Assembly: GCA_963802945.1 (NCBI GenBank)
Contig: CAWDKY010000027.1
Span: forward strand, 1-64,000
Reading direction: 5' to 3'
Origin: an uncultured delta proteobacterium
GTDB taxonomy: Bacteria > Desulfobacterota > RBG-13-43-22
Length of the DNA stretch: 64,000 bases
This document shows positions 1 to 64,000 of the stretch, piece by piece. How positions within the stretch are numbered: the first letter of the stretch is position 1; every line of letters begins with the position of its first letter. Made by a program: the position numbers and the translations under genes. Below the pieces are notes generated by a model, which searched no databases, was not told the origin of the DNA, and saw nothing but the letters and a program-made list of their open reading frames with translations.

Positions 1-2
1 AA

Positions 3-1622
3 CCCGAAAAATGCATTTGCCTTCAATTAGCCCTTAACAAAGAACCTCCTTTTGCAGTAGAATCAATCGTCTCCAAACAACCGACCCCATGCAAAAGGAG
101 GAACAAAACAATGCAGAAGAATTCTACCACGATGCCCCAGGTAAACAAAGTGAGAATTGCCTTTACCAAGAGAAAGATGACCGCCTATGGAGGCTTTGCC
201 CTTCTCGCCGCATTCTTTGAACGAATCGGATTTGCAGAGATGATCGAGAAAGCCATACCGATCACGGAATGTTCCCCGAACGGCATGGGGGTATACGGAA
301 AGGTAGCCGCCTACATCGCCATGGTCTTTGCCGGTGCGGAGCGTTTCTCCCACCTCATATACTTGGGCAACAAGGATGTTTTGGCAAAGATCTTCGGGGT
401 AAAAAGACTGCCCGATGCGGCAACGACCCTCACCCGGATGTTCAATAAGCTTAAGAATCTCAAGACAGCAGACATGCTCTCCCGTAACGTATGGGCATAT
501 CTTACGCACCTCATCCCCTGGAGGACGATTGGGGAAGACTGGCTCACCTTCGACTCCAGTGTGCTTGTCCGGTATGGGGAACAGGAAGGGGCAAAGAAGG
601 ATACAATCCTGCCAAGCACGGCAGACCGAGCCATAGTCCTCTTTTGGCTTTTCTCAACAGGAGTAAGTACGTGATCCACCTCTGGAACCGCTCCGGCAAC
701 GTCGCCTCATGGAACAACATCCTTGCCTTCTTTGCCGCTTCCTATGAGCGTATCCGGGCCCGCATCAAGGTTCTGGGCGTCATCGCCGACAGCGGGTTCT
801 ATCTCAAGCAGTTCATCGAAACGCTTGAGGAGGAACACCTCACCTACATCATTGCGGTGAGACTCATACGACCCATCCAGCGGCAGATCTACTCCCTCAC
901 CGACTGGAAGGAGATAGCCAAAGGGCTTTCCGTATCGGAGTTCTCCTTCATGCATCCCTTCTGGGGAAAGGAGAGACGGTACATCGTGGTGCGGCAGGAT
1001 ATCATCCAGAGAAACAAGGCGATGGGGAAAACATTGCCCCTCTTTGCCAACGAGATTGAGATCAGAGACTACCGCTATAGCGCCTGGATCACCAATTCGA
1101 ATGAGCCGCCCTATGACGTATGGACCCTGTGCAAGCCCCGGGCAAACGATGAGAACACCATCAAGGAACTGAAAGAAGACTTTGCCCTGGGCGGCTTCTC
1201 GATGAAGAGGTTCTATGCGGTAGAGGCGGCGATGCTTATGAGGGTCCTCGTCTACAACCTCTTTGTGCTCTTCAGGGAGGAGTTCTTTGGGAAGGAAGGA
1301 AAAGAGGCAGCGCCTCAAGACCCTACGGTACAAGTACTTCGTCCTTCCTGCACAGATGGGAAGCGACGGGAGAGATACTGTTCTCCGGATATCGGTACGA
1401 AGCAGGAAGGTACGCTCAAAGCTCTCGTACCTGTTTACCCGCATCAGTCATTACATTCCGAGCCTCGATCTCAACTGCACTGCAGTTGGGGGCACCTGAA
1501 GGTACACAAAGGGGAGGTGGGCCAAAAAACCGCACCAGTAATAGTCATTCTGAGGGGTTATACGGAAAAGCCTTGTCGGGCCTTATGCTATAGGTGTGTC
1601 AATTGTAATCGCATTTTTCGGG
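3..1622 (+). mobile_element. IS1380-family insertion sequence
   Basis: Terminal inverted repeat CCCGAAAAATGC (3-14) / GCATTTTTCGGG (1611-1622). Followed by TTAA and preceded by AA at the window edge, a possible TTAA target duplication. Encloses a DDE_Tnp_1_4-like transposase. Confidence 0.85.
111..1499 (+). CDS. IS1380-family transposase (frameshifted near 597 and 1290)
   Basis: ORFs 111-674, 491-1732 and 1263-1499 join into one protein with TAYGG, TFDSS, GYNP, ADSGFY and RANDENTIKELK motifs typical of IS1380. Confidence 0.85.
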
Positions 1623-1639
1623 TTAAGAGCCTGAGAAAA

Positions 1640-1827
1640 ATGGCCGTGTATAGGGTTTGTTTCCGAACGTCTGTTGAGAAGGATTTCACTGCAATCCCAA
1701 GAGCGATTGGAAGAAAATTCTCCACCGGATAAGAGCACTTGCCGAAGATCCTGGGCCAATGGGTTACGAAAGACGAAAAACTGGCTGGACAGAAAAGATA
1801 TCGCGTCCACCAGGACAATATTATATA
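1640..1827 (+). pseudogene. RelE/ParE-type toxin remnant (5' part), interrupted by IS1634
   Basis: Reading across frameshifts gives MAVYRVCFRTSVEKDFTAIP..WKKILHRIRALAEDP..EKLAGQKRYRVHQ..IIY, resembling RelE. An overlapping upstream frame ends VKSLRKNGRV*, like an antitoxin C-terminus. Confidence 0.65.
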
Positions 1828-3451
1828 CCTGACTTTACCCTCAATTATGCACACTACAGAGGAGAATCGCAAGGATGGCCGAAAAATAAGGTCGTTGAAT
1901 AAGAAAGAGCTTGACAAGACTGAATTGTAGTGTATATAATATACACTATGAGCTTCATACGGAAGATAAGACGGGGGGATTCGATTTACCTTGCCGAGGT
2001 GGAAAATGTAAGGGTGGGCGACAAGGTGATCCAGAAGCATATTCGCTATGTGGGCAAGGAGGTGGACGATACACCGATCTTGACAGGATCGGTGGCGACC
2101 TCAACCGTAGATCGGGTGACGGTTTACGGTCCCCTGTTACTGCTCGACGAGATAGCGAGACACGTTGATCTGTCTGGGATCTTGGGGGACTATGGCGAGT
2201 ATTTGTTGAGCCTGGCCTACGCCCACTGTGTTTCGCCAGATAGCCTCACCGGGATGGTAGACTGGTACCAGAAGACCGAGATCGGGAGTCTTCTTGCTCT
2301 TTCGGACCTGACGTACAAAAAGTTGATCGAGGCACTCGATTCAGTGGAGGAAAGAGAACAAGACATCCAGGAGAGGCTCTTTGGCCGGGTGAAAGAGGTA
2401 TTAGGTCTTGCGCCCAAGGGATATTTTTACGATATCACGGACATCTATTTCTACGGGCTCTGTTGTCCCCTGGCCAAGCGCGGGCGCAATGCGGACGGGA
2501 GGAAGGAGCGGCAGATGCAGATCGGATTGGCCGTGACACAGGGAGAAGGCATTCCCGTATTTCATAAGGTCTTTGAGGGGAACATTTTCGATGCGAAGAC
2601 GTTGCCGGATATTCTTCTTCACTTTCGGGACCAGGATATCAAGGACGTCTGCATCGTATGGGATCGAGGGGTTTCTTCCAAGTTGAACATCAGAGAAGCC
2701 AAAGAGATGGGGTTTGAGGTACTGTGTGGGCTTCCGTTGAAAGCGGGTCTGAAAAAGGTGGCGGACCAGCTCCTGGGGGAGGAGATCGTCTCGATGAAGC
2801 ACCGGGTACGACTCAAGAAAGCCACCTTTTATGTGAAGAAGACGAGGTACCAGATAGACGGACTTGACGGCTACCTTGCCGTTTGCCTCAATGAGAAAGA
2901 GAAACAGGCGATCCGCGAGCGCAGATACGATGAGCTTGATCATGCCCTCCACCAGAAGAAAGGGATCAAAGAGGGATTGAAGAAGTACCTCAGTGGGGGT
3001 AAGCTCAACGACAAGGCGGTGGCATGGGCGGAACGCTATGACGGGATCTCGGTGATCTTTTCGACGAAGGATCTCAGTGAGGAGGAAATGGTCAAGGGTT
3101 ACTTTGAGAAAGACACGGTAGAGAAATCCTTCCGGTGCATGAAAGGTCTCTTGGAGGTGGATAAGGTAAGGTTTTGGCTGGCCAGCCGCGTCAAGGGACA
3201 CGTCTTTGTGTGCTATCTTGCCTATCTGCTGCTCTCGGTCCTTGAATACAAGCTGAGAAAAATAGGCATGAAGGCAGCCGAGGCACTGGAAACCATGGAG
3301 ACGATGTACCGAGTATATATCACAGACCCAAAGTCAGGAAACAAATTCGTGAAAACGGTCGTGCTCAGCAAAAAGCAGGAAGACATCCTCAGGGAGATTA
3401 ACCCGCGTCTGTTGAAGAAATGTAGTGTATAAAATCGAGGGAAAAGTCAGG
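1828..3451 (+). mobile_element. IS1634-family insertion sequence, complete
   Basis: 31-bp imperfect TIRs: CCTGACTTTACCCTCAATTATGCACACTACA (from 1828) and the reverse complement of 3421-3451, CCTGACTTTTCCCTCGATTTTATACACTACA. 6-bp TSD TATATA at 1822-1827 and 3452-3457. Confidence 0.92.
1948..3432 (+). CDS. IS1634-family transposase
   Basis: Intact ORF with YFYDITDIYF, VFEGNIFD, WDRG, VEKSFRCMK and VKGHVFVCYLAY motifs. Confidence 0.9.
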   Translation: MSFIRKIRRGDSIYLAEVENVRVGDKVIQKHIRYVGKEVDDTPILTGSVATSTVDRVTVYGPLLLLDEIARHVDLSGILGDYGEYLLSLAYAHCVSPDSLTGMVDWYQKTEIGSLLALSDLTYKKLIEALDSVEEREQDIQERLFGRVKEVLGLAPKGYFYDITDIYFYGLCCPLAKRGRNADGRKERQMQIGLAVTQGEGIPVFHKVFEGNIFDAKTLPDILLHFRDQDIKDVCIVWDRGVSSKLNIREAKEMGFEVLCGLPLKAGLKKVADQLLGEEIVSMKHRVRLKKATFYVKKTRYQIDGLDGYLAVCLNEKEKQAIRERRYDELDHALHQKKGIKEGLKKYLSGGKLNDKAVAWAERYDGISVIFSTKDLSEEEMVKGYFEKDTVEKSFRCMKGLLEVDKVRFWLASRVKGHVFVCYLAYLLLSVLEYKLRKIGMKAAEALETMETMYRVYITDPKSGNKFVKTVVLSKKQEDILREINPRLLKKCSV

Positions 3452-4073
3452 TATATAGTATTTAAATAAAAGGTTTCTTTATATAAACACGACTGCAAAA
3501 AGATGTGTGTTGTTACTCATTTCACAAACAAACAGCCCTATCGACACTGCAGAACACCGATTACCACGTGAAAGAGAGTATAACCCAAAGATCAGCGCTG
3601 GCTGTATGCCATTTGCTGGACATTTTGTTTGGTAATTATTCGTTTTTCTCATTGCATCCCCCGTACCAAAGGTTGGCCCCTCATCTACAGCTATTGAATT
3701 ATTGAAGGGCGTCCCCTTATTCTAAGAAAGTCCTTGATCATGATCCCGGGGTTTTCTTGGATCGGCAGACTATTTGAAATAAGACCAAGCCAGGGTTTGG
3801 ATGGAGAGGTTTGTCACCAACCTGGGACCTTGGCCCCACCTTCCTCCCTATTGGATTTAAATTACTTAATCCGGCCGCTATATTACCCGGCTAATCAGCC
3901 CAAAACCCCTTAACTCGCTTATCCATCCCTGTTTTTTCTTCGTTTTTTCTCCTTAACCGCTCTTTCGGCTTATTTTATACTTTGTTCATCCCAAAGGAAA
4001 TCTTATCAAACACGATTCTTTTGGAACGCGTTCGAGATCAGCCCGCAGGCTTCTTGAACGCATCCCAAGATCA

Positions 4074-5552
4074 TCAAACCACCGGTTGCATGGCGTTGAT
4101 TAATTCCTTTACTCCAACGGTTGCTATGCCGGACATGACATCAGCCATGGCATAGGGAATGACCAACTCGTTGTTATGGATAATCGAACCGCAGCTATAA
4201 ACGACATTGGGGACATACCCCTCGCGCTCTTCCTCATGCGGTGACAGTAACGGTTCTTCCAGGCGGGCGATGATTTTTGCCGGATTTTCAAGATCAAGCA
4301 GTATGGCGCCAATGCAATACTGACGCATGGGCCCGACACCGTGGGTGAGTACTATCCATCCTTCATCGGTCTCCAAGGGTGAGCCGCAGTTGCCGATTTG
4401 AATAAATTCCCAGGGACGTGTTGGTTCCTGTATGATTTTGGACTCCTGCCAGAAATGGATATTGTCTGAGAACATGATGTGATTGTTTTCACCGTCCTGA
4501 CGGGAAAGCATGACGTAGCTGCCGTCAATTTTACGCGGGAAAAGAGCCATGCCTTTGTTTTGTACTGCTTTGCCGTTGAGGGTTATTATGTTAAATTTAA
4601 TAAAATCCTTTGTTGTAATCAGCTGTGGCAGAATGGTCAAATCATTATAAGCCGTATAGGTTGCGTAGTAGGTAACCTCACCATTGTCATCGATAAATCT
4701 CACGAAGCGGGCGTCTTCAATACCTCTGCTTTCGTTTTTCGAAACGGGAAAGATAACCCTTTCGGAAATTCGATGATTGGGGTGGAAGTTTATTTCATAA
4801 TTGGAATTGATAAGCCAGTACATAACCTCGAAGATTTTATTTTGGTGCGTAACAGGGAAAACCGGGGTCGTGCGAAGCGATTCAATTTTATTTTTTAATT
4901 CGTTATAGGTGAAATCTTCCGGTAACTGGCCAAGAAGATGAGCGGTTACCTCATTGCTGGCTCCCATTTCGAGAAGCTTCAGATCAAAGAGATGCCGGTC
5001 GTAAACCGAATCTAAATGGACCTCTGGTGTTTCGACGTAATCGCTGGTCGGGTCGAAGAGAACCCTGTTGTCCGAGTCAAGAAAACCGCTACGAAATACA
5101 ATCGAGGAAATATGACCTTCGCCGGTTGCCCGCAGGCTCATGATAAAGCGCAAGCTGCCCTTGTCAAGATGGTTTTGATCGGGATGGGGGACGATGGAAG
5201 GGTTAAAAAGGGCCGCCGATTCAATGGAATACTCCATAGTAAAATAGGCCCCGATGAGAGCCATTTTGGTCTCGCTGAGCACGGCTTCCCGAGGAATATA
5301 ATCATTGACCTCATTCAGGTGACGCGCAAAAACACGTTTGATGTTTTTGTGTCGTTCGGAAAAATCAATCAATATTTGTGCGAGAATGACTTCGGCTGTT
5401 GTGTCAGGCAAATCCACTATGCGTTGAATGATCTTAGCAATGCGATACTCGCCGTCCGGCAAATGAAGCCGGGTAATGACGCGTGAGGAGTCCCCTAAGA
5501 TTTTATTCCTTTTTCGTTTGACTATTAAATGGGATAGTTGTTTTTGGATCAT
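4074..5552 (-). CDS. Glycoside hydrolase family 130 protein (long form)
   Basis: AALFNPS, GIEDARF, YYATYTAY, NKGMALFP, IGNCGSP, LTHGVG and YVPNVVYSCG motifs. Confidence 0.9.
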   Translation of the reverse strand: MIQKQLSHLIVKRKRNKILGDSSRVITRLHLPDGEYRIAKIIQRIVDLPDTTAEVILAQILIDFSERHKNIKRVFARHLNEVNDYIPREAVLSETKMALIGAYFTMEYSIESAALFNPSIVPHPDQNHLDKGSLRFIMSLRATGEGHISSIVFRSGFLDSDNRVLFDPTSDYVETPEVHLDSVYDRHLFDLKLLEMGASNEVTAHLLGQLPEDFTYNELKNKIESLRTTPVFPVTHQNKIFEVMYWLINSNYEINFHPNHRISERVIFPVSKNESRGIEDARFVRFIDDNGEVTYYATYTAYNDLTILPQLITTKDFIKFNIITLNGKAVQNKGMALFPRKIDGSYVMLSRQDGENNHIMFSDNIHFWQESKIIQEPTRPWEFIQIGNCGSPLETDEGWIVLTHGVGPMRQYCIGAILLDLENPAKIIARLEEPLLSPHEEEREGYVPNVVYSCGSIIHNNELVIPYAMADVMSGIATVGVKELINAMQPVV

Positions 5553-5604
5553 TAGACATGACTCCTTGATATGGTTAGCGACTTAACTATATTATTCACC
5601 TTTG

Positions 5605-6546
5605 TTACAGCGCCGCCCTGGTCTTTGTGAGACATAACTGTACCAGGTCATCAATCACTGCCGTGCCGGCGCACATGACGGTATCAGCGCCGCCCCAGTA
5701 AATTTTTATCGTACCGTCGTCTTCCGGAACAGCGCCGCAGGTAAAAACAACATTGGGTACGTAACCGCTCACTTCCCAGGGATCCTCGGGCTGCAGTATC
5801 CACTGATCGGAAACGCCGATGATTTCCCCCGGATCATTAAGGTCATGCAGAGCCGCGCCAAGGCGATACACCGCACCAGCCATAGTCTTAAAGACTCCAT
5901 GGTAAATATGCAGCCAGCCTTGGTCGGTTTTGAAGGGCGGTGCGCCGGGCCCGATTTTCATTTCATCCCAGTGATAGGGAACCGGCTTCATAATCACCCG
6001 TGAATCGCCCCAGTGCACCAGGTCCGGGGAATAGGAAATCCAGATGGACCAGGGTGAAATTTCGGAATGCGGCCGGTCCAGACGCGCGTATCGTCCTTGG
6101 AATTTCTCAGGGAAAATAACCACATTGCGAAGGTCGGCCTGGGTGATCAGCGCGACGCGCTCAATGCTTTTAAAGTCTTTTGTCCGGGCAAGTCCAATGC
6201 GCACCCCGTGCCGGGAGTAGGCGCTGTAGGTAAGAAGATATTCGCCCTCCATAGGGTTTATGCGGAGGTCCTCGACTCCGAACTCCTCATAGGCCGCAAA
6301 AATGGTGTCCTTGGCCGGTGTGAGAAAGGGTTCAGGGTGGACCGTGAAGGAAAAACCATCATCACTGTCGGCCCTGCCGATGATAGAGCGCCCGTTGTGC
6401 AAATGCGACCTGAAAAGCATAATATAGCGGCCGTTATGCTTGACGATACCGGCATTGTGGACCGTGGCAACAGGGTACGGGACATCATCTTTGGTGAGAA
6501 TGGGATTTTTTTTATAACGTTTTATAATGGGAGCTTGAGTAGTCAT
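5605..6546 (-). CDS. Glycoside hydrolase family 130 protein (beta-mannoside phosphorylase-like)
   Basis: NPILT, HNAG, GVEDLRI, KIGPGAPP, IYHGV and YVPNVVFTCG motifs. Confidence 0.9.
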   Translation of the reverse strand: MTTQAPIIKRYKKNPILTKDDVPYPVATVHNAGIVKHNGRYIMLFRSHLHNGRSIIGRADSDDGFSFTVHPEPFLTPAKDTIFAAYEEFGVEDLRINPMEGEYLLTYSAYSRHGVRIGLARTKDFKSIERVALITQADLRNVVIFPEKFQGRYARLDRPHSEISPWSIWISYSPDLVHWGDSRVIMKPVPYHWDEMKIGPGAPPFKTDQGWLHIYHGVFKTMAGAVYRLGAALHDLNDPGEIIGVSDQWILQPEDPWEVSGYVPNVVFTCGAVPEDDGTIKIYWGGADTVMCAGTAVIDDLVQLCLTKTRAAL

Positions 6547-7584
6547 CGTCTATTTCGGCGTTCCTCTCTTTTCGTCTTTTCAAGAATGGTTTCATAGACC
6601 TGAATATATTCTTCAACCATACGATCGACGGTGAAGTGCTGTTCAACACGGCGGCGACAGCAGGCTCGATCAATATCTTTTATATGGGCCACAGCGTCTA
6701 TGGCCTCATCCACAGTTGTAACGAGAAAACCGTTTTTGCCGTCTTCGATCAGTTCAGGCATGCTCCCCCGGTCAAAGGCGATTACGGGGGTGCCGCAGGC
6801 CATGGACTCCACAACGGACAGTCCGAAAGGCTCATTGAAATTTATGGGATGGAGAAGCGCGTAGGCCTTGCTTAAGCAGCAGGTTTCGCTGAATCGGCCC
6901 GACGCTGCCGACATAGACCGCACTATGTTCGTCCAGGTGCGGTTCGACGTATTGGTGATAGTAAGCTTCATCCTGAATGATTCCTGCCATGATCAGCTTT
7001 TTATTGCAGGCCCTGGCAATTTCAAGGGCCTCTCTGGCTCCCTTGTCATGGTGAATGCGACCGAAAAAGAGGAGATAATCATCCGGTTCAGGCTGAAAAT
7101 CAAACTGCTTCATATCTATGCCGTGATGGATGGTTTTGATATAGTCAAGATCCGGAGACCGGTCGGCATCGCTGATGGAAACATAAAATACTTTGTGGTT
7201 ATATTTTTTGTAAACAGGCAAAATCCCGGGCGATGAAAAGCCATGAATGGTGGCAACGAACGGGGTGGTGATAAGGCCGGTATAGGTCAAGGGCAAAAAG
7301 TCAAAATGATTATGAATAATATCAAAATCATCGGCATGCTCAAAGAGTTCCGAGATATGCAGGCACTCCCATACTTTTGGCAGAATGGAGCGGTCTTCTT
7401 CATAGCCCCGGGCGCAAACGGCATGCAGCTTGCCGCTTGTTTCCGAATCACCGGTTGCAAAGAGGGTAACATCATAGCCGCGCGAAACCAGCCCCTCGGT
7501 CAAAAGGGAGACCACGCTTTCCCAGGGGCCGTAATGTCGCGGCGGCGTGCGCCAGGCAATCGGTGACAACATCGCAATGCGCAT
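6543..7584 (-). CDS. Glycosyltransferase family 4 (frameshift near 6880)
   Basis: ORFs 6832-7584 and 6543-6971 join: MRIAMLSPIAWRTPPRHYGPWE, FGRIHHDKG, EPFGLSVVESMACGTPV. Confidence 0.88.
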
Positions 7585-7594
7585 AGATAGTCCT

Positions 7595-9886
7595 TTACGT
7601 TAACCGGTCGGCTGAAGGGTGTTCCTCAGCCAAGCGCAGTTCCAATAAGGTCTGAAGAAAGGCCAGCGTCGACTCCGCGCCTTGATTTTCATTTGGGCGG
7701 TCGGGATGGAGGCCGTCCCGGCAACCTCCCGTCGTCGGGTCGTAAACGGGCAGGTTCAAGTCGTTGCGCCCGAGGAACCACTCGAAGGCGCGGCGGGCCT
7801 CCTTGCGCCAGCCTTCGTCTCCGGTACTCCGGTAGGCTTCGAGGCAGGCGGAGGCCATGGTTTGCGCCTCGACCGGCTGTTGATCGAACCGGGCCCGTTC
7901 GCCGCCGCGCTGATAAAAGCCATTGGAGCCGATGGGGACAAAATGACCCCCAGCCGCGTCAGCCCGCTGCAAGTCGGCCAGCCAATGGAGCGACTCCAGT
8001 CCGGCCTCGGTCATGGCCTTATTCGGGATCCATTGGCCGCACATAAGCAGGGCCTGTGGCAGCACGGCGTTGCAATAGGTCAACCCGGCCTCATACCAGC
8101 ACCATTCATCCGAACGGCTGTTTTTATATAAGGTGAGCAATCGCCCGGCCAATTCATCCCGAACCTGGTTGGCCCTGCGGTCACCTTCAAATCGCCGTAG
8201 ATACTCATGAATACCGATGAGGGCGAAGGCCCAGGCCCGGGGGCTGGTGGTCTTGAGAATGGCCGGCAAGGCCTGTTCGAAAACCCAGCCGGCCATACTC
8301 TGGAGGGCCGGCGTGTTAGAGCGGCCCAACACGGTGCCCAAGGCCCACAAGGTGCGGCCATGGCTGTCGTCGGAGCCGCTTTTTTCCAGCCAATTTCGCT
8401 GATAATCCATAAAATTGCGAAATCGCCCGGTTTCCGTATTGAAGGCATACCCGATGAAAGCGAGATAACGGGAAGCCAGTTCGAATGCCTCGCCGCTGCC
8501 CAGTTCCTCCAAATGAGTGCTGACGATCAGGGCGCGGGCGTTGTCGTCGATGCTGTAACCCTCCCGATAGTTGGGTATCGTAAAACTGGCATGTTGCAAC
8601 ATGCCGGTATCGTCCGTCATGAGGTGTAAATGATCGAGCTTGAGAGGGGGGAGTTCACCCGGACGTTTATCGAGCGGTTTGACGGCGAAGCCCGACGGGG
8701 TGAAATGACGGCGTTCGGCCCGGGCGCGTTTAAAACTCTCCATGTAGCGTCGCGCCACCTGCGGCCAGACCATCGCCCGCCCGAACAGATAAGCCCGTTT
8801 GCGCATGGCGTGGCGTTTGGGCTCGTTGTCCAACAGGTCAATCACTTGCTCAGCCAAGGCCGCCGGGTCGCGGAAGGGCACTAAGGCTCCTCGTTCTTCG
8901 GCCAGCATTTCTTCCGCATACCAGTACGGTGTCGAAATCACGGCTTTGCCCGCCCCCAGGGTGTAGGCCAGAGTACCCGAGGTAATCTGGGCCTCGTTGA
9001 GATAAGGGGTGATGTAAATGTCCGCCGCGCCGATAAACTCGACGAGTTCTTCCAAACTGACAAATCGGTTGTAGAAGATCACCTGACCCTCCACACCTTT
9101 CTCCTGGGCCAGCCATTGCAGAGACAGCCGATAGGTTTCGCCTTCGTTCCGCACGACTTGGGGATGGGTGGCTCCAAGGATGATGTAGACCACGTTCGGA
9201 TGGCGGGCCAAAATGGCGGGCAGAGCGGCAATAACGTTTCGATCCCTTTGTTCGCTGAGAGCAAACCAAAACTGAGTAAGACTGTTTTGCCCTCAACGCC
9301 AAAAAGGTCTTTGTGGAAACTGGGGTCCATAAAAGGCACATCGGGTATGCCGTGGGGGATGAAATCAATCTTCTCCGGCGGGACCCCATAGATTTTTTTC
9401 AAGAATTCTCCTGCCGCGCTCACTCATGACGACCAACCGATCGGACAGGGCCGCGACTTCTTCCAGGACCCGTTGCTGATCGGGGTCGGGATCATGCAGA
9501 ATGGTGTGGAAAGTCGTAACGATCGGCATGCGCAATTCACGAAGGAGGGCCAGGATGTGACTGCCTGCCCGCCCGCCAAAGATGCCATATTCGTGTTGCA
9601 AACAGACGAGGTCTACGCTGTTGATATTCAGGAAGTCGGCGGCGCGGCGGTAGGAGTCAATATCCTTCTCGGTCAGTTCAAAGCGAACGCGGGCCGGGTA
9701 GGGATAGCCGGCCTCGATGTCGTTAACGGGCAGGGCAATACACGTTGTGCCATCGTATTCGGCGGCTATGGCCTCACATAAGTCGGTGGTAAATGTGGCG
9801 ATACCGCACTGGCGCGGCAGGTAGTTGCCGATGAACCCAATGCGGTTGATGGTTGAATGGGCCGATCCTTTTTCCATGACGAACAT
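7595..9886 (-). CDS. GT4 glycosyltransferase with C-terminal helical (alpha/alpha-barrel-like) domain (frameshifts near 9415 and 9235)
   Basis: GNYLPRQCGIATFT, QHEYGIFGG, FGLLSANKGIE and QITSGTLAY in the GT4 part; DDNARAL, FDQQPVEA and NQGAESTLA in the C-terminal domain. Confidence 0.85.
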
Positions 9887-10179
9887 TTCCTTTATTAATG
9901 GTGGGTGGGGCTAACTCGCGGTTCATTTTTACCTTTTTTATGGTAAAAAAATTAATTTAACCTCTTGCTTATCTTCCAATAAACATACTTATCTGCCTTA
10001 GTCCTTAACATTGATTACGAGTAGTAGTATACACCATTTTCGAACTATTTGAAATAAGGTTTCCCAGAAGAAGCCCTTAAGTTTCCTAAAAAATTGCCTC
10101 ATCGTACCGAATGCAACCAGTATCTATAAGTGTGGGGATTGGCCAGCGCAAAGGATTGATGATTTCCGATTAAAAGAGA

Positions 10180-10237
10180 GAATAACGTGCTCTTGAGCGG
10201 CGCGGTCTTCCACGTCTGATCGAAGAGCGTGTTAGGT
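10180..10237 (-). other. Integron attC-like recombination site
   Basis: Minus strand reads ACCTAAC-ACGCTCTTCGATCAGACG-TGGAAGAC-CGCGCCGCTCAAGAGCAC-GTTATTC: 58 bp, RYYYAAC...GTT ends, imperfect palindrome with bulges, just downstream of the 10266-10670 gene. Confidence 0.6.
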
Positions 10238-10265
10238 GGTTCCGCCTCGATCCTATGGCCGAACG

Positions 10266-10670
10266 CTACTCGGCAAAGTGCTTTCGAACCTTCGCCGCGA
10301 TCTGACGATCCATCATTTTGTCAACTGTTTCAATACCTACAATGCGTCCACCGAGGTTATCTCTTTCAAGACGCGTTTTCAACTCGCCCTTTGCCTCACC
10401 AGGACCAAATATCAGAATAGATTCTACAGTCCGAATACTCGCAATTACCGCATCGTAGTAAATGTTGAGACGTCCCTTCAATGTTCTCTGACGGCTATCC
10501 CCTGCCGGTACTTGCTGTGGTTCATAGGGACCCTTAAGAGGTGAATCACCAGAACGACGGAGCTGTTTTTCAACCTTCGAAATAATCAGTTTTATCTCTT
10601 CCCCTTCCTCCGTAACAGCCACGACAATTGCCTTCCTATGGTCAATCCATAAACCCACTTTTGTTTTCAT
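10266..10670 (-). CDS. Host-attachment / baeRF (eRF1-like) domain small protein
   Basis: VGLWIDHRKAIVV, ILIFGPGEAKGEL and DKMMDRQIAAKVR, characteristic of this family. Confidence 0.7.
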   Translation of the reverse strand: MKTKVGLWIDHRKAIVVAVTEEGEEIKLIISKVEKQLRRSGDSPLKGPYEPQQVPAGDSRQRTLKGRLNIYYDAVIASIRTVESILIFGPGEAKGELKTRLERDNLGGRIVGIETVDKMMDRQIAAKVRKHFAE

Positions 10671-10889
10671 CGATTTTTCCTTTGTCTATTTACTTCACAT
10701 TAAAGAGTTTTCTCGCTGCTGGATGCCAGATCCACCGCAGGTCATAAGCCATTCCTCCAGGCTCACTTTCGAGCCGCCCAAATTATTCTAATTTCCCAAC
10801 TCAGAGGATTCTGGGGATGTAAACGATAATCATTTGTCTCTGGATTGACGACCCTGCGCTCAATTCCTGTCGTCAAAAAGAGGATACAT

Positions 10890-11411
10890 TCAAAAGCTCC
10901 TGTGTAAAGCACGCATCAACATCTGCAAAAAAATGTCCGGATTTATGCCTTTTTCGTTGAATCCAACGTATTTCGTTTTACCACTCTCCCTGTCCGTAAT
11001 CTTTGAAATTCCATCAATGACAACAACATGTTGATCCTTGACTGAAAGATCCGCATGGAAGCCAAGCAACTCGAAAGCCTTCTCAATAATCATCATATGC
11101 CGATCCATTATTTGCCTGCCGATGGTTAAACCGGACGTAAAGTTGAACAGGTCCCAGATCAAGCCGACGGGAATCTCAACCTTTTCTTCCTCCAGTATTT
11201 TAAAATTTGCATATCCGAGATAGCATGCACATAATGTAAATGCGGGAAGAATCAATAAATCATAAATTTCGCCGTTGGCCTGAATGTCAGCGGGTATTTT
11301 CCCTTTCTTCACAACCGTAATACCGGAAAGGTGGGATAGCCTCTTACTTTCCGATAGAAGCATCTTAGGGCCGGATTCTCCATGCTTTTCGTGCGACTGA
11401 CTATTTTTCAT
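10890..11411 (-). CDS. Hypothetical protein
   Basis: Open frame with a GGAGG RBS before the ATG at 11411; no family recognised. Confidence 0.6.
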   Translation of the reverse strand: MKNSQSHEKHGESGPKMLLSESKRLSHLSGITVVKKGKIPADIQANGEIYDLLILPAFTLCACYLGYANFKILEEEKVEIPVGLIWDLFNFTSGLTIGRQIMDRHMMIIEKAFELLGFHADLSVKDQHVVVIDGISKITDRESGKTKYVGFNEKGINPDIFLQMLMRALHRSF

Positions 11412-11441
11412 GAGTCCACCTCCCATGTATCCATAAAACAC

Positions 11442-11575
11442 AAAACCCCACCTCTCTCCTGAGAAATGGGGTCTATTATGCTTTCATCGATACTCCCTTG
11501 ATAAAAGGTTGCCAACAAGAAAATATAATCAATATACTGTAAAATTTCTACCCCTCTACTGGCAAAAAGTCAATT
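11442..11575 (-). promoter_or_regulatory. Promoter + structured leader + terminator module, copy A
   Basis: TTGACT-17-TAGAAA, then TTTTCTTGTTGGCAACCTTTTATCAAGG and the hairpin ACCCCATTTCTC-AG-GAGAGAGGTGGGGTTTT. Homologous to 16853-16986. Confidence 0.65.
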
Positions 11576-12182
11576 AATTTCAAACGCCTTTTCGTTGATT
11601 ACTGATTGAACTCTTGTCTTTTTTCAAAAATGGAAGTTTGAGAATTACAGTAGGATGAAGGAACCTGCCCGTTCCGAGAAAGAAAAATTGGCTGTCTAGC
11701 ATATACGCGCTTTCAAACCGTATTTAATGACTCTACCAGAACACTCAACCTCTCGCTTTGTATTTGAAAATGTGGATTTTCGGAAAAAATTGAAGAAAAT
11801 GGGACACGGTGGAGTGATCTGCGGAAGCCCCGAAACCCTGGTCAAAGGCTTCCTCATAGAAAGGAGTCTGTGAATCCGATGAGTCTATTTCAAGTTCAAG
11901 GGTTTTGGGTTTGGGTGGGGGTCTCTGGTTAGTTTGCCAAAAGCCCAGGCCTTTTTCAATTGATTTGACAGGAAATCATGATTCCAACATACTGCCAAAA
12001 ATATTAAAGACGGGATCAGGATTGTCAAAAAATAAATCTCGATTATTATTGTTTTGTGAGCAACTCTGGAAAATAATACTTCTTCATGAAAAATATGTTA
12101 TAATAATTTATTTGTATACCCAGAAAGACATTATCGAGGCATAAAAGTAATAAACGCCTAGAAAGGAATCCCATAAAAGACC

Positions 12183-13184
12183 TTGGATCCAGAATTCAAA
12201 GATACACAAACCACAGGGCGTATGAGTTTTGAGAACAACCAGTTGGCCCAGAGCCTGTTCGGGGAACATAACCAGCACATTCGAATGGTAGAACAGAGAC
12301 TTGGCCTTAAGATCTCTACCAAGGGGAATACACTTCAGGTCCGGGGGGATGAACCCGATGTCTTTTTGGCCCGAAGATTGTTTACGGAATTGTACGGTCT
12401 TTTAAAAAAAGGCCATCCTCTTTATGACCATGATATTGATTTCGCCCTCCGTTTTCTTAAGGAGAATGCGGAGGCCGGCCTCCAGGAAGTTTTTTTGGAT
12501 GCGGTCTATGTCACCTCCCAGAAACGGATCATAACTCCCAAGACACAAAACCAGAAAGATTATATCGAGGCCATCCGGAAGTTCGATATTGTATTCGGGA
12601 TTGGGCCGGCCGGTACCGGGAAAACCTACCTGGCCATGTCCATGGCTATTTCCGCCCTGATGAAAAACGATGTCATACGTATTGTCCTGGCCAGGCCGGC
12701 CGTAGAGGCGGGTGAAAAGCTGGGATTCCTCCCCGGAGATCTTAGTGAGAAAGTAAATCCCTACCTTCGCCCTTTATACGATGCCCTTCATGATATGATG
12801 AATTTTGAAAAGGCCACCAAGCTGGTCCAGCGAGGGGTTATTGAAGTCGCCCCCCTGGCCTTTATGCGCGGACGAACCCTGAACGATTCCTTTGTCATTT
12901 TAGATGAGGCCCAAAATACCACCTCGGAACAGATGAAGATGTTTTTGACCCGTTTAGGTTTCAGCTCCAAGGCCGTAATCACCGGGGATATCACTCAGAT
13001 CGATCTGCCGGAAGGCAAAACATCGGGATTGGTCGAGGCCCGGCAACTGCTGGAAGGGGTCGAGGATATCGCTTTTATCCACTTCGGCAAGCAGGATGTC
13101 ATCCGACATCCTCTGGTCCAAAAAATAATCAAGGCCTATGAAGAATTAGAAGAAAAAAGACGAACCTTGAATGAGCGCACCTAA
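12183..13184 (+). CDS. phoH: PhoH family ATPase (YbeZ)
   Basis: [36 protein letters not shown] and GDITQIDL motifs. Confidence 0.95.
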
Positions 13185-13198
13185 AAAAGAAAGACCCC

Positions 13199-15613
13199 AT
13201 GGAAAAATCCGAAAAAAATAACAAGAAAAAGACCTTTAAAATTTCCCGATTAGGGGAAACCAAGAAAGTCTCTTTAAAAGAATATGTCAGTAATACCTGG
13301 CTGCATATTCTTTCGCTCTTAAAGGAAAATTTCTTTCTTCTATTTCTGTTTTGCCTGTTCATTTTGCTGATCAATACCTCCAGCTTATTTATCCCAGCCT
13401 CAACCTACCGGATAGGAGATGTAGCCGGCTACGCCATCAAGGCCTCGAAGGATATACTCATGGAAGACCCGACAGCCACAGAACGAAGAAGGCAAGAAGC
13501 GAGGGCATCGGTATTGGCTGTTTATGACTTTGATGAAAGGACAGGTTTGGAATTACAAAATAGAATCCGGCTTGGTTTTCAAGCCATGCGGGAAGAATTG
13601 AAGAAACAGCCAACTGCTCGAGAGGAAAAGGAAAATGCAGGACGTTCTAAATTAGAAAAAATTTGGGGGATTGAAATAACACCGGTTGAATTCGGAGCTT
13701 TGATCGAAGACCGTTTTTCCGAATCGTTTGAAATCAGTGTTGGTCAATTGATTCAATCCGTTATGGCGATCGGTGTAATTAACACTAAGCTGACCCTGAT
13801 GAACGAAGAAGGGAAAGGGCTTGTGGTTCGAAAAATACCTTCGAACCAGGAATTTAGAATCTATGAGATCGAACGATTCCCCGACCTCAATGAAGCCCGG
13901 GACCGCATTGAAAAAAGGTCGGATTATCTCCTAGTCGGTAAAAAAAGGACTTTTCGGTCTGTGGCGGTCAGCTTGGCACAGAAAATCATTGTTCCTAATT
14001 TATCTTTCAATAAGGCGGAAACCGAGACCCGGATCACACAGGCTGAGCAAAATATCCGTCCTGTCCTTTTCCAGATAAAAAAAGGGGAGGTCATAGTTCG
14101 AGAAGGAGAAATGATTACCGAGACTCAAATGGGCAAGATCCGGATGAATACTCAGAGTAAAAAGGGGATAGAGGTCCTTTGGACATCATTCGGTTTGGCC
14201 TTAATCTGGGGTTTGTTCATCTACATGGTCTATCAGACGGCTGTAAGGGGCGGTACCCTCCTGATCGGAACACTTCGAGATCTGATTTTTTTATCCTCCT
14301 TGTTGGCCGTTTCAGTTCTCTGCCTTCGATTCGCTGATTATCTGGCTATGATGTTAGCCGATAATCTCACCGGGATTCAGCCCTACAGTATGCTTCTGGC
14401 CGTCCCCATAGTCGCCGCACCTATGTTGATCAGTCTGGCCTTAGGACCCCTTCCGGCCCTTTTGTTTGGTTTGGTGCAGGCTTTTTTGGCAGTTACCTTC
14501 TGGTCAGGGTATCCTGAGTTGGCCCTCTATTTTGGCATCGCCGGCCTGTGGGCTTCCCAGGCTCGGGGGACCTGTCATAATCGGTGGGACCTGTTTCGTA
14601 TGGGTCTCTTTCTAGGTCTGATCAATATGGCCGCCATACTGGCCTTCCAGATGATGCGTGGAAGGTTGATTCATTGGGAAACCTTGATTAATTTCTGTTT
14701 CGGTTTTGCGGGAGGGATAGTTGCCGGGATTATAGCCATCGGATTCAGTCCCCTAGTGGAAAAAATATTCGGCTATACGACCGACATGAAACTACTGGAA
14801 CGGGCCAATATGGACCAGGTCCTGTTACGGGAGTTAATGATTCAGGCGCCGGGCACTTATCATCACAGCATCATCGTCGGGAACATGGTGGAAGCGGCTG
14901 CCGAAGGCATCGGGACCAATGCCCTGCTGGCCCGGGTGAGCGCCTACTATCATGATATCGGCAAGATTCAAAAACCCCTTTATTTCATCGAAAACCAGAC
15001 GGGTTATGAAAACAAACATGAAAAACTGGCCCCCTCCATGAGCGCTTTGATCCTGATCGCCCATGTTAAAGATGGGGTGGAAATGGCCCTCCAGCATAAA
15101 CTGGAGCCACCCATCGTTGATATCATCAGCCAGCATCATGGGACTGGTCTAATCTCCTTCTTTTATCAAAAAGCCCTGGACCTGAAAGGAGGGGATGCCA
15201 GTCAGGTGTCGATGGATGATTTTCGCTACCCCGGTCCAAAACCGCAGACCCGGGAGGCCGGACTGGTATTGCTGGCTGATTCCATAGAGGCGGCTTCCAG
15301 GACCCTGGTCGATCCCACCCCTGCCCGGATCCAGGGTTTGATACAAAGGATCATCCAACATGCCTTTTCCGACGGTCAACTGGATGAATGCGATTTGACC
15401 TTGAAAGATCTTTCTCTGATATCCGCCAGTTTTAATCAAATTTTAAACGGGATTTTCCATCATCGGATCGAATACCCTGAAGCCAGCATCAAAAGCGGGA
15501 GTGCCAGGAAAAAACCAAATGGAGATACAGATAAACAACCGGCAGACTCTGATAGACCCGGCAGAGATTCGGAAAATCAGTCTGCAGACCTCAAAGGCCT
15601 GGGGAACACCTAA
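13199..15613 (+). CDS. 7TM-HD phosphohydrolase (PgpH/YqfF-type, c-di-AMP phosphodiesterase-like)
   Basis: Extracellular domain, 7 TM segments, [28 protein letters not shown] and LADSIEAA; usual phoH-HD-ybeY synteny. Confidence 0.9.
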
Positions 15614-15968
15614 AGGGGAAGTCAGTCTTCTCTTGGTTGAGGACCGGGAGATGTCTCGCTATAACAGGAGATATCTGGGCCGAAAAGGTCCGACCAATGT
15701 CCTGGCCTTTCCCATGAAAGAAGGCCTGTTTCCGGAGATCAATCCCCAACTCTGGGGAGACGTGGTTATTTCCACCGAAACCGCCGGACGGGAGGCTCAG
15801 GAAGCCGGGATAACGCTAAACGAACGCCTTCAATTCTTATTGATTCATGGGTTATTACATTTATCCGGTTATGATCACGAAGGCTCGGCGTTGGAGGCCC
15901 GGCGGATGGAATCCAAGGCCGAGGAAATCATGACCCGTATCGAAACCAACAAAAAGGAGGAAACAAGG
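15519..15968 (+). CDS. ybeY: rRNA maturation RNase YbeY (no stop before pdxJ)
   Basis: [16 protein letters not shown] and [11 protein letters not shown] zinc motif; runs in frame into pdxJ. Confidence 0.9.
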
Positions 15969-16695
15969 ATGCAAATCCCCCGTTTGGCCGTCAATGTGGA
16001 TCACGTCGCCACCATACGCCAGGCCAGAAAGATTGATGAACCCGATCCGGTTATGGCCGCCGGCATAGCCGAACTGGCCGGAGCTGAAGGGATCATTGTT
16101 CACCTGCGTGAAGATCGAAGACATATTCAAGACCGCGATCTTTTTATTTTGAAAGAAACCGTCAAAACCAAATTGAACCTGGAAATGGCTGCAGCGGAAG
16201 AAATCATTCGGATCGCCTTGAAAGTCCGCCCGCCGATGGTTACCCTGGTGCCGGAAAAAAGGCAGGAATTGACCACCGAAGGGGGACTCGATGTCCAAGG
16301 ACAGCAGAAAGGATTGAAGGAAACCATCAAACGGCTGCACCGAGGCAAAGATAGCCGTCAGTCTGTTCGTGGATGCCGATCCGGAGCAGATTCGGGCCTC
16401 CAAGGAAGTAGGGGCCGAGATCATCGAACTGCATACCGGTCATTATGCCGAGGCCAAAACGGAAAAAGAGGTTTTGCGGCTTTTTGAACGGATTGTATCC
16501 GGGGCGCAACTGGGTGTCCAATTAGGCTTGAAGGTCAGCGCCGGTCACGGGCTCAATTACGTCAACATCAAGCGGTTTCAGGGATTGGAAGACATCACAG
16601 AATACAGTATCGGCCACAGTATTATTGCCCGGGCCGTTTATGTGGGACTGGATCAGGCCGTACGTGAGATGGTGGCTTTGGTAGAACAATTATAG
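15969..16695 (+). CDS. pdxJ: Pyridoxine 5'-phosphate synthase (frameshift near 16348)
   Basis: [48 protein letters not shown] and SIGHSI; AGGAGG RBS upstream. Confidence 0.93.
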
Positions 16696-16852
16696 GCGGT
16701 TACATCGAGGAATAGAGAAACTGTGAAAGTCAGGATTTGACTATACAGGCATTGTCAATTTTGATGATGACTTCTTCCTGAAGTCCGCAAAATTCAATTT
16801 TGAAAAAATCAGAAGAGTACAAACGGTAATTAATGAAAAGAACCTATAATTT

Positions 16853-16986
16853 TATTGACTTTTTGGCAATTGAGTTATAAAAAGCCTATAACCAATTAAA
16901 ATGTTTTCTTGCTGGCAACCTTTAATCAAGGAGCGTCAATGGAAGAATATTAAACCCCATTTCTCAACAGAGCGATGGGGTTTTTT
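16853..16986 (+). promoter_or_regulatory. Promoter + structured leader + terminator module, copy B
   Basis: TTGACT (16855), then TTTTCTTGCTGGCAACCTTTAATCAAGG and the hairpin AAACCCCATTTCTC-AACA-GAGCGATGGGGTTTTTT. Confidence 0.65.
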
Positions 16987-17070
16987 ATAATTATCATATT
17001 AAACGATTGAAAACAGTGTATATCAGGTCATATTAGATTAAATTAAATAAATTAAAGAGAGGAGAATGTA

Positions 17071-17806
17071 ATGTCTAATCGTAATGTTCCATTTATTACC
17101 CAGGTGATGAGGTGTTCTTTTATCTTAATAGTTATCTTTCTGTGTTCCAATATTGCTTATGGAGGAGCTTTTGATAAGTTAAAGTCAGCAGTTCCAGGGG
17201 GGTCTAAGGATGAATCTCAAAAGGGCACAGCAAGCGTGTCAAGGGAAGGAATAGACAACGTATATAATTTGCTTGCGCAAGCCGACACCCTTTTAAAAAA
17301 ATCGGTCGATATTACTTTCAAAATGCTGGCAAATAAGGAAGATATAGAGCGAATCGAAAGACGAATGAAGGAAATTGAAAGTATAAAAGACCCCAAAGAA
17401 AAAGAGGCTGAAATTATTAAAATAAGGCAAGATGAAATGGTAGCAGTCAACAAAGCAACAGAACAAAAGGAGACCGCCGAGAAGGTTAAAAACCTCAACG
17501 ACGAGCAAAAACAGCTCTTGGGGAAGGCAATTTATAATATCTTTTTGGCCGGGTTGATGGATAAGGGAGCCCTCGAAACATCTAAACAGTTAATCCAAGG
17601 GAATAAAGGCTAACCCCACAACTGCCGCAACTTTTGCCGGGGATGCAACTAAACTTACCGACATCGCCTCCAATTTGCCGTCCCAAATCGATAAAATATA
17701 TAATTTAGGAGGAAATTTAATTAAACTAGCCCAGGAAGCGAAGATTGAAGTGGCCTTACCTAAATCCTCATCAGAACCGGCGAAGGAGGTTGAATTAAAA
17801 AATTAA
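17071..17806 (+). CDS. Secreted helical hypothetical protein (frameshift near 17600)
   Basis: Signal peptide and GAGGAG RBS; the second frame continues to TAA at 17804-17806. Confidence 0.6.
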
Positions 17807-17807
17807 A

Positions 17808-18370
17808 ATGAAAATAGGTCACAATAAATTTAGATTTATACTTCCCACTCTGTTAGTCACCATTTTTATCATTATCATCTCATGCGACAGGGTGAAGGAG
17901 ATGGTTTCGTCGAAGGAAGAAGTTAAATTAAGCAGTAAAACAGCGATGGTTTCCCAACCTGCTGCCACCACCAAAGGAAATGTCTCTTTTGATAATGACT
18001 CTTTTTATGAAGCGATTAAAGCCCTGTACAGAAAGATTACGACACGGCCCTTCAGTATGCTGAGAAAGCCGGAAAAAGCCGCCCCAATGACTCTATTTGT
18101 TTATATATTAAGGCTCAGGCGCAGTCGATGAAGGGAGATACCTTTGGAGCTTTGAAAACTTTAGACGAAGCCCTTCATAATGGTTTCAACAACAAGGAAA
18201 TATTAACCACGGACATCCACCTCGCCGAGATAAGGAAAATGAATGCTTTTGGAGAACTCCTTGGAAAATATGGGATTAATTATAAAGGCCAAAGGGGTTC
18301 AAAAAGGAAATCGATTAATTCGGATGAAAATTCAATAAAGGCAGGGGATGTCGAAATCAGAGTAAAGTAA
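17808..18370 (+). CDS. Lipoprotein with TPR-like repeat (frameshifted)
   Basis: Lipobox IIISC; C-terminal part GDTFGALKTLDEALHNGF..LTTDIHLAEIR resembles a terminal TPR. Confidence 0.6.
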
Positions 18371-18391
18371 AAGCTAAAGGAGGGTAGTAAA

Positions 18392-19861
18392 ATGGAATGG
18401 TTAACGAAGTTTTTGCCATTTGCCCTGATCTGGGTGGTTTCCTTTTTTATTATCAATTCAGCGCTGGCTATTGAAATCGAAGTACAAGGGGAGGGGAGGG
18501 CGGAAATAACCCAGGATATAGCCTCAGTCCAATACAACGCCAAAAAAGAAGCGATACGAAATGCGGTGACAATGGCCGTAAATAGATTGTTACGGACCGG
18601 AGGCAATAGAATGACCCAAAAAGTACAACAAAAATTCGAAGAAGTCCTTTCCCAAATTAATGTCTTTAAAGTCAAACAAAATGATACCGCTAGAAAAGAA
18701 GGGAACATTTATATAGTTAATACAGTGTTGATCTTCGACGAGACAAAATTTCGTCAACTCCTTTCAGACATGGGAATTGCATTAGGAACAACCGTCGTCC
18801 GTTCGAGCGCCATAATAACTTTAATGGACGAGTTTTTTACCACCCCCTCCGATTTGCAAACCTCGGCCCCTCTGACAGAAATAACTGTTTACAAGTCTGA
18901 CCGTGATGCTAAATATAAAGAAGGAGAGGCCCTTTCAACAAAGAATATTAAATCAAAGGCCGTTTCGGCTCAGGAACAGGGGGTAGGATCAGTCGATGCA
19001 GCCTCTTTGAAAAAAAACACTCTCAAATATGGAAGTTTTGTAAATGCCTCAGATAACGAACATGAATTTTTCACCAACATTAAAGTATATCAACCGAAGA
19101 ATAATATCCCAGACAAACAGAATTTTACGATTAAGGCATTACAATCTGCTTATCAAACATATGATATAAGGATTCTTGATAATGACCTATTCCGTAGCAA
19201 GTATTTTAAGGACCGGGCTATAACTATTGATAAGTTGGAAAATAGTGCTGACTTAGCTAAGTATATCAAGTTTTCACGGGACGAGGCAAAAGCTGATTTT
19301 TTTAGTGTAGGGTCTTCGATTATTGTGGAAAGGGGGAAGGACCCATCCATAGACAAATTTGTGTGCGATGGCATGGTGGCTCTTAAAGTTTACTCAACCC
19401 TTGACAGTGAGGCTATTGCTTCCGGGGCTTTGACCGAATCGGCGTCGGGAAACTCGCCTGACCAATGCCGGGCCAATGTTGCGAAAAAGATTGGTGAGAA
19501 TTTAGGCTTTGTCATATCGAATAAGATCCAAGATTACTGGAAAAAAAGGCAGATGTATGGAATGGAATATGTCGTTATTTTGACCGGTAATTTTCCCCCC
19601 ATGGCCCGCATTCAGTTCACCAATACTATTAAGAATACTCAGGGGGTCACAAATGTAAAACCGAGGACAGCTGAACCCGGGAAATACGAATTTATCCTTT
19701 CTTATAACGGAAATGATCCTCTTGCCGATGCCCTATTTGCCCAAATAGCCGCCTCCCCACTGGCTGCTTTGTTTAGTAATTATGATTATACCGTCGATGG
19801 GAATCAGGTAAAGTTTTATCCGGTTGCAAGCACAAAACGCAAAGGGAAACAAAAGAAATGA
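18392..19861 (+). CDS. Secreted protein with an LPP20/FlgT-N-like N-terminus
   Basis: Signal peptide ending SALA; IEVQGEGRA..AKKEAIRNAV pattern; intact 489-aa ORF. Confidence 0.55.
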   Translation: MEWLTKFLPFALIWVVSFFIINSALAIEIEVQGEGRAEITQDIASVQYNAKKEAIRNAVTMAVNRLLRTGGNRMTQKVQQKFEEVLSQINVFKVKQNDTARKEGNIYIVNTVLIFDETKFRQLLSDMGIALGTTVVRSSAIITLMDEFFTTPSDLQTSAPLTEITVYKSDRDAKYKEGEALSTKNIKSKAVSAQEQGVGSVDAASLKKNTLKYGSFVNASDNEHEFFTNIKVYQPKNNIPDKQNFTIKALQSAYQTYDIRILDNDLFRSKYFKDRAITIDKLENSADLAKYIKFSRDEAKADFFSVGSSIIVERGKDPSIDKFVCDGMVALKVYSTLDSEAIASGALTESASGNSPDQCRANVAKKIGENLGFVISNKIQDYWKKRQMYGMEYVVILTGNFPPMARIQFTNTIKNTQGVTNVKPRTAEPGKYEFILSYNGNDPLADALFAQIAASPLAALFSNYDYTVDGNQVKFYPVASTKRKGKQKK

Positions 19862-21663
19862 AAAAACCTCTGATTATCCTATCAGGGCTGATATGTTTAA
19901 TATATTAGTCAATTGCCTACGCCCAAGAGAGTTTTAAAGTCTATCCAGTCCAAGGTATTTTCCTTTCGGACAGAGCCACCGAAAACCATTTATTTAAAAA
20001 AGCACTTTCTTCGGACAATTAGGGTAATAATTTATCCTATGCTCTCGATCAATTTAACAACAATTTTAAGGCAAACTTCTCGAATGTCGTTGATACGTTA
20101 GACAACAAAAATAAATACAATACCTTTGTCGTCTGGATTCAGATCTCGAGGGTTTCTCAATACAAAATAATAAAATTTCAAAAGCTTATCTATTATTCCC
20201 CCTAACCGTGAGTTTAATTTTGCGAATATGGTCACTGGAGAAATCCTTTATTCCTATTCCTATACCTACTATGCGAGATATGAAACAATTAAACAATAGG
20301 ATGATCAACTTTCGAACATCAACAAAGAAAATAGAATTATACAACTTTATAAGGATACTTACAGTGAACTCATAAAAAAAATTATTCAAACTTCTAAAGA
20401 AAAATTTAATCCTTTTTCAGTGCGGTCAGAAATCAAGAAAGACTGGAATGATAATTTTATTTTGGATAAAGGGACTGAGGCAGGAATAATAAAGGGGGAC
20501 ATTTTGGTTGATCGATACGGCACCCAAATCACCGTTCTCCACTCTTCAAATAAAATTTCGATTGCCCAGGGCCTTTTGGGGGAGAAAAGGAATGACTCAC
20601 AGTTCATAAAGTTTTAGAATGAATCTCTGTATGAGCTTAAAAAGCCCAAAGTCCTTCTCTAAGCATATGATTGAAAAGCTTGATAGCCGAGTTACGGAAA
20701 AGTGTCGATCATCAACTCATCATTAATGCTGGTATTAGGTTTCTCTTCTTTATGTCATTACATAGTCTTCATATGTTCATAAAGTGAGTTGTTGAAATGA
20801 TCCATCCAACCCAGGAGATTACATATAATATGGAAACACCCGACTATCTCCTTATAGTTTCATTTCGCAGGACCATTACATCCGAAATCACCTTCGATGA
20901 AACCTTATATATCCTATGAGACGATAAAGTAATTGTCGTGGCAATCATCGGATAGAGTGGAGAACTCATTTAGTACTTCTGTGCGAATGAAGAGATCAAC
21001 GGATGAAGTATTCGGAGACATAAGATTTTCGAATGAAGCCGGGAAGAAGTGATCATCAAGAATGTCATAATCAAGCTTTCAACGCATTTTATTGATAAGG
21101 TCAAGATCGACAAGGTTGAGCCTCATCAGGAAATATATGGAAATTGATAGATATTGAATATTTTATTATTATTCTTTTGCCTGTAAGAAAATATCATAAA
21201 TTTTTATAAATTGGTAAACTGGAGGGAATAGATGAGGATATTATATTCTGACTAAGGATGTAAGGTCTATATTGTTAAGCGGAAATACAGCAATAGCAAG
21301 CACGATCTTGCCACTATCAGCGAAAAATCGAGCACCTTCAGTCAGAGATAAAGTCATTCGATGGACATCATTATGAACTATGAGAATAAAACAAAGCGAT
21401 CACAGATGTGCTCAAGTCGGTCCCGTAGATAGAGGATTCACTATATTTTGGACTATTTTGAAACAACTCGTTCCATTTATAGATTCGAGGGAACTAAGGC
21501 TTCCTTTTATGCCGGGAAAGATTTCGAAAATAATATTGGAAAAGGCTTTAACGAAGGAGGATTGGCTTTAAGAGAAAATCTGAAATTCCGCAGACAAAAA
21601 GCGATGACTGCCTTGAAGACAGAAAAATCGAAAAACAGGCCATTCTCATTGATAACAATGTAA
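19858..21663 (+). pseudogene. Heavily disrupted secreted protein gene (FlgT-C-like segment)
   Basis: Starts with a signal peptide overlapping the previous stop; fragments such as FILDKGTEAGIIKGDIL; many stops and frameshifts. Confidence 0.45.
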
Positions 21664-22186
21664 TTACTTAACAAGCGCTCTGTAATCTCAGGTGTGAAAT
21701 TTATGAGAAAAAATAATATTATCTGGAAGAAAGGCTTACAACAAAATATAAACGTATCAGCTCAATAAATTGAAAAAATATCGTGGGTCATGAATATATT
21801 AAAATACATAACTCTATTTGTTGGATAATATTGTAAAGAAAATAGAAATAAACAAACCTTAACCCTGGCACAAATCCCTATATCCTCATTCGCCAAGCAA
21901 AATTGACGGTGACATGTCATACACACATGAGGCTGATATAAACCTGGGTTTTGGGATACAATACCCGGCTGGCGGGAAGGGCAGGCGACTCTTCCAATTC
22001 CTTCATCAAAGAGGGTGGTGGAATCGGTAACTTTGATCGGATATCTCCATTTGTAATCCATACTTTTGAGCATGTTTCGTGGACTGTAGGTGTAAGCCGC
22101 AAGAAGAGTTATCTGGACACCGTACCGTTACGCAGGCACCGGTCGGACAATGAGCTGCCTTAAGGGCCCTGGACTCTGTTGCCGGA

Positions 22187-22745
22187 TCAGATGTCCAATT
22201 CTTCCTTAATTTGTTGGATAAGTCTATCTAAATCAGATCCAAAGTCGTCAACAATAATCGCCCCGGTGGAATCTCTCTCTACTTTGGCAATCCCAGGATA
22301 TTCCTTTTCCATTCTCTGTAAGATCAAATTCTGCTGTTTGACCTTTCTTAAAAGCTGTCGGCTCTTTTCAGCCAGTTCTTTCTGTTGAATCGCTTGGCGA
22401 ATGGTAAGGCGGATTTCCTGTTCGTTACACGGTTTCATCAAGAAACGATAAATGTGTCCTTCGTTGATAGCACGTACCGCCACATTCAAGTTTGCATGCC
22501 CAGTCAGCATGATTCTGATGGTTTCCGGATAGTTACGGTACACCACAGCAAGAAACTCGGACCCCGACATACCCGGCATCATTTCGTCGGAGATGACAAC
22601 GGCTATAGTCTCACGAGCCAGAATCTGGAGCGCTTCATTGGCGGAACCGGCACTCAAGATCTCGAATGGCTCCCTATGAAGGGTTCGTCTTCAATGCTTC
22701 GGTAACGTGAGGTTCATCGTCGACAAGAAGAATTTTGTGCGGCAT
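22187..22745 (-). CDS. Response regulator receiver protein (frameshift near 22685)
   Basis: MPHKILLVDDE, ISDEMMPGMSG, IMLTGHA and FLMKP. Confidence 0.85.
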
Positions 22746-22906
22746 TAGGATGCTCCTTTTTGATGAAAGAAGTATAAATTAGGAAAGAAAGGTGGTCAAG
22801 GATAAAAATAAGGTCAGTGAAACGGGTTCCCAATTGTGGTGAAAAGGAATATCGAATAGCGAATTGGCATTGATCCTCAATTTTTTATTCCTTCATCCTG
22901 CACCTT

Positions 22907-23922
22907 TTATCTTGCTTGGTGTGTTTTTTTATTCTCGCATTCTACACTTGGAACCAATCCTAAATCCCTTATCTCCTGAATATCCACCTTGGGGTTTCTT
23001 CCCTCGGTTGTCAGATAATTCCCAATCATCGTCCCATTACATCCGGCCATATACATTAGAGGCTGCAAGGTGCGGAGTCCTTTTTCCCTTCCGCCACAGG
23101 TTCGAATATCCGCTTGGGGAAGGATAAAACGAAAAAGAGCTATGATCTTTAAAAGTTCCAATGGAGGCAAAGGAGGACGGCCCTCAAGAGGTGTGCCGGG
23201 AATTGCATTTAAAAAATTCATAGGAATCGAATCGACCCCTAACTCCCTTAAGGTAAAAGCCATCTCCAGACGCTGTTCCATAGTTTCTCCCAGGCCGAAT
23301 ATTCCCCCGGAACAGACACGAAACCCTTCTTCTTTAGCCATCTGAATGGTCTTGACCCGAGCCTCAAAAGAATGGGTGGTGCAGATGGAAGGATAAAAGC
23401 TGGGGGCGGTTTCGATATTGTGATGATAGGATGTCAGCCCGGCCTGTTTTAAGGCCTTAGCCGTATCCGGAGTCAGCAGACCCAAAGAAGCACAGGGGCT
23501 GATTTGTCCTTCTGCAGTAAGGATAGAAATCACCTGACAAACCCTGTCCAATTCTTTTGGCTTGACAGGCAGCGCCCGCTGGTAACGATGCCAAAGCGTC
23601 CGGCCTTGTTGTCAAAGGCTTTATGGGCCGAATCCGAGAAATTCGTCGTTTTCTAACAGAGGATAATTCGGGGCCTCTGTGGGATACCAGGAGGATTGGG
23701 CACAAAAGGCACAATCTTCGGAACAGCGGCCGGATTTGGCGTTGACAATGGCACAAAGATCAACGGTCTCCCCTTTAAATTTATGCCGTATTTTATTGGC
23801 CCAGTAAATAAGATCGAATATCGCCTCCGGCCCTTTCTTCTCGCCCAACTGACCGGCCTAGCCTGGGTTAACGCTTCTCCGCCCAATACTTTTTCCCCGA
23901 ATAACGAGATAATGTTTTGCAA
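22907..23922 (-). CDS. bioB: Biotin synthase (several frameshifts)
   Basis: NAKSGRCSEDCAFCAQS radical-SAM motif, YHHNIET, CSGGIFGLGE and GNYLTT; TTG start after AGGAG. Confidence 0.92.
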
Positions 23923-23937
23923 AACAAATCTCCTATA

Positions 23938-23965
23938 GTTAACCATTTTTTAATAATTGGTTAAC
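23938..23965. promoter_or_regulatory. BirA operator upstream of bioB
   Basis: GTTAACC-N14-GGTTAAC, matching the AACC-N14-GGTT BirA box architecture, adjacent to the bioB RBS. Confidence 0.75.
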
Positions 23966-24126
23966 CGTTATATTTAGGGAAGGAAAACCTGCTTGTCAAG
24001 AAATATTCTATGCTGGTCAGCTAATGTTTCCGGTGTCTGGCTGAAAAGGTTACTTGCCGAGATAGAGACTCCCCTGAAGTCGATTCCTTTTTTATCATGA
24101 GAGGAAAGTTGGGAAGCAGCCCATTA

Positions 24127-24263
24127 ACAGGTTGCTGAAAAAGGCCCATCTATCCCGCCAGGCGGGATTGCCCTCATCCCTCGTCATTGCGACGTACTTC
24201 TATGTACGCCTCATTCCTCGGAATTTCGGGCGCCTTGTATCTGGACCTTTTTGAGCAACCTGT
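24127..24263. mobile_element. MITE-like non-autonomous element
   Basis: 18-bp TIRs ACAGGTTGCTGAAAAAGG / CCTTTTTGAGCAACCTGT; internal palindrome ATCCCGCCAGGCGGGAT; no ORF. Confidence 0.7.
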
Positions 24264-24307
24264 AAAAAATGAGTTTTTCCGCATACTGTTAATTATTTTA
24301 TGCTGCC

Positions 24308-24709
24308 CTAAGGGGCGTAGCTGGAGCGGGCTTGTATACCCCAGCGGCCATTTTTCTTCGTAATGATCCACAGGGATTTATAAACCGCATACTTGGATCC
24401 GTCTGCCTTATATCGGCTGAATTGGATATTAAAATGGACCTTGATTTCCGAAGCATGAATGACTTCCAGCGAGTCCAGGTGCTGTGGTGCCATCCCTCTT
24501 TTTTAGTCAGGTAGGCCAGTACTTCCTCCAGGGGTAATAATTCCGAGGCGTTTTGGACGATACTCACCTGCCCCTTGTCGTTGATCCGAATGTGAGGAAA
24601 GTGGTGGGTATCCAGAAAGGTTTCATGGGCATGGGCTGTTAAAGGCAGTAAAATAGGCCTTAATCACTTTAGCGGCTTCGGCTTCAGACAAGAAGTTTGC
24701 TCCTTACAT
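24308..24709 (-). CDS. NTF2-like hypothetical protein (frameshifted)
   Basis: Joined frames give HFPHIRI..EGWHHSTW..KVHFNIQFSRYKADG..SLWIITKKNGRWGIQARSSYAP. Confidence 0.55.
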
Positions 24710-24754
24710 TTTGAATGGGTTAAGGGGAAAGAAGTTCCAATGGGAAAATAAAGG

Positions 24755-25156
24755 CTATTTCCACTTTTCCAAAAGGGTAATCACGGATTCAGGAAGACGA
24801 ACCAATTTGCCTTCCGGATCCAGACAGGCATGGACCGTGTATCCTTGAACCAAGAGTTCTTCCTCCCGGTTAAAAATTCTATAGTCAAACCGCATAGAGG
24901 CCTTGCGGATAAATCCTACACCGCTGTTGATCAGTATAATTTCATCATAACGGGCCGGCTTGTTATATTTTAAGTAGGCTTCGGTAACCGGCAGTCGATA
25001 TCCTCTGGCTTCTATCTCGGCATAGGGAAGCCCCAAATGGCGGATCAGTTCCGAACGGCCGATCTCAAACCAGCGCAAATAATTGGCATAATAGGCCATT
25101 TTCATGGAATCCACATCGCCGTAAATAACCCGGTAAGTCGTTTGAAAAAATTTCAT
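24755..25156 (-). CDS. Acyl-CoA thioesterase (YbgC/FadM hot-dog family)
   Basis: YRVIYGDVDSMKMAYYANYLRWFEIGR and PARYDE. Confidence 0.88.
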   Translation of the reverse strand: MKFFQTTYRVIYGDVDSMKMAYYANYLRWFEIGRSELIRHLGLPYAEIEARGYRLPVTEAYLKYNKPARYDEIILINSGVGFIRKASMRFDYRIFNREEELLVQGYTVHACLDPEGKLVRLPESVITLLEKWK

Positions 25157-25160
25157 TTTA

Positions 25161-26392
25161 TCACCCCTGATGGGCTTTGAGAAACCAGGGCATCAACTGA
25201 TCTCCCTTTATAAAAGAAACCTCCCCCTCCAAAGCCGATCTTTCGGAGAAACCCCTTTTTCGGGAAGGACGGCGTTGGTCTTCAGAACAGAAGATCGAAA
25301 AAGGGAACCGGTTCCCGGGTGTGGGTCATGACCTGGATAGGCGTGAAATGATCGGTCACAATCATCAATGAATAGGCTTCAAATCGGTTCAACCCGGAAA
25401 GGACCGGCCCCACAACCTCTCGATCGAAGGCCTCAATGGCCTGGATCTTTTTCTCCAGGCTTCCTTCATGGGAAGCCTCATCCGGGGCCTCTACATGGAC
25501 ATAGACCAGGTCTTTTTCGGCCAGGAAGGCCAGGGCCTTATCGGCCTTTCCCCGAAAATTGGTATCTAAATATCCGGTCATTCCCTTCCACAAAAAGGGA
25601 TTCCAAACCTGCGCACAACCCAATACCTTTCAAAAGATCCACCGCGGAAACCACTCCCCCCTGAAGGCCGAATCTTTCCCGGAAAGAAGGCATGGCCGGG
25701 GGTTTTCCCTGACCCCACAACCAAATGGAGTTGGCCGGAACCAAACCTGTTCCAGCCTGTTTTGATTGATCGGATGTCGGCGGAGAAAAGGCCAGGTCCG
25801 ACGCATCAGATCCACGATTGGTTCTAACTCTCCTTTGGAATTCAAATAAGCCATCACATCCTGCCCGCTCAGGTCATGGGGGGGCTTGGTCTTGGCCGAT
25901 GGATCGGCTCCGGACCAGACCAGGATATGCCGGTAACTAACCCCCGGATAGAACGATAAATCGGGGCGTGCTAAAAACCCCTTCAGGTCATTGATCAAAA
26001 TCCCGGCTTCTTCGGTAGAAATATGACCGGCGCTATAAGAACCCATAGTCACCACATCATTTCCCTGGTGATCCAGATAAACCAGATTGCAGCGAAAGGC
26101 CACGTCCTTATCCTTTAATCGAATCCCCATACTGACCGCTTCCAATGGGGCGCGGCCTGTATGATAGTTCAACGGGTCATATCCCATAAGGGAAAGGTTG
26201 GCAATATCACTTCCCGGTTCACAAGCTGACGGGTATGGTCTGGGCCCACCCCATAATCCCCTGGGAGGCCGTTTTATCCATATGGGGTGTATGAGCCGCT
26301 TCCAATGGGGTCTTTCCATCCAGGGCCTCTTGAGGGTAATCCCCCATCCCATCCCCAACTAAAATGATATATTTTCTTTTTTCAGGACTCAT
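25161..26392 (-). CDS. apgM: Cofactor-independent phosphoglycerate mutase (ApgM type), frameshifted
   Basis: YIILVGDGM, PGSDIANLS, GRAPLEA, AFRCNL, PPHD, NSIWLWGQG, HVEAPDEASH and TDHFTP; follows hom as usual. Confidence 0.87.
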
Positions 26393-26414
26393 AATAAATA
26401 AAGGAATCGAATGA

Positions 26415-26540
26415 TTGCAGGTTTAAGATACAAGGTGCAAGGTTCAAGGCCTCCAGGCAGGAACCGAATACCGTAAACCTTACACCTTAGACCGGTAGTC
26501 TTTGTGAACCCTTGAATCCTCGAATCCTTTGACCCTTTCT
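26415..26540. repeat. Short 7-8-mer tandem repeats forming loose inverted arms
   Basis: AAGGTGC/AAGGTTC units versus CCTTACA/CCTTAGA, then CCTTGAAT CCTCGAAT CCTTTGAC, between hom and apgM. Confidence 0.5.
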
Positions 26541-26546
26541 ATGTTT

Positions 26547-27850
26547 TTAATTCTCCACCCTGATAATCATCGTTCGATCAGTAATCACCGGCAGCCGGTC
26601 AATCTTTTGGATGGCCTTGTGAACAGATGATTCTCTGGCCTCATGGGTCATCATAACGATCGGGACAGACCCTTCAGTTTCCCGACCTTTTTGGATCACC
26701 GAGGCCACACTGATTTGATTGGCCCCAAGAATGCCGGCTATGGTGGAAAGGACGCCGGGACGATCCAAGGCGGAAAACCTAAAATAGTAACGGGTGAACA
26801 CCTCGGCAAAAGGCTTAAAGGCCAACCCCTTTTCTTTAAAGCTTTTTCTTGAAAGATTCTGAGGAATTCTTTGGGTAACCCCCTTGTTGATATTTCGGCC
26901 CATATTGACCAGATCAGCGACTACGGCGCTCCCGGTAGGCATCATGCCGGCTCCCTTTCCGTAGAGCAAAACATCTCCCACCGAATCTCCCTTTATATAA
27001 AGGGCATTATAGGCCCCCTGGACACTGGTCAGCATATGATCCTTAGGAATCATGGTCGGATGTACCCTGGCCTCTAAAAGGTTCCCTTCCTTCCGACAAA
27101 TGGCCAGAAGCTTGATCGAGTATCCGAATTCCCGCGCAAACTCAATGTCCAATGCCCCGATTCGAGTAATGCCTTCCACAAACACAGTATCAGGATTTAA
27201 CGGAGAGCCATAGGCCAGATGCATTAGAATGGTCAGTTTATGAACCGTATCCATGCCCTCAACATCCAGGGTGGGATCGGCCTCGGCGTATCCTTTTTGT
27301 TGGGCCTCCTTCAAGGCCTGTGAATAAGGCAGCCCTTCTTCCGTCATCCGTGTCAGGATATAATTAGAAGTCCCGTTAAAGATCCCCCAAATGCTTTCGA
27401 TTTCATTGGCCACCAGCCCCTGTTGCAGGGCCAGGATAACCGGAATGCCTCCGCAGACGCTGGCCTCAAAGCCGATATCCAACTTACGATCAAAGGCCTT
27501 TTGAAAAATTTCATCCCCCTTGTGGGCCAGCAAGGCCTTGTTGGCCGTTACCACGTGTTTCCCTTTTCCCAGGGCCTTTAAAATAAGGGTTCGGGCCGGT
27601 TCCAAACCCCCGATCAGTTCTATCACAATGGAGATGTCCGGATCATTAAGGATGTCATCGGCTCTATTCACCAAAAGCCTCTTGGGAATTGTGATCCCTC
27701 GATCCCGTTTCAAATCCAGATCGGCGATCCTTTTTAATTTCATGGGAGCCCCGACCAGAGATCGAAGAAGTCCTTCTTTTTCAATTAAAATCTTTACTAC
27801 CCCGGTTCCCACTGTGCCAAACCGATTAAGCCCACTTGGATTTCTTTCAT
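26547..27850 (-). CDS. hom: Homoserine dehydrogenase with ACT domain (frameshift near the N-terminus)
   Basis: GTVGTGV, HVVTANKAL, FEASVCGGIP, NGTSNYIL, GYAEADP and DRPGVL. Confidence 0.93.
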
Positions 27851-27895
27851 AACCCCCTCACTATATTCTACTCCTGAATTCTGAGATTTTATTTG

Positions 27896-29089
27896 TCACC
27901 CCTGGTTCAATGCCTTTTTTATGCCCCTGACCGCCTGTTGGATACGATGGGGGTTTTCTACCAAAGCAAACCGGACATATTCATCTCCGTATTCTCCGAA
28001 GCCCCGTCCGGGGGATACGGCCACTTTCCCTTCTCGTATGAGAAACTTGGAAAATTCCACCGAACCCATTTTTCTAAAGGGCTCGGGAATTTTTGACCAG
28101 ACAAACATAGTCCCTTTGGGTTTTTCCGTTTTCCAACCGACTTGGTTCAGCCCCCGAATCAGGGCATCCCTTCTTTCCTGGTATAGGCCGACAATCTCCT
28201 GGACACATTCCTGAGGCCCATTTAAGGCAATGATGGAGGCAATCTGGATCGGCTGAAAAACCCCATAGTCCAAATAACTTTTTATACGGGTCAGGGCGTG
28301 AATCAACTGGGGATTTCCCACGGCAAAACCCACTCGCCATCCAGGCATGCTGTAACTCTTGGACAACGAAAAAAATTCCACCCCAACTTCTTTTGCCCCG
28401 GGAATCTGCATAAAACTGGGGGCCTTATACCCGTCAAAGACCAGATCGGCATAAGCAAAGTCGTGGATGACCATCATACGATGTTCCTGTGCAAAGGCCA
28501 CGATATTTTTAAAAAATCCCTTATCCACCACCGTAGTGGTGGGGTTATGGGGAAAGGAGATGATCAACATTTTCGGACTGGGCCAGGTTTGTTTGGTGGC
28601 GGTCAGCAGGTCTTCAAAAAAATCCCGATCCTGACTTATAGGAATACTTCTTAAATCCCCTCCGGCAATGATGACCGAAAAGGGATGAATCGGGTAGGTG
28701 GGATCAGGCGCGAAGACCACATCACCGGGACTGGTGGTGGCCAGGACCAGATGGGATATCCCCTCCTTGGCCCCTATGGTCACAATGGCTTCTGTTTCCG
28801 GGTCCAGCTCCACTTGAAAACGCCTTTTATACCAGTCACAGATGGCTTTTCGGAGCCGGGTGATCCCCCTGGATGCTGAATAACGATGGTTATGGGATTT
28901 CAAAGAGGCTTCCCGAAGTTTATCTACAATATGTTTTGGGGTAGCCAAGTCAGGATTCCCCATTCCCAAATCGATAATATCCTCACCCCGACGCCGCAAT
29001 TCCATTTTTAAGGCATCGACTGTGGCAAAGACATAAGGGGGTAACCGGTTCATTCGTCTGAATTCTTCCATATCAATCTCCTTTTTCAT
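27896..29089 (-). CDS. alaC: Class I/II aminotransferase, AlaC-like
   Basis: [26 protein letters not shown] and [14 protein letters not shown]; upstream of hom. Confidence 0.85.
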
Positions 29090-29339
29090 ATGACCACATA
29101 AGACATTAAACCAAAAACACCATCAAAGTCAAAATTTTTCCTTTAAATCCTTACACCAGAAATCCGAGAAGTTATCTCCTGCTTTTGAAAATAAGACCCC
29201 CCTTGAACTTTCCAAAATTTTAAATATATTTGGTTAGAATTTTGGGTAAGTATTGACATTGAAACCAAAGGGAATTAGAATCCTTTGTGCGTTCAGCATA
29301 TCCTAACTGTGTAACCACAGAATACAGAAGGGAGAGATC

Positions 29340-29669
29340 ATGGCAGGAAAAAATATTGCCGAAGTCACCGACGAAAATTTTCAAAAGGAAATAACAGAAG
29401 CTTCTACCCCGGCCCTGGTTGACTTTTGGGCTCCTTGGTGCGGTCCTTGTCGGGCGATTGCCCCGGTGGTGGAAGAATTGGCCGTTCAATTTCAAGGTCA
29501 GATCAAAATAGGCAAGCTGAATGTGGATGACAATCCCAAAACACCGGGCCACTATGGAATCCGAGCCATCCCCACCCTAATCCTTTTTAAAAACGGAAAA
29601 GTGGTCGAACAGATCACCGGAGCAGTTTCCAAAAGCACCCTGGAAACCGCCATAAAAAAAACCTTGTAG
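29340..29669 (+). CDS. trxA: Thioredoxin
   Basis: DFWAPWCGPC. Confidence 0.96.
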   Translation: MAGKNIAEVTDENFQKEITEASTPALVDFWAPWCGPCRAIAPVVEELAVQFQGQIKIGKLNVDDNPKTPGHYGIRAIPTLILFKNGKVVEQITGAVSKSTLETAIKKTL

Positions 29670-29670
29670 T

Positions 29671-30601
29671 ATGCCCTGTAGAAAATCCTATTTACGACCT
29701 GATTATCATTGGTGGAGGCCCGGCAGGGCTGACCGCCGGGCTGTACGCCCGACGTTCCCGACTTAGCACCCTTCTTATAGAACAGTTCGTACCGGGAGGA
29801 CAAGTTTTAAATACTGACTGGGTGGACAATTATCCCGGCTTTCCCGAAGGGATTACCGGCTTTGACTTGGTGGATAATATGCGCCGACAGGCCGAGCGGT
29901 TCGAATTGCCGGTCACCAATGATAAAATTGTTTCCCTGTCTCTTCAAGGGACTGCAAAAATATTGCACGGAAACCAGGGCATCTATAAAACCAGGGCCTT
30001 GGTTATCGCCACCGGAGCGATTTATAAAAAATTAGGAGTCCCGGGAGAAGGACTTTTAAGAGGTAAAGGTGTTTCTTATTGCGCCACCTGTGATGGTCCT
30101 TTTTTTAAGGATCAGGAGATTGCCGTCGTCGGGGGCGGAGACACCGCCGTTCAAGAGGCCCTTTATTTAACCCGTTTTGCAAAAAAAGTTTATCTGATCC
30201 ACCGAAGGGATCGGCTTCGAGCCACCCAAATCCTTCAAGAAAAGGCCTTGGCCCATCCTGCCATCCAACCTGTTTGGAAAACGGTGGTGGAAGCCATCCT
30301 GGGAACCGACCAAGTCGAAGGGATTCGGGTTAAAACAGTGGATGACTCCTCCAAACAGATGATTCCCATTCAAGGGGTCTTTATTCTGGTCGGGATCCAA
30401 CCCAACACCGATTGGTTGAAAGAGACCTTGCCGTTGAATCCCGAAGGGTTTATTCAAACTAGTGAACACCTGGCCACCTCCGTGCCGGGAATTTTTGCCG
30501 CCGGAGATGTCCGCCAAAAACTATTGAGACAGATATCCACATCGGTTGGTGATGGGGCCACAGCCGCCTTTGCCGCCGAGAGATACCTGGAGGCCCTATG
30601 A
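29671..30601 (+). CDS. trxB: Thioredoxin-disulfide reductase (frameshift right after the start)
   Basis: YDLIIIGGGPAGLTA, GVSYCATCDG, GGGDTA, IHRRD and AAGDVR. Confidence 0.93.
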
Positions 30602-31320
30602 GAAAAAATCCGCTTTTTACACATTCCTTTTACAAATACAGCCTGATTGTTCTGATCATCGGTTGGTTTTTATTCTCCATGGTGAGTTGCGGATATTTTA
30701 AAAGCAAAGAGGCCAAAGAACTGGAAAAGACCCCCGAAGCCCTGATTCAGGAAGGCCTGGATGCCTATCAGCGAAAAAAATATGAAAAAGCCACTGAAGC
30801 CTTTCAAAAGTTAAAAGATCGTTTCCCTTACAATCCCTATGCGATCGTCGCTGAGCTTAAATTAGCCGACGGTTATTTCTTAAATAAAGAATATTTGTTG
30901 GCGGCTACGGCCTATAAGGAATTCGAAAAATTACATCCAGTCAATGAAATCATTCCTTATGTAATTTTTCAAGTGGCCATGTGTTACTTTAAACAAATGC
31001 CCACTGTTGACCGGGACCAGAGTTACGCTTTACAAGCAGTTCAGGAATTCGATCGATTGATCAAAAACTATCCTCAGAGCGAATATATTTCCCAAGCCCA
31101 AACCCATCTGATAACCGCCAAAAAAAAATTGGCCTCTCATGAATTTTATATAGGGGAATATTATTTTAAGAGAAAGAATTATGACGCGGCTCTGGGCAGG
31201 TTTGAAGGTATCGTTCAGCATTTCCCCGAAACGACCCACCCACCTAAATTGGAACACTATATCCAGATCTGTAAAGAAAAACTGGCCCAAAAACAGCCGC
31301 AAAAAAATAAAAATCCTTGA
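30598..31320 (+). CDS. bamD: Outer-membrane assembly lipoprotein BamD
   Basis: Lipobox MVSC, TPR repeats, DRDQS and LASHEFYIGEYY. Confidence 0.9.
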   Translation: MRKNPLFTHSFYKYSLIVLIIGWFLFSMVSCGYFKSKEAKELEKTPEALIQEGLDAYQRKKYEKATEAFQKLKDRFPYNPYAIVAELKLADGYFLNKEYLLAATAYKEFEKLHPVNEIIPYVIFQVAMCYFKQMPTVDRDQSYALQAVQEFDRLIKNYPQSEYISQAQTHLITAKKKLASHEFYIGEYYFKRKNYDAALGRFEGIVQHFPETTHPPKLEHYIQICKEKLAQKQPQKNKNP

Positions 31321-31537
31321 TGATCGAAACTTGGGGATAGATACCTTCTGCCGGATATTTTAGACAGGGTTTTATGATAACGATAAGAGATTAGGACGAG
31401 GGAAGAGGAACATATTTTTTCCCTACTTGTTAGGGTTGGAGGAGTGTCATTCGAAATCCGCAAGCGAAAATCCAAACTAAAAAATGGCGCCCTAAACTAC
31501 GTTGCGTTTAGGACTGCCATGAACCTTGTAGGGTTCA

Positions 31538-31630
31538 TGGCGGAGAGAGAGGGATTCGAACCCTCGGTAGAAGTTTCCCCCTACACTCGCTTAGCAGGCG
31601 AGCACCTTAAGCCTACTCGGTCATCTCTCC
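31538..31630 (-). tRNA. tRNA-Ser(GCT)
   Basis: GGAGAGATGACCGAGTAGG..CTCGC-CTGCTAA-GCGAG, long variable arm, GGTTCGAATCC, 3' GCCA. Confidence 0.95.
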
Positions 31631-31639
31631 GTTAAAAAG

Positions 31640-31720
31640 CAATCAGAATTCAGCAGTCAGTTCTCAGAAAAAAATTCAGAAAAAACAAGCTGAATACTGA
31701 CAGCTATCTGCTGATAGCTT
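31640..31720. repeat. Heptamer-repeat spacer between the tRNAs
   Basis: TCAG-containing units followed by CTGA-containing units (loose inverted arms). Confidence 0.4.
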
Positions 31721-31724
31721 AGAG

Positions 31725-31812
31725 TGGCGGAGGGAGAGGGATTCGAACCCCCGTTCCCCGGAAGGAAAGCGGTTTTCAAGACCGCCGCCTTAAACCACTC
31801 GGCCATCCCTCC
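31725..31812 (-). tRNA. tRNA-Ser(TGA)
   Basis: GGAGGGATGGCCGAGTGG..GCGGT-CTTGAAA-ACCGC, long variable arm, GGTTCGAATCC, 3' GCCA. Confidence 0.95.
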
Positions 31813-31918
31813 TTGACTATTTTCAATTCTTTTTTACCATTCTCCGCCTTCTCTGTCAACCACCAGACAAGGTTTCTATTCCCTTGACTAATTTACCGCT
31901 CAATGTTACCAAAATAAT

Positions 31919-32497
31919 ATGAATCTCCTAGATATTGCGATTCTGATCATTGTTGCCCTGACGACTATTCGAGGTTTTTCCCGAGGGATCATTCAAGAAG
32001 CGTCCACCATTTTGGGCTTGATAGTCAGCTTTTTATTGGCTTCCTTCTACTATAAAGATCTGGCCTTCTGGCTGGCTCGCTTTCTCCCCAACCATAAAAT
32101 TTTACTGAATTTTTTTGGCTTTATCTTTATTTTTATCCTCGGCATCTTTTTGTTTAATTTTTTGGCTACAATAACCCGGGGGGCCATCCGATTGGTTTTG
32201 TTGGGCTGGCTGGATCGGATATTGGGCAGCCTGTTCGGCCTGATAAAAGGAACGATAATTATCTTTATTCTGGTTACCATCCTGACGGTTTTTTATCCGA
32301 AAAGCGGCCCTGTGGTTGAAGATTCTCGTTTTTTCCCATCTATCCTTTCCCTGACCGAAAAATTGACTTTGTTGATCCCTTACAAGATCAAAGACGACTT
32401 TCTCAAGAAAAAAGAGGGGCTGCAAGACTTTTGGGAAGGCAAGAAAGAAAATATTAAAAAATTACAAAAGATTCCTGATAATGAAAAACTACCTTAA
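31919..32497 (+). CDS. cvpA: CvpA family membrane protein
   Basis: LDIAILII..RGFSRGII..LDRILGSLFGLIKG. Confidence 0.85.
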   Translation: MNLLDIAILIIVALTTIRGFSRGIIQEASTILGLIVSFLLASFYYKDLAFWLARFLPNHKILLNFFGFIFIFILGIFLFNFLATITRGAIRLVLLGWLDRILGSLFGLIKGTIIIFILVTILTVFYPKSGPVVEDSRFFPSILSLTEKLTLLIPYKIKDDFLKKKEGLQDFWEGKKENIKKLQKIPDNEKLP

Positions 32498-33272
32498 AGA
32501 TCGGACTACTCTGGATGACCTGCGAGATTTAATGGCTCGATTAAGGGGGGAGCAAGGATGTCCCTGGGACCGGAAACAGAATGCCGAGAGCCTAAAGATC
32601 TATCTACTTGAAGAAGCTTACGAGCTGGCTGAAGCCTTGGATCGGAAAGCAGGAGATGATGTAAAAGAAGAATTAGGAGACCTTTTATTTCAAATTATTT
32701 TTCTCAGCCGTATCTATGAAGAACAGGGAGATTTCGATCTAAGCCAGGTGATGGATGCCATCTACCAGAAAATGGTCCGCCGTCATCCGCATGTTTTCGG
32801 CAACGAATCCTGGAACAATCCTGAGCAGGTGGTGCAAGGCTGGCAGGATATCAAAGCCGAGGAGAAGATGGGGCAGGATCCCTTCGAATCCGTTCCAGAG
32901 AATTTACCGGCGCTGCTTAAGGCCCATAGGATATCTCAAAGGGCCGCCGGATTGGGTTTTGATTGGCCAGATATGAATGGGGTCTTAGCCAAGGTCCGTG
33001 AGGAATTTAAAGAATTAGAAGAGGCCATCCAGGAAGACGATCTGCCGTCGGCCAAAGAAGAATTGGGAGACCTATTGTTCTCTCTCGTGAATCTGGGACG
33101 GTTTTTAGAGTTCCCGGCAGAAAATGCCCTGCGCCATACTATTCAAAAGTTTCTAAAACGGTTTCGCATTATGGCCGGCGATCCCCGGTTTCGCGACAAA
33201 GGGCTTTCCTTCTTGCCGATTGAGGAATGGGAAGAATTGTGGTTGAGATCAAAAGAATCGGAAAAGGATTAA
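32481..33272 (+). CDS. mazG: Nucleoside triphosphate pyrophosphohydrolase MazG
   Basis: GCPWDRKQ, EEAYE, EELGDLLFQ, RRHPHVF and GFDW. Confidence 0.93.
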   Translation: MKNYLKDRTTLDDLRDLMARLRGEQGCPWDRKQNAESLKIYLLEEAYELAEALDRKAGDDVKEELGDLLFQIIFLSRIYEEQGDFDLSQVMDAIYQKMVRRHPHVFGNESWNNPEQVVQGWQDIKAEEKMGQDPFESVPENLPALLKAHRISQRAAGLGFDWPDMNGVLAKVREEFKELEEAIQEDDLPSAKEELGDLLFSLVNLGRFLEFPAENALRHTIQKFLKRFRIMAGDPRFRDKGLSFLPIEEWEELWLRSKESEKD

Positions 33273-33371
33273 ACAAAATCACCTAAATCTCTTGCTCTTT
33301 CTACTTAAAATTCTAAGTGACTTTTTCACCCTACTAATCAAATCATAATTCTTAAGATTTTAATGGCATTC

Positions 33372-33406
33372 ATGAGAAGCGGGCAGACCCTTCCTGCTTG
33401 GGGACT
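33372..33406 (+). repeat. Direct repeat copy 1 (pairs with 41606-41642)
   Basis: ATGAGAAG..CAGACCCTTCCTGCTTGGGGACT; 22/23 identity with copy 2 over the 3' part. Confidence 0.6.
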
Positions 33407-33887
33407 ACTCCTACTAACTTGTGAACTGTTTAAAAATTAGCGATTTCGGTTTGGAATCAGCAGGCCACTCTATAGTTAAATTTGAGTTTTTCATTTTTCC
33501 GGTTCTATGAAAAAAGGGATAAGGAATTCTTGATTTTCCTTTTGACGAATCCCCCGTGAACCATTACTATAGAAACCGGCCTATGATATTAATTAAGGCA
33601 GGGCAGACAGAAGATAGGTAATAAAAAGAGGGTCGGCACACAAAGGGCAGACTTTCCCTACTTCGGGGATCAGCTCCTTTGGTCTTTAACATTTTCCAAC
33701 CGCTTGGAAATAACAAGCCCATCGAAGAGATCGGGATGTGGGATAAGGGTTTTTCGAGCCTCTTAAACGCAAATATCCTTTTCCTCTTGACAGTGGCCTT
33801 TTAATGGATGGCCTTAAGGTCATGGAGAAAGCCGATAAATCGTTCGACCGGAAGATAAGAACCAAGGTGACAAAACTCCATTGACCC

Positions 33888-35387
33888 TTGAGTAAGAGTC
33901 AAGAGCAGACTCGACCCTTTTCATATCCAATGCCAAATCATCAGCTAGAAGGATCTCAAAAAGGTACCCACAAAAGGATACTGGATTATAAATGGAAAGC
34001 CATGGCCACGGTTGCCCTGGGTACGATCATGGGGGCCATGGATTCCAGTATTACCAATATCTCTTTTCCCATACTGACCAAGACCTTTGGTGTATCGGTT
34101 ACGACGATCGTTTGGGTATCATTGGCCTATATTTTGGCCAGTACGAGCCTGATGCTCATCCTTGGCCGTGTCGGCGACCTGTTGGGGCGAAAAAAAATAT
34201 ATATTGGCGGGACCCTTATTTTCACCTTAGGGTTAACCCTTTGCGCTCTATCCCAAAATGTAACCCAGCTAATCATTTTTCGGATTATTCAGGCCGTAGG
34301 CGCGGCCATGGTCATAGCCTGCGGGGCAGCCATAGTCACCGAAGCCTTTCCACAAAACGAACGAGGTATGGGACTTGGTTTTTTGGCTGTATCGGTCTCC
34401 GCCGGTTTAATAAGCGGTCCGGTTCTGGGTGGATTGCTCCTGGGATGGTTTCATTGGCGTTCCATCTTTTATGTAAGAATACCCATAGGGCTTATGGTAC
34501 TGATGATGGCCCTATTATTTCTTAAAAAAGATCAAAGAAGAGTGGAAAAGATAAAATTTGATTTGTGGGGGACCCTCTTTTCGTCAGGAGGACTTGCCTG
34601 TCTTATGTTCGGAATCAATCAAATCAACCGGTTTGGTTTGAAATCTCCCATGTTTTATTTTTTGATGGGTTTGGGTTTCTTGAGTCTCCTCATTTTTGTT
34701 TTTGTTGAACAACGGGCTGATGACCCCATTGTTGAATTGTCCCTTTTTAAAAATAGGGTTTTTGCCTGCGCCCTGGGGAGCTTATTCCTTATGTTTCTTA
34801 CCTATTCGGCCTATATTCTGTTAATGCCCTTCTATCTTCTCCAGGGGATCGGCCTGACTCCTTCCAAGGCCGGGGTTATGATGACCGTTGTCTCCATGAC
34901 GGCCATCATTGTCGGCCCGATCAGCGGCTGGCTTTCAGATCGGTTCGGTCAGGCCCGGTTTGCTACCCTGGGCGCGGTTTTAACCATCACCTCCTTTTGG
35001 CTCATATTTGGATTTAATCCTGAAAGCCGGATAGTTGATATTGTTCTAGCCTTGGCCTTGGCTGGTTTGGGGATGGGTATGTTTCAATCTCCCAATAACA
35101 GTTCCATTATGGGGGCAGTCCGCGAAGATCGGTATGGGACCGCTTCGGCGATGATCGCCACTTCCAGGCAGGTGGGGATCTCTCTGGGCATGGCTTTGTC
35201 CGGGACTATTTATTCAACCCAACTTGTCTATCACCAGGCCAAATTAATCGGGGGAGGCTTTCAAGGGGCTGTCATTGACAGGCAGGCCGTATCTCTTTCC
35301 TTCAGTGATGCCTTCCTTGTCTCGGCTATTTTGATGTCCTTCGTCGTGGTACTCTCCATCATGACCCGACAAATAAAAACTTCGTAA
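33888..35387 (+). CDS. MFS transporter, DHA2 (14-TM) family
   Basis: MDSSITNISFP, GRVGDLLGRKK, FRIIQAVGAA, WRSIFYV and FQSPNNSSIMG. Confidence 0.9.
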   Translation: MSKSQEQTRPFSYPMPNHQLEGSQKGTHKRILDYKWKAMATVALGTIMGAMDSSITNISFPILTKTFGVSVTTIVWVSLAYILASTSLMLILGRVGDLLGRKKIYIGGTLIFTLGLTLCALSQNVTQLIIFRIIQAVGAAMVIACGAAIVTEAFPQNERGMGLGFLAVSVSAGLISGPVLGGLLLGWFHWRSIFYVRIPIGLMVLMMALLFLKKDQRRVEKIKFDLWGTLFSSGGLACLMFGINQINRFGLKSPMFYFLMGLGFLSLLIFVFVEQRADDPIVELSLFKNRVFACALGSLFLMFLTYSAYILLMPFYLLQGIGLTPSKAGVMMTVVSMTAIIVGPISGWLSDRFGQARFATLGAVLTITSFWLIFGFNPESRIVDIVLALALAGLGMGMFQSPNNSSIMGAVREDRYGTASAMIATSRQVGISLGMALSGTIYSTQLVYHQAKLIGGGFQGAVIDRQAVSLSFSDAFLVSAILMSFVVVLSIMTRQIKTS

Positions 35388-35580
35388 CTGATTAAAACCA
35401 TATCCTTCCGCAAAGACCAAGAATGGTGTACATTTAAGCTGCGATCCCAAAGATTTCAAAAACTAAAATAACCAAAAAATTGTGCATCATGCCCTCCTTT
35501 TTGTGCAAAGGCATATCCCTTCCCTATTCCTAGTAAAACATAACAAACTAAAATAATTAAACAATAAACTTTCACCTCTT

Positions 35581-35596
35581 TGGCATAGGTTTTGCT
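35581..35596 (+). promoter_or_regulatory. sigma54 (-24/-12) promoter
   Basis: TGGCAT-AGGTT-TTGCT; TGTGCA motifs and an AT-rich tract upstream. Confidence 0.6.
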
Positions 35597-35747
35597 TTTA
35601 AAAAGTCATAAAAATCCTATTGCTCTTTGGAACAGGGCGTTTTCTTGGGACAATACTTAAGGTCAGTTTTTAAGGCAGACACCAACTAATCCCTGGTGAG
35701 CCCTAAAGGCATTCAACGTAAATTTTTCATAAAATAAGGAGGTTTTT

Positions 35748-36053
35748 ATGGAAGCTATCGGTATTGGTGGCATAGGGTTTATTTTTGGTTATCTTCTTTA
35801 TTATTCTGTCAGACATACGGAAAAATTCGACATCACTCTCTTGTCTGCCGCGATTGGTGCAGTTGGTAGTCAAGCAGTGATTGGGTTAGAAAAGGTTACG
35901 GGATGGATTGGACCATATGGCATCGGCCTCTTCCTTGGTTTCCTATTCTATTTAATACTTTCTCTCATTTTCATCTCGAAAAATCAATTTGATAATTTAA
36001 CAAGGATTGGATTTCTTAGTAAGATGCTGCTTGGGACACAAATCAAACAATAA
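35748..36053 (+). CDS. Small membrane protein (3 TM)
   Basis: AGGAGG RBS; hydrophobic Gly-rich segments (YGIGLFLGFLFY). Confidence 0.7.
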   Translation: MEAIGIGGIGFIFGYLLYYSVRHTEKFDITLLSAAIGAVGSQAVIGLEKVTGWIGPYGIGLFLGFLFYLILSLIFISKNQFDNLTRIGFLSKMLLGTQIKQ

Positions 36054-36221
36054 AGGCTAAAAAGCAGAAAATCAAACTTGATAATACTTAAATTAATTAT
36101 GCCTGAACCTCCCCCAATTTGACGAATTCTTGGCGAGCCGCTCTGCTGATGCCACCTACACCATTCTGCCAGCATCTGTGTGCCATTGGAAGAGCTTTTG
36201 ATGAGTAGTAATGATACGCAG

Positions 36222-36284
36222 GGTGGCCAAGGCGTTGCAGCCAGTCGCCGATAAATCCGGCTCTGGCTGAAAGCCGCGTTAGGC
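36222..36284 (+). other. Degenerate attC-like site
   Basis: CAGCCAG-TC-GCCG-loop-CGGC-T-CTGGCTG hairpin ending in GTTAGGC; the left RYYYAAC is eroded. Confidence 0.5.
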
Positions 36285-36417
36285 GAAGCACCAGAAGCGA
36301 CTGGTGCAGGGGCTTTTTGTTTTCCGCTCTTTAAACGAGAAGTTTCGGCCGCCGAGACGGCTGAAACTATTACCGACCTCTATCTCGGGCGAGGTCAAGT
36401 ATTAAGGAGGAAGAATC

Positions 36418-38007
36418 ATGCCCAGAAATCCCAAAAGTTCGCCAGTCATTGGCAGTGATCGTGTCCCCCTTCACGGTGCGCGTTCTGTTGGGCCAGTTCC
36501 CAAGGAAGAGCGATTTGAAGTGACTGTGCGAGTGCGCCGCAAGGCGCCTCTCCAGAGTTTGGCGGCAGATGGCTTCCGAACGGGCCAATTGCCTAAAAAA
36601 CGCCGTTATCTGACCCAGGACGAGTACGCTTCCACACATGGCGCCGATCCGGACGACCTTGCAAAAGTCGAAGCATTTGCGCGAGCACACAACCTGATAG
36701 TGGTCGAAACCAGCGCGTCCCGGCGTAGCGTTTTCTTGTCGGGCACGGCTGCCGACTTTGCCGCAGCGTTCGGAACGACGATCAAGCACTACGAACACGA
36801 CGGTGGCTCATACCGTGGCCGGACCGGTCCGTTGACGGTTCCAGCCGACTTGGCAGATATCGTCGAGGGTGTGTTCGGGATTGACGACCGCCCGATAGCC
36901 AAGCCGCACTTCCAGCAGTATAGGCCTGCACCCAGCATCGGCATCCAGGCTCACGCCGCCGGCACCTCGTTTACCCCGCCACAATTGGAAAAGCTCTACA
37001 ACTTTCCGACCGGCCTGGACGGCACGGGGCAGTGTATTGCCATCGTCGAACTCGGCGGTGGATATCGCACTGCTGATATTAAGGCCTATTTCCAGAAACT
37101 TGGTTTGCCCGTGCCGAATGTCAAGACGGTCCGGGTTGATGGCGCTAATAACCACCCTTCGACCGCCGACGGAGCTGACGGCGAAGTGATGCTTGACATT
37201 GAGGTAGCAGCCGCAATTGCACCGAAGGCGCTGATCGCCGTCTACTTCGCCCCTAACACTGACAAAGGGTTCTTGGATGCCATTACCATGGCGATTCACG
37301 ATACCACCAATAAGCCATCGGTGGTCTCTATCAGTTGGGGTAGCGCAGAGAAGAATTGGACCGGCCAGGCAATGACATCATACGATCAGGCATTTCAGAC
37401 GGCCGCTGCTTTGGGAGTAACGGTCTGTGTTGCGTCAGGTGATAACGGCTCAGGGGACGGCGAAACGGACGGAAAGGCGCACGTGGATTTTCCGGCGTCC
37501 AGCCCGAATGTTCTGGGTTGCGGGGGCACCAAGCTCATTGCCGCCGGGAACACAATCTCCAGTGAGCAGGTCTGGAATGAGGGGCCCAACAGCGCGACGG
37601 GAGGCGGGGTAAGTGACTTCTTCTCCAGACCAGATTACCAGAAGAATACGGCAGGCATCCCGACATCGGCAAAAGCACCCGACAAAAAAGGCCGCGGTGT
37701 TCCCGACGTTGCGGGAGATGCAGACCCTGCGACGGGTTATGTCGTACGTGTCGACGGACAAGAGTTTGTGATCGGCGGTACCAGCGCGGTAGGCCCGTTG
37801 TGGGCCGGGCTGATCGCGTTGTTTAACCAAAAGTTGGGGCATCGCGTCGGATTTCTCAACCCGCTGGCCTACGGATCTCTCGTTGGTACTGGTTCTTTCA
37901 GGGACATTACCATAGGCAATAACGGGGCATACGCAGCCAAGAAAGGCTGGGACGCTTGCACGGGATGGGGGACACCCAATGGGGTAAATCTCCTCAAATT
38001 TCTCTAA
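36418..38007 (+). CDS. S53 family peptidase (kumamolisin/sedolisin-like)
   Basis: Prodomain plus DGEVMLDIE, SISWG, ASGDNG, GRGVPDV, GGTSAV and GWDACTGWG. Confidence 0.92.
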   Translation: MPRNPKSSPVIGSDRVPLHGARSVGPVPKEERFEVTVRVRRKAPLQSLAADGFRTGQLPKKRRYLTQDEYASTHGADPDDLAKVEAFARAHNLIVVETSASRRSVFLSGTAADFAAAFGTTIKHYEHDGGSYRGRTGPLTVPADLADIVEGVFGIDDRPIAKPHFQQYRPAPSIGIQAHAAGTSFTPPQLEKLYNFPTGLDGTGQCIAIVELGGGYRTADIKAYFQKLGLPVPNVKTVRVDGANNHPSTADGADGEVMLDIEVAAAIAPKALIAVYFAPNTDKGFLDAITMAIHDTTNKPSVVSISWGSAEKNWTGQAMTSYDQAFQTAAALGVTVCVASGDNGSGDGETDGKAHVDFPASSPNVLGCGGTKLIAAGNTISSEQVWNEGPNSATGGGVSDFFSRPDYQKNTAGIPTSAKAPDKKGRGVPDVAGDADPATGYVVRVDGQEFVIGGTSAVGPLWAGLIALFNQKLGHRVGFLNPLAYGSLVGTGSFRDITIGNNGAYAAKKGWDACTGWGTPNGVNLLKFL

Positions 38008-38379
38008 GGTTAAGCAAGAGGACGGCGACTAACGACATTTACCTATTCAACCCAACCACTCTTACCATCGTTGCGGTGGTTTTTCGATAGCCATCACGAA
38101 ATGGACTGCGACTTCGGATGTGACTGCAGTAGTTGGATCTGTTACAGATTTGGTTGGTACTATAATTAGTGCTTTTTAGCGTTCAGCTCGGTTCTGCAGA
38201 AAAAGAGAAAGCAGAGAGTGATCCCAAGGCTGCAGAAGATAAGGCGTTGCGGTTGGCCTCTGCCATAGAGTCAGATGTAGCTGCGAGGATTCTTGACATG
38301 CATAAATGGGGTCAGGCATAAATAATAAAGTTTTAAAAGAGGAGGCTTTGAATAACAATAGCGTAAGATTTTTGTCTTG

Positions 38380-38615
38380 ACATTGGTGGAATCTTCGGTT
38401 GGTTCGTATGGCTGATATTTTTGGTCGGTGTGATATTGGTTTAAGGTGTCGGAGAAAACAAACTCAAACATCCTGAACTACCCTTTGTTGTTGCCTTTTT
38501 GGCCGGTTTCAGTGAGAGATTCACATTGAAGTTAATCGACAAACTGATGACTGTTTTAACCACCTTTGAAGAAAAACCGGCGAAAGACACATCCAAAAAA
38601 GGGCCGACAAAATAA
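38380..38615 (+). pseudogene. 3' remnant of a membrane protein gene
   Basis: Frame reads LPFVVAFLAGFSERFTLKLIDKL...PTK*; upstream part disrupted. Confidence 0.45.
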
Positions 38616-38730
38616 AATTATTAAAGGAAATAAAGGATTACACTTTAACGAGGAGCAGCAATTTTATTGAAAAATCTTTTCGAAGACCTTCTGCGGAAGC
38701 AGGGGGAACTTTAGTTTAGGAGGTGGTTAG

Positions 38731-38946
38731 ATGGAATACTTGCTTGTGCATTTTCCAGAGAAGAGAAAAGTAGTGATTGATGGAGAACCCCAAGGTTTTA
38801 CGAATGAAACATTAGAACTTGACAAGGGACACCATCTTGTAAGTCTTATAGCGCCCCCTAACGATTTTAAACCTCCAAAGAGGACGGTTACCCTCAAAAA
38901 TACAACCCCAATAAAACCACGGGAGGTGGGCTTTGAAAAGGCTTAA
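38731..38946 (+). CDS. Small PEGA-like beta-domain protein
   Basis: AGGAGG RBS; VVIDGEPQGFTN..LDKGHHLVSL. Confidence 0.6.
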   Translation: MEYLLVHFPEKRKVVIDGEPQGFTNETLELDKGHHLVSLIAPPNDFKPPKRTVTLKNTTPIKPREVGFEKA

Positions 38947-40348
38947 CCAGAAGAGGTTAATTTTAGTTTTTGTCTTTTTCGTTTGTCTTCTTCTCATTAA
39001 CTGTGCCCACTATCCGAAAAACGACCCATTAAAACCAGGGCAGGAGACCATTCAGTACAATTTGGACAGACTTACCGAAGCATCAAATGAGGACAAGACC
39101 TTTGTTGCCCTCGCTTTTTCCGGTGGAGGAACTAGAGCTGCGGCTTTTTCCTATGGGGTTCTCGACAGAATGCGACGGGTTATCCTCCCTGGGACGGCAA
39201 AAACCCTGCTTGACGAGGTTGATGTCGTCTCCACTGTTTCCGGGGGTTCTTTCACTGGTGCGTATTATGCCCTTTTTGGAAACAGGATTTTTAATGACTT
39301 CAAAGATAAATTACTCTACCGAGATATCGAGAAAGAGTTGGCCCTGAAAGTTTTGAATCCCATCAACATCGTTCGTCTTGCCTCCCCCTATTACAACCGA
39401 ATAGACCTGGCGGCAGAACTGTATGACAAGACAATCTTTGAATCGAAAACCTTCCATAGTCTTGTAGAGCAAAGGAAACGTCCTTTTTTGATTATCAATG
39501 CCACAAACCTATTTCAGGGCGCACGATTTGAATTCACCAGCAGGCAATTCAGATATCTAAATTCTAATCTGTTGACTTACCCAATAGCCCGGGCCGTTGC
39601 TGCTTCTTCTGCCTTTCCATTCCTTCTGGCCCCCTTAAGTCTTGTAAATCACTATTATCCTGATGGTGGCTCGCTCAGTGAACAGGACAGGCAGGCTTTG
39701 ATGGACTACGAAATTAACAAGCGGCGATATTACGAGGCGTATAACAACGTAATCTATACAAGGGAGAAGGATGCAAAGAAGCATCCCTATATCCACCTTA
39801 GTGATGGGGGTTTAGCGGACAATCTCGGTCTGCGGGTTATCTTAGACCTCTTTGTCCAGGATGATATTCGAAGGAAGATCAATAATGGCGAGATAAAGAG
39901 GTTTCTCACCATTGTAGTTAATGCCAAGACCACCAAACCTGAAGATCTCGATATGAAAGAGACTCCTCCGGGACTTTTTGCTGTTGGGATTAAAACCTGC
40001 ACAGTTTCCATGGACAATTATACTTTTGAGACTGTAGAGGCTTTTAGAGACCAAGTGGAGGAAAGGGGGAAGGCTCAACGAAGTCTTGACGATTGTCAGG
40101 AAAAGCTCGATAAATATTGTGGAAGGTCTTACCATATCCCTCCACTTTCAGGAGGCTCACTTAAGCCCTATGTAGTCGATCTTTCTTTTGAGAACATCAT
40201 CGATGAGGCGGAAAAAGAATTTTTTAACAACCTTCCCACCACTTTTTCTCTTGAGAAGACAGAGGTAGACAGATTAATCGAAGTAGGCGGAAGGCTCTTA
40301 GTCAGCCACCCCGAATTCCAGCGTTTTTTAAAGGAATATTCCGATTGA
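38933..40348 (+). CDS. Patatin-like phospholipase lipoprotein
   Basis: Lipobox LINC; FSGGGTRAAA, STVSGGS, AVAASSAFP and SDGGLADNLG. Confidence 0.88.
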   Translation: MKRLNQKRLILVFVFFVCLLLINCAHYPKNDPLKPGQETIQYNLDRLTEASNEDKTFVALAFSGGGTRAAAFSYGVLDRMRRVILPGTAKTLLDEVDVVSTVSGGSFTGAYYALFGNRIFNDFKDKLLYRDIEKELALKVLNPINIVRLASPYYNRIDLAAELYDKTIFESKTFHSLVEQRKRPFLIINATNLFQGARFEFTSRQFRYLNSNLLTYPIARAVAASSAFPFLLAPLSLVNHYYPDGGSLSEQDRQALMDYEINKRRYYEAYNNVIYTREKDAKKHPYIHLSDGGLADNLGLRVILDLFVQDDIRRKINNGEIKRFLTIVVNAKTTKPEDLDMKETPPGLFAVGIKTCTVSMDNYTFETVEAFRDQVEERGKAQRSLDDCQEKLDKYCGRSYHIPPLSGGSLKPYVVDLSFENIIDEAEKEFFNNLPTTFSLEKTEVDRLIEVGGRLLVSHPEFQRFLKEYSD

Positions 40349-40511
40349 TCGCAATTGATCCCAAAGTACGGCTTCGTTCCTGCTTGAGGCAGACAGGCAG
40401 CCCGATTTCATTCGAAAATACGATTCACTCCACTCCGAATACAATCTTAATAGTTAGCGGAAATTGTCCCCTAAGGACCAATCTTAAAAAAGCTGAAAGG
40501 AGGTATTGAGT

Positions 40512-41279
40512 ATGCCAGTATTTAAAGTAGGCAATTTCAATCAGATTGCTGTTCAATTTGATCAGACCGCGAGGGTATTCAAACCAACACATAAAGATAA
40601 GGTTAAGTTCTCCCGTACTCTCTCTATCGATGCCTTGCCGGAGTTATCTTTTAACATCGAACCCCCTTCAATGGATTTGGCAAAATCTCCGAACAAATGG
40701 GGTCTGTATCTCAAAACACTGACTCTCCATGAAAGTTTTGAAGGGTTCATAGTCAATTTATTCAATCCAGAGAACGAAATATATTTCACCTCCTTGGCTT
40801 GGGATTACAGTGGCAGCCCCCCCTTTGTCTATCCACCGAAAGGCGCTCAAGGCTCTGATTTTATCATTCCAATGAAAGCCCAAACCACGCGGCAGTTTAT
40901 TGGGGATGGCGTCAATATTTGGCCTGCCCGGACCGTCGTTGGTGGGCTTAACGTTGCCATTCTTGTATATGAATGTGATAGTGATGTAAAAGCCGTAGGA
41001 GAAAGGCTGGTGGACATACACGACAAAGTTGGCAAAAGCAAGCTATCCAGTTTGATCGCGGCAATATCTACCAATCCCCCATTAGCGACCGGCATTGCAA
41101 TCGGCGAGGCAGTCAATGAATTAATGGGCACGATTGGAAACATCATGAAAAGGAATGGAGACGACTTTGTCGATTTTTTTGAAGGGTCTTATGGAACCGA
41201 CAAACCCCAAACGGCAAGAGTGGAGAAGTATGATCATCCAGACCTTGCCGGCATCGAGCTGGAGTTCACGGTATCGTAA
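40512..41279 (+). CDS. Hypothetical protein (gene-cassette-like)
   Basis: AGGAGG RBS; intact ORF flanked by GTTAGCGGAA (40453) and TTCCGCTAA (41304). Confidence 0.7.
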   Translation: MPVFKVGNFNQIAVQFDQTARVFKPTHKDKVKFSRTLSIDALPELSFNIEPPSMDLAKSPNKWGLYLKTLTLHESFEGFIVNLFNPENEIYFTSLAWDYSGSPPFVYPPKGAQGSDFIIPMKAQTTRQFIGDGVNIWPARTVVGGLNVAILVYECDSDVKAVGERLVDIHDKVGKSKLSSLIAAISTNPPLATGIAIGEAVNELMGTIGNIMKRNGDDFVDFFEGSYGTDKPQTARVEKYDHPDLAGIELEFTVS

Positions 41280-41605
41280 GATCAGTAGAAAGCAGAGCAT
41301 AACTTCCGCTAAAAATACAAAATCACTTAGACTTCAAACAGGGCAGGAGATGCCGCGCACTAACTAAAAGGGGATCAGGTCATGCCAACTGATGAAAATA
41401 GTTTCACATTATTTAAAAGTTGGGGGCCAATTAGCACCCATATCGTACTTGTTAAGGTCAGAATGAAGGTGTTTGGGAATTCCAACGGAGATCATTTGGA
41501 GGTTAAAAACGAAGATATAGGGGCAAAAAATGCCTATTTCTGGGACATTATTTTTGAATAATCCATTAGTTGATTTGGCCCGACCCCGTAGAATCCGCAA
41601 GAGGT

Positions 41606-41642
41606 ATGAGAAGAACCGACAGATCCTTCCTGCTTGGGGACT
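41606..41642 (+). repeat. Direct repeat copy 2 (pairs with 33372-33406)
   Basis: ATGAGAAG..CAGATCCTTCCTGCTTGGGGACT. Confidence 0.6.
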
Positions 41643-41704
41643 TCACAAGTCTTCCCTATAAGATAATTCCGGAGGTCGACGATTACGGGATGAAATCAAG
41701 CCTG

Positions 41705-42922
41705 CTAAATGAATTGAGGTTTGTGTACCACAACACCCGTTTGTGTAATCTCTGCATCGTATAGTTTATAATGCCTTCCAAGAGATCGCATGGCGATTCG
41801 TTTTTCTCTTACGTTTGTTCGGAGGGGGTTATTTTCAAACCAGTTAAAAATCCAACGTCCGGTATCCACAGCTCTATATGCTTTTCCGCTCTCAAAGAAA
41901 GAAATTCGTAATGCGTTATGAACTATTGCGTGGCGAAGATTGCGTGTAGTATTTAATTCCTTTTCGTGTGCCTTTGGCATCTTTCTTCCGCTAAGTTTAA
42001 GGTATTGGCGTAGTCGCCCTGGAAAATCATTTTGGGAGGCCTGTAATTTCTTTTCAACTTCACCAGCAGGGTAGTTTTTCAAAAGCTCTTGTCGAAGGAC
42101 GGACTCCAATTGGGCTTCTATAGCTGTAGTAATCCTTCTAATAGCACCAGAGTAGTCGCCCCGTTCAATAAAGTTCAAAGCGTCCAATAATTCGTATTCT
42201 CCGGCACTAGCATTCGAGTTCATTGCCAGCTGTAATTCGTTTGCATCGATTAATTTATATGTCTCAAACGGACCATTACTATCAACCCGAATTACAGGCT
42301 TTACGTCCCAGGCAGGGTACATAAGTAAATCTACTTTGCTGGGACCAAACTCTTCTGATAGAAGAAACCAAAATGGTACATCCCAGGGATTAACTTCATA
42401 TGCGAAGAAATCATAAGTCGATAGCCTGTAATGCTGTATGATTCGGTTTATTATTTCTATATGAGCTTCACAGAACGACTGGAGATAAAATTGGGCTGGA
42501 CGGGAACGAGCCTTTTCATCGACTGCTCTAAGTACATCTCCGTTGCAAGTCGAATGTACGCGAAAGACGGTTTTGCACTTACGGTCTATAATTGGCAAGT
42601 TACGTTCTTCAATTTGCTTTTTGGTTTCTGTATCTAATTGATTTGGGTCGGGATTAGGAGTGCCAACATAAATCCACCCTGATTGGGAATTACCAACTAG
42701 TCCAGCATACTTCACAATAAAATCATCTCTAATTTCGACATTAAATTTATAATTGTGTACTTCCACTTCTAGAACGCAATTTGGAACCATTATCCAAAAC
42801 GGAACCTCACAAAGCAAAACAACATCAACAGACGATGCTTCCCAATTTAATTCTTGTCCTATCCAATAACTTTTGGGGATATTTGCTTCTTTGGTGGATT
42901 TTGGAGCATCGTTATTCATCAA
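41705..42922 (-). CDS. Hypothetical protein with C-terminal HEPN-like domain
   Basis: GGAGG RBS; helical C-terminus with AIRRITTAIE and an Rx4H motif (LRHAIVH). Confidence 0.6.
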   Translation of the reverse strand: MMNNDAPKSTKEANIPKSYWIGQELNWEASSVDVVLLCEVPFWIMVPNCVLEVEVHNYKFNVEIRDDFIVKYAGLVGNSQSGWIYVGTPNPDPNQLDTETKKQIEERNLPIIDRKCKTVFRVHSTCNGDVLRAVDEKARSRPAQFYLQSFCEAHIEIINRIIQHYRLSTYDFFAYEVNPWDVPFWFLLSEEFGPSKVDLLMYPAWDVKPVIRVDSNGPFETYKLIDANELQLAMNSNASAGEYELLDALNFIERGDYSGAIRRITTAIEAQLESVLRQELLKNYPAGEVEKKLQASQNDFPGRLRQYLKLSGRKMPKAHEKELNTTRNLRHAIVHNALRISFFESGKAYRAVDTGRWIFNWFENNPLRTNVREKRIAMRSLGRHYKLYDAEITQTGVVVHKPQFI

Positions 42923-43529
42923 TTACCTCCATTAGGAACATTGAAAGATGGGGTGGACCCAAATAGTTGGACACTCTGAATATGGGAATAAGCACTGAGT
43001 AATGTTTTAGTAAGGGCATCAGGCATCCTGAGTCATTGGAGCAGATAAGCCATACTATATCTCATCCGGGGATAGATGTACAAAGGTTTGATTATGGCGT
43101 TCCTAATTGTAGAGCCGGAGCCATTCTCAAATGGACAATATTGGGGCACCAGAAAAAGGCCCCCCTATTAGCAATCGAAAAACCTAAGAAAATGGTCAAA
43201 AAAATCTTTCTATCCCCCCTAAGACCTCCAAGGGGGTACTTGTCCAGGTTACACTGAGTGGCGTTTTCTACTCAAGGGATTTTTTTCGACTTATAAAAGG
43301 CTCAGGCTGTTTGGCTATGGGGCGGCGAACACCGACAGTTCGAGCCTGCCAATAACGAACGTGAAACAGAGAAGCAAGAAAGCGATCAGGTACAGTCGAT
43401 TACGAAGTCGTATAATCCGGCGTTTTGGCCAAATCGTCTTGAGCATATCGATTTTACTAACTTTTCTTGGCAAAGAAGAAGGTTAATGCTCCAGCAATTT
43501 TCAACAATGGGCCTTCCTCCCAGGCGAAA

Positions 43530-43679
43530 GGCAGGATTATGTATGGTTCCGATTACTACCTACTTATGCTTTTTGCAGACGATCTTGACGGATACCTGAA
43601 GTCGTTCAAAGCTATATTCGCTGAAGATTTCCAATCGATTTCTTTTCCCAACCCCCAGAAATTTCTGTTCAGACGGTGA
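43530..43679 (+). pseudogene. Amidohydrolase (Amidohydro_2-like) C-terminal remnant
   Basis: RIMYGSDYY...NPQKFL is the typical end of this family; no 5' part is visible. Confidence 0.5.
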
Positions 43680-43692
43680 AAAAATGGGGTGC

Positions 43693-43853
43693 CTAACTTT
43701 TCCCTTGGATCAATTCATCCACCATCCGTCCCACCTGAACGGCCAAGCCCTGTTCTTTTTCAAAAGAGGCCTTGCCTTCCAGGTCGGCCTCAATGATCTG
43801 GTTGTCGTAGTGGTTTTGGCCACCCCTCCTTTTCCGCTGACGGCGATTTTTAT
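43693..43853 (-). pseudogene. Internally deleted CooC/AcsF-type ATPase remnant
   Basis: IKIAVSGKGGVAKTT joined directly, out of frame, to YDNQIIEADLEGK...*. Confidence 0.6.
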
Positions 43854-43880
43854 CCATCCTCTTTTCTGATCGAGATTAGC

Positions 43881-45249
43881 CTAACGTTGTCGAGTCTTTC
43901 TCCAGCCTTTCTCCTCGTACATCCTTTTGTCCGCTTCGGCAATTAAGTCTTCGATCGAGGCCGGATGTTCCGGATCATAACGCACCACTCCCATAGAGAG
44001 GATGAGGGTATAACGCCGTTTTTCTCGGGCATTAAAGATTCCAAGATTGCGGTTTAAACGGATTCTCAAATTTTCGGCACTGGATTCAGAGGCCCCTTCA
44101 ATGGCCAGGACGACAAACTCATCCCCCCCGATTCGGGCAATGATATCCGGATCACGATAGGTCTCTTTGATGACGCTGGCCATAGCGATTAAAGCCCGGT
44201 CACCTTCCTGGTGGCCGTAAGTATCATTAATGTCCTTCAGTTCGTCCAGATCAGTGAAAAGCAGAAACATACCCCGCTTCAACCTGTTGGCCATCTTCAA
44301 TTCCTGTTCGGCCAAGGTCATGAATCCCCGGCGGTTATAGAGGCCGGTCAGATCGTCCACCAGGCTCAAGGTCAGCAGTCGTTCCTCCCCTCGTTTTTGC
44401 TGGGTTATGTCTCGAAAAGTCCAAACCCGTCCGATACTTTTTCCCTCAATTCGTTGGGGCTTTGAATAACGTTCAATAATTCTTCCATCTTTAAACTCCA
44501 GAGTGTCAAAACCTTCATCATCTGGGTGGGCATACAAGTCAGTAACTTTTTTTATGAATTCATCAGGATCTTTGAGTTGGTTAAGGGCATAGGCGATGGC
44601 CTGGTTATCGTCTCTGGTTTTTAATATCGAGTCGGGTGTTCCCCATAGTTCGACGAATTTTTGATTATATCGGGTGATCTTTCCCTGTCCATCGACAACC
44701 AGGATCCCGTCGGTGGTCGATTCAATCGTGGCTTCAAGAAGAGAAACCGTATTTTTGAGTTCCTCTTCCGTTCGACTCCGCTCGGTCATGTCGTGGGTTA
44801 TACCTCTGAATCCTATGGGTTGTCCCGTTTCATCTTTGATCAGAGCAATGGAGGATTCTACCTCTCTTTGGGAGCCGTCTTTTCAGAGAATTGTCCTAGG
44901 CATGGATTTAGACGGCATTCCCGTCCGAAAAACCGTATTGAAAGATTTGATAGGTTCTTTTGGGATCTTTAACAATCCCTTTATAATTTTTTCCTATTAA
45001 CGCTTCTTTGGGCAACCCAAGTAGTTTAGCATAGGCTTCATTACAAAAGAGATATTTCCCGGTCAAATCCACCTCAAAAAAGCCGTCCTCGATATTCTCC
45101 AGGATGTCCCGGGCCTTTTCCTCTGAATCTTTAAGTGACGTCTCTGCCTGCTTGCGGCGGTCTTCCAGGGCCTCCAATTCAGCCACCCGTCGCCGAAGGG
45201 TTTCTAATTCCTTGAGTAAATCCTCTTTGGATTTTTGGTCGCTGGCCAT
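43881..45249 (-). CDS. PAS-PAS-GGDEF diguanylate cyclase (frameshift near 44940)
   Basis: Two PAS domains; DDLTGLYNRR, DLDELKDINDTYGH, RDPD I-site, ARIGGDEF and ADKRMY. Confidence 0.88.
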
Positions 45250-45387
45250 GGAACCATTCCCCTTTTTTTAAGAATAAACTCCATAAAATGTTCTAAATTT
45301 AGCAGAATCAAACAGAATGTCCAATTATTTTTTTAGATTAATTTTAAGCAGGAAGTATTTTTTTCTTGACAAATTATTCGTATCGCT

Positions 45388-45405
45388 ATACTTACCGGTA
45401 GGTAT
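45388..45405. promoter_or_regulatory. Probable TetR operator overlapping the promoter
   Basis: Near-perfect palindrome ATACTTACCGGTAGGTAT overlapping TATACT, downstream of TTGACA (45366). Confidence 0.6.
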
Positions 45406-45450
45406 GTTCGATACAAGTAAGACTGGTTGGCTTGAGAAAGGGGAAAGGGC

Positions 45451-46090
45451 ATGTCTGAGAACAAAACCCAGGCGGAATTCATAACCGATCGGACGGTACG
45501 TCAGCGCCTTTTGGCCGGTGCCGCCGAATTGTTCGCCCGCAAAGGATATGACGCCACCACGGTCCGGGAAATCGTTCAGGCCGCCGGGGTGACCAAACCG
45601 GCCCTCTATTATTATTTTCAGAACAAAGAGGGGATTTATCTGGAGTTGATGAGGGAGGCCAAGGCACGTTTTGAGGCCCTTCTCGACAGTAGTCCGAAAA
45701 GAAATCGGGGCGGTCAGAGATAGAGTTTTATCTATTTCAGAGCAAATTTTTCAGCTTTTTTTGGACCAGATCGAAATAGCCCGGTTAGGATTATCCATTC
45801 ATTATGGCCCGGCCCAGGGGGCCCCTTTTATCGATTTTAATGCCTTTAACCTCAAGTTCCAGGCATTGATCGAAAGATTGATCAGGGAAGGGATACGGAA
45901 AGGGGAGTTTCGAAAAGGTAATGTGATGGATATGACCTGGGCCGTTCTTGGAGCCATTAATGTGGCCATAGAATCCCAGCTCTGGCACCCTGAAAAGTCG
46001 CCGGGCCGTAAGGGATTGGTCAGGGTTCTGAAAATGATTTTTGAAGGGCTTTCCAATCGAGGGAGCCAAGAGAAAGGGGAATTAACATGA
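45451..46090 (+). CDS. TetR/AcrR transcriptional regulator (frameshift near 45690)
   Basis: ELFARKGYDATTVREIVQAAGVTKPALYYYFQNKE. Confidence 0.88.
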
Positions 46091-47254
46091 AACGGGGACT
46101 ACTCATCGGGGCCGTCTTGACAGCCCTGTGGTTCATATTTTGGGGGTGTTCAAAAGGGAAGGAAGATGCCAAGTCCATTGAAAAAGCCGGGGCGCGCCCT
46201 CCGGTGGCCGTAGAGGCGGTCCAGGTTCAGGCTAGGGACCTCATTGAAGGGATTGAGGTGGTGGGATCTTTAACCCCCAGATTCGAGGCCAAGCTCAAAT
46301 CCGAATATTCCGGGATTGTTACCGAGGTCTATGTGACCGAATGGGTGCGGGTGAAAAAAGGGACTCCTCTGGCCAAGCTGGACACTCGCGAGATTGAGGC
46401 CATTGTTCAAAAGGCCCAGGCCGCCGTGGAAGTCGGAAAGGCCAATCTCCTGCAGGCCGAAGTCGGCGGTAATCGGGCCGAGAGGGAGTTGACCCGGGCC
46501 CAAAACCTTAAAGAAGCCGGACTGATCACCCAGCAGAATCTGGATGATGTCCGGACGGAAAAAGCGGCCTCCGCGGCCCGTATTGCCGCTGCCCAGGCCC
46601 AGGCCCTGGCCGCAGAAAAGGACCTTCGCCAGGCCCAGACCCGGCTGGCCAAGGCGGTCATTCGTTCCCCTTTGGACGGGGTGGTGGCCTCAAAAAATAT
46701 CAACATCGGAGACCTGGTGGGAGAACCCGGAACAACGCGCATTCTATTTCAGATTAACGACAATCGTCTTCTGGACCTGACCGCTACCGTTCCCTCCATA
46801 GATATGGGCCGGCTGAAAATAGGTCAGCCCCTGACCTTTACAGCCGATGCCTTTCCCGGGAAGACCCTTCTCCGGAAAGATCAAATTCATCAACCCCGTT
46901 GTCAATGAGGCCGATCGGTCGGTCAAGGTCATTGCCGAGATTCCGAACAGCCCGGAAATCCTGAAGGCCGGACTTTTTGTCAAAGGCCGGATCATCACCG
47001 GACAGCGCCAGGGAGTACCTCAAATCCCCAGGTCAGCCTTGCTCTCCTGGGATGTCGGGGCCAAGAAAGGGGAAGTTTTTGTTGTCCAAAAGGACTTAGC
47101 TTTGCGCAAAACCATCCAGACCGGAAGTGTTTCCGAGGATTGGGTGGAGGTGGTTTCCGGACTACAGACCGGGGAATCGGTCATAACCCGGGGAGGATTC
47201 AATGTCAAGAACGGCGATCCGGTCAAAATCACCCAGTTAAACGGAGAGAAGTAA
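46087..47254 (+). CDS. RND efflux membrane fusion protein (frameshift near 46865)
   Basis: Lipobox FWGC; VKKGTPLAKLD, coiled coil, IRSPLDGVV, LKAGLFV and VEVVSGL. Confidence 0.88.
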
Positions 47255-47257
47255 GTC

Positions 47258-50200
47258 ATGTTCCTTTCCAATTTATCCATCAAACGACCTATATTCGCCA
47301 CGATGATGATGCTGGCCCTGGTCATTCTGGGGATCTTTTCCTACCGCAAACTGGCCATCGATCTGATGCCGGATATTGAAATCCCGATCCTTTCCATTGT
47401 CACCGTATTTCCCGGGGCCTCTCCGGAGACAGTGGAACGGGAAGTGACCAAACGGATTGAAGAGGAGGTCAACCGCATCCCCGGGGCCAAACACGTCACC
47501 TCCGTTTCCCGGGAAAGCGTCTCCCAAGTGGTGGTCGAGTTTCAACTGGAGGTCAAGATCAATGAGGCCTCTCAGGATGCCCGGGCCAAGATCAACACCA
47601 TCCGCAAGGAACTCCCCCAGGATATAGAAGAACCGATTATCCAAAAAATGGATATCGCCTCCCTGCCGGTCGATCTCCCTGGCCGTGCGGTCGGAAAAAC
47701 TTTCTCCCAGAGAGCTGACCACCCTGGTGGAAAAAAAGATCAAACGACCGTTTCGAAAACATCTCCGGCGTCGGCAAGGTAGATCTGGTCGGTACCTCTA
47801 AACGGGAAGTCAACGTCTGGATCGATCCCATCCGCCTCCAGGCCTTGAACATGGGGGTGGACGAGGTCATAGGCGGACTGCAATCGGAAAATGTCAATGT
47901 CCCCTTGGGCAGGCTGAACCGCGACAGTTCCGAATTCACTTTACGGATATCCGGAAAACCGGCGGCCGTGGAACAATTCAAATCCATGGTCATCGGCCAG
48001 AGGGACGGCCGTCCGATTCTATTAAGCGAGGTAGCCGATGTCCGGGACGGCATAGAAGAACAACGCTCCTTGGCCATGATCAACGGCATACCGGCCGTGT
48101 CTCTCGACATCCTCAAACAAACCAAGACCAATACGGTCGAGGTGGCGGACAAGATCAAAAAAACCATCGATCAAGTGCAAAAGGATCTCCCCCCCGGCAC
48201 GATCATCGAAATCGTCCAGGACTCCTCGACCTATATTCGGGATTCGGTCCGTGACGTGAATCAAACCATCCTACTGGGCGGAATTTTAACCATCCTGATC
48301 GTTTTCTGCTTCTTAAATTCCTGGCGTTCCACGGTGATCACCGGTCTGACCCTGCCGATCTCAGTTATTTCGTCCTTCATCATCATGAACTTTTTGGGCA
48401 TGACCATCAATATCATGACCATGATGGCCCTGTCTTTAGCCATCGGTTTATTGATCGACGATGCCATTGTCGTTCGGGAAAATATCGTCCGACATTTGGA
48501 ACGGGGAGAGGATCATATCACCGCCGCTCAGGAAGGGACCAGCGAGATCGGGCTGGCCGTATTGGCCACTTCTCTATCTATCATCGCTGTCTTTGTTCCG
48601 GTGGCCTTTATGAAAGGGATCGCCGGGCGTTTCTTTTTCCAATTCGGGATGACCGTGGCCTTCGCGGTCATGGTTTCCCTCTTTGTCTCTTTCACCCTCG
48701 ACCCAATGCTCTCCTCCCGCTGGATCGATCCGGATATCCGCCGCCTGGGGAAACGGAATTTTTTATATCGAATGCTGGATCACTTCAATCACGGGTTTGA
48801 AAGGGTGGCCGATAACTATCGGTTGATCATCGCTTGGGCCTTGGATCGACGCAAGTTGATGATGGTAATTACCGTTTTGGCCTTTATTGGAGGGCTGGCC
48901 ATTTTTTTAAGCCTGCCGGGCTCTTTTTTCCCTTCCTCAGATGCCGGTGAATTCCGATTGGACTTCCAACCCGCACCGGGGGCCTCCATTGAGGAAAGCC
49001 GGGGAAGGGTAGCCGTCGTCTTATCAGCCTTGAAGCAACTTCCTGAGATCAAGCATACCTACACGACCATCGGGGCCGGAGATACCGGAACGGTCAGGGA
49101 TGTGCACATCTACATCAAATTAAAAGACCGCAGCCAGCGGTCCAGGAGCCAGACTGAGATTCAGGAAGACATCCGGCGCCGCTGTATGAGTATCCCAGGA
49201 ATTATACCGTCGATAACGGAGGCCCATGGGATGGGCGACCGCAAACCCTTGATCGTCAATATCCGCGGAGACAATATCGACCTGCTGAAAAAATATGCCG
49301 CCCAATTAAAGGAGAAGATTCGTTCCATCAAGGGAATCGTGGATTTGGAGGTTACCCTGGAGCATGACATCCCCGAATACCGACTGACCGTCGATCGGGA
49401 GAGGGCTGTGGACAGCGGTCTGATGACCGCCAATATTGTGCGCACCGTCGGTGCCCTGGTGGGAGGCAAGGCCGTGTCCACTTATGAAGATGAGGATGGG
49501 GATGCCGTTAACCTGCGGGTGCGGCTCCCCCAGGACCTTCGACAAGAGCCGGAACAGGTTAACCAGATACGTCTTACTGTTGCGAAGTTTGGTCAGCCTC
49601 CGGCCCTGGTCCCCCTGGGAAATCTGGTTTCCTTTCAAAGGAGTTCGACCCCATCGGAGATCACCCGACAGGACCTCAGCCGGCAGGTGGCCCTCTCAGC
49701 CAATCTGGACAACCTGCCTATCGGAACGGCCATGAGCAAGATCAAGGAGGCCATGAAAGATATTAAAATGGCCCCAGGCTATCAAGTGGTCTTCTCCGGT
49801 GAGGGAGAGACCATGGTGGAAACCTTCGGCTATATGGCCGAGGCCTTGATCCTGGCTATCCTGATGGTCTACCTCATTCTGGCCTCCCAGTTCGAGTCCT
49901 TTATTGACCCTCTGGCCATTATGCTCTCCCTGCCCCTTTCCCTGGTGGGCATGGCCGGGATGCTTTTTCTAACCGGCGATACGATCAATATGATGTCTCT
50001 GATCGGCTTGATCATGCTGATGGGTCTGGTGACCAAGAATGCCATCCTGCTGGTGGATTATACCAAGGTCCTTCGTTCCCGGGGCCTGGAGCGAAAAGAA
50101 GCCATTATCCTCGCCGGCCGGACCAGGCTCAGGCCCATCCTGATGACTACCCTGGCCATGATCTTTGGTATGCTGCCTCTGGCCCTGGCCTTGGGCGCCG

Positions 50201-50362
50201 GTGCAGAGAGTGCGGGCCCCCATGGCCAGGGCCGTGATCGGAGGGCTGATTACCTCAACCTTCCTGACCCTGCTGGTGGTGCCGGTGGTCTATTCCCTGC
50301 TCGATGATTTCAGCGGGTGGGTCAGGCGAAAGAGAGAAAAGAAAAAGGAGGCCCTTTCATGA
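47258..50362 (+). CDS. RND efflux permease, AcrB family (frameshifts near 47670-47750 and 50210)
   Basis: [45 protein letters not shown] and [11 protein letters not shown]. Confidence 0.9.
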
Positions 50363-51759
50363 ACATGAATAGGAGTATTTTGAAGACTAATATTTTTCTC
50401 TTAACTGTTGTTATCATGGCCTTGGGGACCAATGTCTTGGCCCAGTCTTCCGAGGTAAAAAAAGAAGTGATGGTTTTAACCTTGGACCGGGCCTTGCAAA
50501 TAGCTATGGAAAAAAACAAGGATATTCAGAAGGCCCGGGAATATCGAAACCAGGTGGAGGGGCGTTATGTGGAAGAACGGGCCGCGGCCCTGCCCCGATT
50601 TTCAATCACGGCCAGTATGTCCCGCGCCCGGGACGAAAGCATGAAAGCCTTTGGCGGTCTATATCCGTTAGAACAGGAAATCCTCTCGGCCGGCATAGGT
50701 GTTTCTCAAGTCCTCTATTCCTTTGGTCAGGTGAGTGCCGCCATTCGGGCAGCCAAAGTCGGCCTTAAAACCGCTGATGATCAATTGCTGCTCTATCAAC
50801 AGGCGGTCTTAAAGGATGTCTCCTCAGCCTTTTACGACGCCCTGCTTTCCAAGGAGTTAAATGCCCTGGCCCGTCAGAACCTGGAACAAAGGATGCGCCA
50901 TCAGGAAGAGGCCCGCAAAAAATTTGCCGCCGGTACGGCTACCGATTATGATGTCTTAGCGGCTGGAGTGGCTGTGGAAAATGCCCGGCCGGATGTGATT
51001 CGAACCGAAAATCTTATTACTATCACCAGGGATAGGTTGCGTTTTCTTTTGGGATTGGAAAATCAGGAGGTCGATGTCCAGGGCACCCTTTTGCCGACCA
51101 TCAGCACCTATCCCTCTTATGAGGAGAGTATTGCCCTGGCCTGGAATAACCGGCCGGAATTGGCCGGCTATAAACATCGAATCGGGATGGCTGAAGAACT
51201 TTTGACTGTTTACAAGGCCGGCAACAAACCCCGTCTGGATTTAAAAGCCGGGTATGCTTGGAATAGTATGGATTTACCAGGTTGGTCAGCCGGTCCTCTT
51301 CTGGGTGTACAGTCGGGCATGTTCAGCGGGCCGGCTTGGACAGCCGGGGTTTATCTGACTTTTCCTTTTTTTGACGGTCTGCGCACTCAAGGAAAGGTCG
51401 CCCAGGCCAAGAGCGATCTGGCCACCTTAAAAATAGAAGAGGCCAAGCTGATTGACTCCATTGTCTTACAAACCCGTGAAGCGGTCAATGCGGTTTGGGA
51501 ATCGGGAGAAATCGTCAAAGGCCTGGCCGGCACGGTGTCCCAGGCCCAACGGCTTCTGTCTATGGCTGAAAAGGGATATGAGTTCGGGGTCAAGACCAAG
51601 CTGGATGTGGACGACGCCCAGTTGAACCTCATGATGGCCCAAAGCAACCTGGCCAAGGCCCGAAGGGATCATCTGGCGGCCCAGACGAATTTGCAGTGGG
51701 CTATGGGTACTATCCAGGCCCCGGTGATCTCTCCACCCGCTCAATCCAAGATGCCTTAG
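50359..51759 (+). CDS. TolC family outer-membrane efflux protein
   Basis: Signal peptide; [19 protein letters not shown] and [15 protein letters not shown]. Confidence 0.88.
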
Positions 51760-51779
51760 GCCAAAGGCGAGAGAAACCA

Positions 51780-52163
51780 ATGGTCATAAGTCCTGAAAAA
51801 CAACAGGCCTTAAAAGAAGCCCTTTTTAAATTGGGCATCCGGGAAGAAGATGTGATCGAGCGGTTTATACGATCCCAAGGGGCGGGCGGACAAAAGGTCA
51901 ATAAAACTTCCAGCGCCGTTTATCTGAAGCATCTGCCTACTGGTCTCGAGGTCAAGATGCAAAAGGAGCGATCCCAGGCCTTAAACCGCTTCTTGGCCTG
52001 GCGTCTTTTGGCCGAGAAAGTGGAAGAACTTCAAGGCGGGAAATCCCTTCAGCAGCAGAAGGCCGAAAAGATACGCAAGCAAAAGAACCGCCGCTTGAGA
52101 AGGGCCAAATCAGAGGCCGGATCCCGGACAGCCGATCCGGAAGGCCGGATGTCCAAGACATAA
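51780..52163 (+). CDS. Peptidyl-tRNA hydrolase domain protein (ArfB/RF-1-like)
   Basis: FIRSQGAGGQKVNKTSSAV, ERSQALNR and a basic C-tail. Confidence 0.85.
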   Translation: MVISPEKQQALKEALFKLGIREEDVIERFIRSQGAGGQKVNKTSSAVYLKHLPTGLEVKMQKERSQALNRFLAWRLLAEKVEELQGGKSLQQQKAEKIRKQKNRRLRRAKSEAGSRTADPEGRMSKT

Positions 52164-52485
52164 CGTCGGATAAAAAATAATTGAAGTTCCCCATTCCAGG
52201 GCACAGTCTCTTTACAGACTTCCAGGCAAGACAAAATCTTTATTGTTGAGGTTCGCTCGCTAATCTCATCAAAGGCGGGACTTTCACGCGGCTGGGGTAT
52301 TGAATGATCCTCTTGCCGTCCCACAAAATATTCACCATCTTGCATCTTGAATACTGCATCCAGCATCCCCACTTTTATTCTTGACACGGAAACATCTAAT
52401 TGATTATAGCTTTAAACTGACCCTTTAGGGGAAGTCCAATGAGAGAGCAATAATTAGTTACTAACAAATAGAAAGGAAAAGTTTT

Positions 52486-53793
52486 ATGAAATTGAGAAAT
52501 GCGGTTATTGTTGATGGTGTGCGATCCCCGTTTTCCTGGGGAGGCCGGGGGATGTATGAGGCCACCCGCTTGGACGAAGTGGCGGCCAAGGTCGTTCGCA
52601 CCTTGATGGAAAGAAATCCCAAAGTGAAACCGACCATGATCGAAGATTTCGGCATCGGCAATGCCGGAGGGACTTCGGATCTGGTCTTCCTGGGTGGCAT
52701 TTCCCGGTTGGCCGGATTGCCGGCGGAAACGACCAACTTTTCTTCCAACAGGCAGTGCGGCTCTTCCATGGAGACCATGCAGCGTATTGCCATGGCCATC
52801 ATGGTCGGCGCTACGGATTGCGGCATCTCCCTGGGGGTGGAACGGATGGGACGCACCCTGATGGGGGGTATGGCCGATGGACCGCCGCCTACCCGGGTGA
52901 CTGGATTGAACCCAAAAATTTTTGAGAAATCCAAACTCCAGCGGGATATGGCCGAAGATCACTCTAAATATTTCTCCGTGCCGATCCCGGATGAAATTCT
53001 GGATGCCCCTCCCTTACAACCCATGACTCAAACCGCCCAGAATGTGGTGGATATGTATAATATGACCCGGGAAGAGCTTGACGCCTACACGGTACGCAGC
53101 CATAAAAAACTGGCGGCAGCCTATGCCAAGGGGGTTTATAAAGATGAGGTGATCCCCATGGAGGTGGAGAAACCGGTTTTCAACGATAAAAAAGAATGGG
53201 TTCCTGAGGAAAAAGGCCCAATGGTCCTCTTTGATCAGGACGAGTGTCTCCGGCCGGGTTGTAATATGGAGGACCTGGGAAAGATGAATCCGGTGAAAGG
53301 GATTATCAGTTTCTGTAACAAACCGATTCACATTACCGCTGGCAATTCCTGCCCGACCAACAGCGGGGCTTCGGCCCTTTTGATCATGGCTGAAGATATG
53401 GCTATCAAACTGGGTATTACCCCCTTGGCCCGCATCGTGGGCATCGGTGTCGGAGGCGTGAAAGGCCAGCTCATGGGCATAGGCCCGATTCCGGCCACGC
53501 ATCGGGCCATGAAACATGCCGGGATCACGGCCGATCAGATCGACCGGGTGGAATTTAACGAAGCCTTTGCCTGCCAGGTTATCGTCTCGATCAAAGAGCT
53601 TGGCATTCCGGAAGAAAAGGTCAACGTGAACGGCGGGGCCCTGGGGATCGGTCACCCCTTAGGGGCAACCGGCGCGCGGCTGGTCATGACCGTGGCCAAG
53701 GAACTGCGCCGCAGCGGCAAACGCTATGGTCTGGCCACCCAGTGCATCGGGGCCGGCGAGGGCATCAGTACCATTTTAGAAGCTATGAATTAA
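52486..53793 (+). CDS. Thiolase (acetyl-CoA C-acyltransferase)
   Basis: NRQCGSS, TAGNS, NEAFA, GHPLGATG and TQCIGAG. Confidence 0.92.
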   Translation: MKLRNAVIVDGVRSPFSWGGRGMYEATRLDEVAAKVVRTLMERNPKVKPTMIEDFGIGNAGGTSDLVFLGGISRLAGLPAETTNFSSNRQCGSSMETMQRIAMAIMVGATDCGISLGVERMGRTLMGGMADGPPPTRVTGLNPKIFEKSKLQRDMAEDHSKYFSVPIPDEILDAPPLQPMTQTAQNVVDMYNMTREELDAYTVRSHKKLAAAYAKGVYKDEVIPMEVEKPVFNDKKEWVPEEKGPMVLFDQDECLRPGCNMEDLGKMNPVKGIISFCNKPIHITAGNSCPTNSGASALLIMAEDMAIKLGITPLARIVGIGVGGVKGQLMGIGPIPATHRAMKHAGITADQIDRVEFNEAFACQVIVSIKELGIPEEKVNVNGGALGIGHPLGATGARLVMTVAKELRRSGKRYGLATQCIGAGEGISTILEAMN

Positions 53794-53805
53794 AATCATT
53801 GCTAT

Positions 53806-53835
53806 CTGCAGGGAGGATGGCCATCCTCCCTGCAG
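53806..53835 (+). terminator. Perfect 30-bp palindrome after the thiolase
   Basis: CTGCAGGGAGGATGG-CCATCCTCCCTGCAG; no clear U-tract. Confidence 0.45.
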
Positions 53836-54228
53836 CCGAAAAAGAAGACCCGGGCAAACCTGATCTTCGGGATAACTTTTTACTTTAAATCTTTAAATAA
53901 AGCTTAATTCTCTATAATATTTTCAGTTACCTTCCTTTTGCTAATGGAGTAAAGTTTTTTTCGACCTTGCCTTCAAGTCAGAATACTAATATTATCACCA
54001 TCAATTTAGTCCAAATAACCCTGATTCCAAGGATAACGGTTTAATTCGAAAATAGGGTTTGAGGTTTAAAATTGGCCCAGTCCTATTTTTATGTACCGAC
54101 TTCCGACTGGAAGTCTCCTTTTTAGGTCGACACACGGCATCCAGCCGATCGGTCCGAGCGGCCCGACCTTATCAAGGTGCCCGCCCCTGGCGGGGCATGG
54201 TGGTTCATATACGAAAATAAGGAAATAC

Positions 54229-55464
54229 ATGTCCAGTTCTGTCGTCCCCATACAACCCGGTCGTCCGGAAGCAGAAAGGATTGAAGCCCTGGCTGATCAT
54301 TTGCAACGCCTGCACAAGGTCAATAGTTCCGACATCCGTGTCGTCAGAGCGCCGCTGCGTATTTGTCCGCTTGGCGCGCATATTGACCACCAGCTGGGTC
54401 AGGTAACCGGAACGACCATTGACCGGTCCATCTTGCTTGCCTTTGCGTCCAATGCCGACCGTACGGTCCATATCGTGAGCGAAAATTTTTCCCCGCCGGT
54501 CTTATTCCACCTGGATGATGTGCCGCAGGCCGCTCCCCGTGATTGGGGTAACTACATCAGAGGAGCAGTGCTCGGCCTGCAACAAAAAAATAATCTCAAG
54601 CGCGGATTAACAGCCGTGATCGGCAGCGATATGCCGATTGGAGGTCTAAGTTCTTCCGCCGCGGTAACGATCGCTTACTTGCTTGCTATGGAAGCGGTCA
54701 ACGATCTTGAATTGACGTCAAAGGAAAACATCAATCTGGTAAGGTTTACCGAAAATCAATATATCGGACTTAACAACGGTATCCTCGACCAGTCGGTCAT
54801 TCTTTTTAGTAAGCGCAATCACCTAATCTACATTGACTGCCAAAGCATTGAAGTCAAGCCGATGGTCGGGCCTTTGAAGGACGGCGATTTTGAGATTCTG
54901 GTTGTCTATTCCGGTCTGACAGGCGTTTTGGAAAGCACGGATTACAATAACCGGGTAGCCGAGTGTCGGGAAGCTGCGCGGAGGTTGCTGACCCTTTCAG
55001 GGCAAATTCCCGGGCCGGATACCTGCCTGCGCCAGGTTGATCCTGCCGTTTTCGCCGAAGAAGGCAGGCGCTTGCCGCCAAACCTTCAACGCCGCGCCGG
55101 GCACTATTTTGGGGAAATACAGCGTGTCAACGACGGCCTGGTGGCCTGGCAGCAGGGCGACCTGAACAGGTTGGGAGCCTTGATGACCGCCTCGGGTGAG
55201 AGCTCCATTAACAATTACGAGTGCGGCAGTCCGCAATTGATTACCTTGTATGAGATACTGCGGGAGACACCCGGCGTGTATGGAACCCGTTTCAGCGGCG
55301 CAGGTTTCCGGGGCTGCTGTCTGGCCCTGATTGACCCGAGCCTCCGCGAAACCGTGGCCGAGGCCGTTCACCGCCGCTACCCGGCCGAATATCCGGATCA
55401 GGCGGATGCTTATAACATTCACTTTTGCAGACCGGATGGGAGGGCTGAACTTTGCAAGGCGTAA
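54229..55464 (+). CDS. GHMP sugar kinase, galacturonokinase-like
   Basis: RICPLGAHIDHQ (versus GalK RVNLIGEHTDY), GGLSSSAAV, NGILDQ, YNNRVAEC and RFSGAGFRGC. Confidence 0.75.
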   Translation: MSSSVVPIQPGRPEAERIEALADHLQRLHKVNSSDIRVVRAPLRICPLGAHIDHQLGQVTGTTIDRSILLAFASNADRTVHIVSENFSPPVLFHLDDVPQAAPRDWGNYIRGAVLGLQQKNNLKRGLTAVIGSDMPIGGLSSSAAVTIAYLLAMEAVNDLELTSKENINLVRFTENQYIGLNNGILDQSVILFSKRNHLIYIDCQSIEVKPMVGPLKDGDFEILVVYSGLTGVLESTDYNNRVAECREAARRLLTLSGQIPGPDTCLRQVDPAVFAEEGRRLPPNLQRRAGHYFGEIQRVNDGLVAWQQGDLNRLGALMTASGESSINNYECGSPQLITLYEILRETPGVYGTRFSGAGFRGCCLALIDPSLRETVAEAVHRRYPAEYPDQADAYNIHFCRPDGRAELCKA

Positions 55465-56402
55465 TTTTAGCCGCCGGGAAAGGGTCGCGGCTGAACCCGA
55501 TCACCTTAAAACGCAGCAAAGCGATGCTGCCGATTTTAGGCAAACCGATTATCGAGCGGGTGATGGAAACGCTCGTCAGGAACGGCATCCGCGAGTTTGT
55601 CATGGTCATCAGCAGTGAAGATGATGAAGTGGGACGTTATTTTCGGGAGCAATCAAAACTGGATGTCGACATCCAATTTGTCGTGCAGAGTGGGCGCAAG
55701 GGAATGGCTGATGCCTTAAGCCTGGCCGCCCCCCTTATCCAGGGAACATTTGTGCTGTCAGCCTGCGATAACCTGACCCCTGAAGAACATGTGGCCGGGC
55801 TCCTGGCGACTCACCGAACCATCGGCGCTAAGGCCACCCTCAGTTTAATGGAGATTGCCCCTTCGCTGGCCGGACGGACCGGTGTGGTAGAGTTGCGCAA
55901 CGGACAGATTACCAAAATTATCGAAAAACCGGCGGCCGGACAGGCGCCGTCCAACATAGCCAGTTTGCCGTTATATGTATTTTCACCGGTTCTGCTTGAT
56001 TATCTGCCCGAAATCAAGCCTTCTATACGTGGTGAGTATGAGTTGCAGGATGCCATCCAGATGCTCATCGAACGCGATGGAGGGGTCACCGGTGTTTTTA
56101 CCCCCAGCCGCCTTCAATTGACCAATGCTGACGATCTTCTGAAGATTAATCTTCATTACCTGACCACCAGGGGAGAAAAGCCACAGCTGGCCCCCCCGAG
56201 CGTTGGTCAGGACACCCAGATGATACCGCCCCTGCGCATAGAGGAGAACACGATCATTGGCCGGGGCTGCGTCATCGGCCCCCGTGTTTACATCGAGCGC
56301 AACTGTAGCATAGGCGTAGATGTACTCATTAAAGACGCCGTCATTTTGCGAAACACCGTCATTGAGGACGGCCGGCGGATTGTGGGAGAGGTCCTGGCTT
56401 AG
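55452..56402 (+). CDS. Sugar-1-phosphate nucleotidyltransferase
   Basis: ILAAGKGSRL, IIEKP, PSIRGEYELQDAI and C-terminal hexapeptide repeats; overlaps the kinase stop. Confidence 0.88.
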   Translation: MQGVILAAGKGSRLNPITLKRSKAMLPILGKPIIERVMETLVRNGIREFVMVISSEDDEVGRYFREQSKLDVDIQFVVQSGRKGMADALSLAAPLIQGTFVLSACDNLTPEEHVAGLLATHRTIGAKATLSLMEIAPSLAGRTGVVELRNGQITKIIEKPAAGQAPSNIASLPLYVFSPVLLDYLPEIKPSIRGEYELQDAIQMLIERDGGVTGVFTPSRLQLTNADDLLKINLHYLTTRGEKPQLAPPSVGQDTQMIPPLRIEENTIIGRGCVIGPRVYIERNCSIGVDVLIKDAVILRNTVIEDGRRIVGEVLA

Positions 56403-56794
56403 TTGATCCCCTTGGATCCCGTTGGATCAGGTTCAACCCTGTTGGATCAGGTTGGATCCGGTTGCTGGTTCAGTATTTCCCAAGAAAAATGAGCCGAGCC
56501 AGGCATGACAAGGTCAAATGCAGGGCCTACGGTGTGATTGTATCTAAGGAGATGAATAAGAGGTTCGGAACCCTGTTGAAAACTCATGAACGTAACATCG
56601 AGGGAACGGTTATGGTATCCTACCCCGGTGGTTGCGCCTTTTGCCAGTTCAAGGTTTCCTGTATGGACTGAAATCCCATGGCCAAGGCGCAAAAGGGGTC
56701 ATGATATGCTATCTGCTTTTGGAAAATGACAAGAGCCTCGGAGGGCCAGCCTAAAAAAGTATGGTGTTTTCCGATTTCGCCCCATAAAGATGAC

Positions 56795-56823
56795 TTGACA
56801 AGAAAATATTTATTTGTTATCCT
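56795..56823 (+). promoter_or_regulatory. sigma70 promoter for the Phe leader / PheRS
   Basis: TTGACA-17-TATCCT with an extended -10 TG. Confidence 0.65.
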
Positions 56824-56832
56824 ACAACCACG

Positions 56833-56898
56833 ATGATTTCATTACTTCCTCAAAATTACTTTTTTACCCTCTTCTTTTTCGCGCCGGCGGCGCGATAA
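56833..56898 (+). CDS. Phe-rich leader peptide (MISLLPQNYFFTLFFFAPAAR)
   Basis: 21 codons with 5 Phe in 7 consecutive codons, followed by GC-rich alternative hairpins, directly upstream of a PheRS gene. Confidence 0.75.
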   Translation: MISLLPQNYFFTLFFFAPAAR

Positions 56899-57024
56899 TA
56901 CCCCTCTAGCGCCAGTTGGCGCCCAAACAAAATCCAAAATAAGCAACCCCCTAAGACCTCAGAAACATCAGTGGATATTTAGGCCTTAGTCAAAATTTTT
57001 TCATTAGGCATCAAGGAGACAGCT

Positions 57025-58170
57025 ATGAAATATACTCGAAAAAACATGCAGGAGATATTGGATCATTTGGCGTCGCGAACGGACACAGACGCCAATAGAA
57101 TCAAACGGCTCATGCAAATGCCGGATCTTTCCGGACGTCCCAATACCCCTGTTTACCACATTGTTGAAGCCGTCAAGAAGGCTGAGTCTTTAGAAAACCA
57201 TGACCTGGTTGAATTTCCGGAAATCGTTTCAGTCGAAGAGAACTTCGATCTGCTGGGAACACCCCCGGAACATCCCAGCCGAAGACCAAGTGATACTTTC
57301 TATCTAGATGATCATAATCTATTGCGAACCCAGACCACAACCATGTGGTCTTTTTATCTGAAAGATCCTGCCAACCTGAGGAGACTGGAAAAAGACGGGA
57401 GATTGTTGTCCCTTTCCTATGGGAAGGTATACCGCAACGATGAGATCGACCGATATCATTACCCGGTCTGGCACAATCTGGATGGGTTGTGCATCAGTAA
57501 GACCTCTGAAAAGGAGTTCAACCTGGTTGACTTGGTCAGCGTTCTGGTTGATGTCACCAAGAGTATTTACGGACGGGAAATCAAATGGGGAATGGAATAT
57601 AGCTCCTTTCCTTTTACCGACCCAAGTATTGAAATACAGATCGAATGGCAAAATGAACGAGTGGCGGTCCTGGGCGCAGGTATTGTCCATAAAAAAGTGC
57701 TGTCGCTTTTAAATATCGATCCTGACCATTATAACGGCTGGGCCTTTGGATTGGGTCTGGATCGTCTGGCCATGATCAGAATGAATATTCCGGATATCCG
57801 TATTCTCTGGTCCGAAGATGACAGGATAACCAAACAATTCAATAGCATTGACAGCATTTTCAGGGAAGTAAGCCAGTATCCCTCGACGGACAGAGACATC
57901 TCCATGGTGGTGTCGAAAGAAGTTCCGGTGAAGGCGATCTACGGCCTTATTAGAGACTGCGGCCATTATCAGAACGAGGATATCATCGAGGAAGTAAAAC
58001 TCGTTGATACGTATGCGGATGATGAAAAATTCGGAAATGGAAATATAAGCCATACCTTTAGAATTCGATACCGTTCCTTGGCCAGGACCTTAGAAAATTC
58101 GGAAATAAATAATGTTCAGGAGCTTCTCAGGAATAAAGTTAAAACCGAGTTTAATGTGCTTCTTCGATAG
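57025..58170 (+). CDS. Single-chain (mitochondrial-type) phenylalanyl-tRNA synthetase: catalytic domain + FDX-ACB
   Basis: ENFDLL, HPSRRPSDTFY, LLRTQTT, GKVYRNDEIDRYHYP, FPFTDPS and GWAFGLGLDRLAM, then SQYPSTDRDIS..EEVKLVD..FRIRYRS..RTL anticodon-binding domain. Confidence 0.85.
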   Translation: MKYTRKNMQEILDHLASRTDTDANRIKRLMQMPDLSGRPNTPVYHIVEAVKKAESLENHDLVEFPEIVSVEENFDLLGTPPEHPSRRPSDTFYLDDHNLLRTQTTTMWSFYLKDPANLRRLEKDGRLLSLSYGKVYRNDEIDRYHYPVWHNLDGLCISKTSEKEFNLVDLVSVLVDVTKSIYGREIKWGMEYSSFPFTDPSIEIQIEWQNERVAVLGAGIVHKKVLSLLNIDPDHYNGWAFGLGLDRLAMIRMNIPDIRILWSEDDRITKQFNSIDSIFREVSQYPSTDRDISMVVSKEVPVKAIYGLIRDCGHYQNEDIIEEVKLVDTYADDEKFGNGNISHTFRIRYRSLARTLENSEINNVQELLRNKVKTEFNVLLR

Positions 58171-58287
58171 CGGAGTAAATGAGAGACCTGATTTTGATGG
58201 AATTCTAAAAATAGGGGAAGTGTATCTATTCCCCACGATTCAGAAAATAACTTGACATGCTGACCATTTTCGTATAAAATGGCCGCC

Positions 58288-59496
58288 ATGATAACCAGAA
58301 ATCTGCAACAAGAAATTAAAGAATTAATGGCTCAAAAGCGATCTGTTTTCTTGTTTGGACCGAGGCAGACCGGCAAGACCACTCTCTTGACCGAAATCAG
58401 CTCCCTTTATCAAAAGGTCCTGGATTATTCTTTCTTAAATGTTTCCTTAAAATTAAAGGCCGAACAACAGCCCCAGTTTATCCGGCAGGAAGTTGAAGCC
58501 GCCAAGCCGGATCTGGTGATCATCGATGAAATACAGAAGGTCCCGGATATTCTTGATGAGATTCAATGGATGATCGATAAATCCAAGTTCGTTTTTGCCG
58601 TCACCGGATCATCCGCCAGAAAATTAAAAAGAAAAGGGGTCAATTTACTGGCCGGACGGGCCGTGACCTTTCATCTGGACCCGTTTGATATTTCCGAGAG
58701 AAAGCGAGCCATTCCGGATTTAAAAGGTAAGGATCATCTGGAAAAAATATTAACCTATGGGGATTTACCTGAAATCACCCTCCTGGTGACTCAGAAAAAG
58801 ATTAAGCTGGTGGAAAACCTGTTGCGTTCTTATGTAGAAACTTTCCTGGAAGAAGAAATCCGGATGGAAACCTTGGTCAGAAAAATAGGTCTTTTTGGGA
58901 ACTTCCTGCGAATGGCGGCTGAAATGTCCGGGAGGATACTCAGTTTCAGGGAACTTTCGCAGGACATCGGGGCCAGTCATCAGACCATTTCCTCTTTTTA
59001 CAGCATCCTAAACGACTGCTTGGTGGTCGAACCCATTCCCCCTCTGCTGTCGTCTTCCACCCGGCGAAGGCTATCGAAGGCCACTAAATTTATTTTTTTT
59101 GATTTGGGAGTTCGAAATGCCTCAGCGGGTCTACTGACGGATAAGGGTATTACGTCCGAAGAGTGGGGAAACCGCTTTGAACAGTGGGTTGGCCTTTCCC
59201 TGATTCGATATTTCCGGAGCCGAAATCTGAAAGGTGCAGTCTATTACTGGCGGGATCATAACGGTCCGGAAATCGATTGGATTGTAGAAACCCATAACCG
59301 CTGGATCCCGGTGGAAGTGAAGTGGACCGACCGCCTCCTGCCGAAACACTGGAAATATTTAAGTCAGTTTATCCGGGAAAATCCCGGAAAGGCTACTGTT
59401 GGCTACATTATATTTAACGGGGAACGGGCCAGACAAATAGACCGGAATATCATCGCCCTTCCCTGGTTTGAGTTGAATCAAATTTTCAAAGTCTAA
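58288..59496 (+). CDS. AAA_14 ATPase with DUF4143 / PD-(D/E)XK C-terminus
   Basis: GPRQTGKTT, IDEIQK, TGSSARKL, FFDLGV, YYWR..EIDW..VEVK. TTGACA-17-TAAAAT promoter suggests a leaderless start at 58288. Confidence 0.88.
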   Translation: MITRNLQQEIKELMAQKRSVFLFGPRQTGKTTLLTEISSLYQKVLDYSFLNVSLKLKAEQQPQFIRQEVEAAKPDLVIIDEIQKVPDILDEIQWMIDKSKFVFAVTGSSARKLKRKGVNLLAGRAVTFHLDPFDISERKRAIPDLKGKDHLEKILTYGDLPEITLLVTQKKIKLVENLLRSYVETFLEEEIRMETLVRKIGLFGNFLRMAAEMSGRILSFRELSQDIGASHQTISSFYSILNDCLVVEPIPPLLSSSTRRRLSKATKFIFFDLGVRNASAGLLTDKGITSEEWGNRFEQWVGLSLIRYFRSRNLKGAVYYWRDHNGPEIDWIVETHNRWIPVEVKWTDRLLPKHWKYLSQFIRENPGKATVGYIIFNGERARQIDRNIIALPWFELNQIFKV

Positions 59497-59574
59497 TCCC
59501 CACACCCGGCCATCCGACCCCTTTTCTCTAAACTACTATATGTTGGCCTTTCCGCCCTTTGGTTCTCCCTCCTT

Positions 59575-59710
59575 ACTCCGAACTCTGAGCTCTGAACTGT
59601 CTTTATTCTGATTCTCTCAACTCCGAACTATCCTTTCCTGCCTCATCCCTCACCCCTCGTCTTTCTTGTTTTTTCTTTCCTCCGAACTCCGAACCCTGAA
59701 CGCTGAACGT
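59575..59710 (+). repeat. Heptamer tandem repeats (CTCCGAA/CTCTGAA)
   Basis: ACTCCGAACTCTGAGCTCTGAAC...CTCCGAACTCCGAACCCTGAACGCTGAAC. Confidence 0.55.
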
Positions 59711-59727
59711 CTTCGACTTTTGCTCAA

Positions 59728-59847
59728 CTGCACAGAAATTTGTGCAGCGGTGACCAAATAATTGTGCAAATGGACCTCCGGCACCATCACAGGGAAAACC
59801 TAATTAGAAGAAAATATTCATTAATTTATCCTGGCATAGATCCTGCT
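59728..59847 (+). promoter_or_regulatory. sigma54 promoter with upstream enhancer-like palindromes
   Basis: CTGCACA-N6-TGTGCAG (59728-59747), a second half-degenerate site at 59751-59770, an AT-rich tract, and TGGCAT-AGATC-CTGCT at 59832. Confidence 0.55.
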
Positions 59848-60170
59848 ATATAATTTATTATTTTATATATTTTCAGATTAGGTGAGCAGGATCGATAACC
59901 TTAAATTTTGCAAAATCGGGTACTGCCAGGAATTCAAATCAATTTTATTATTGACATCTTAGCTTCCTTTTGGTTGAATTCTGTCACCTTTCGTATCAAA
60001 GTCCTTTCCATTGTAATTTGTGAAGTTAACATTTCCTTGCTTTTGAAGTAAGTATTCCGGCCAAATAGCCGGTTGAAGTGATAGCTGAACAGATAGTCCT
60101 TTTTTCAAGCAAATAAGTCTTAAATTTAAGTGGGGAAGTATCCCCTTATTTCAGATGGAGTTCTTAAATC

Positions 60171-60740
60171 ATGCAGGAAAATGTGATTAAAATTCCAAGG
60201 GAAAGGATTGAACAAATCATTTTATTGATTCGTGGCCAAAAGATTATCATAGATGCGGATTTGGCGACCCTTTATGATGTTGCAACAAAAGTGCTAAATC
60301 AAGCGGTTAAAAGAAATGCAAAGCGATTTCCGTCTGACTTTATGTTCCAATTGACTCCAAAAGAAAAAAACGAACTGGTCACAATTTGTGACCGGTTCCA
60401 AAAACTAAAACATTCTTCGGTCTTGCCGCGAGCATTCACAGAACAAGGTGTTGCAATGCTTTCTACTGTTCTTAACAGCGACCGGGCCATTGCGGTTAAC
60501 ATTGAGATTATGAGGGCTTTTGTCCGACTAAGGCAGATGCTATTAACCCATGCTGAATTGGCCAGAAAGCTTGAGGTTCTGGAACGAAAGTACGATGCCC
60601 ATTTTAAAATGGTATTTGAGGCCATCCGACAACTCATGATTCCGCCGAAGACCCCGAAACGCAAAATCGGCTTTGATCTGAAGGAGGAACAGGCTAGATA
60701 CGGGAAAAGGAAAGACAACAAGGTGGCGCCAAGAAATTAG
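60171..60740 (+). CDS. ORF6N domain DNA-binding protein
   Basis: [45 protein letters not shown] and RKIGF. Confidence 0.9.
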
Positions 60741-60972
60741 TATGGATGTCCCCGGATTTCTTTTGTGAAATTTTTATTTCAGGAGGTTAAAAACTTGAGG
60801 TTCCAAGTTGTCTCCTCAAGTTCATTCAATTGGGTCGGAACCTGCTTTGACGGGGTTGAGGATTTAGGTTAGGGATGGGAGTTAGGAAGTAGAATGCAAA
60901 GAAAATAGGCCTGACCCCCGGCCTGCTTATGGACTTATTGTTACGATAAAATAGGCCCTGGAGGATGACGCT

Positions 60973-63144
60973 ATGGAACAGAATATGAAAATAAAGCTTT
61001 TTATTTGCTATTCTCACCAAGATGAGGCTCCTTTTGTTGAGCAATTTAAAAAACATATTTCTCCACTAAAAGACAATGGTTTAGTTGAAGAGTGGTATGA
61101 TCGAAAAATCTTACCTGGTGAAGATTATCAAAATCAGATTGATAATAATTCAGAAGATGCAGATATTATTTGTTTATTTATTTCTGTAAATTTCCTTTTT
61201 TCAGTTAATTGTAAGAAAGAAAAAAAGAAAGCGTTAGAATTAAGAAAAAGGAAAGGAATTTCTGTTATTCCAATCATTTTGTCTCCATGTGGATGGTCAG
61301 ATGATAGGGATATTTCCAAATTGTTGGCCTTGCCCACAGACGGAAAACCGGTCATGAGTTTTCAAAATATGGATGAAGCATGGTATGATGTTTACAATGG
61401 ATTAAAAAAAATAATTAAGAAAGATACAAAGATTAAGCAAATAAAAATAAAAGAAGAATTTGAAAGTTTCTTGCAGGATACAGAAATGCTAACAAAAGCA
61501 CATCCTCAAAAAGAACTGGTTTTTTTAGGTGACATATTTATATATCCTGAGTTAGATAAATTTGATTATTTAAGAGAATACAAAGAAAAAATAAGCTCAG
61601 AAGAATTATTAAAAAACCTTCTTGATTATCCAAAGATTGTTATAGCTGGTGAGACTTTGTCGGGTAAAACGACATTGTGTAAAATGATATTTAAAAAGTT
61701 ACGGAAAATAAATTTTGTCCCTGTTTATGTTTTCGATAATAAAAATCAGTTTAAAGGAAAAATAAAAAATAAAATATTACGCTCATTCCAGGAACAATAT
61801 GAGGGGGTAGAAATAAAGGAAATTGATAGGGAGCGAATAGTTCCGATAATAGATGATTTTCATTTTGCTAAGGATAAAGAAAAGCATATACGAGATTTAT
61901 CCAACTATCTTTACTGTATAATAATTGTTGATGATATTTTTTGTTTGAATATTAAGGATGAAAAACTTATTGGACAATTTAATCCATTTAAAATAAGAGA
62001 ACTAAAACCGTCATTACGGTATGAATTAATTAAAAAATGGGAATTTTTAACAGATAAAAAAACTATTGATAATAATTTCTATGGGGAAATAGACAAAGCC
62101 GTCGAATTAATAGAGTCCACTTTGGGTAAAATCATTGGTAAGGGCGTTATGCCTTCATACCCTTTTTATATTTTATCTGCCATAGTTTCCTATGAGACAT
62201 TTAACACGCCACTTGATCAAGAAATTACATCCCAAGGTTACTGCTATCAGGCTCTTATATATTTTTATTTAAGGAAAGGGGGCGTAAGAAATGATGAGAT
62301 TGATATATACATAAATTTCTTTACAGAAATATCTTTTTACTTCTTTAGAGAAAAGAAAAATGAATTATTGCCCGACGACTTTACCTTATTTATGACGGAG
62401 TATTTAGAGAAATATAACCTTCCAATAAAACAGGAAATACTACTTCAATATTTAAGTCCAATAATTTTGGTAGATAGCTTTAATAATTATTCATTTCGAT
62501 ATAACTACCTTTATTATTTTTTCGTTGCTAAATATCTGGCCGAGCATATTGAGGATCGTGAAATAAAGAACATAATTGAAAAGATAATGCAGAATCTTCA
62601 CATAGATGAAAACGCCTATATTGCGATATTCATAACACATCACTCTAAAAATATCCAGATTTTAGATGAAATTGGACTAAATGCTTTAATTTTTTTCGAT
62701 AAATATAAACCTGCAACTTTGACAAAAGACGAGGTTAAGTTTTTTGATGAACGAGCAGATATTATTATCAAGGCGGCTTTACCTCCTGGCGATACAACAC
62801 CCGAAAAAGAAAGAATGGAAAGATTAAGAATTCAAGATGAGATGGAGCAATCACAAGGAAATGTTGAGAAAAAAGATGATAAAAATAAAAATGATTCTTT
62901 TGGAATAGAATTAAGGGGGGCAATCAGGACAGTTGAAGTTATGGGATATATTATTAAAAACCGAGCCGGGTCATTAGAAAAGACGAAACTTGAAGATATA
63001 TTTAAAGAAGCAATGAATGTTCATTTAAGAATTTTGTCCTCTTTCTTTAAAATTATAGAAAGTGAAGAAAACCAAAAAGGTATAGTTGATTTCATATTAG
63101 AAAGGTTAGATAAAATTATTAAGAAAAAAAAGGGGGAATTATAG
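60973..63144 (+). CDS. TIR domain + STAND-type P-loop NTPase, probably truncated by IS630
   Basis: LFICYSHQD, WYDRKILPG, CKKE (TIR), Walker A GETLSGKTT and Walker B IIDDFH; very AT-rich; the stop is formed at the IS junction. Confidence 0.8.
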   Translation: MEQNMKIKLFICYSHQDEAPFVEQFKKHISPLKDNGLVEEWYDRKILPGEDYQNQIDNNSEDADIICLFISVNFLFSVNCKKEKKKALELRKRKGISVIPIILSPCGWSDDRDISKLLALPTDGKPVMSFQNMDEAWYDVYNGLKKIIKKDTKIKQIKIKEEFESFLQDTEMLTKAHPQKELVFLGDIFIYPELDKFDYLREYKEKISSEELLKNLLDYPKIVIAGETLSGKTTLCKMIFKKLRKINFVPVYVFDNKNQFKGKIKNKILRSFQEQYEGVEIKEIDRERIVPIIDDFHFAKDKEKHIRDLSNYLYCIIIVDDIFCLNIKDEKLIGQFNPFKIRELKPSLRYELIKKWEFLTDKKTIDNNFYGEIDKAVELIESTLGKIIGKGVMPSYPFYILSAIVSYETFNTPLDQEITSQGYCYQALIYFYLRKGGVRNDEIDIYINFFTEISFYFFREKKNELLPDDFTLFMTEYLEKYNLPIKQEILLQYLSPIILVDSFNNYSFRYNYLYYFFVAKYLAEHIEDREIKNIIEKIMQNLHIDENAYIAIFITHHSKNIQILDEIGLNALIFFDKYKPATLTKDEVKFFDERADIIIKAALPPGDTTPEKERMERLRIQDEMEQSQGNVEKKDDKNKNDSFGIELRGAIRTVEVMGYIIKNRAGSLEKTKLEDIFKEAMNVHLRILSSFFKIIESEENQKGIVDFILERLDKIIKKKKGEL

Positions 63145-64000
63145 TGAACGTCTTAAATAAGTGGACATAAAGATTTTATCTTTTGAGGTTTCCATCGTTG
63201 CGACCTTTTAAAGACAGAGACCTCCAGGGTTTCAAGAGTCTCAAAAAAGGCATTCGTTGTTTCCTCATAGCGCATGGTTCGCCAAAGAGTTTCTTGATAA
63301 TTCAGCTCCGGATGGTAGGGCGGAAGATAGTGAAGATGCACTCGACGGTGTTGACTCCGAAAGTGCTCCACCATCTCTCCCCTGTGCCATGGGGCTCGAT
63401 CTATCCAAAGATCGATACTCTTATCTTTGAAACGTATCATGATGCTTTTGAGAAGCCGCATAAAGCCCTCGGTATTGCCCTTCCTCCATTTCATCATGCC
63501 ATGCAGCCCATCAACGGGAGCGACCCATCCAAAGAGATTAAGCCGCTTCTGATGTTGGCTCCGGGTGGAGACGTACGGTTGCGTTCCTTTCTTTACCCAG
63601 ACACGACCCAGCCTCGGATGAAGACTAAACCCGCTTTCGTCCTCAAACAGAATGATTCTTCTTCCTTCGCTCTTTTCGGCCTGGCGGAGTTTTTTTTAAT
63701 TCCCTCTGAAATGCCTCTACCCCTTCCTGGGAAGCCTGAACAAACCGGTACATCGGCTGCCTCAGGGAATACCCCAACTGACGTATCCACCGTTGGGCAT
63801 GGCGGACATGGATGGTTATGCGATGAAAACGCTTCAAATATTCCGTCAAGACCACCCCATCCCACCGGACCCGGGCAATGCCATAGTCTTTCGGAGACTT
63901 GGACAAGACCACGTCCAGTTCCCTCTTCAAGCGATCATCCAAGTGGGAAGGCCGGCCAGGGCGAAATCGATCGCGGACAGCCCCAATTCCCTCCTCGTTG
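63144..64000 (-). mobile_element. IS630-family insertion sequence (runs off the window)
   Basis: HTH ORF (63643-63942) and DDE ORF (FEDESGF, WIDRAPWH, LPPYHPELNYQE) linked by an A8 slippery run near 63690-63697; TA target at 63142-63143. Confidence 0.88.

What the first reader, a model, noticed from the sequence alone, without database searches (positions are those of the whole stretch)
56795..58170. Phe-leader-controlled, single-chain mitochondrial-type PheRS with divergent active site: a candidate inducible auxiliary or resistance synthetase
Seen: a sigma70 promoter, an unannotated 21-aa ORF with FFTLFFF starting about 3 nt after the predicted TSS (no SD, so leaderless), competing GC hairpins (GCGCCGGCGGCGC; GCGCCAGTTGGCGC), then a 381-aa protein fusing the PheS catalytic domain to the PheT C-terminal FDX-ACB domain, with no pheT next to it. 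Established: bacterial PheRS is normally an (alpha-beta)2 enzyme; the single-chain chimera is the organellar form; E. coli pheST is attenuated by the Phe-rich PheM; Streptomyces auxiliary TrpRS is induced through a Trp-codon leader. Motif changes seen here are LRTQTT (vs LRTHTS), WHNLDG (vs FHQxEG) and RVAVLGAG (vs WLEVLGCG). Inference: a second PheRS switched on when Phe-tRNA charging fails, for example under an inhibitor or starvation, possibly with altered specificity.
Basis: partly seen in the sequence, partly recalled or inferred. Interest (0 to 1): 0.8.

Follow-up and report, generated by a model that had tools for sequence, protein, structure and literature searches.

The report
Backup single-chain PheRS with Phe leader
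A sulfate-reducer-type bacterium that already has the normal two-subunit phenylalanine-tRNA synthetase also carries a one-piece version, related to the one some ultra-small bacteria rely on, behind a tiny phenylalanine-rich leader gene that probably switches it on when charged Phe-tRNA runs short.

Summary
ORF 57025..58170 is a 381-aa fusion of the PheS catalytic core and an FDX-ACB domain. Its model superposes on human mitochondrial PheRS at TM 0.81. The genome also has canonical pheS-pheT on another contig and a single tRNA-Phe, so this is an extra enzyme.

Its relatives are about 50% identical 381-aa proteins of Patescibacteria. In 3 of 3 such genomes tested, that protein is the only PheRS. 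Copies outside that group are rare: 3 of 401 Desulfobacterota and 4 of 296 Fibrobacterota genomes. They form one moderately supported clade.

All 7 non-CPR loci I examined have a short Phe-rich uORF. The Phe codons abut a GCGC...GCGC hairpin, and the stop codon follows closely. In 5 of 7 the ATG lies 6 nt after a -10-like hexamer, which suggests a leaderless start. This signature is absent upstream of 124 CPR copies and occurs once in the 4.37-Mb genome.

No intrinsic terminator is present, so how the leader acts is unresolved. Of the "divergent" motifs, LRTQTT and the D of xDG are family-wide and occur in the housekeeping CPR enzymes. WHN is specific to an 8-sequence subclade. R212 is unique to this window.

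Best reading: a horizontally acquired backup PheRS under a leaderless Phe-sensing leader. This is a new variant of known kinds.

The parts
56784..58218 (+). Conserved 1435-nt block (promoter, leader, gene and 48 nt beyond the stop) shared with two other sequences but set in different flanks
   Evidence: blastn gives 93.4% identity to L025 (G005) and 88.6% to metagenome locus L105 over exactly 56784..58218 or 58216. The flanks are unrelated.
56795..56823 (+). Sigma-70-like promoter TTGACA-17-TATCCT with TG upstream
   Evidence: Over 56784..56832, 46 of 49 positions are identical in L025 and 43 of 49 in L105. The other lineages carry analogous -10-like hexamers 6 nt before the uORF ATG.
56833..56898 (+). 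Leader ORF of 21 codons plus stop, MISLLPQNYFFTLFFFAPAAR, with no SD; probably leaderless or nearly so
   Evidence: An in-frame equivalent is present in 7 of 7 non-CPR loci.
56860..56880 (+). Phe-codon cluster: TTT TTT at 56860..56865 and TTC TTT TTC at 56872..56880, 5 Phe in 7 codons
   Evidence: Over 56860..56898, 38 of 39 and 37 of 39 positions are identical in L025 and L105. This is the best conserved part of the leader.
56881..56893 (+). GC palindrome or hairpin 1 (GCGCCGGCGGCGC). It starts at the base after the last Phe codon, lies inside the uORF, and the stop follows 2 nt later
   Evidence: I10. The same geometry, GCGC-N3-7-GCGC, is found in all 7 loci.
56909..56922 (+). GC palindrome or hairpin 2 (GCGCCAGTTGGCGC). 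Its arms can also pair with hairpin 1. It is present only in the window's subclade
56899..56958 (+). C-rich, G-poor stretch after the uORF stop (C 23, G 8); a possible Rho loading region
   Evidence: only 0.8% of 60-nt windows in 50000..64000 have as large a C-G excess. The excess is weaker in other lineages (fractions 0.018 to 0.21).
57013..57019 (+). Shine-Dalgarno AAGGAGA of the main gene
   Evidence: Sequence.
57025..58170 (+). Single-chain PheRS-like protein of 381 aa: N-terminal helices, class II PheS core and C-terminal FDX-ACB domain

Best explanation
The gene encodes a single-chain phenylalanyl-tRNA synthetase of the type that a sublineage of Patescibacteria (CPR) uses as its only PheRS. 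A Desulfobacterota lineage that keeps its normal pheS-pheT acquired it horizontally. It arrived as a self-contained unit of about 1.4 kb comprising promoter, leader and gene.

Expression is proposed to be gated by a very short leader ORF that is translated from the 5' end of the transcript, leaderless or nearly so. Its five Phe codons lie directly in front of a small GC hairpin and the stop codon.

- When Phe-tRNA(Phe) is plentiful, the ribosome runs through and leaves, and the long untranslated spacer keeps the main gene low.
- When Phe-tRNA(Phe) is scarce, because of Phe starvation or a crippled or inhibited main PheRS, the ribosome stalls on the Phe tract. The stalled ribosome holds the hairpin open, and expression of the backup enzyme rises.

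Shown: domain make-up, fold, extra-copy status, phylogenetic placement, mobility of the block, and conservation of the leader architecture.

Inferred: that the protein charges tRNA-Phe, that the uORF is translated, the direction of the response, and the step controlled. For that step I favour relief of RBS occlusion or of Rho-dependent termination in the C-rich spacer. Classical intrinsic-terminator attenuation is not supported.
For: Protein.
- PF01409 plus PF03147.
- Best PDB sequence hits are human mitochondrial PheRS, E about 2e-43.
- AlphaFold model has pLDDT 93.0 and pTM 0.89, and TM 0.81 to 3cmq and 5mgw over the full length.
- Motif-2 Arg137, motif-3 Arg247, FPFT (F195, F197, T198) and A240 are unchanged in all 121 aligned family members, except R137 (one S among P0008-36) and F197 (one Y among P0037-120).
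- Purifying selection is evident: identity to L025 and L105 is 0.963 and 0.916 at first codon positions and 0.982 and 0.942 at second, against 0.895 and 0.804 at third.

Extra copy.
- Canonical pheS and pheT are on C17, downstream of rpmI-rplT, with no Phe uORF in the 60-nt gap before pheS.
- There is one tRNA-Phe(GAA) among 50 tRNAs.
- 6 of 6 non-CPR carrier genomes hold pheT: 5 score over the cut-off, and G453 has a fragment at a contig end.

Origin.
- 2308 homologues were found. The ones from about 50% identity down are about 381-aa proteins named Staskawicz-, Nealson-, Pace- and Patescibacteria.
- In 3 of 3 Patescibacteria genomes tested the single-chain gene is the only PheS-like gene and there is no PheT.
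- Copies are rare elsewhere: 3 of 401 Desulfobacterota and 4 of 296 Fibrobacterota genomes.
- The tree places the non-CPR copies in one clade of 38 rows (SH-aLRT 90) inside a starred CPR-type clade (98).
- GC falls from 0.51-0.57 upstream to 0.42-0.46 across the block.
- The block sits in three unrelated contexts.

Leader.
- The uORF signature is found in 7 of 7 non-CPR loci (4 lineages at 55% protein identity or less), 0 of 124 CPR loci, nowhere else in 1.75 Mb of loci, and once in the 4.37-Mb genome.
- Phe codons vary synonymously between lineages (TTC in GC-rich L167, TTT elsewhere) while frame, start and stop are kept.
- The Phe tract plus hairpin is the best conserved leader segment, 38 of 39 and 37 of 39 identical, against 18 of 27 and 21 of 27 for the uORF 5' half.
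- The -10-like hexamer ends 6 nt before the ATG in 5 of 7 loci.
- In predicted ensembles the Phe tract pairs with the SD region in 3 of 7 leaders (8.8 to 10.0 expected bp). In those leaders, masking a stalled ribosome raises SD accessibility.
- Rho is present in the genome at 715 bits.
- A precedent for leaderless sORF attenuators that act on the RBS is 10.1101/834739 (abstract and outline read).
Against: - No expression or charging data exist.
- No intrinsic terminator is in the leader and no Rfam family matches.
- For the window itself the folding tests do not support RBS occlusion. SD unpaired probability moves only from 0.52 to 0.54 or 0.53 with a stalled ribosome, and only 0.84 expected bp form between the Phe tract and the SD. 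L166 and L167 show no such pairing either (0.11 and 0.00 bp).
- Shuffled Phe tracts bind the SD about as well as the real one in the window and L025. That complementarity may therefore be just pyrimidine-purine composition.
- The C-rich spacer is clear only in the window subclade and L026.
- In the window the ATG is 9 nt after the -10 hexamer, not 6, so it may carry a 2-3 nt 5' UTR. No TSS data are available.
- The uORF signature was defined from the same 7 loci, so '7 of 7' holds by construction. The informative figures are the zero counts elsewhere.
- The 3 window-clade leaders are 88-89% identical in DNA and count as one lineage.
- One further partial copy, G002/L007 (42% identity, at a contig edge), has no such uORF. 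I set it aside as a probable mis-binned CPR contig. If it is genuine, the count is 7 of 8.
- G453's copy appears frameshifted near residue 253.
- The direction of transfer, CPR to others, is inferred from distribution. The branching is an unresolved polytomy.
- W149/N151 and R212 (Trp in the other 27 single-chain rows of A1) could mean that the window's enzyme is not a standard PheRS.
Confidence: 0.65

Rival explanations
1. Resistance or specificity-shifted enzyme. The window's subclade (W149, N151 in motif 2) is a PheRS variant insensitive to a natural PheRS inhibitor or better at rejecting Phe look-alikes such as m-Tyr. The leader induces it when the main enzyme is poisoned. This overlaps with the best explanation but adds a claim about the active site.
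For: W149 and N151 are fixed in 8 of 8 subclade members and occur in 0 of 113 other family members, which have F and Q. The subclade has support 100 in the tree. From recalled structural literature on T. thermophilus PheRS, not from a call, the Gln of FHQ and the following acidic residue contact the amino group of bound Phe, so the changes lie in the substrate site. The gene moves as a cassette and sits in accessory islands, next to a TIR-STAND NTPase in the window and next to HicA in G005. This is typical for resistance genes.
Against: The leader is shared by lineages that keep the ordinary FHQ(I/V)DG (L026, L027, L166, L167), so induction does not depend on the WHN change. No biosynthetic cluster or known inhibitor is linked to the gene. 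The phenyl-ring pocket residues are unchanged. No biochemical data exist.
Confidence: 0.18
2. Not a tRNA-Phe synthetase. It is instead a PheS-derived ligase with another acceptor or substrate, as NCBI's name 'PheS-related mystery ligase SrmL' implies for a related family, and the Phe leader ties it to aromatic amino-acid supply.
For: The best NCBIfam hit is NF051887 SrmL at 235.4 bits. Four residues recalled as contacting the alpha-amino/carboxyl part of Phe differ from canonical PheS: Q103, T105, N151 and D153. R212 replaces a Trp that is otherwise conserved.
Against: The score is below the SrmL cut-off of 300. 0 of 21 family members tested reach that cut-off, and these include CPR proteins that must be the housekeeping PheRS. 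Q103, T105 and D153 are shared with those housekeeping enzymes. The FDX-ACB anticodon-binding domain is retained and under purifying selection.
Confidence: 0.08
3. The uORF is not a Phe sensor. It is either a hitch-hiking or chance ORF over a conserved RNA or DNA element (U-tract plus GC hairpin), or an arrest peptide that answers to something other than Phe-tRNA, such as a ribosome-targeting drug. In that case the gene is constitutive or otherwise regulated.
For: There is no SD, no terminator and no Rfam match. The thermodynamic tests are inconsistent across loci. The C-terminal peptide A-P/R/L-x-A is also conserved, which could point to a peptide-level arrest motif or simply to the GCGC hairpin.
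Against: Frame, ATG and stop are kept in four lineages whose leaders are otherwise unalignable. The Phe codons switch between TTT and TTC. Phe-codon leaders upstream of a Phe-specific synthetase match the logic established for pheST (recalled knowledge).
Confidence: 0.09

Closest known systems
Mitochondrial single-chain PheRS (human FARS2, PDB 3cmq/5mgw; NCBIfam TIGR00469 pheS_mito)
   Same: Both are one chain fusing the PheS catalytic core to a C-terminal FDX-ACB anticodon-binding domain, with no editing module. The model superposes at TM 0.81 over the full length. Sequence E-value is about 2e-43.
   Different: Identity is 28%. The window protein scores 211.2, below the 258.35 cut-off. The human enzyme shows HTS and FHQLE in the alignment, where the window has QTT and WHNLD. 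The window protein is bacterial, coexists with pheST, and clusters with CPR proteins rather than with the pheS_mito-scoring representatives.
Single-chain PheRS of a Patescibacteria sublineage (unnamed; annotated 'hypothetical protein' or 'PheRS alpha chain')
   Same: Length of about 381 aa, 47-53% identity, the same N-terminal helices, and LRTQTT and xDG motifs.
   Different: In those genomes it is the only PheRS (3 of 3 tested) and has no Phe uORF (0 of 124 loci). In the window it is an extra copy with a leader. The window subclade also carries W149/N151.
E. coli pheST attenuator with the Phe-rich leader peptide PheM (recalled knowledge)
   Same: A short upstream ORF rich in Phe codons precedes a PheRS gene. 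The logic is that stalling at Phe codons raises synthetase expression.
   Different: The E. coli system uses an intrinsic terminator with alternative hairpins and a leader ORF that has its own SD. Here no terminator is found, the uORF looks leaderless, and the regulated gene is an auxiliary single-chain enzyme.
Leaderless polycysteine short ORFs of mycobacteria (10.1101/834739; abstract and outline read)
   Same: Both have a leaderless short ORF with a run of one amino acid's codons. In the mycobacterial case, stalled ribosomes block an mRNA structure that sequesters the downstream RBS.
   Different: The amino acid, the phyla and the target gene class differ. The RBS-occluding duplex is predicted in only 3 to 4 of 7 leaders here, and not in the window.
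Auxiliary synthetases induced when charging drops: B. subtilis thrZ/tyrZ under T-boxes and Streptomyces trpRS1 (recalled knowledge)
   Same: A second synthetase for one amino acid, normally low, is switched on by a sensor of uncharged tRNA or stalled translation.
   Different: Those are same-architecture paralogues under T-box or Trp-leader control. Here the backup has a different quaternary design, one chain against an alpha2-beta2 tetramer, and is of foreign origin.
NCBIfam NF051887 'PheS-related mystery ligase SrmL'
   Same: It is the top NCBIfam hit and covers both domains: profile positions 20-347 of 349.
   Different: The score of 235.4 is below the cut-off of 300. No member of this family that I tested reaches the cut-off, 0 of 21. 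I found nothing in print on SrmL.

Membership tests
Class II PheRS alpha catalytic core (Pfam PF01409) | Profile match over the gathering score, with motif 2 and motif 3 arginines and the FPFT/GxAFG Phe pocket | tested here: met
   170.9 bits against a cut-off of 19.8. R137, R247, F195, F197, T198 and A240 are present and conserved across 121 sequences.
FDX-ACB anticodon-binding domain (Pfam PF03147) | Profile match over the gathering score at the C-terminus | tested here: met
   72.7 bits against a cut-off of 31.1, residues 283-381.
Mitochondrial PheRS equivalog (TIGR00469) | Whole-protein score over the curated cut-off of 258.35 | tested here: not met
   211.2 bits. Some CPR relatives pass narrowly: P0037 at 265.6, and P0036 and P0124 at about 263-264.
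Mitochondrial PheRS (fold) | Full-length structural superposition of the catalytic and FDX-ACB modules | tested here: met
   TM 0.81 (query-normalised) and 0.76 (target-normalised) to 5mgw and 3cmq. The model has pLDDT 93.
Canonical bacterial PheS (TIGR00468) with a PheT partner | Score over 237.45 and an adjacent or present pheT with which it forms alpha2-beta2 | tested here: not met
   153.5 bits. There is no pheT beside it. The genome's own pheS-pheT pair lies elsewhere.
SrmL (NF051887) | Score over the curated cut-off of 300 | tested here: not met
   235.4 bits.
Functional PheRS | Activates Phe and charges tRNA-Phe | not testable with these tools
   Inferred only from CPR relatives being the sole PheRS in 3 of 3 genomes.
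Leader-peptide transcription attenuator (pheM/trpL type) | Short ORF enriched in the cognate codons upstream of the regulated gene | tested here: met
   5 Phe in 7 codons. The uORF is conserved in 7 of 7 non-CPR loci and absent upstream of 124 CPR loci.
Leader-peptide transcription attenuator (pheM/trpL type) | Intrinsic terminator (GC hairpin plus U-run) with a competing antiterminator | tested here: not met
   No terminator-like site is in the leader. The hairpins are followed by A/C-rich sequence. The second hairpin is absent from the other lineages.
Leaderless sORF translational attenuator (mycobacterial Cys type) | uORF start codon at the transcript's 5' end | tested here: inconclusive
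   The -10-like hexamer ends 6 nt before the ATG in 5 of 7 loci, 9 nt in the window and 10 nt in L027. No TSS data are available.
Leaderless sORF translational attenuator (mycobacterial Cys type) | mRNA duplex that occludes the downstream RBS and is blocked by a ribosome stalled in the codon run | tested here: inconclusive
   Predicted in L025, L105 and L026 (8.8-10 bp) and partly in L027 (2.85). Not predicted in the window (0.84), L166 (0.11) or L167 (0.00).

The most novel reading that the evidence does not exclude
A 1.4-kb mobile 'promoter, leaderless Phe-sensor and single-chain PheRS' cassette circulates among anaerobic bacteria of different phyla. It derives from the housekeeping enzyme of ultra-small CPR bacteria. 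In the window's subclade the motif-2 pair F149W/Q151N has retuned the amino-acid site. The enzyme would then be an inducible self-defence against a natural PheRS poison or against toxic Phe analogues, not merely spare capacity.
Probability: 0.2. Interest if true: 0.85.

Novelty: new variant of a known kind. Interest (0 to 1): 0.66.

Why it matters
Single-chain PheRS is textbook-restricted to organelles. Here the same design appears in two bacterial settings:
- as the sole PheRS of a sublineage of Patescibacteria, which implies life without the PheT editing domain;
- as a rare, horizontally moving backup enzyme in ordinary bacteria that keep the heterotetramer.

The backup copies carry a compact sensor conserved across phyla: a leaderless Phe-codon mini-ORF abutting a hairpin. 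The sensor lacks a classical terminator. It is therefore a clean natural test case for how stalled ribosomes on leaderless transcripts control a downstream gene.

If the subclade-specific active-site pair changes inhibitor or analogue sensitivity, the cassette would be a natural resistance element against PheRS-targeting compounds. PheRS is under active development as a drug target.

I found nothing in print on bacterial single-chain PheRS, on SrmL, or on such a leader. The library lacks most subscription journals and the supplementary tables of CPR genome papers, which may list synthetase content.

Tried and rejected
Rfam. A scan of 55500..59500 at E up to 1 gave no match, so no T-box or known leader is present.

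Terminator scan. There is none in the leader. I dropped the classical attenuation model.

Whole-leader fold. It is only marginally better than shuffles.

Stalled-ribosome masking and tract-SD duplex tests on 7 leaders gave inconsistent results. I do not claim RBS occlusion for the window.

C-G excess of the spacer as a Rho loading signal is clear only in the window subclade and L026. I keep it as a possibility only.

Inverted or direct repeats at the block's ends. Only a 14-nt match was found, between the block's own -35 region (56787) and the next gene's promoter (58244), at 86% identity. I take this as two promoters, not as target-site duplication.

Empty-site search. The flanks of the block have no DNA match around a vacant site in 5 same-genus genomes, so the insertion point could not be defined.

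SrmL. I checked whether the family, or any lineage of it, is SrmL. 0 of 21 proteins reach the cut-off, and the own genome has no true SrmL.

G002 partial copy (L007). It has a CPR-like N-terminus, no uORF, and lies at a contig edge. I left it out of the 7-locus count as a probable mis-binned contig.

Sequencing runs. No RNA holder is listed, and all 24 rows are DNA runs with small shares. Laying 4 of them showed only contigs of the G005-type allele with the G005 flanks. This gave no new variants and no information on starts, ends or expression.

Full report
OBSERVATION.
- A TTGACA-17-TATCCT promoter-like site lies at 56795..56823, with TG upstream.
- A 21-codon ORF at 56833..56898 encodes MISLLPQNYFFTLFFFAPAAR and has no Shine-Dalgarno before it.
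- Two GC palindromes lie at 56881..56893 and 56909..56922.
- The SD AAGGAGA is at 57013..57019, followed by a 381-aa ORF at 57025..58170.

The promoter match alone is no better than chance in this region: 3 sites found, 3.6 +/- 1.6 expected. Neither hairpin is followed by a T-run, and the terminator scan finds nothing in the leader. Rfam has no match.

THE PROTEIN. It has PF01409 over residues 42-272 and PF03147 (FDX-ACB) over 283-381. No NCBIfam equivalog is reached:

| Model | Score (bits) | Cut-off |
|---|---|---|
| SrmL (NF051887) | 235.4 | 300 |
| pheS_mito (TIGR00469) | 211.2 | 258.35 |
| pheS (TIGR00468) | 153.5 | 237.45 |

The closest solved structures by sequence are human mitochondrial PheRS, E about 2e-43. 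An AlphaFold model built on alignment A1 has pLDDT 93.0 and pTM 0.89. It superposes on 5mgw and 3cmq at TM 0.81 over the whole chain. Architecture and fold are therefore those of the organellar single-chain enzyme.

IT IS AN EXTRA COPY. The same genome encodes canonical pheS (321.8 bits) and pheT (836.8 bits) side by side on contig C17. They lie downstream of rpmI-rplT, with a 60-nt gap before pheS that holds no Phe uORF. ARAGORN finds one tRNA-Phe(GAA) among 50 tRNAs, so both enzymes would share one tRNA.

WHERE IT COMES FROM.
- The large protein search gives 2308 relatives. After a handful of close ones (94-68% identity), the bulk are about 381-aa proteins at about 50% identity. Those that carry names are from Staskawicz-, Nealson-, Pace- and other Patescibacteria.
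- In three Patescibacteria genomes, two of them single-contig assemblies of about 0.6 Mb, the single-chain gene is the only PheS-like gene. No PheT is present beyond the FDX-ACB part of that same gene. There it must be the housekeeping PheRS.
- This does not hold for the whole phylum. 126 of 151 evenly drawn Patescibacteria genomes have a PheT over the cut-off. About eight have only FDX-ACB-sized hits (I did not inspect those eight further).
- Outside that group the gene is rare. At E 1e-50 or better it is in 3 of 401 Desulfobacterota genomes: the own genome, a congener G005 at 94% identity, and a doubtful partial copy in G002. It is in 4 of 296 Fibrobacterota genomes.
- All six non-CPR carriers also have canonical pheT. 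Five score over the cut-off, and G453 has a fragment at a contig end.
- A 110-row ML tree, rooted on the genome's own PheS, puts CPR and non-CPR copies in one starred clade (98). Within it the non-CPR copies fall in one 38-row group (SH-aLRT 90), beside three CPR groups in an unresolved fork. Most P-numbered rows have no taxonomy.
- Transfer from CPR to the other phyla is the economical reading of the distribution, but the tree does not prove it.

A MOBILE BLOCK.
- DNA similarity between the window, G005 (L025) and a metagenome contig (L105) covers exactly 56784..58218. That span is promoter, leader, gene and 48 nt beyond the stop, at 93% and 89% identity.
- The flanks are unrelated in all three. 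In the window they are a GHMP kinase and NTP transferase on one side, and an AAA_14-DUF4143 ATPase, an ORF6N protein and a TIR-STAND NTPase on the other. In G005 they are a HicA-family gene on one side and a dehydrogenase-like and CoA-transferase-like ORFs on the other. L105 has a different gene again. The products of the G005 and L105 neighbours other than HicA are my reading of the translations, not a search result.
- GC falls from 0.51-0.57 to 0.42-0.46 at the block and lower still beyond it.
- No terminal repeats or mobility genes mark the block.
- A genus-specific repeat of about 100 nt at about 60002-60121 ties the contig to this genus. This argues against a binning artefact.

THE LEADER IS CONSERVED ACROSS PHYLA. 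This is the main new result. Upstream of every non-CPR copy for which I had sequence there is a short ORF with a Phe cluster near its end:

| Locus | uORF peptide |
|---|---|
| window | MISLLPQNYFFTLFFFAPAAR |
| G005 | MISLLTLQTCFFALFFFAPAAR |
| L105 | MIISLPLQNSFFAFFFFAPAAR |
| L026 (Chitinispirillaceae) | MIGILRKTAPAIYFFSIGFAPQAQNI |
| L166 | MIGILRKSAPAIYFFSFGFARQAQTI |
| L027 | MKKSDKLLNNCLFYRDLFFSAPQAH |
| L167 | MIHRTSHSCRFFAFLFFALRAQ |

- In all seven, a GCGC-N3-7-GCGC hairpin begins 0-1 nt after the last Phe codon. The stop follows 2-8 nt after the hairpin.
- These seven loci represent four lineages whose proteins are 55% identical or less and whose leaders do not otherwise align.
- Phe codons change synonymously between lineages: TTC in GC-rich L167, TTT elsewhere.
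- I wrote the signature as a rule after seeing the seven loci, so their 7 of 7 holds by construction. The rule is absent from the 380 nt upstream of 124 CPR-type copies and from the rest of 1.75 Mb of fetched loci on both strands. It occurs exactly once in the 4.37-Mb genome, at the finding.
- Within the window's subclade, the Phe tract plus hairpin plus stop is the most conserved leader segment: 38 of 39 and 37 of 39 positions identical. The uORF's 5' half has 18 of 27 and 21 of 27 identical. Third codon positions of the main gene are 0.895 and 0.804 identical.
- In G005 and L105 the start codon lies one codon upstream of the window's, and the frame is kept.
- A -10-like hexamer (TATATT or TATCCT, with TG before it) ends 6 nt before the ATG in 5 of 7 loci, 9 nt in the window and 10 nt in L027.
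- The partial G002 copy lacks any such uORF. I treat it as a likely CPR contig in the bin, but say so because it would make the count 7 of 8.

HOW THE LEADER MIGHT ACT. Shown: the geometry. Inferred: everything else.
- A ribosome waiting for Phe-tRNA on the last Phe codons would cover the adjacent hairpin. A ribosome that finishes leaves a 113-170 nt untranslated spacer before the main SD.
- Classical attenuation is not supported, because no terminator is present.
- RBS occlusion. The pyrimidine-rich Phe tract can pair with the purine-rich SD. In predicted ensembles this pairing dominates in L025, L105 and L026 (8.8-10.0 expected bp). In those three, masking a stalled ribosome raises the SD's unpaired probability from 0.38 to about 0.59, from 0.39 to about 0.53, and from 0.16 to about 0.32. 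It is weak or absent in L027 (2.85), the window (0.84), L166 (0.11) and L167 (0.00). Shuffled tracts often do as well. This mechanism has an experimental precedent in the leaderless polycysteine sORFs of mycobacteria (10.1101/834739; abstract and outline read).
- Rho. The 60 nt after the uORF stop are C-rich and G-poor. In the window they hold C 23 and G 8, in the top 0.8% of local windows. The figure is the top 2-3% in L025, L105 and L026, but only the top 12-21% in L027, L166 and L167. The genome has rho.
- A third option comes from recalled work on erm leaders: a ribosome stalled near the 5' end stabilises the mRNA.
- I cannot choose among these by computation.

THE 'DIVERGENT ACTIVE SITE'. 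I tallied 121 aligned family members.
- Q103 (for the His of the canonical HTS motif), T105 and D153 (for Glu) are the family norm: Q in 101 of 121, T105 in 120 of 121, D153 in 121 of 121. They occur in the CPR enzymes that are the only PheRS of their cells, so they are compatible with ordinary PheRS function.
- W149 and N151 are different. They are fixed in the 8 members of the window's subclade (support 100) and absent from the other 113, which all have F and Q.
- R212 stands where the other 27 single-chain rows of alignment A1 have Trp, including the 94% identical G005 protein. The codon differs at two bases.
- The pocket residues that hold the phenyl ring (FPFT, A240) and the class II arginines are unchanged.
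- The roles I attach to these positions, that the Gln and acidic residue of motif 2 and the His/Ser of HTS bind the amino acid's backbone groups, are recalled from the T. thermophilus PheRS literature and not from any call.
- The leader is shared by lineages with the ordinary FHQ motif. The regulatory design therefore does not depend on the WHN change.

COMPARISON AND NOVELTY.
- As a working model, this looks like an auxiliary synthetase of the thrZ/tyrZ or Streptomyces trpRS1 type, controlled by a pheM-like codon sensor. Both comparisons are recalled.
- As for membership, it belongs to the PheS catalytic superfamily and has the mitochondrial-type architecture and fold. It fails the curated cut-offs of pheS_mito, pheS and SrmL. 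It belongs to an unnamed bacterial single-chain family.
- Full-text searches found nothing on SrmL, on single-chain or monomeric PheRS in bacteria or CPR, or on such a leader. The one CPR paper that mentions PheRS speaks only of PheRS-beta domains (PMC5370408; one passage read).
- The library omits most subscription journals and supplements were closed, so prior mention in a supplementary table cannot be excluded.
- I rate it a new variant of known kinds: a foreign, single-chain backup PheRS carried with its own leaderless Phe-codon sensor.

LIMITS.
- There are no expression data and no biochemistry.
- Only four independent leader lineages are available.
- Most clade members have no taxonomy.
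- G453's copy seems frameshifted.
- The signature rule is post hoc.
- The control step and the sign of the response are inferred from analogy.

Noticed in passing
L051, L096, L062 (genomes G061-G063); sample of 151 Patescibacteria genomes: In a sublineage of Patescibacteria the single-chain enzyme is the only PheRS and PheT, with its editing domain, is missing (3 of 3 genomes tested). Most of the phylum keeps PheT: 126 of 151 genomes score over the cut-off. A bacterial lineage living on an organelle-style PheRS without an editing domain seems not to be described in the papers I could search.
   Followed up: partly
Tree (rows P0134-P0258 against the CPR-type clade): Representatives that pass the pheS_mito cut-off branch basally, and the CPR-type clade is nested among them (support 96). 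The single-chain fusion may therefore have passed between eukaryotes and CPR bacteria. The direction is unknown because the rows carry no taxonomy.
   Followed up: no
window 60002-60121: A repeat of about 100 nt just upstream of the ORF6N gene has many copies in same-genus genomes at 75-97% identity: about 15 places in G005 and 13 in G008, and it also occurs in G001, G006 and G007. It looks like a MITE- or REP-like element.
   Followed up: no
window 56502-56707: An intergenic stretch of about 200 nt between the NTP-transferase gene and the PheRS block is conserved in two congeners: G008 at 82% and G001 at 73%. It overlaps a 69-aa ORF (56462..56671) with no Pfam hit. It could be a small gene or an sRNA.
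   Followed up: no
window 56405-56464: A tandem array of a 10-nt unit (TTGGATCCGG, 5.3 copies) lies directly after the stop of the NTP-transferase gene.
   Followed up: no
window 58279-63144: A low-GC island (GC down to 0.28) lies downstream. It holds an AAA_14-DUF4143 ATPase, an ORF6N-domain protein and a 723-aa TIR plus STAND-NTPase protein. This looks like a defence island. The PheRS block sits at its left edge.
   Followed up: partly
L007 (G002:C4:1-2198): A partial second-type copy (42% identity, cut by the contig end) has a CPR-like N-terminus, its own terminator and promoter-like upstream sequence, and no Phe uORF. It is probably a CPR contig binned into a Desulfobacterota MAG that has 8% contamination.
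   Followed up: partly
L166 (G453:C263): In this Fibrobacterota copy the catalytic part (residues 1-253) and the FDX-ACB part lie in different frames. This is either a frameshifted pseudogene or an assembly error. Its leader uORF is intact.
   Followed up: no
L025:196-691 (G005): In G005 the PheRS block lies next to a HicA-family toxin gene (Pfam E 2.4e-10). The gene is preceded by an overlapping 88-aa ORF that has no Pfam hit and could be its antitoxin partner.
   Followed up: no
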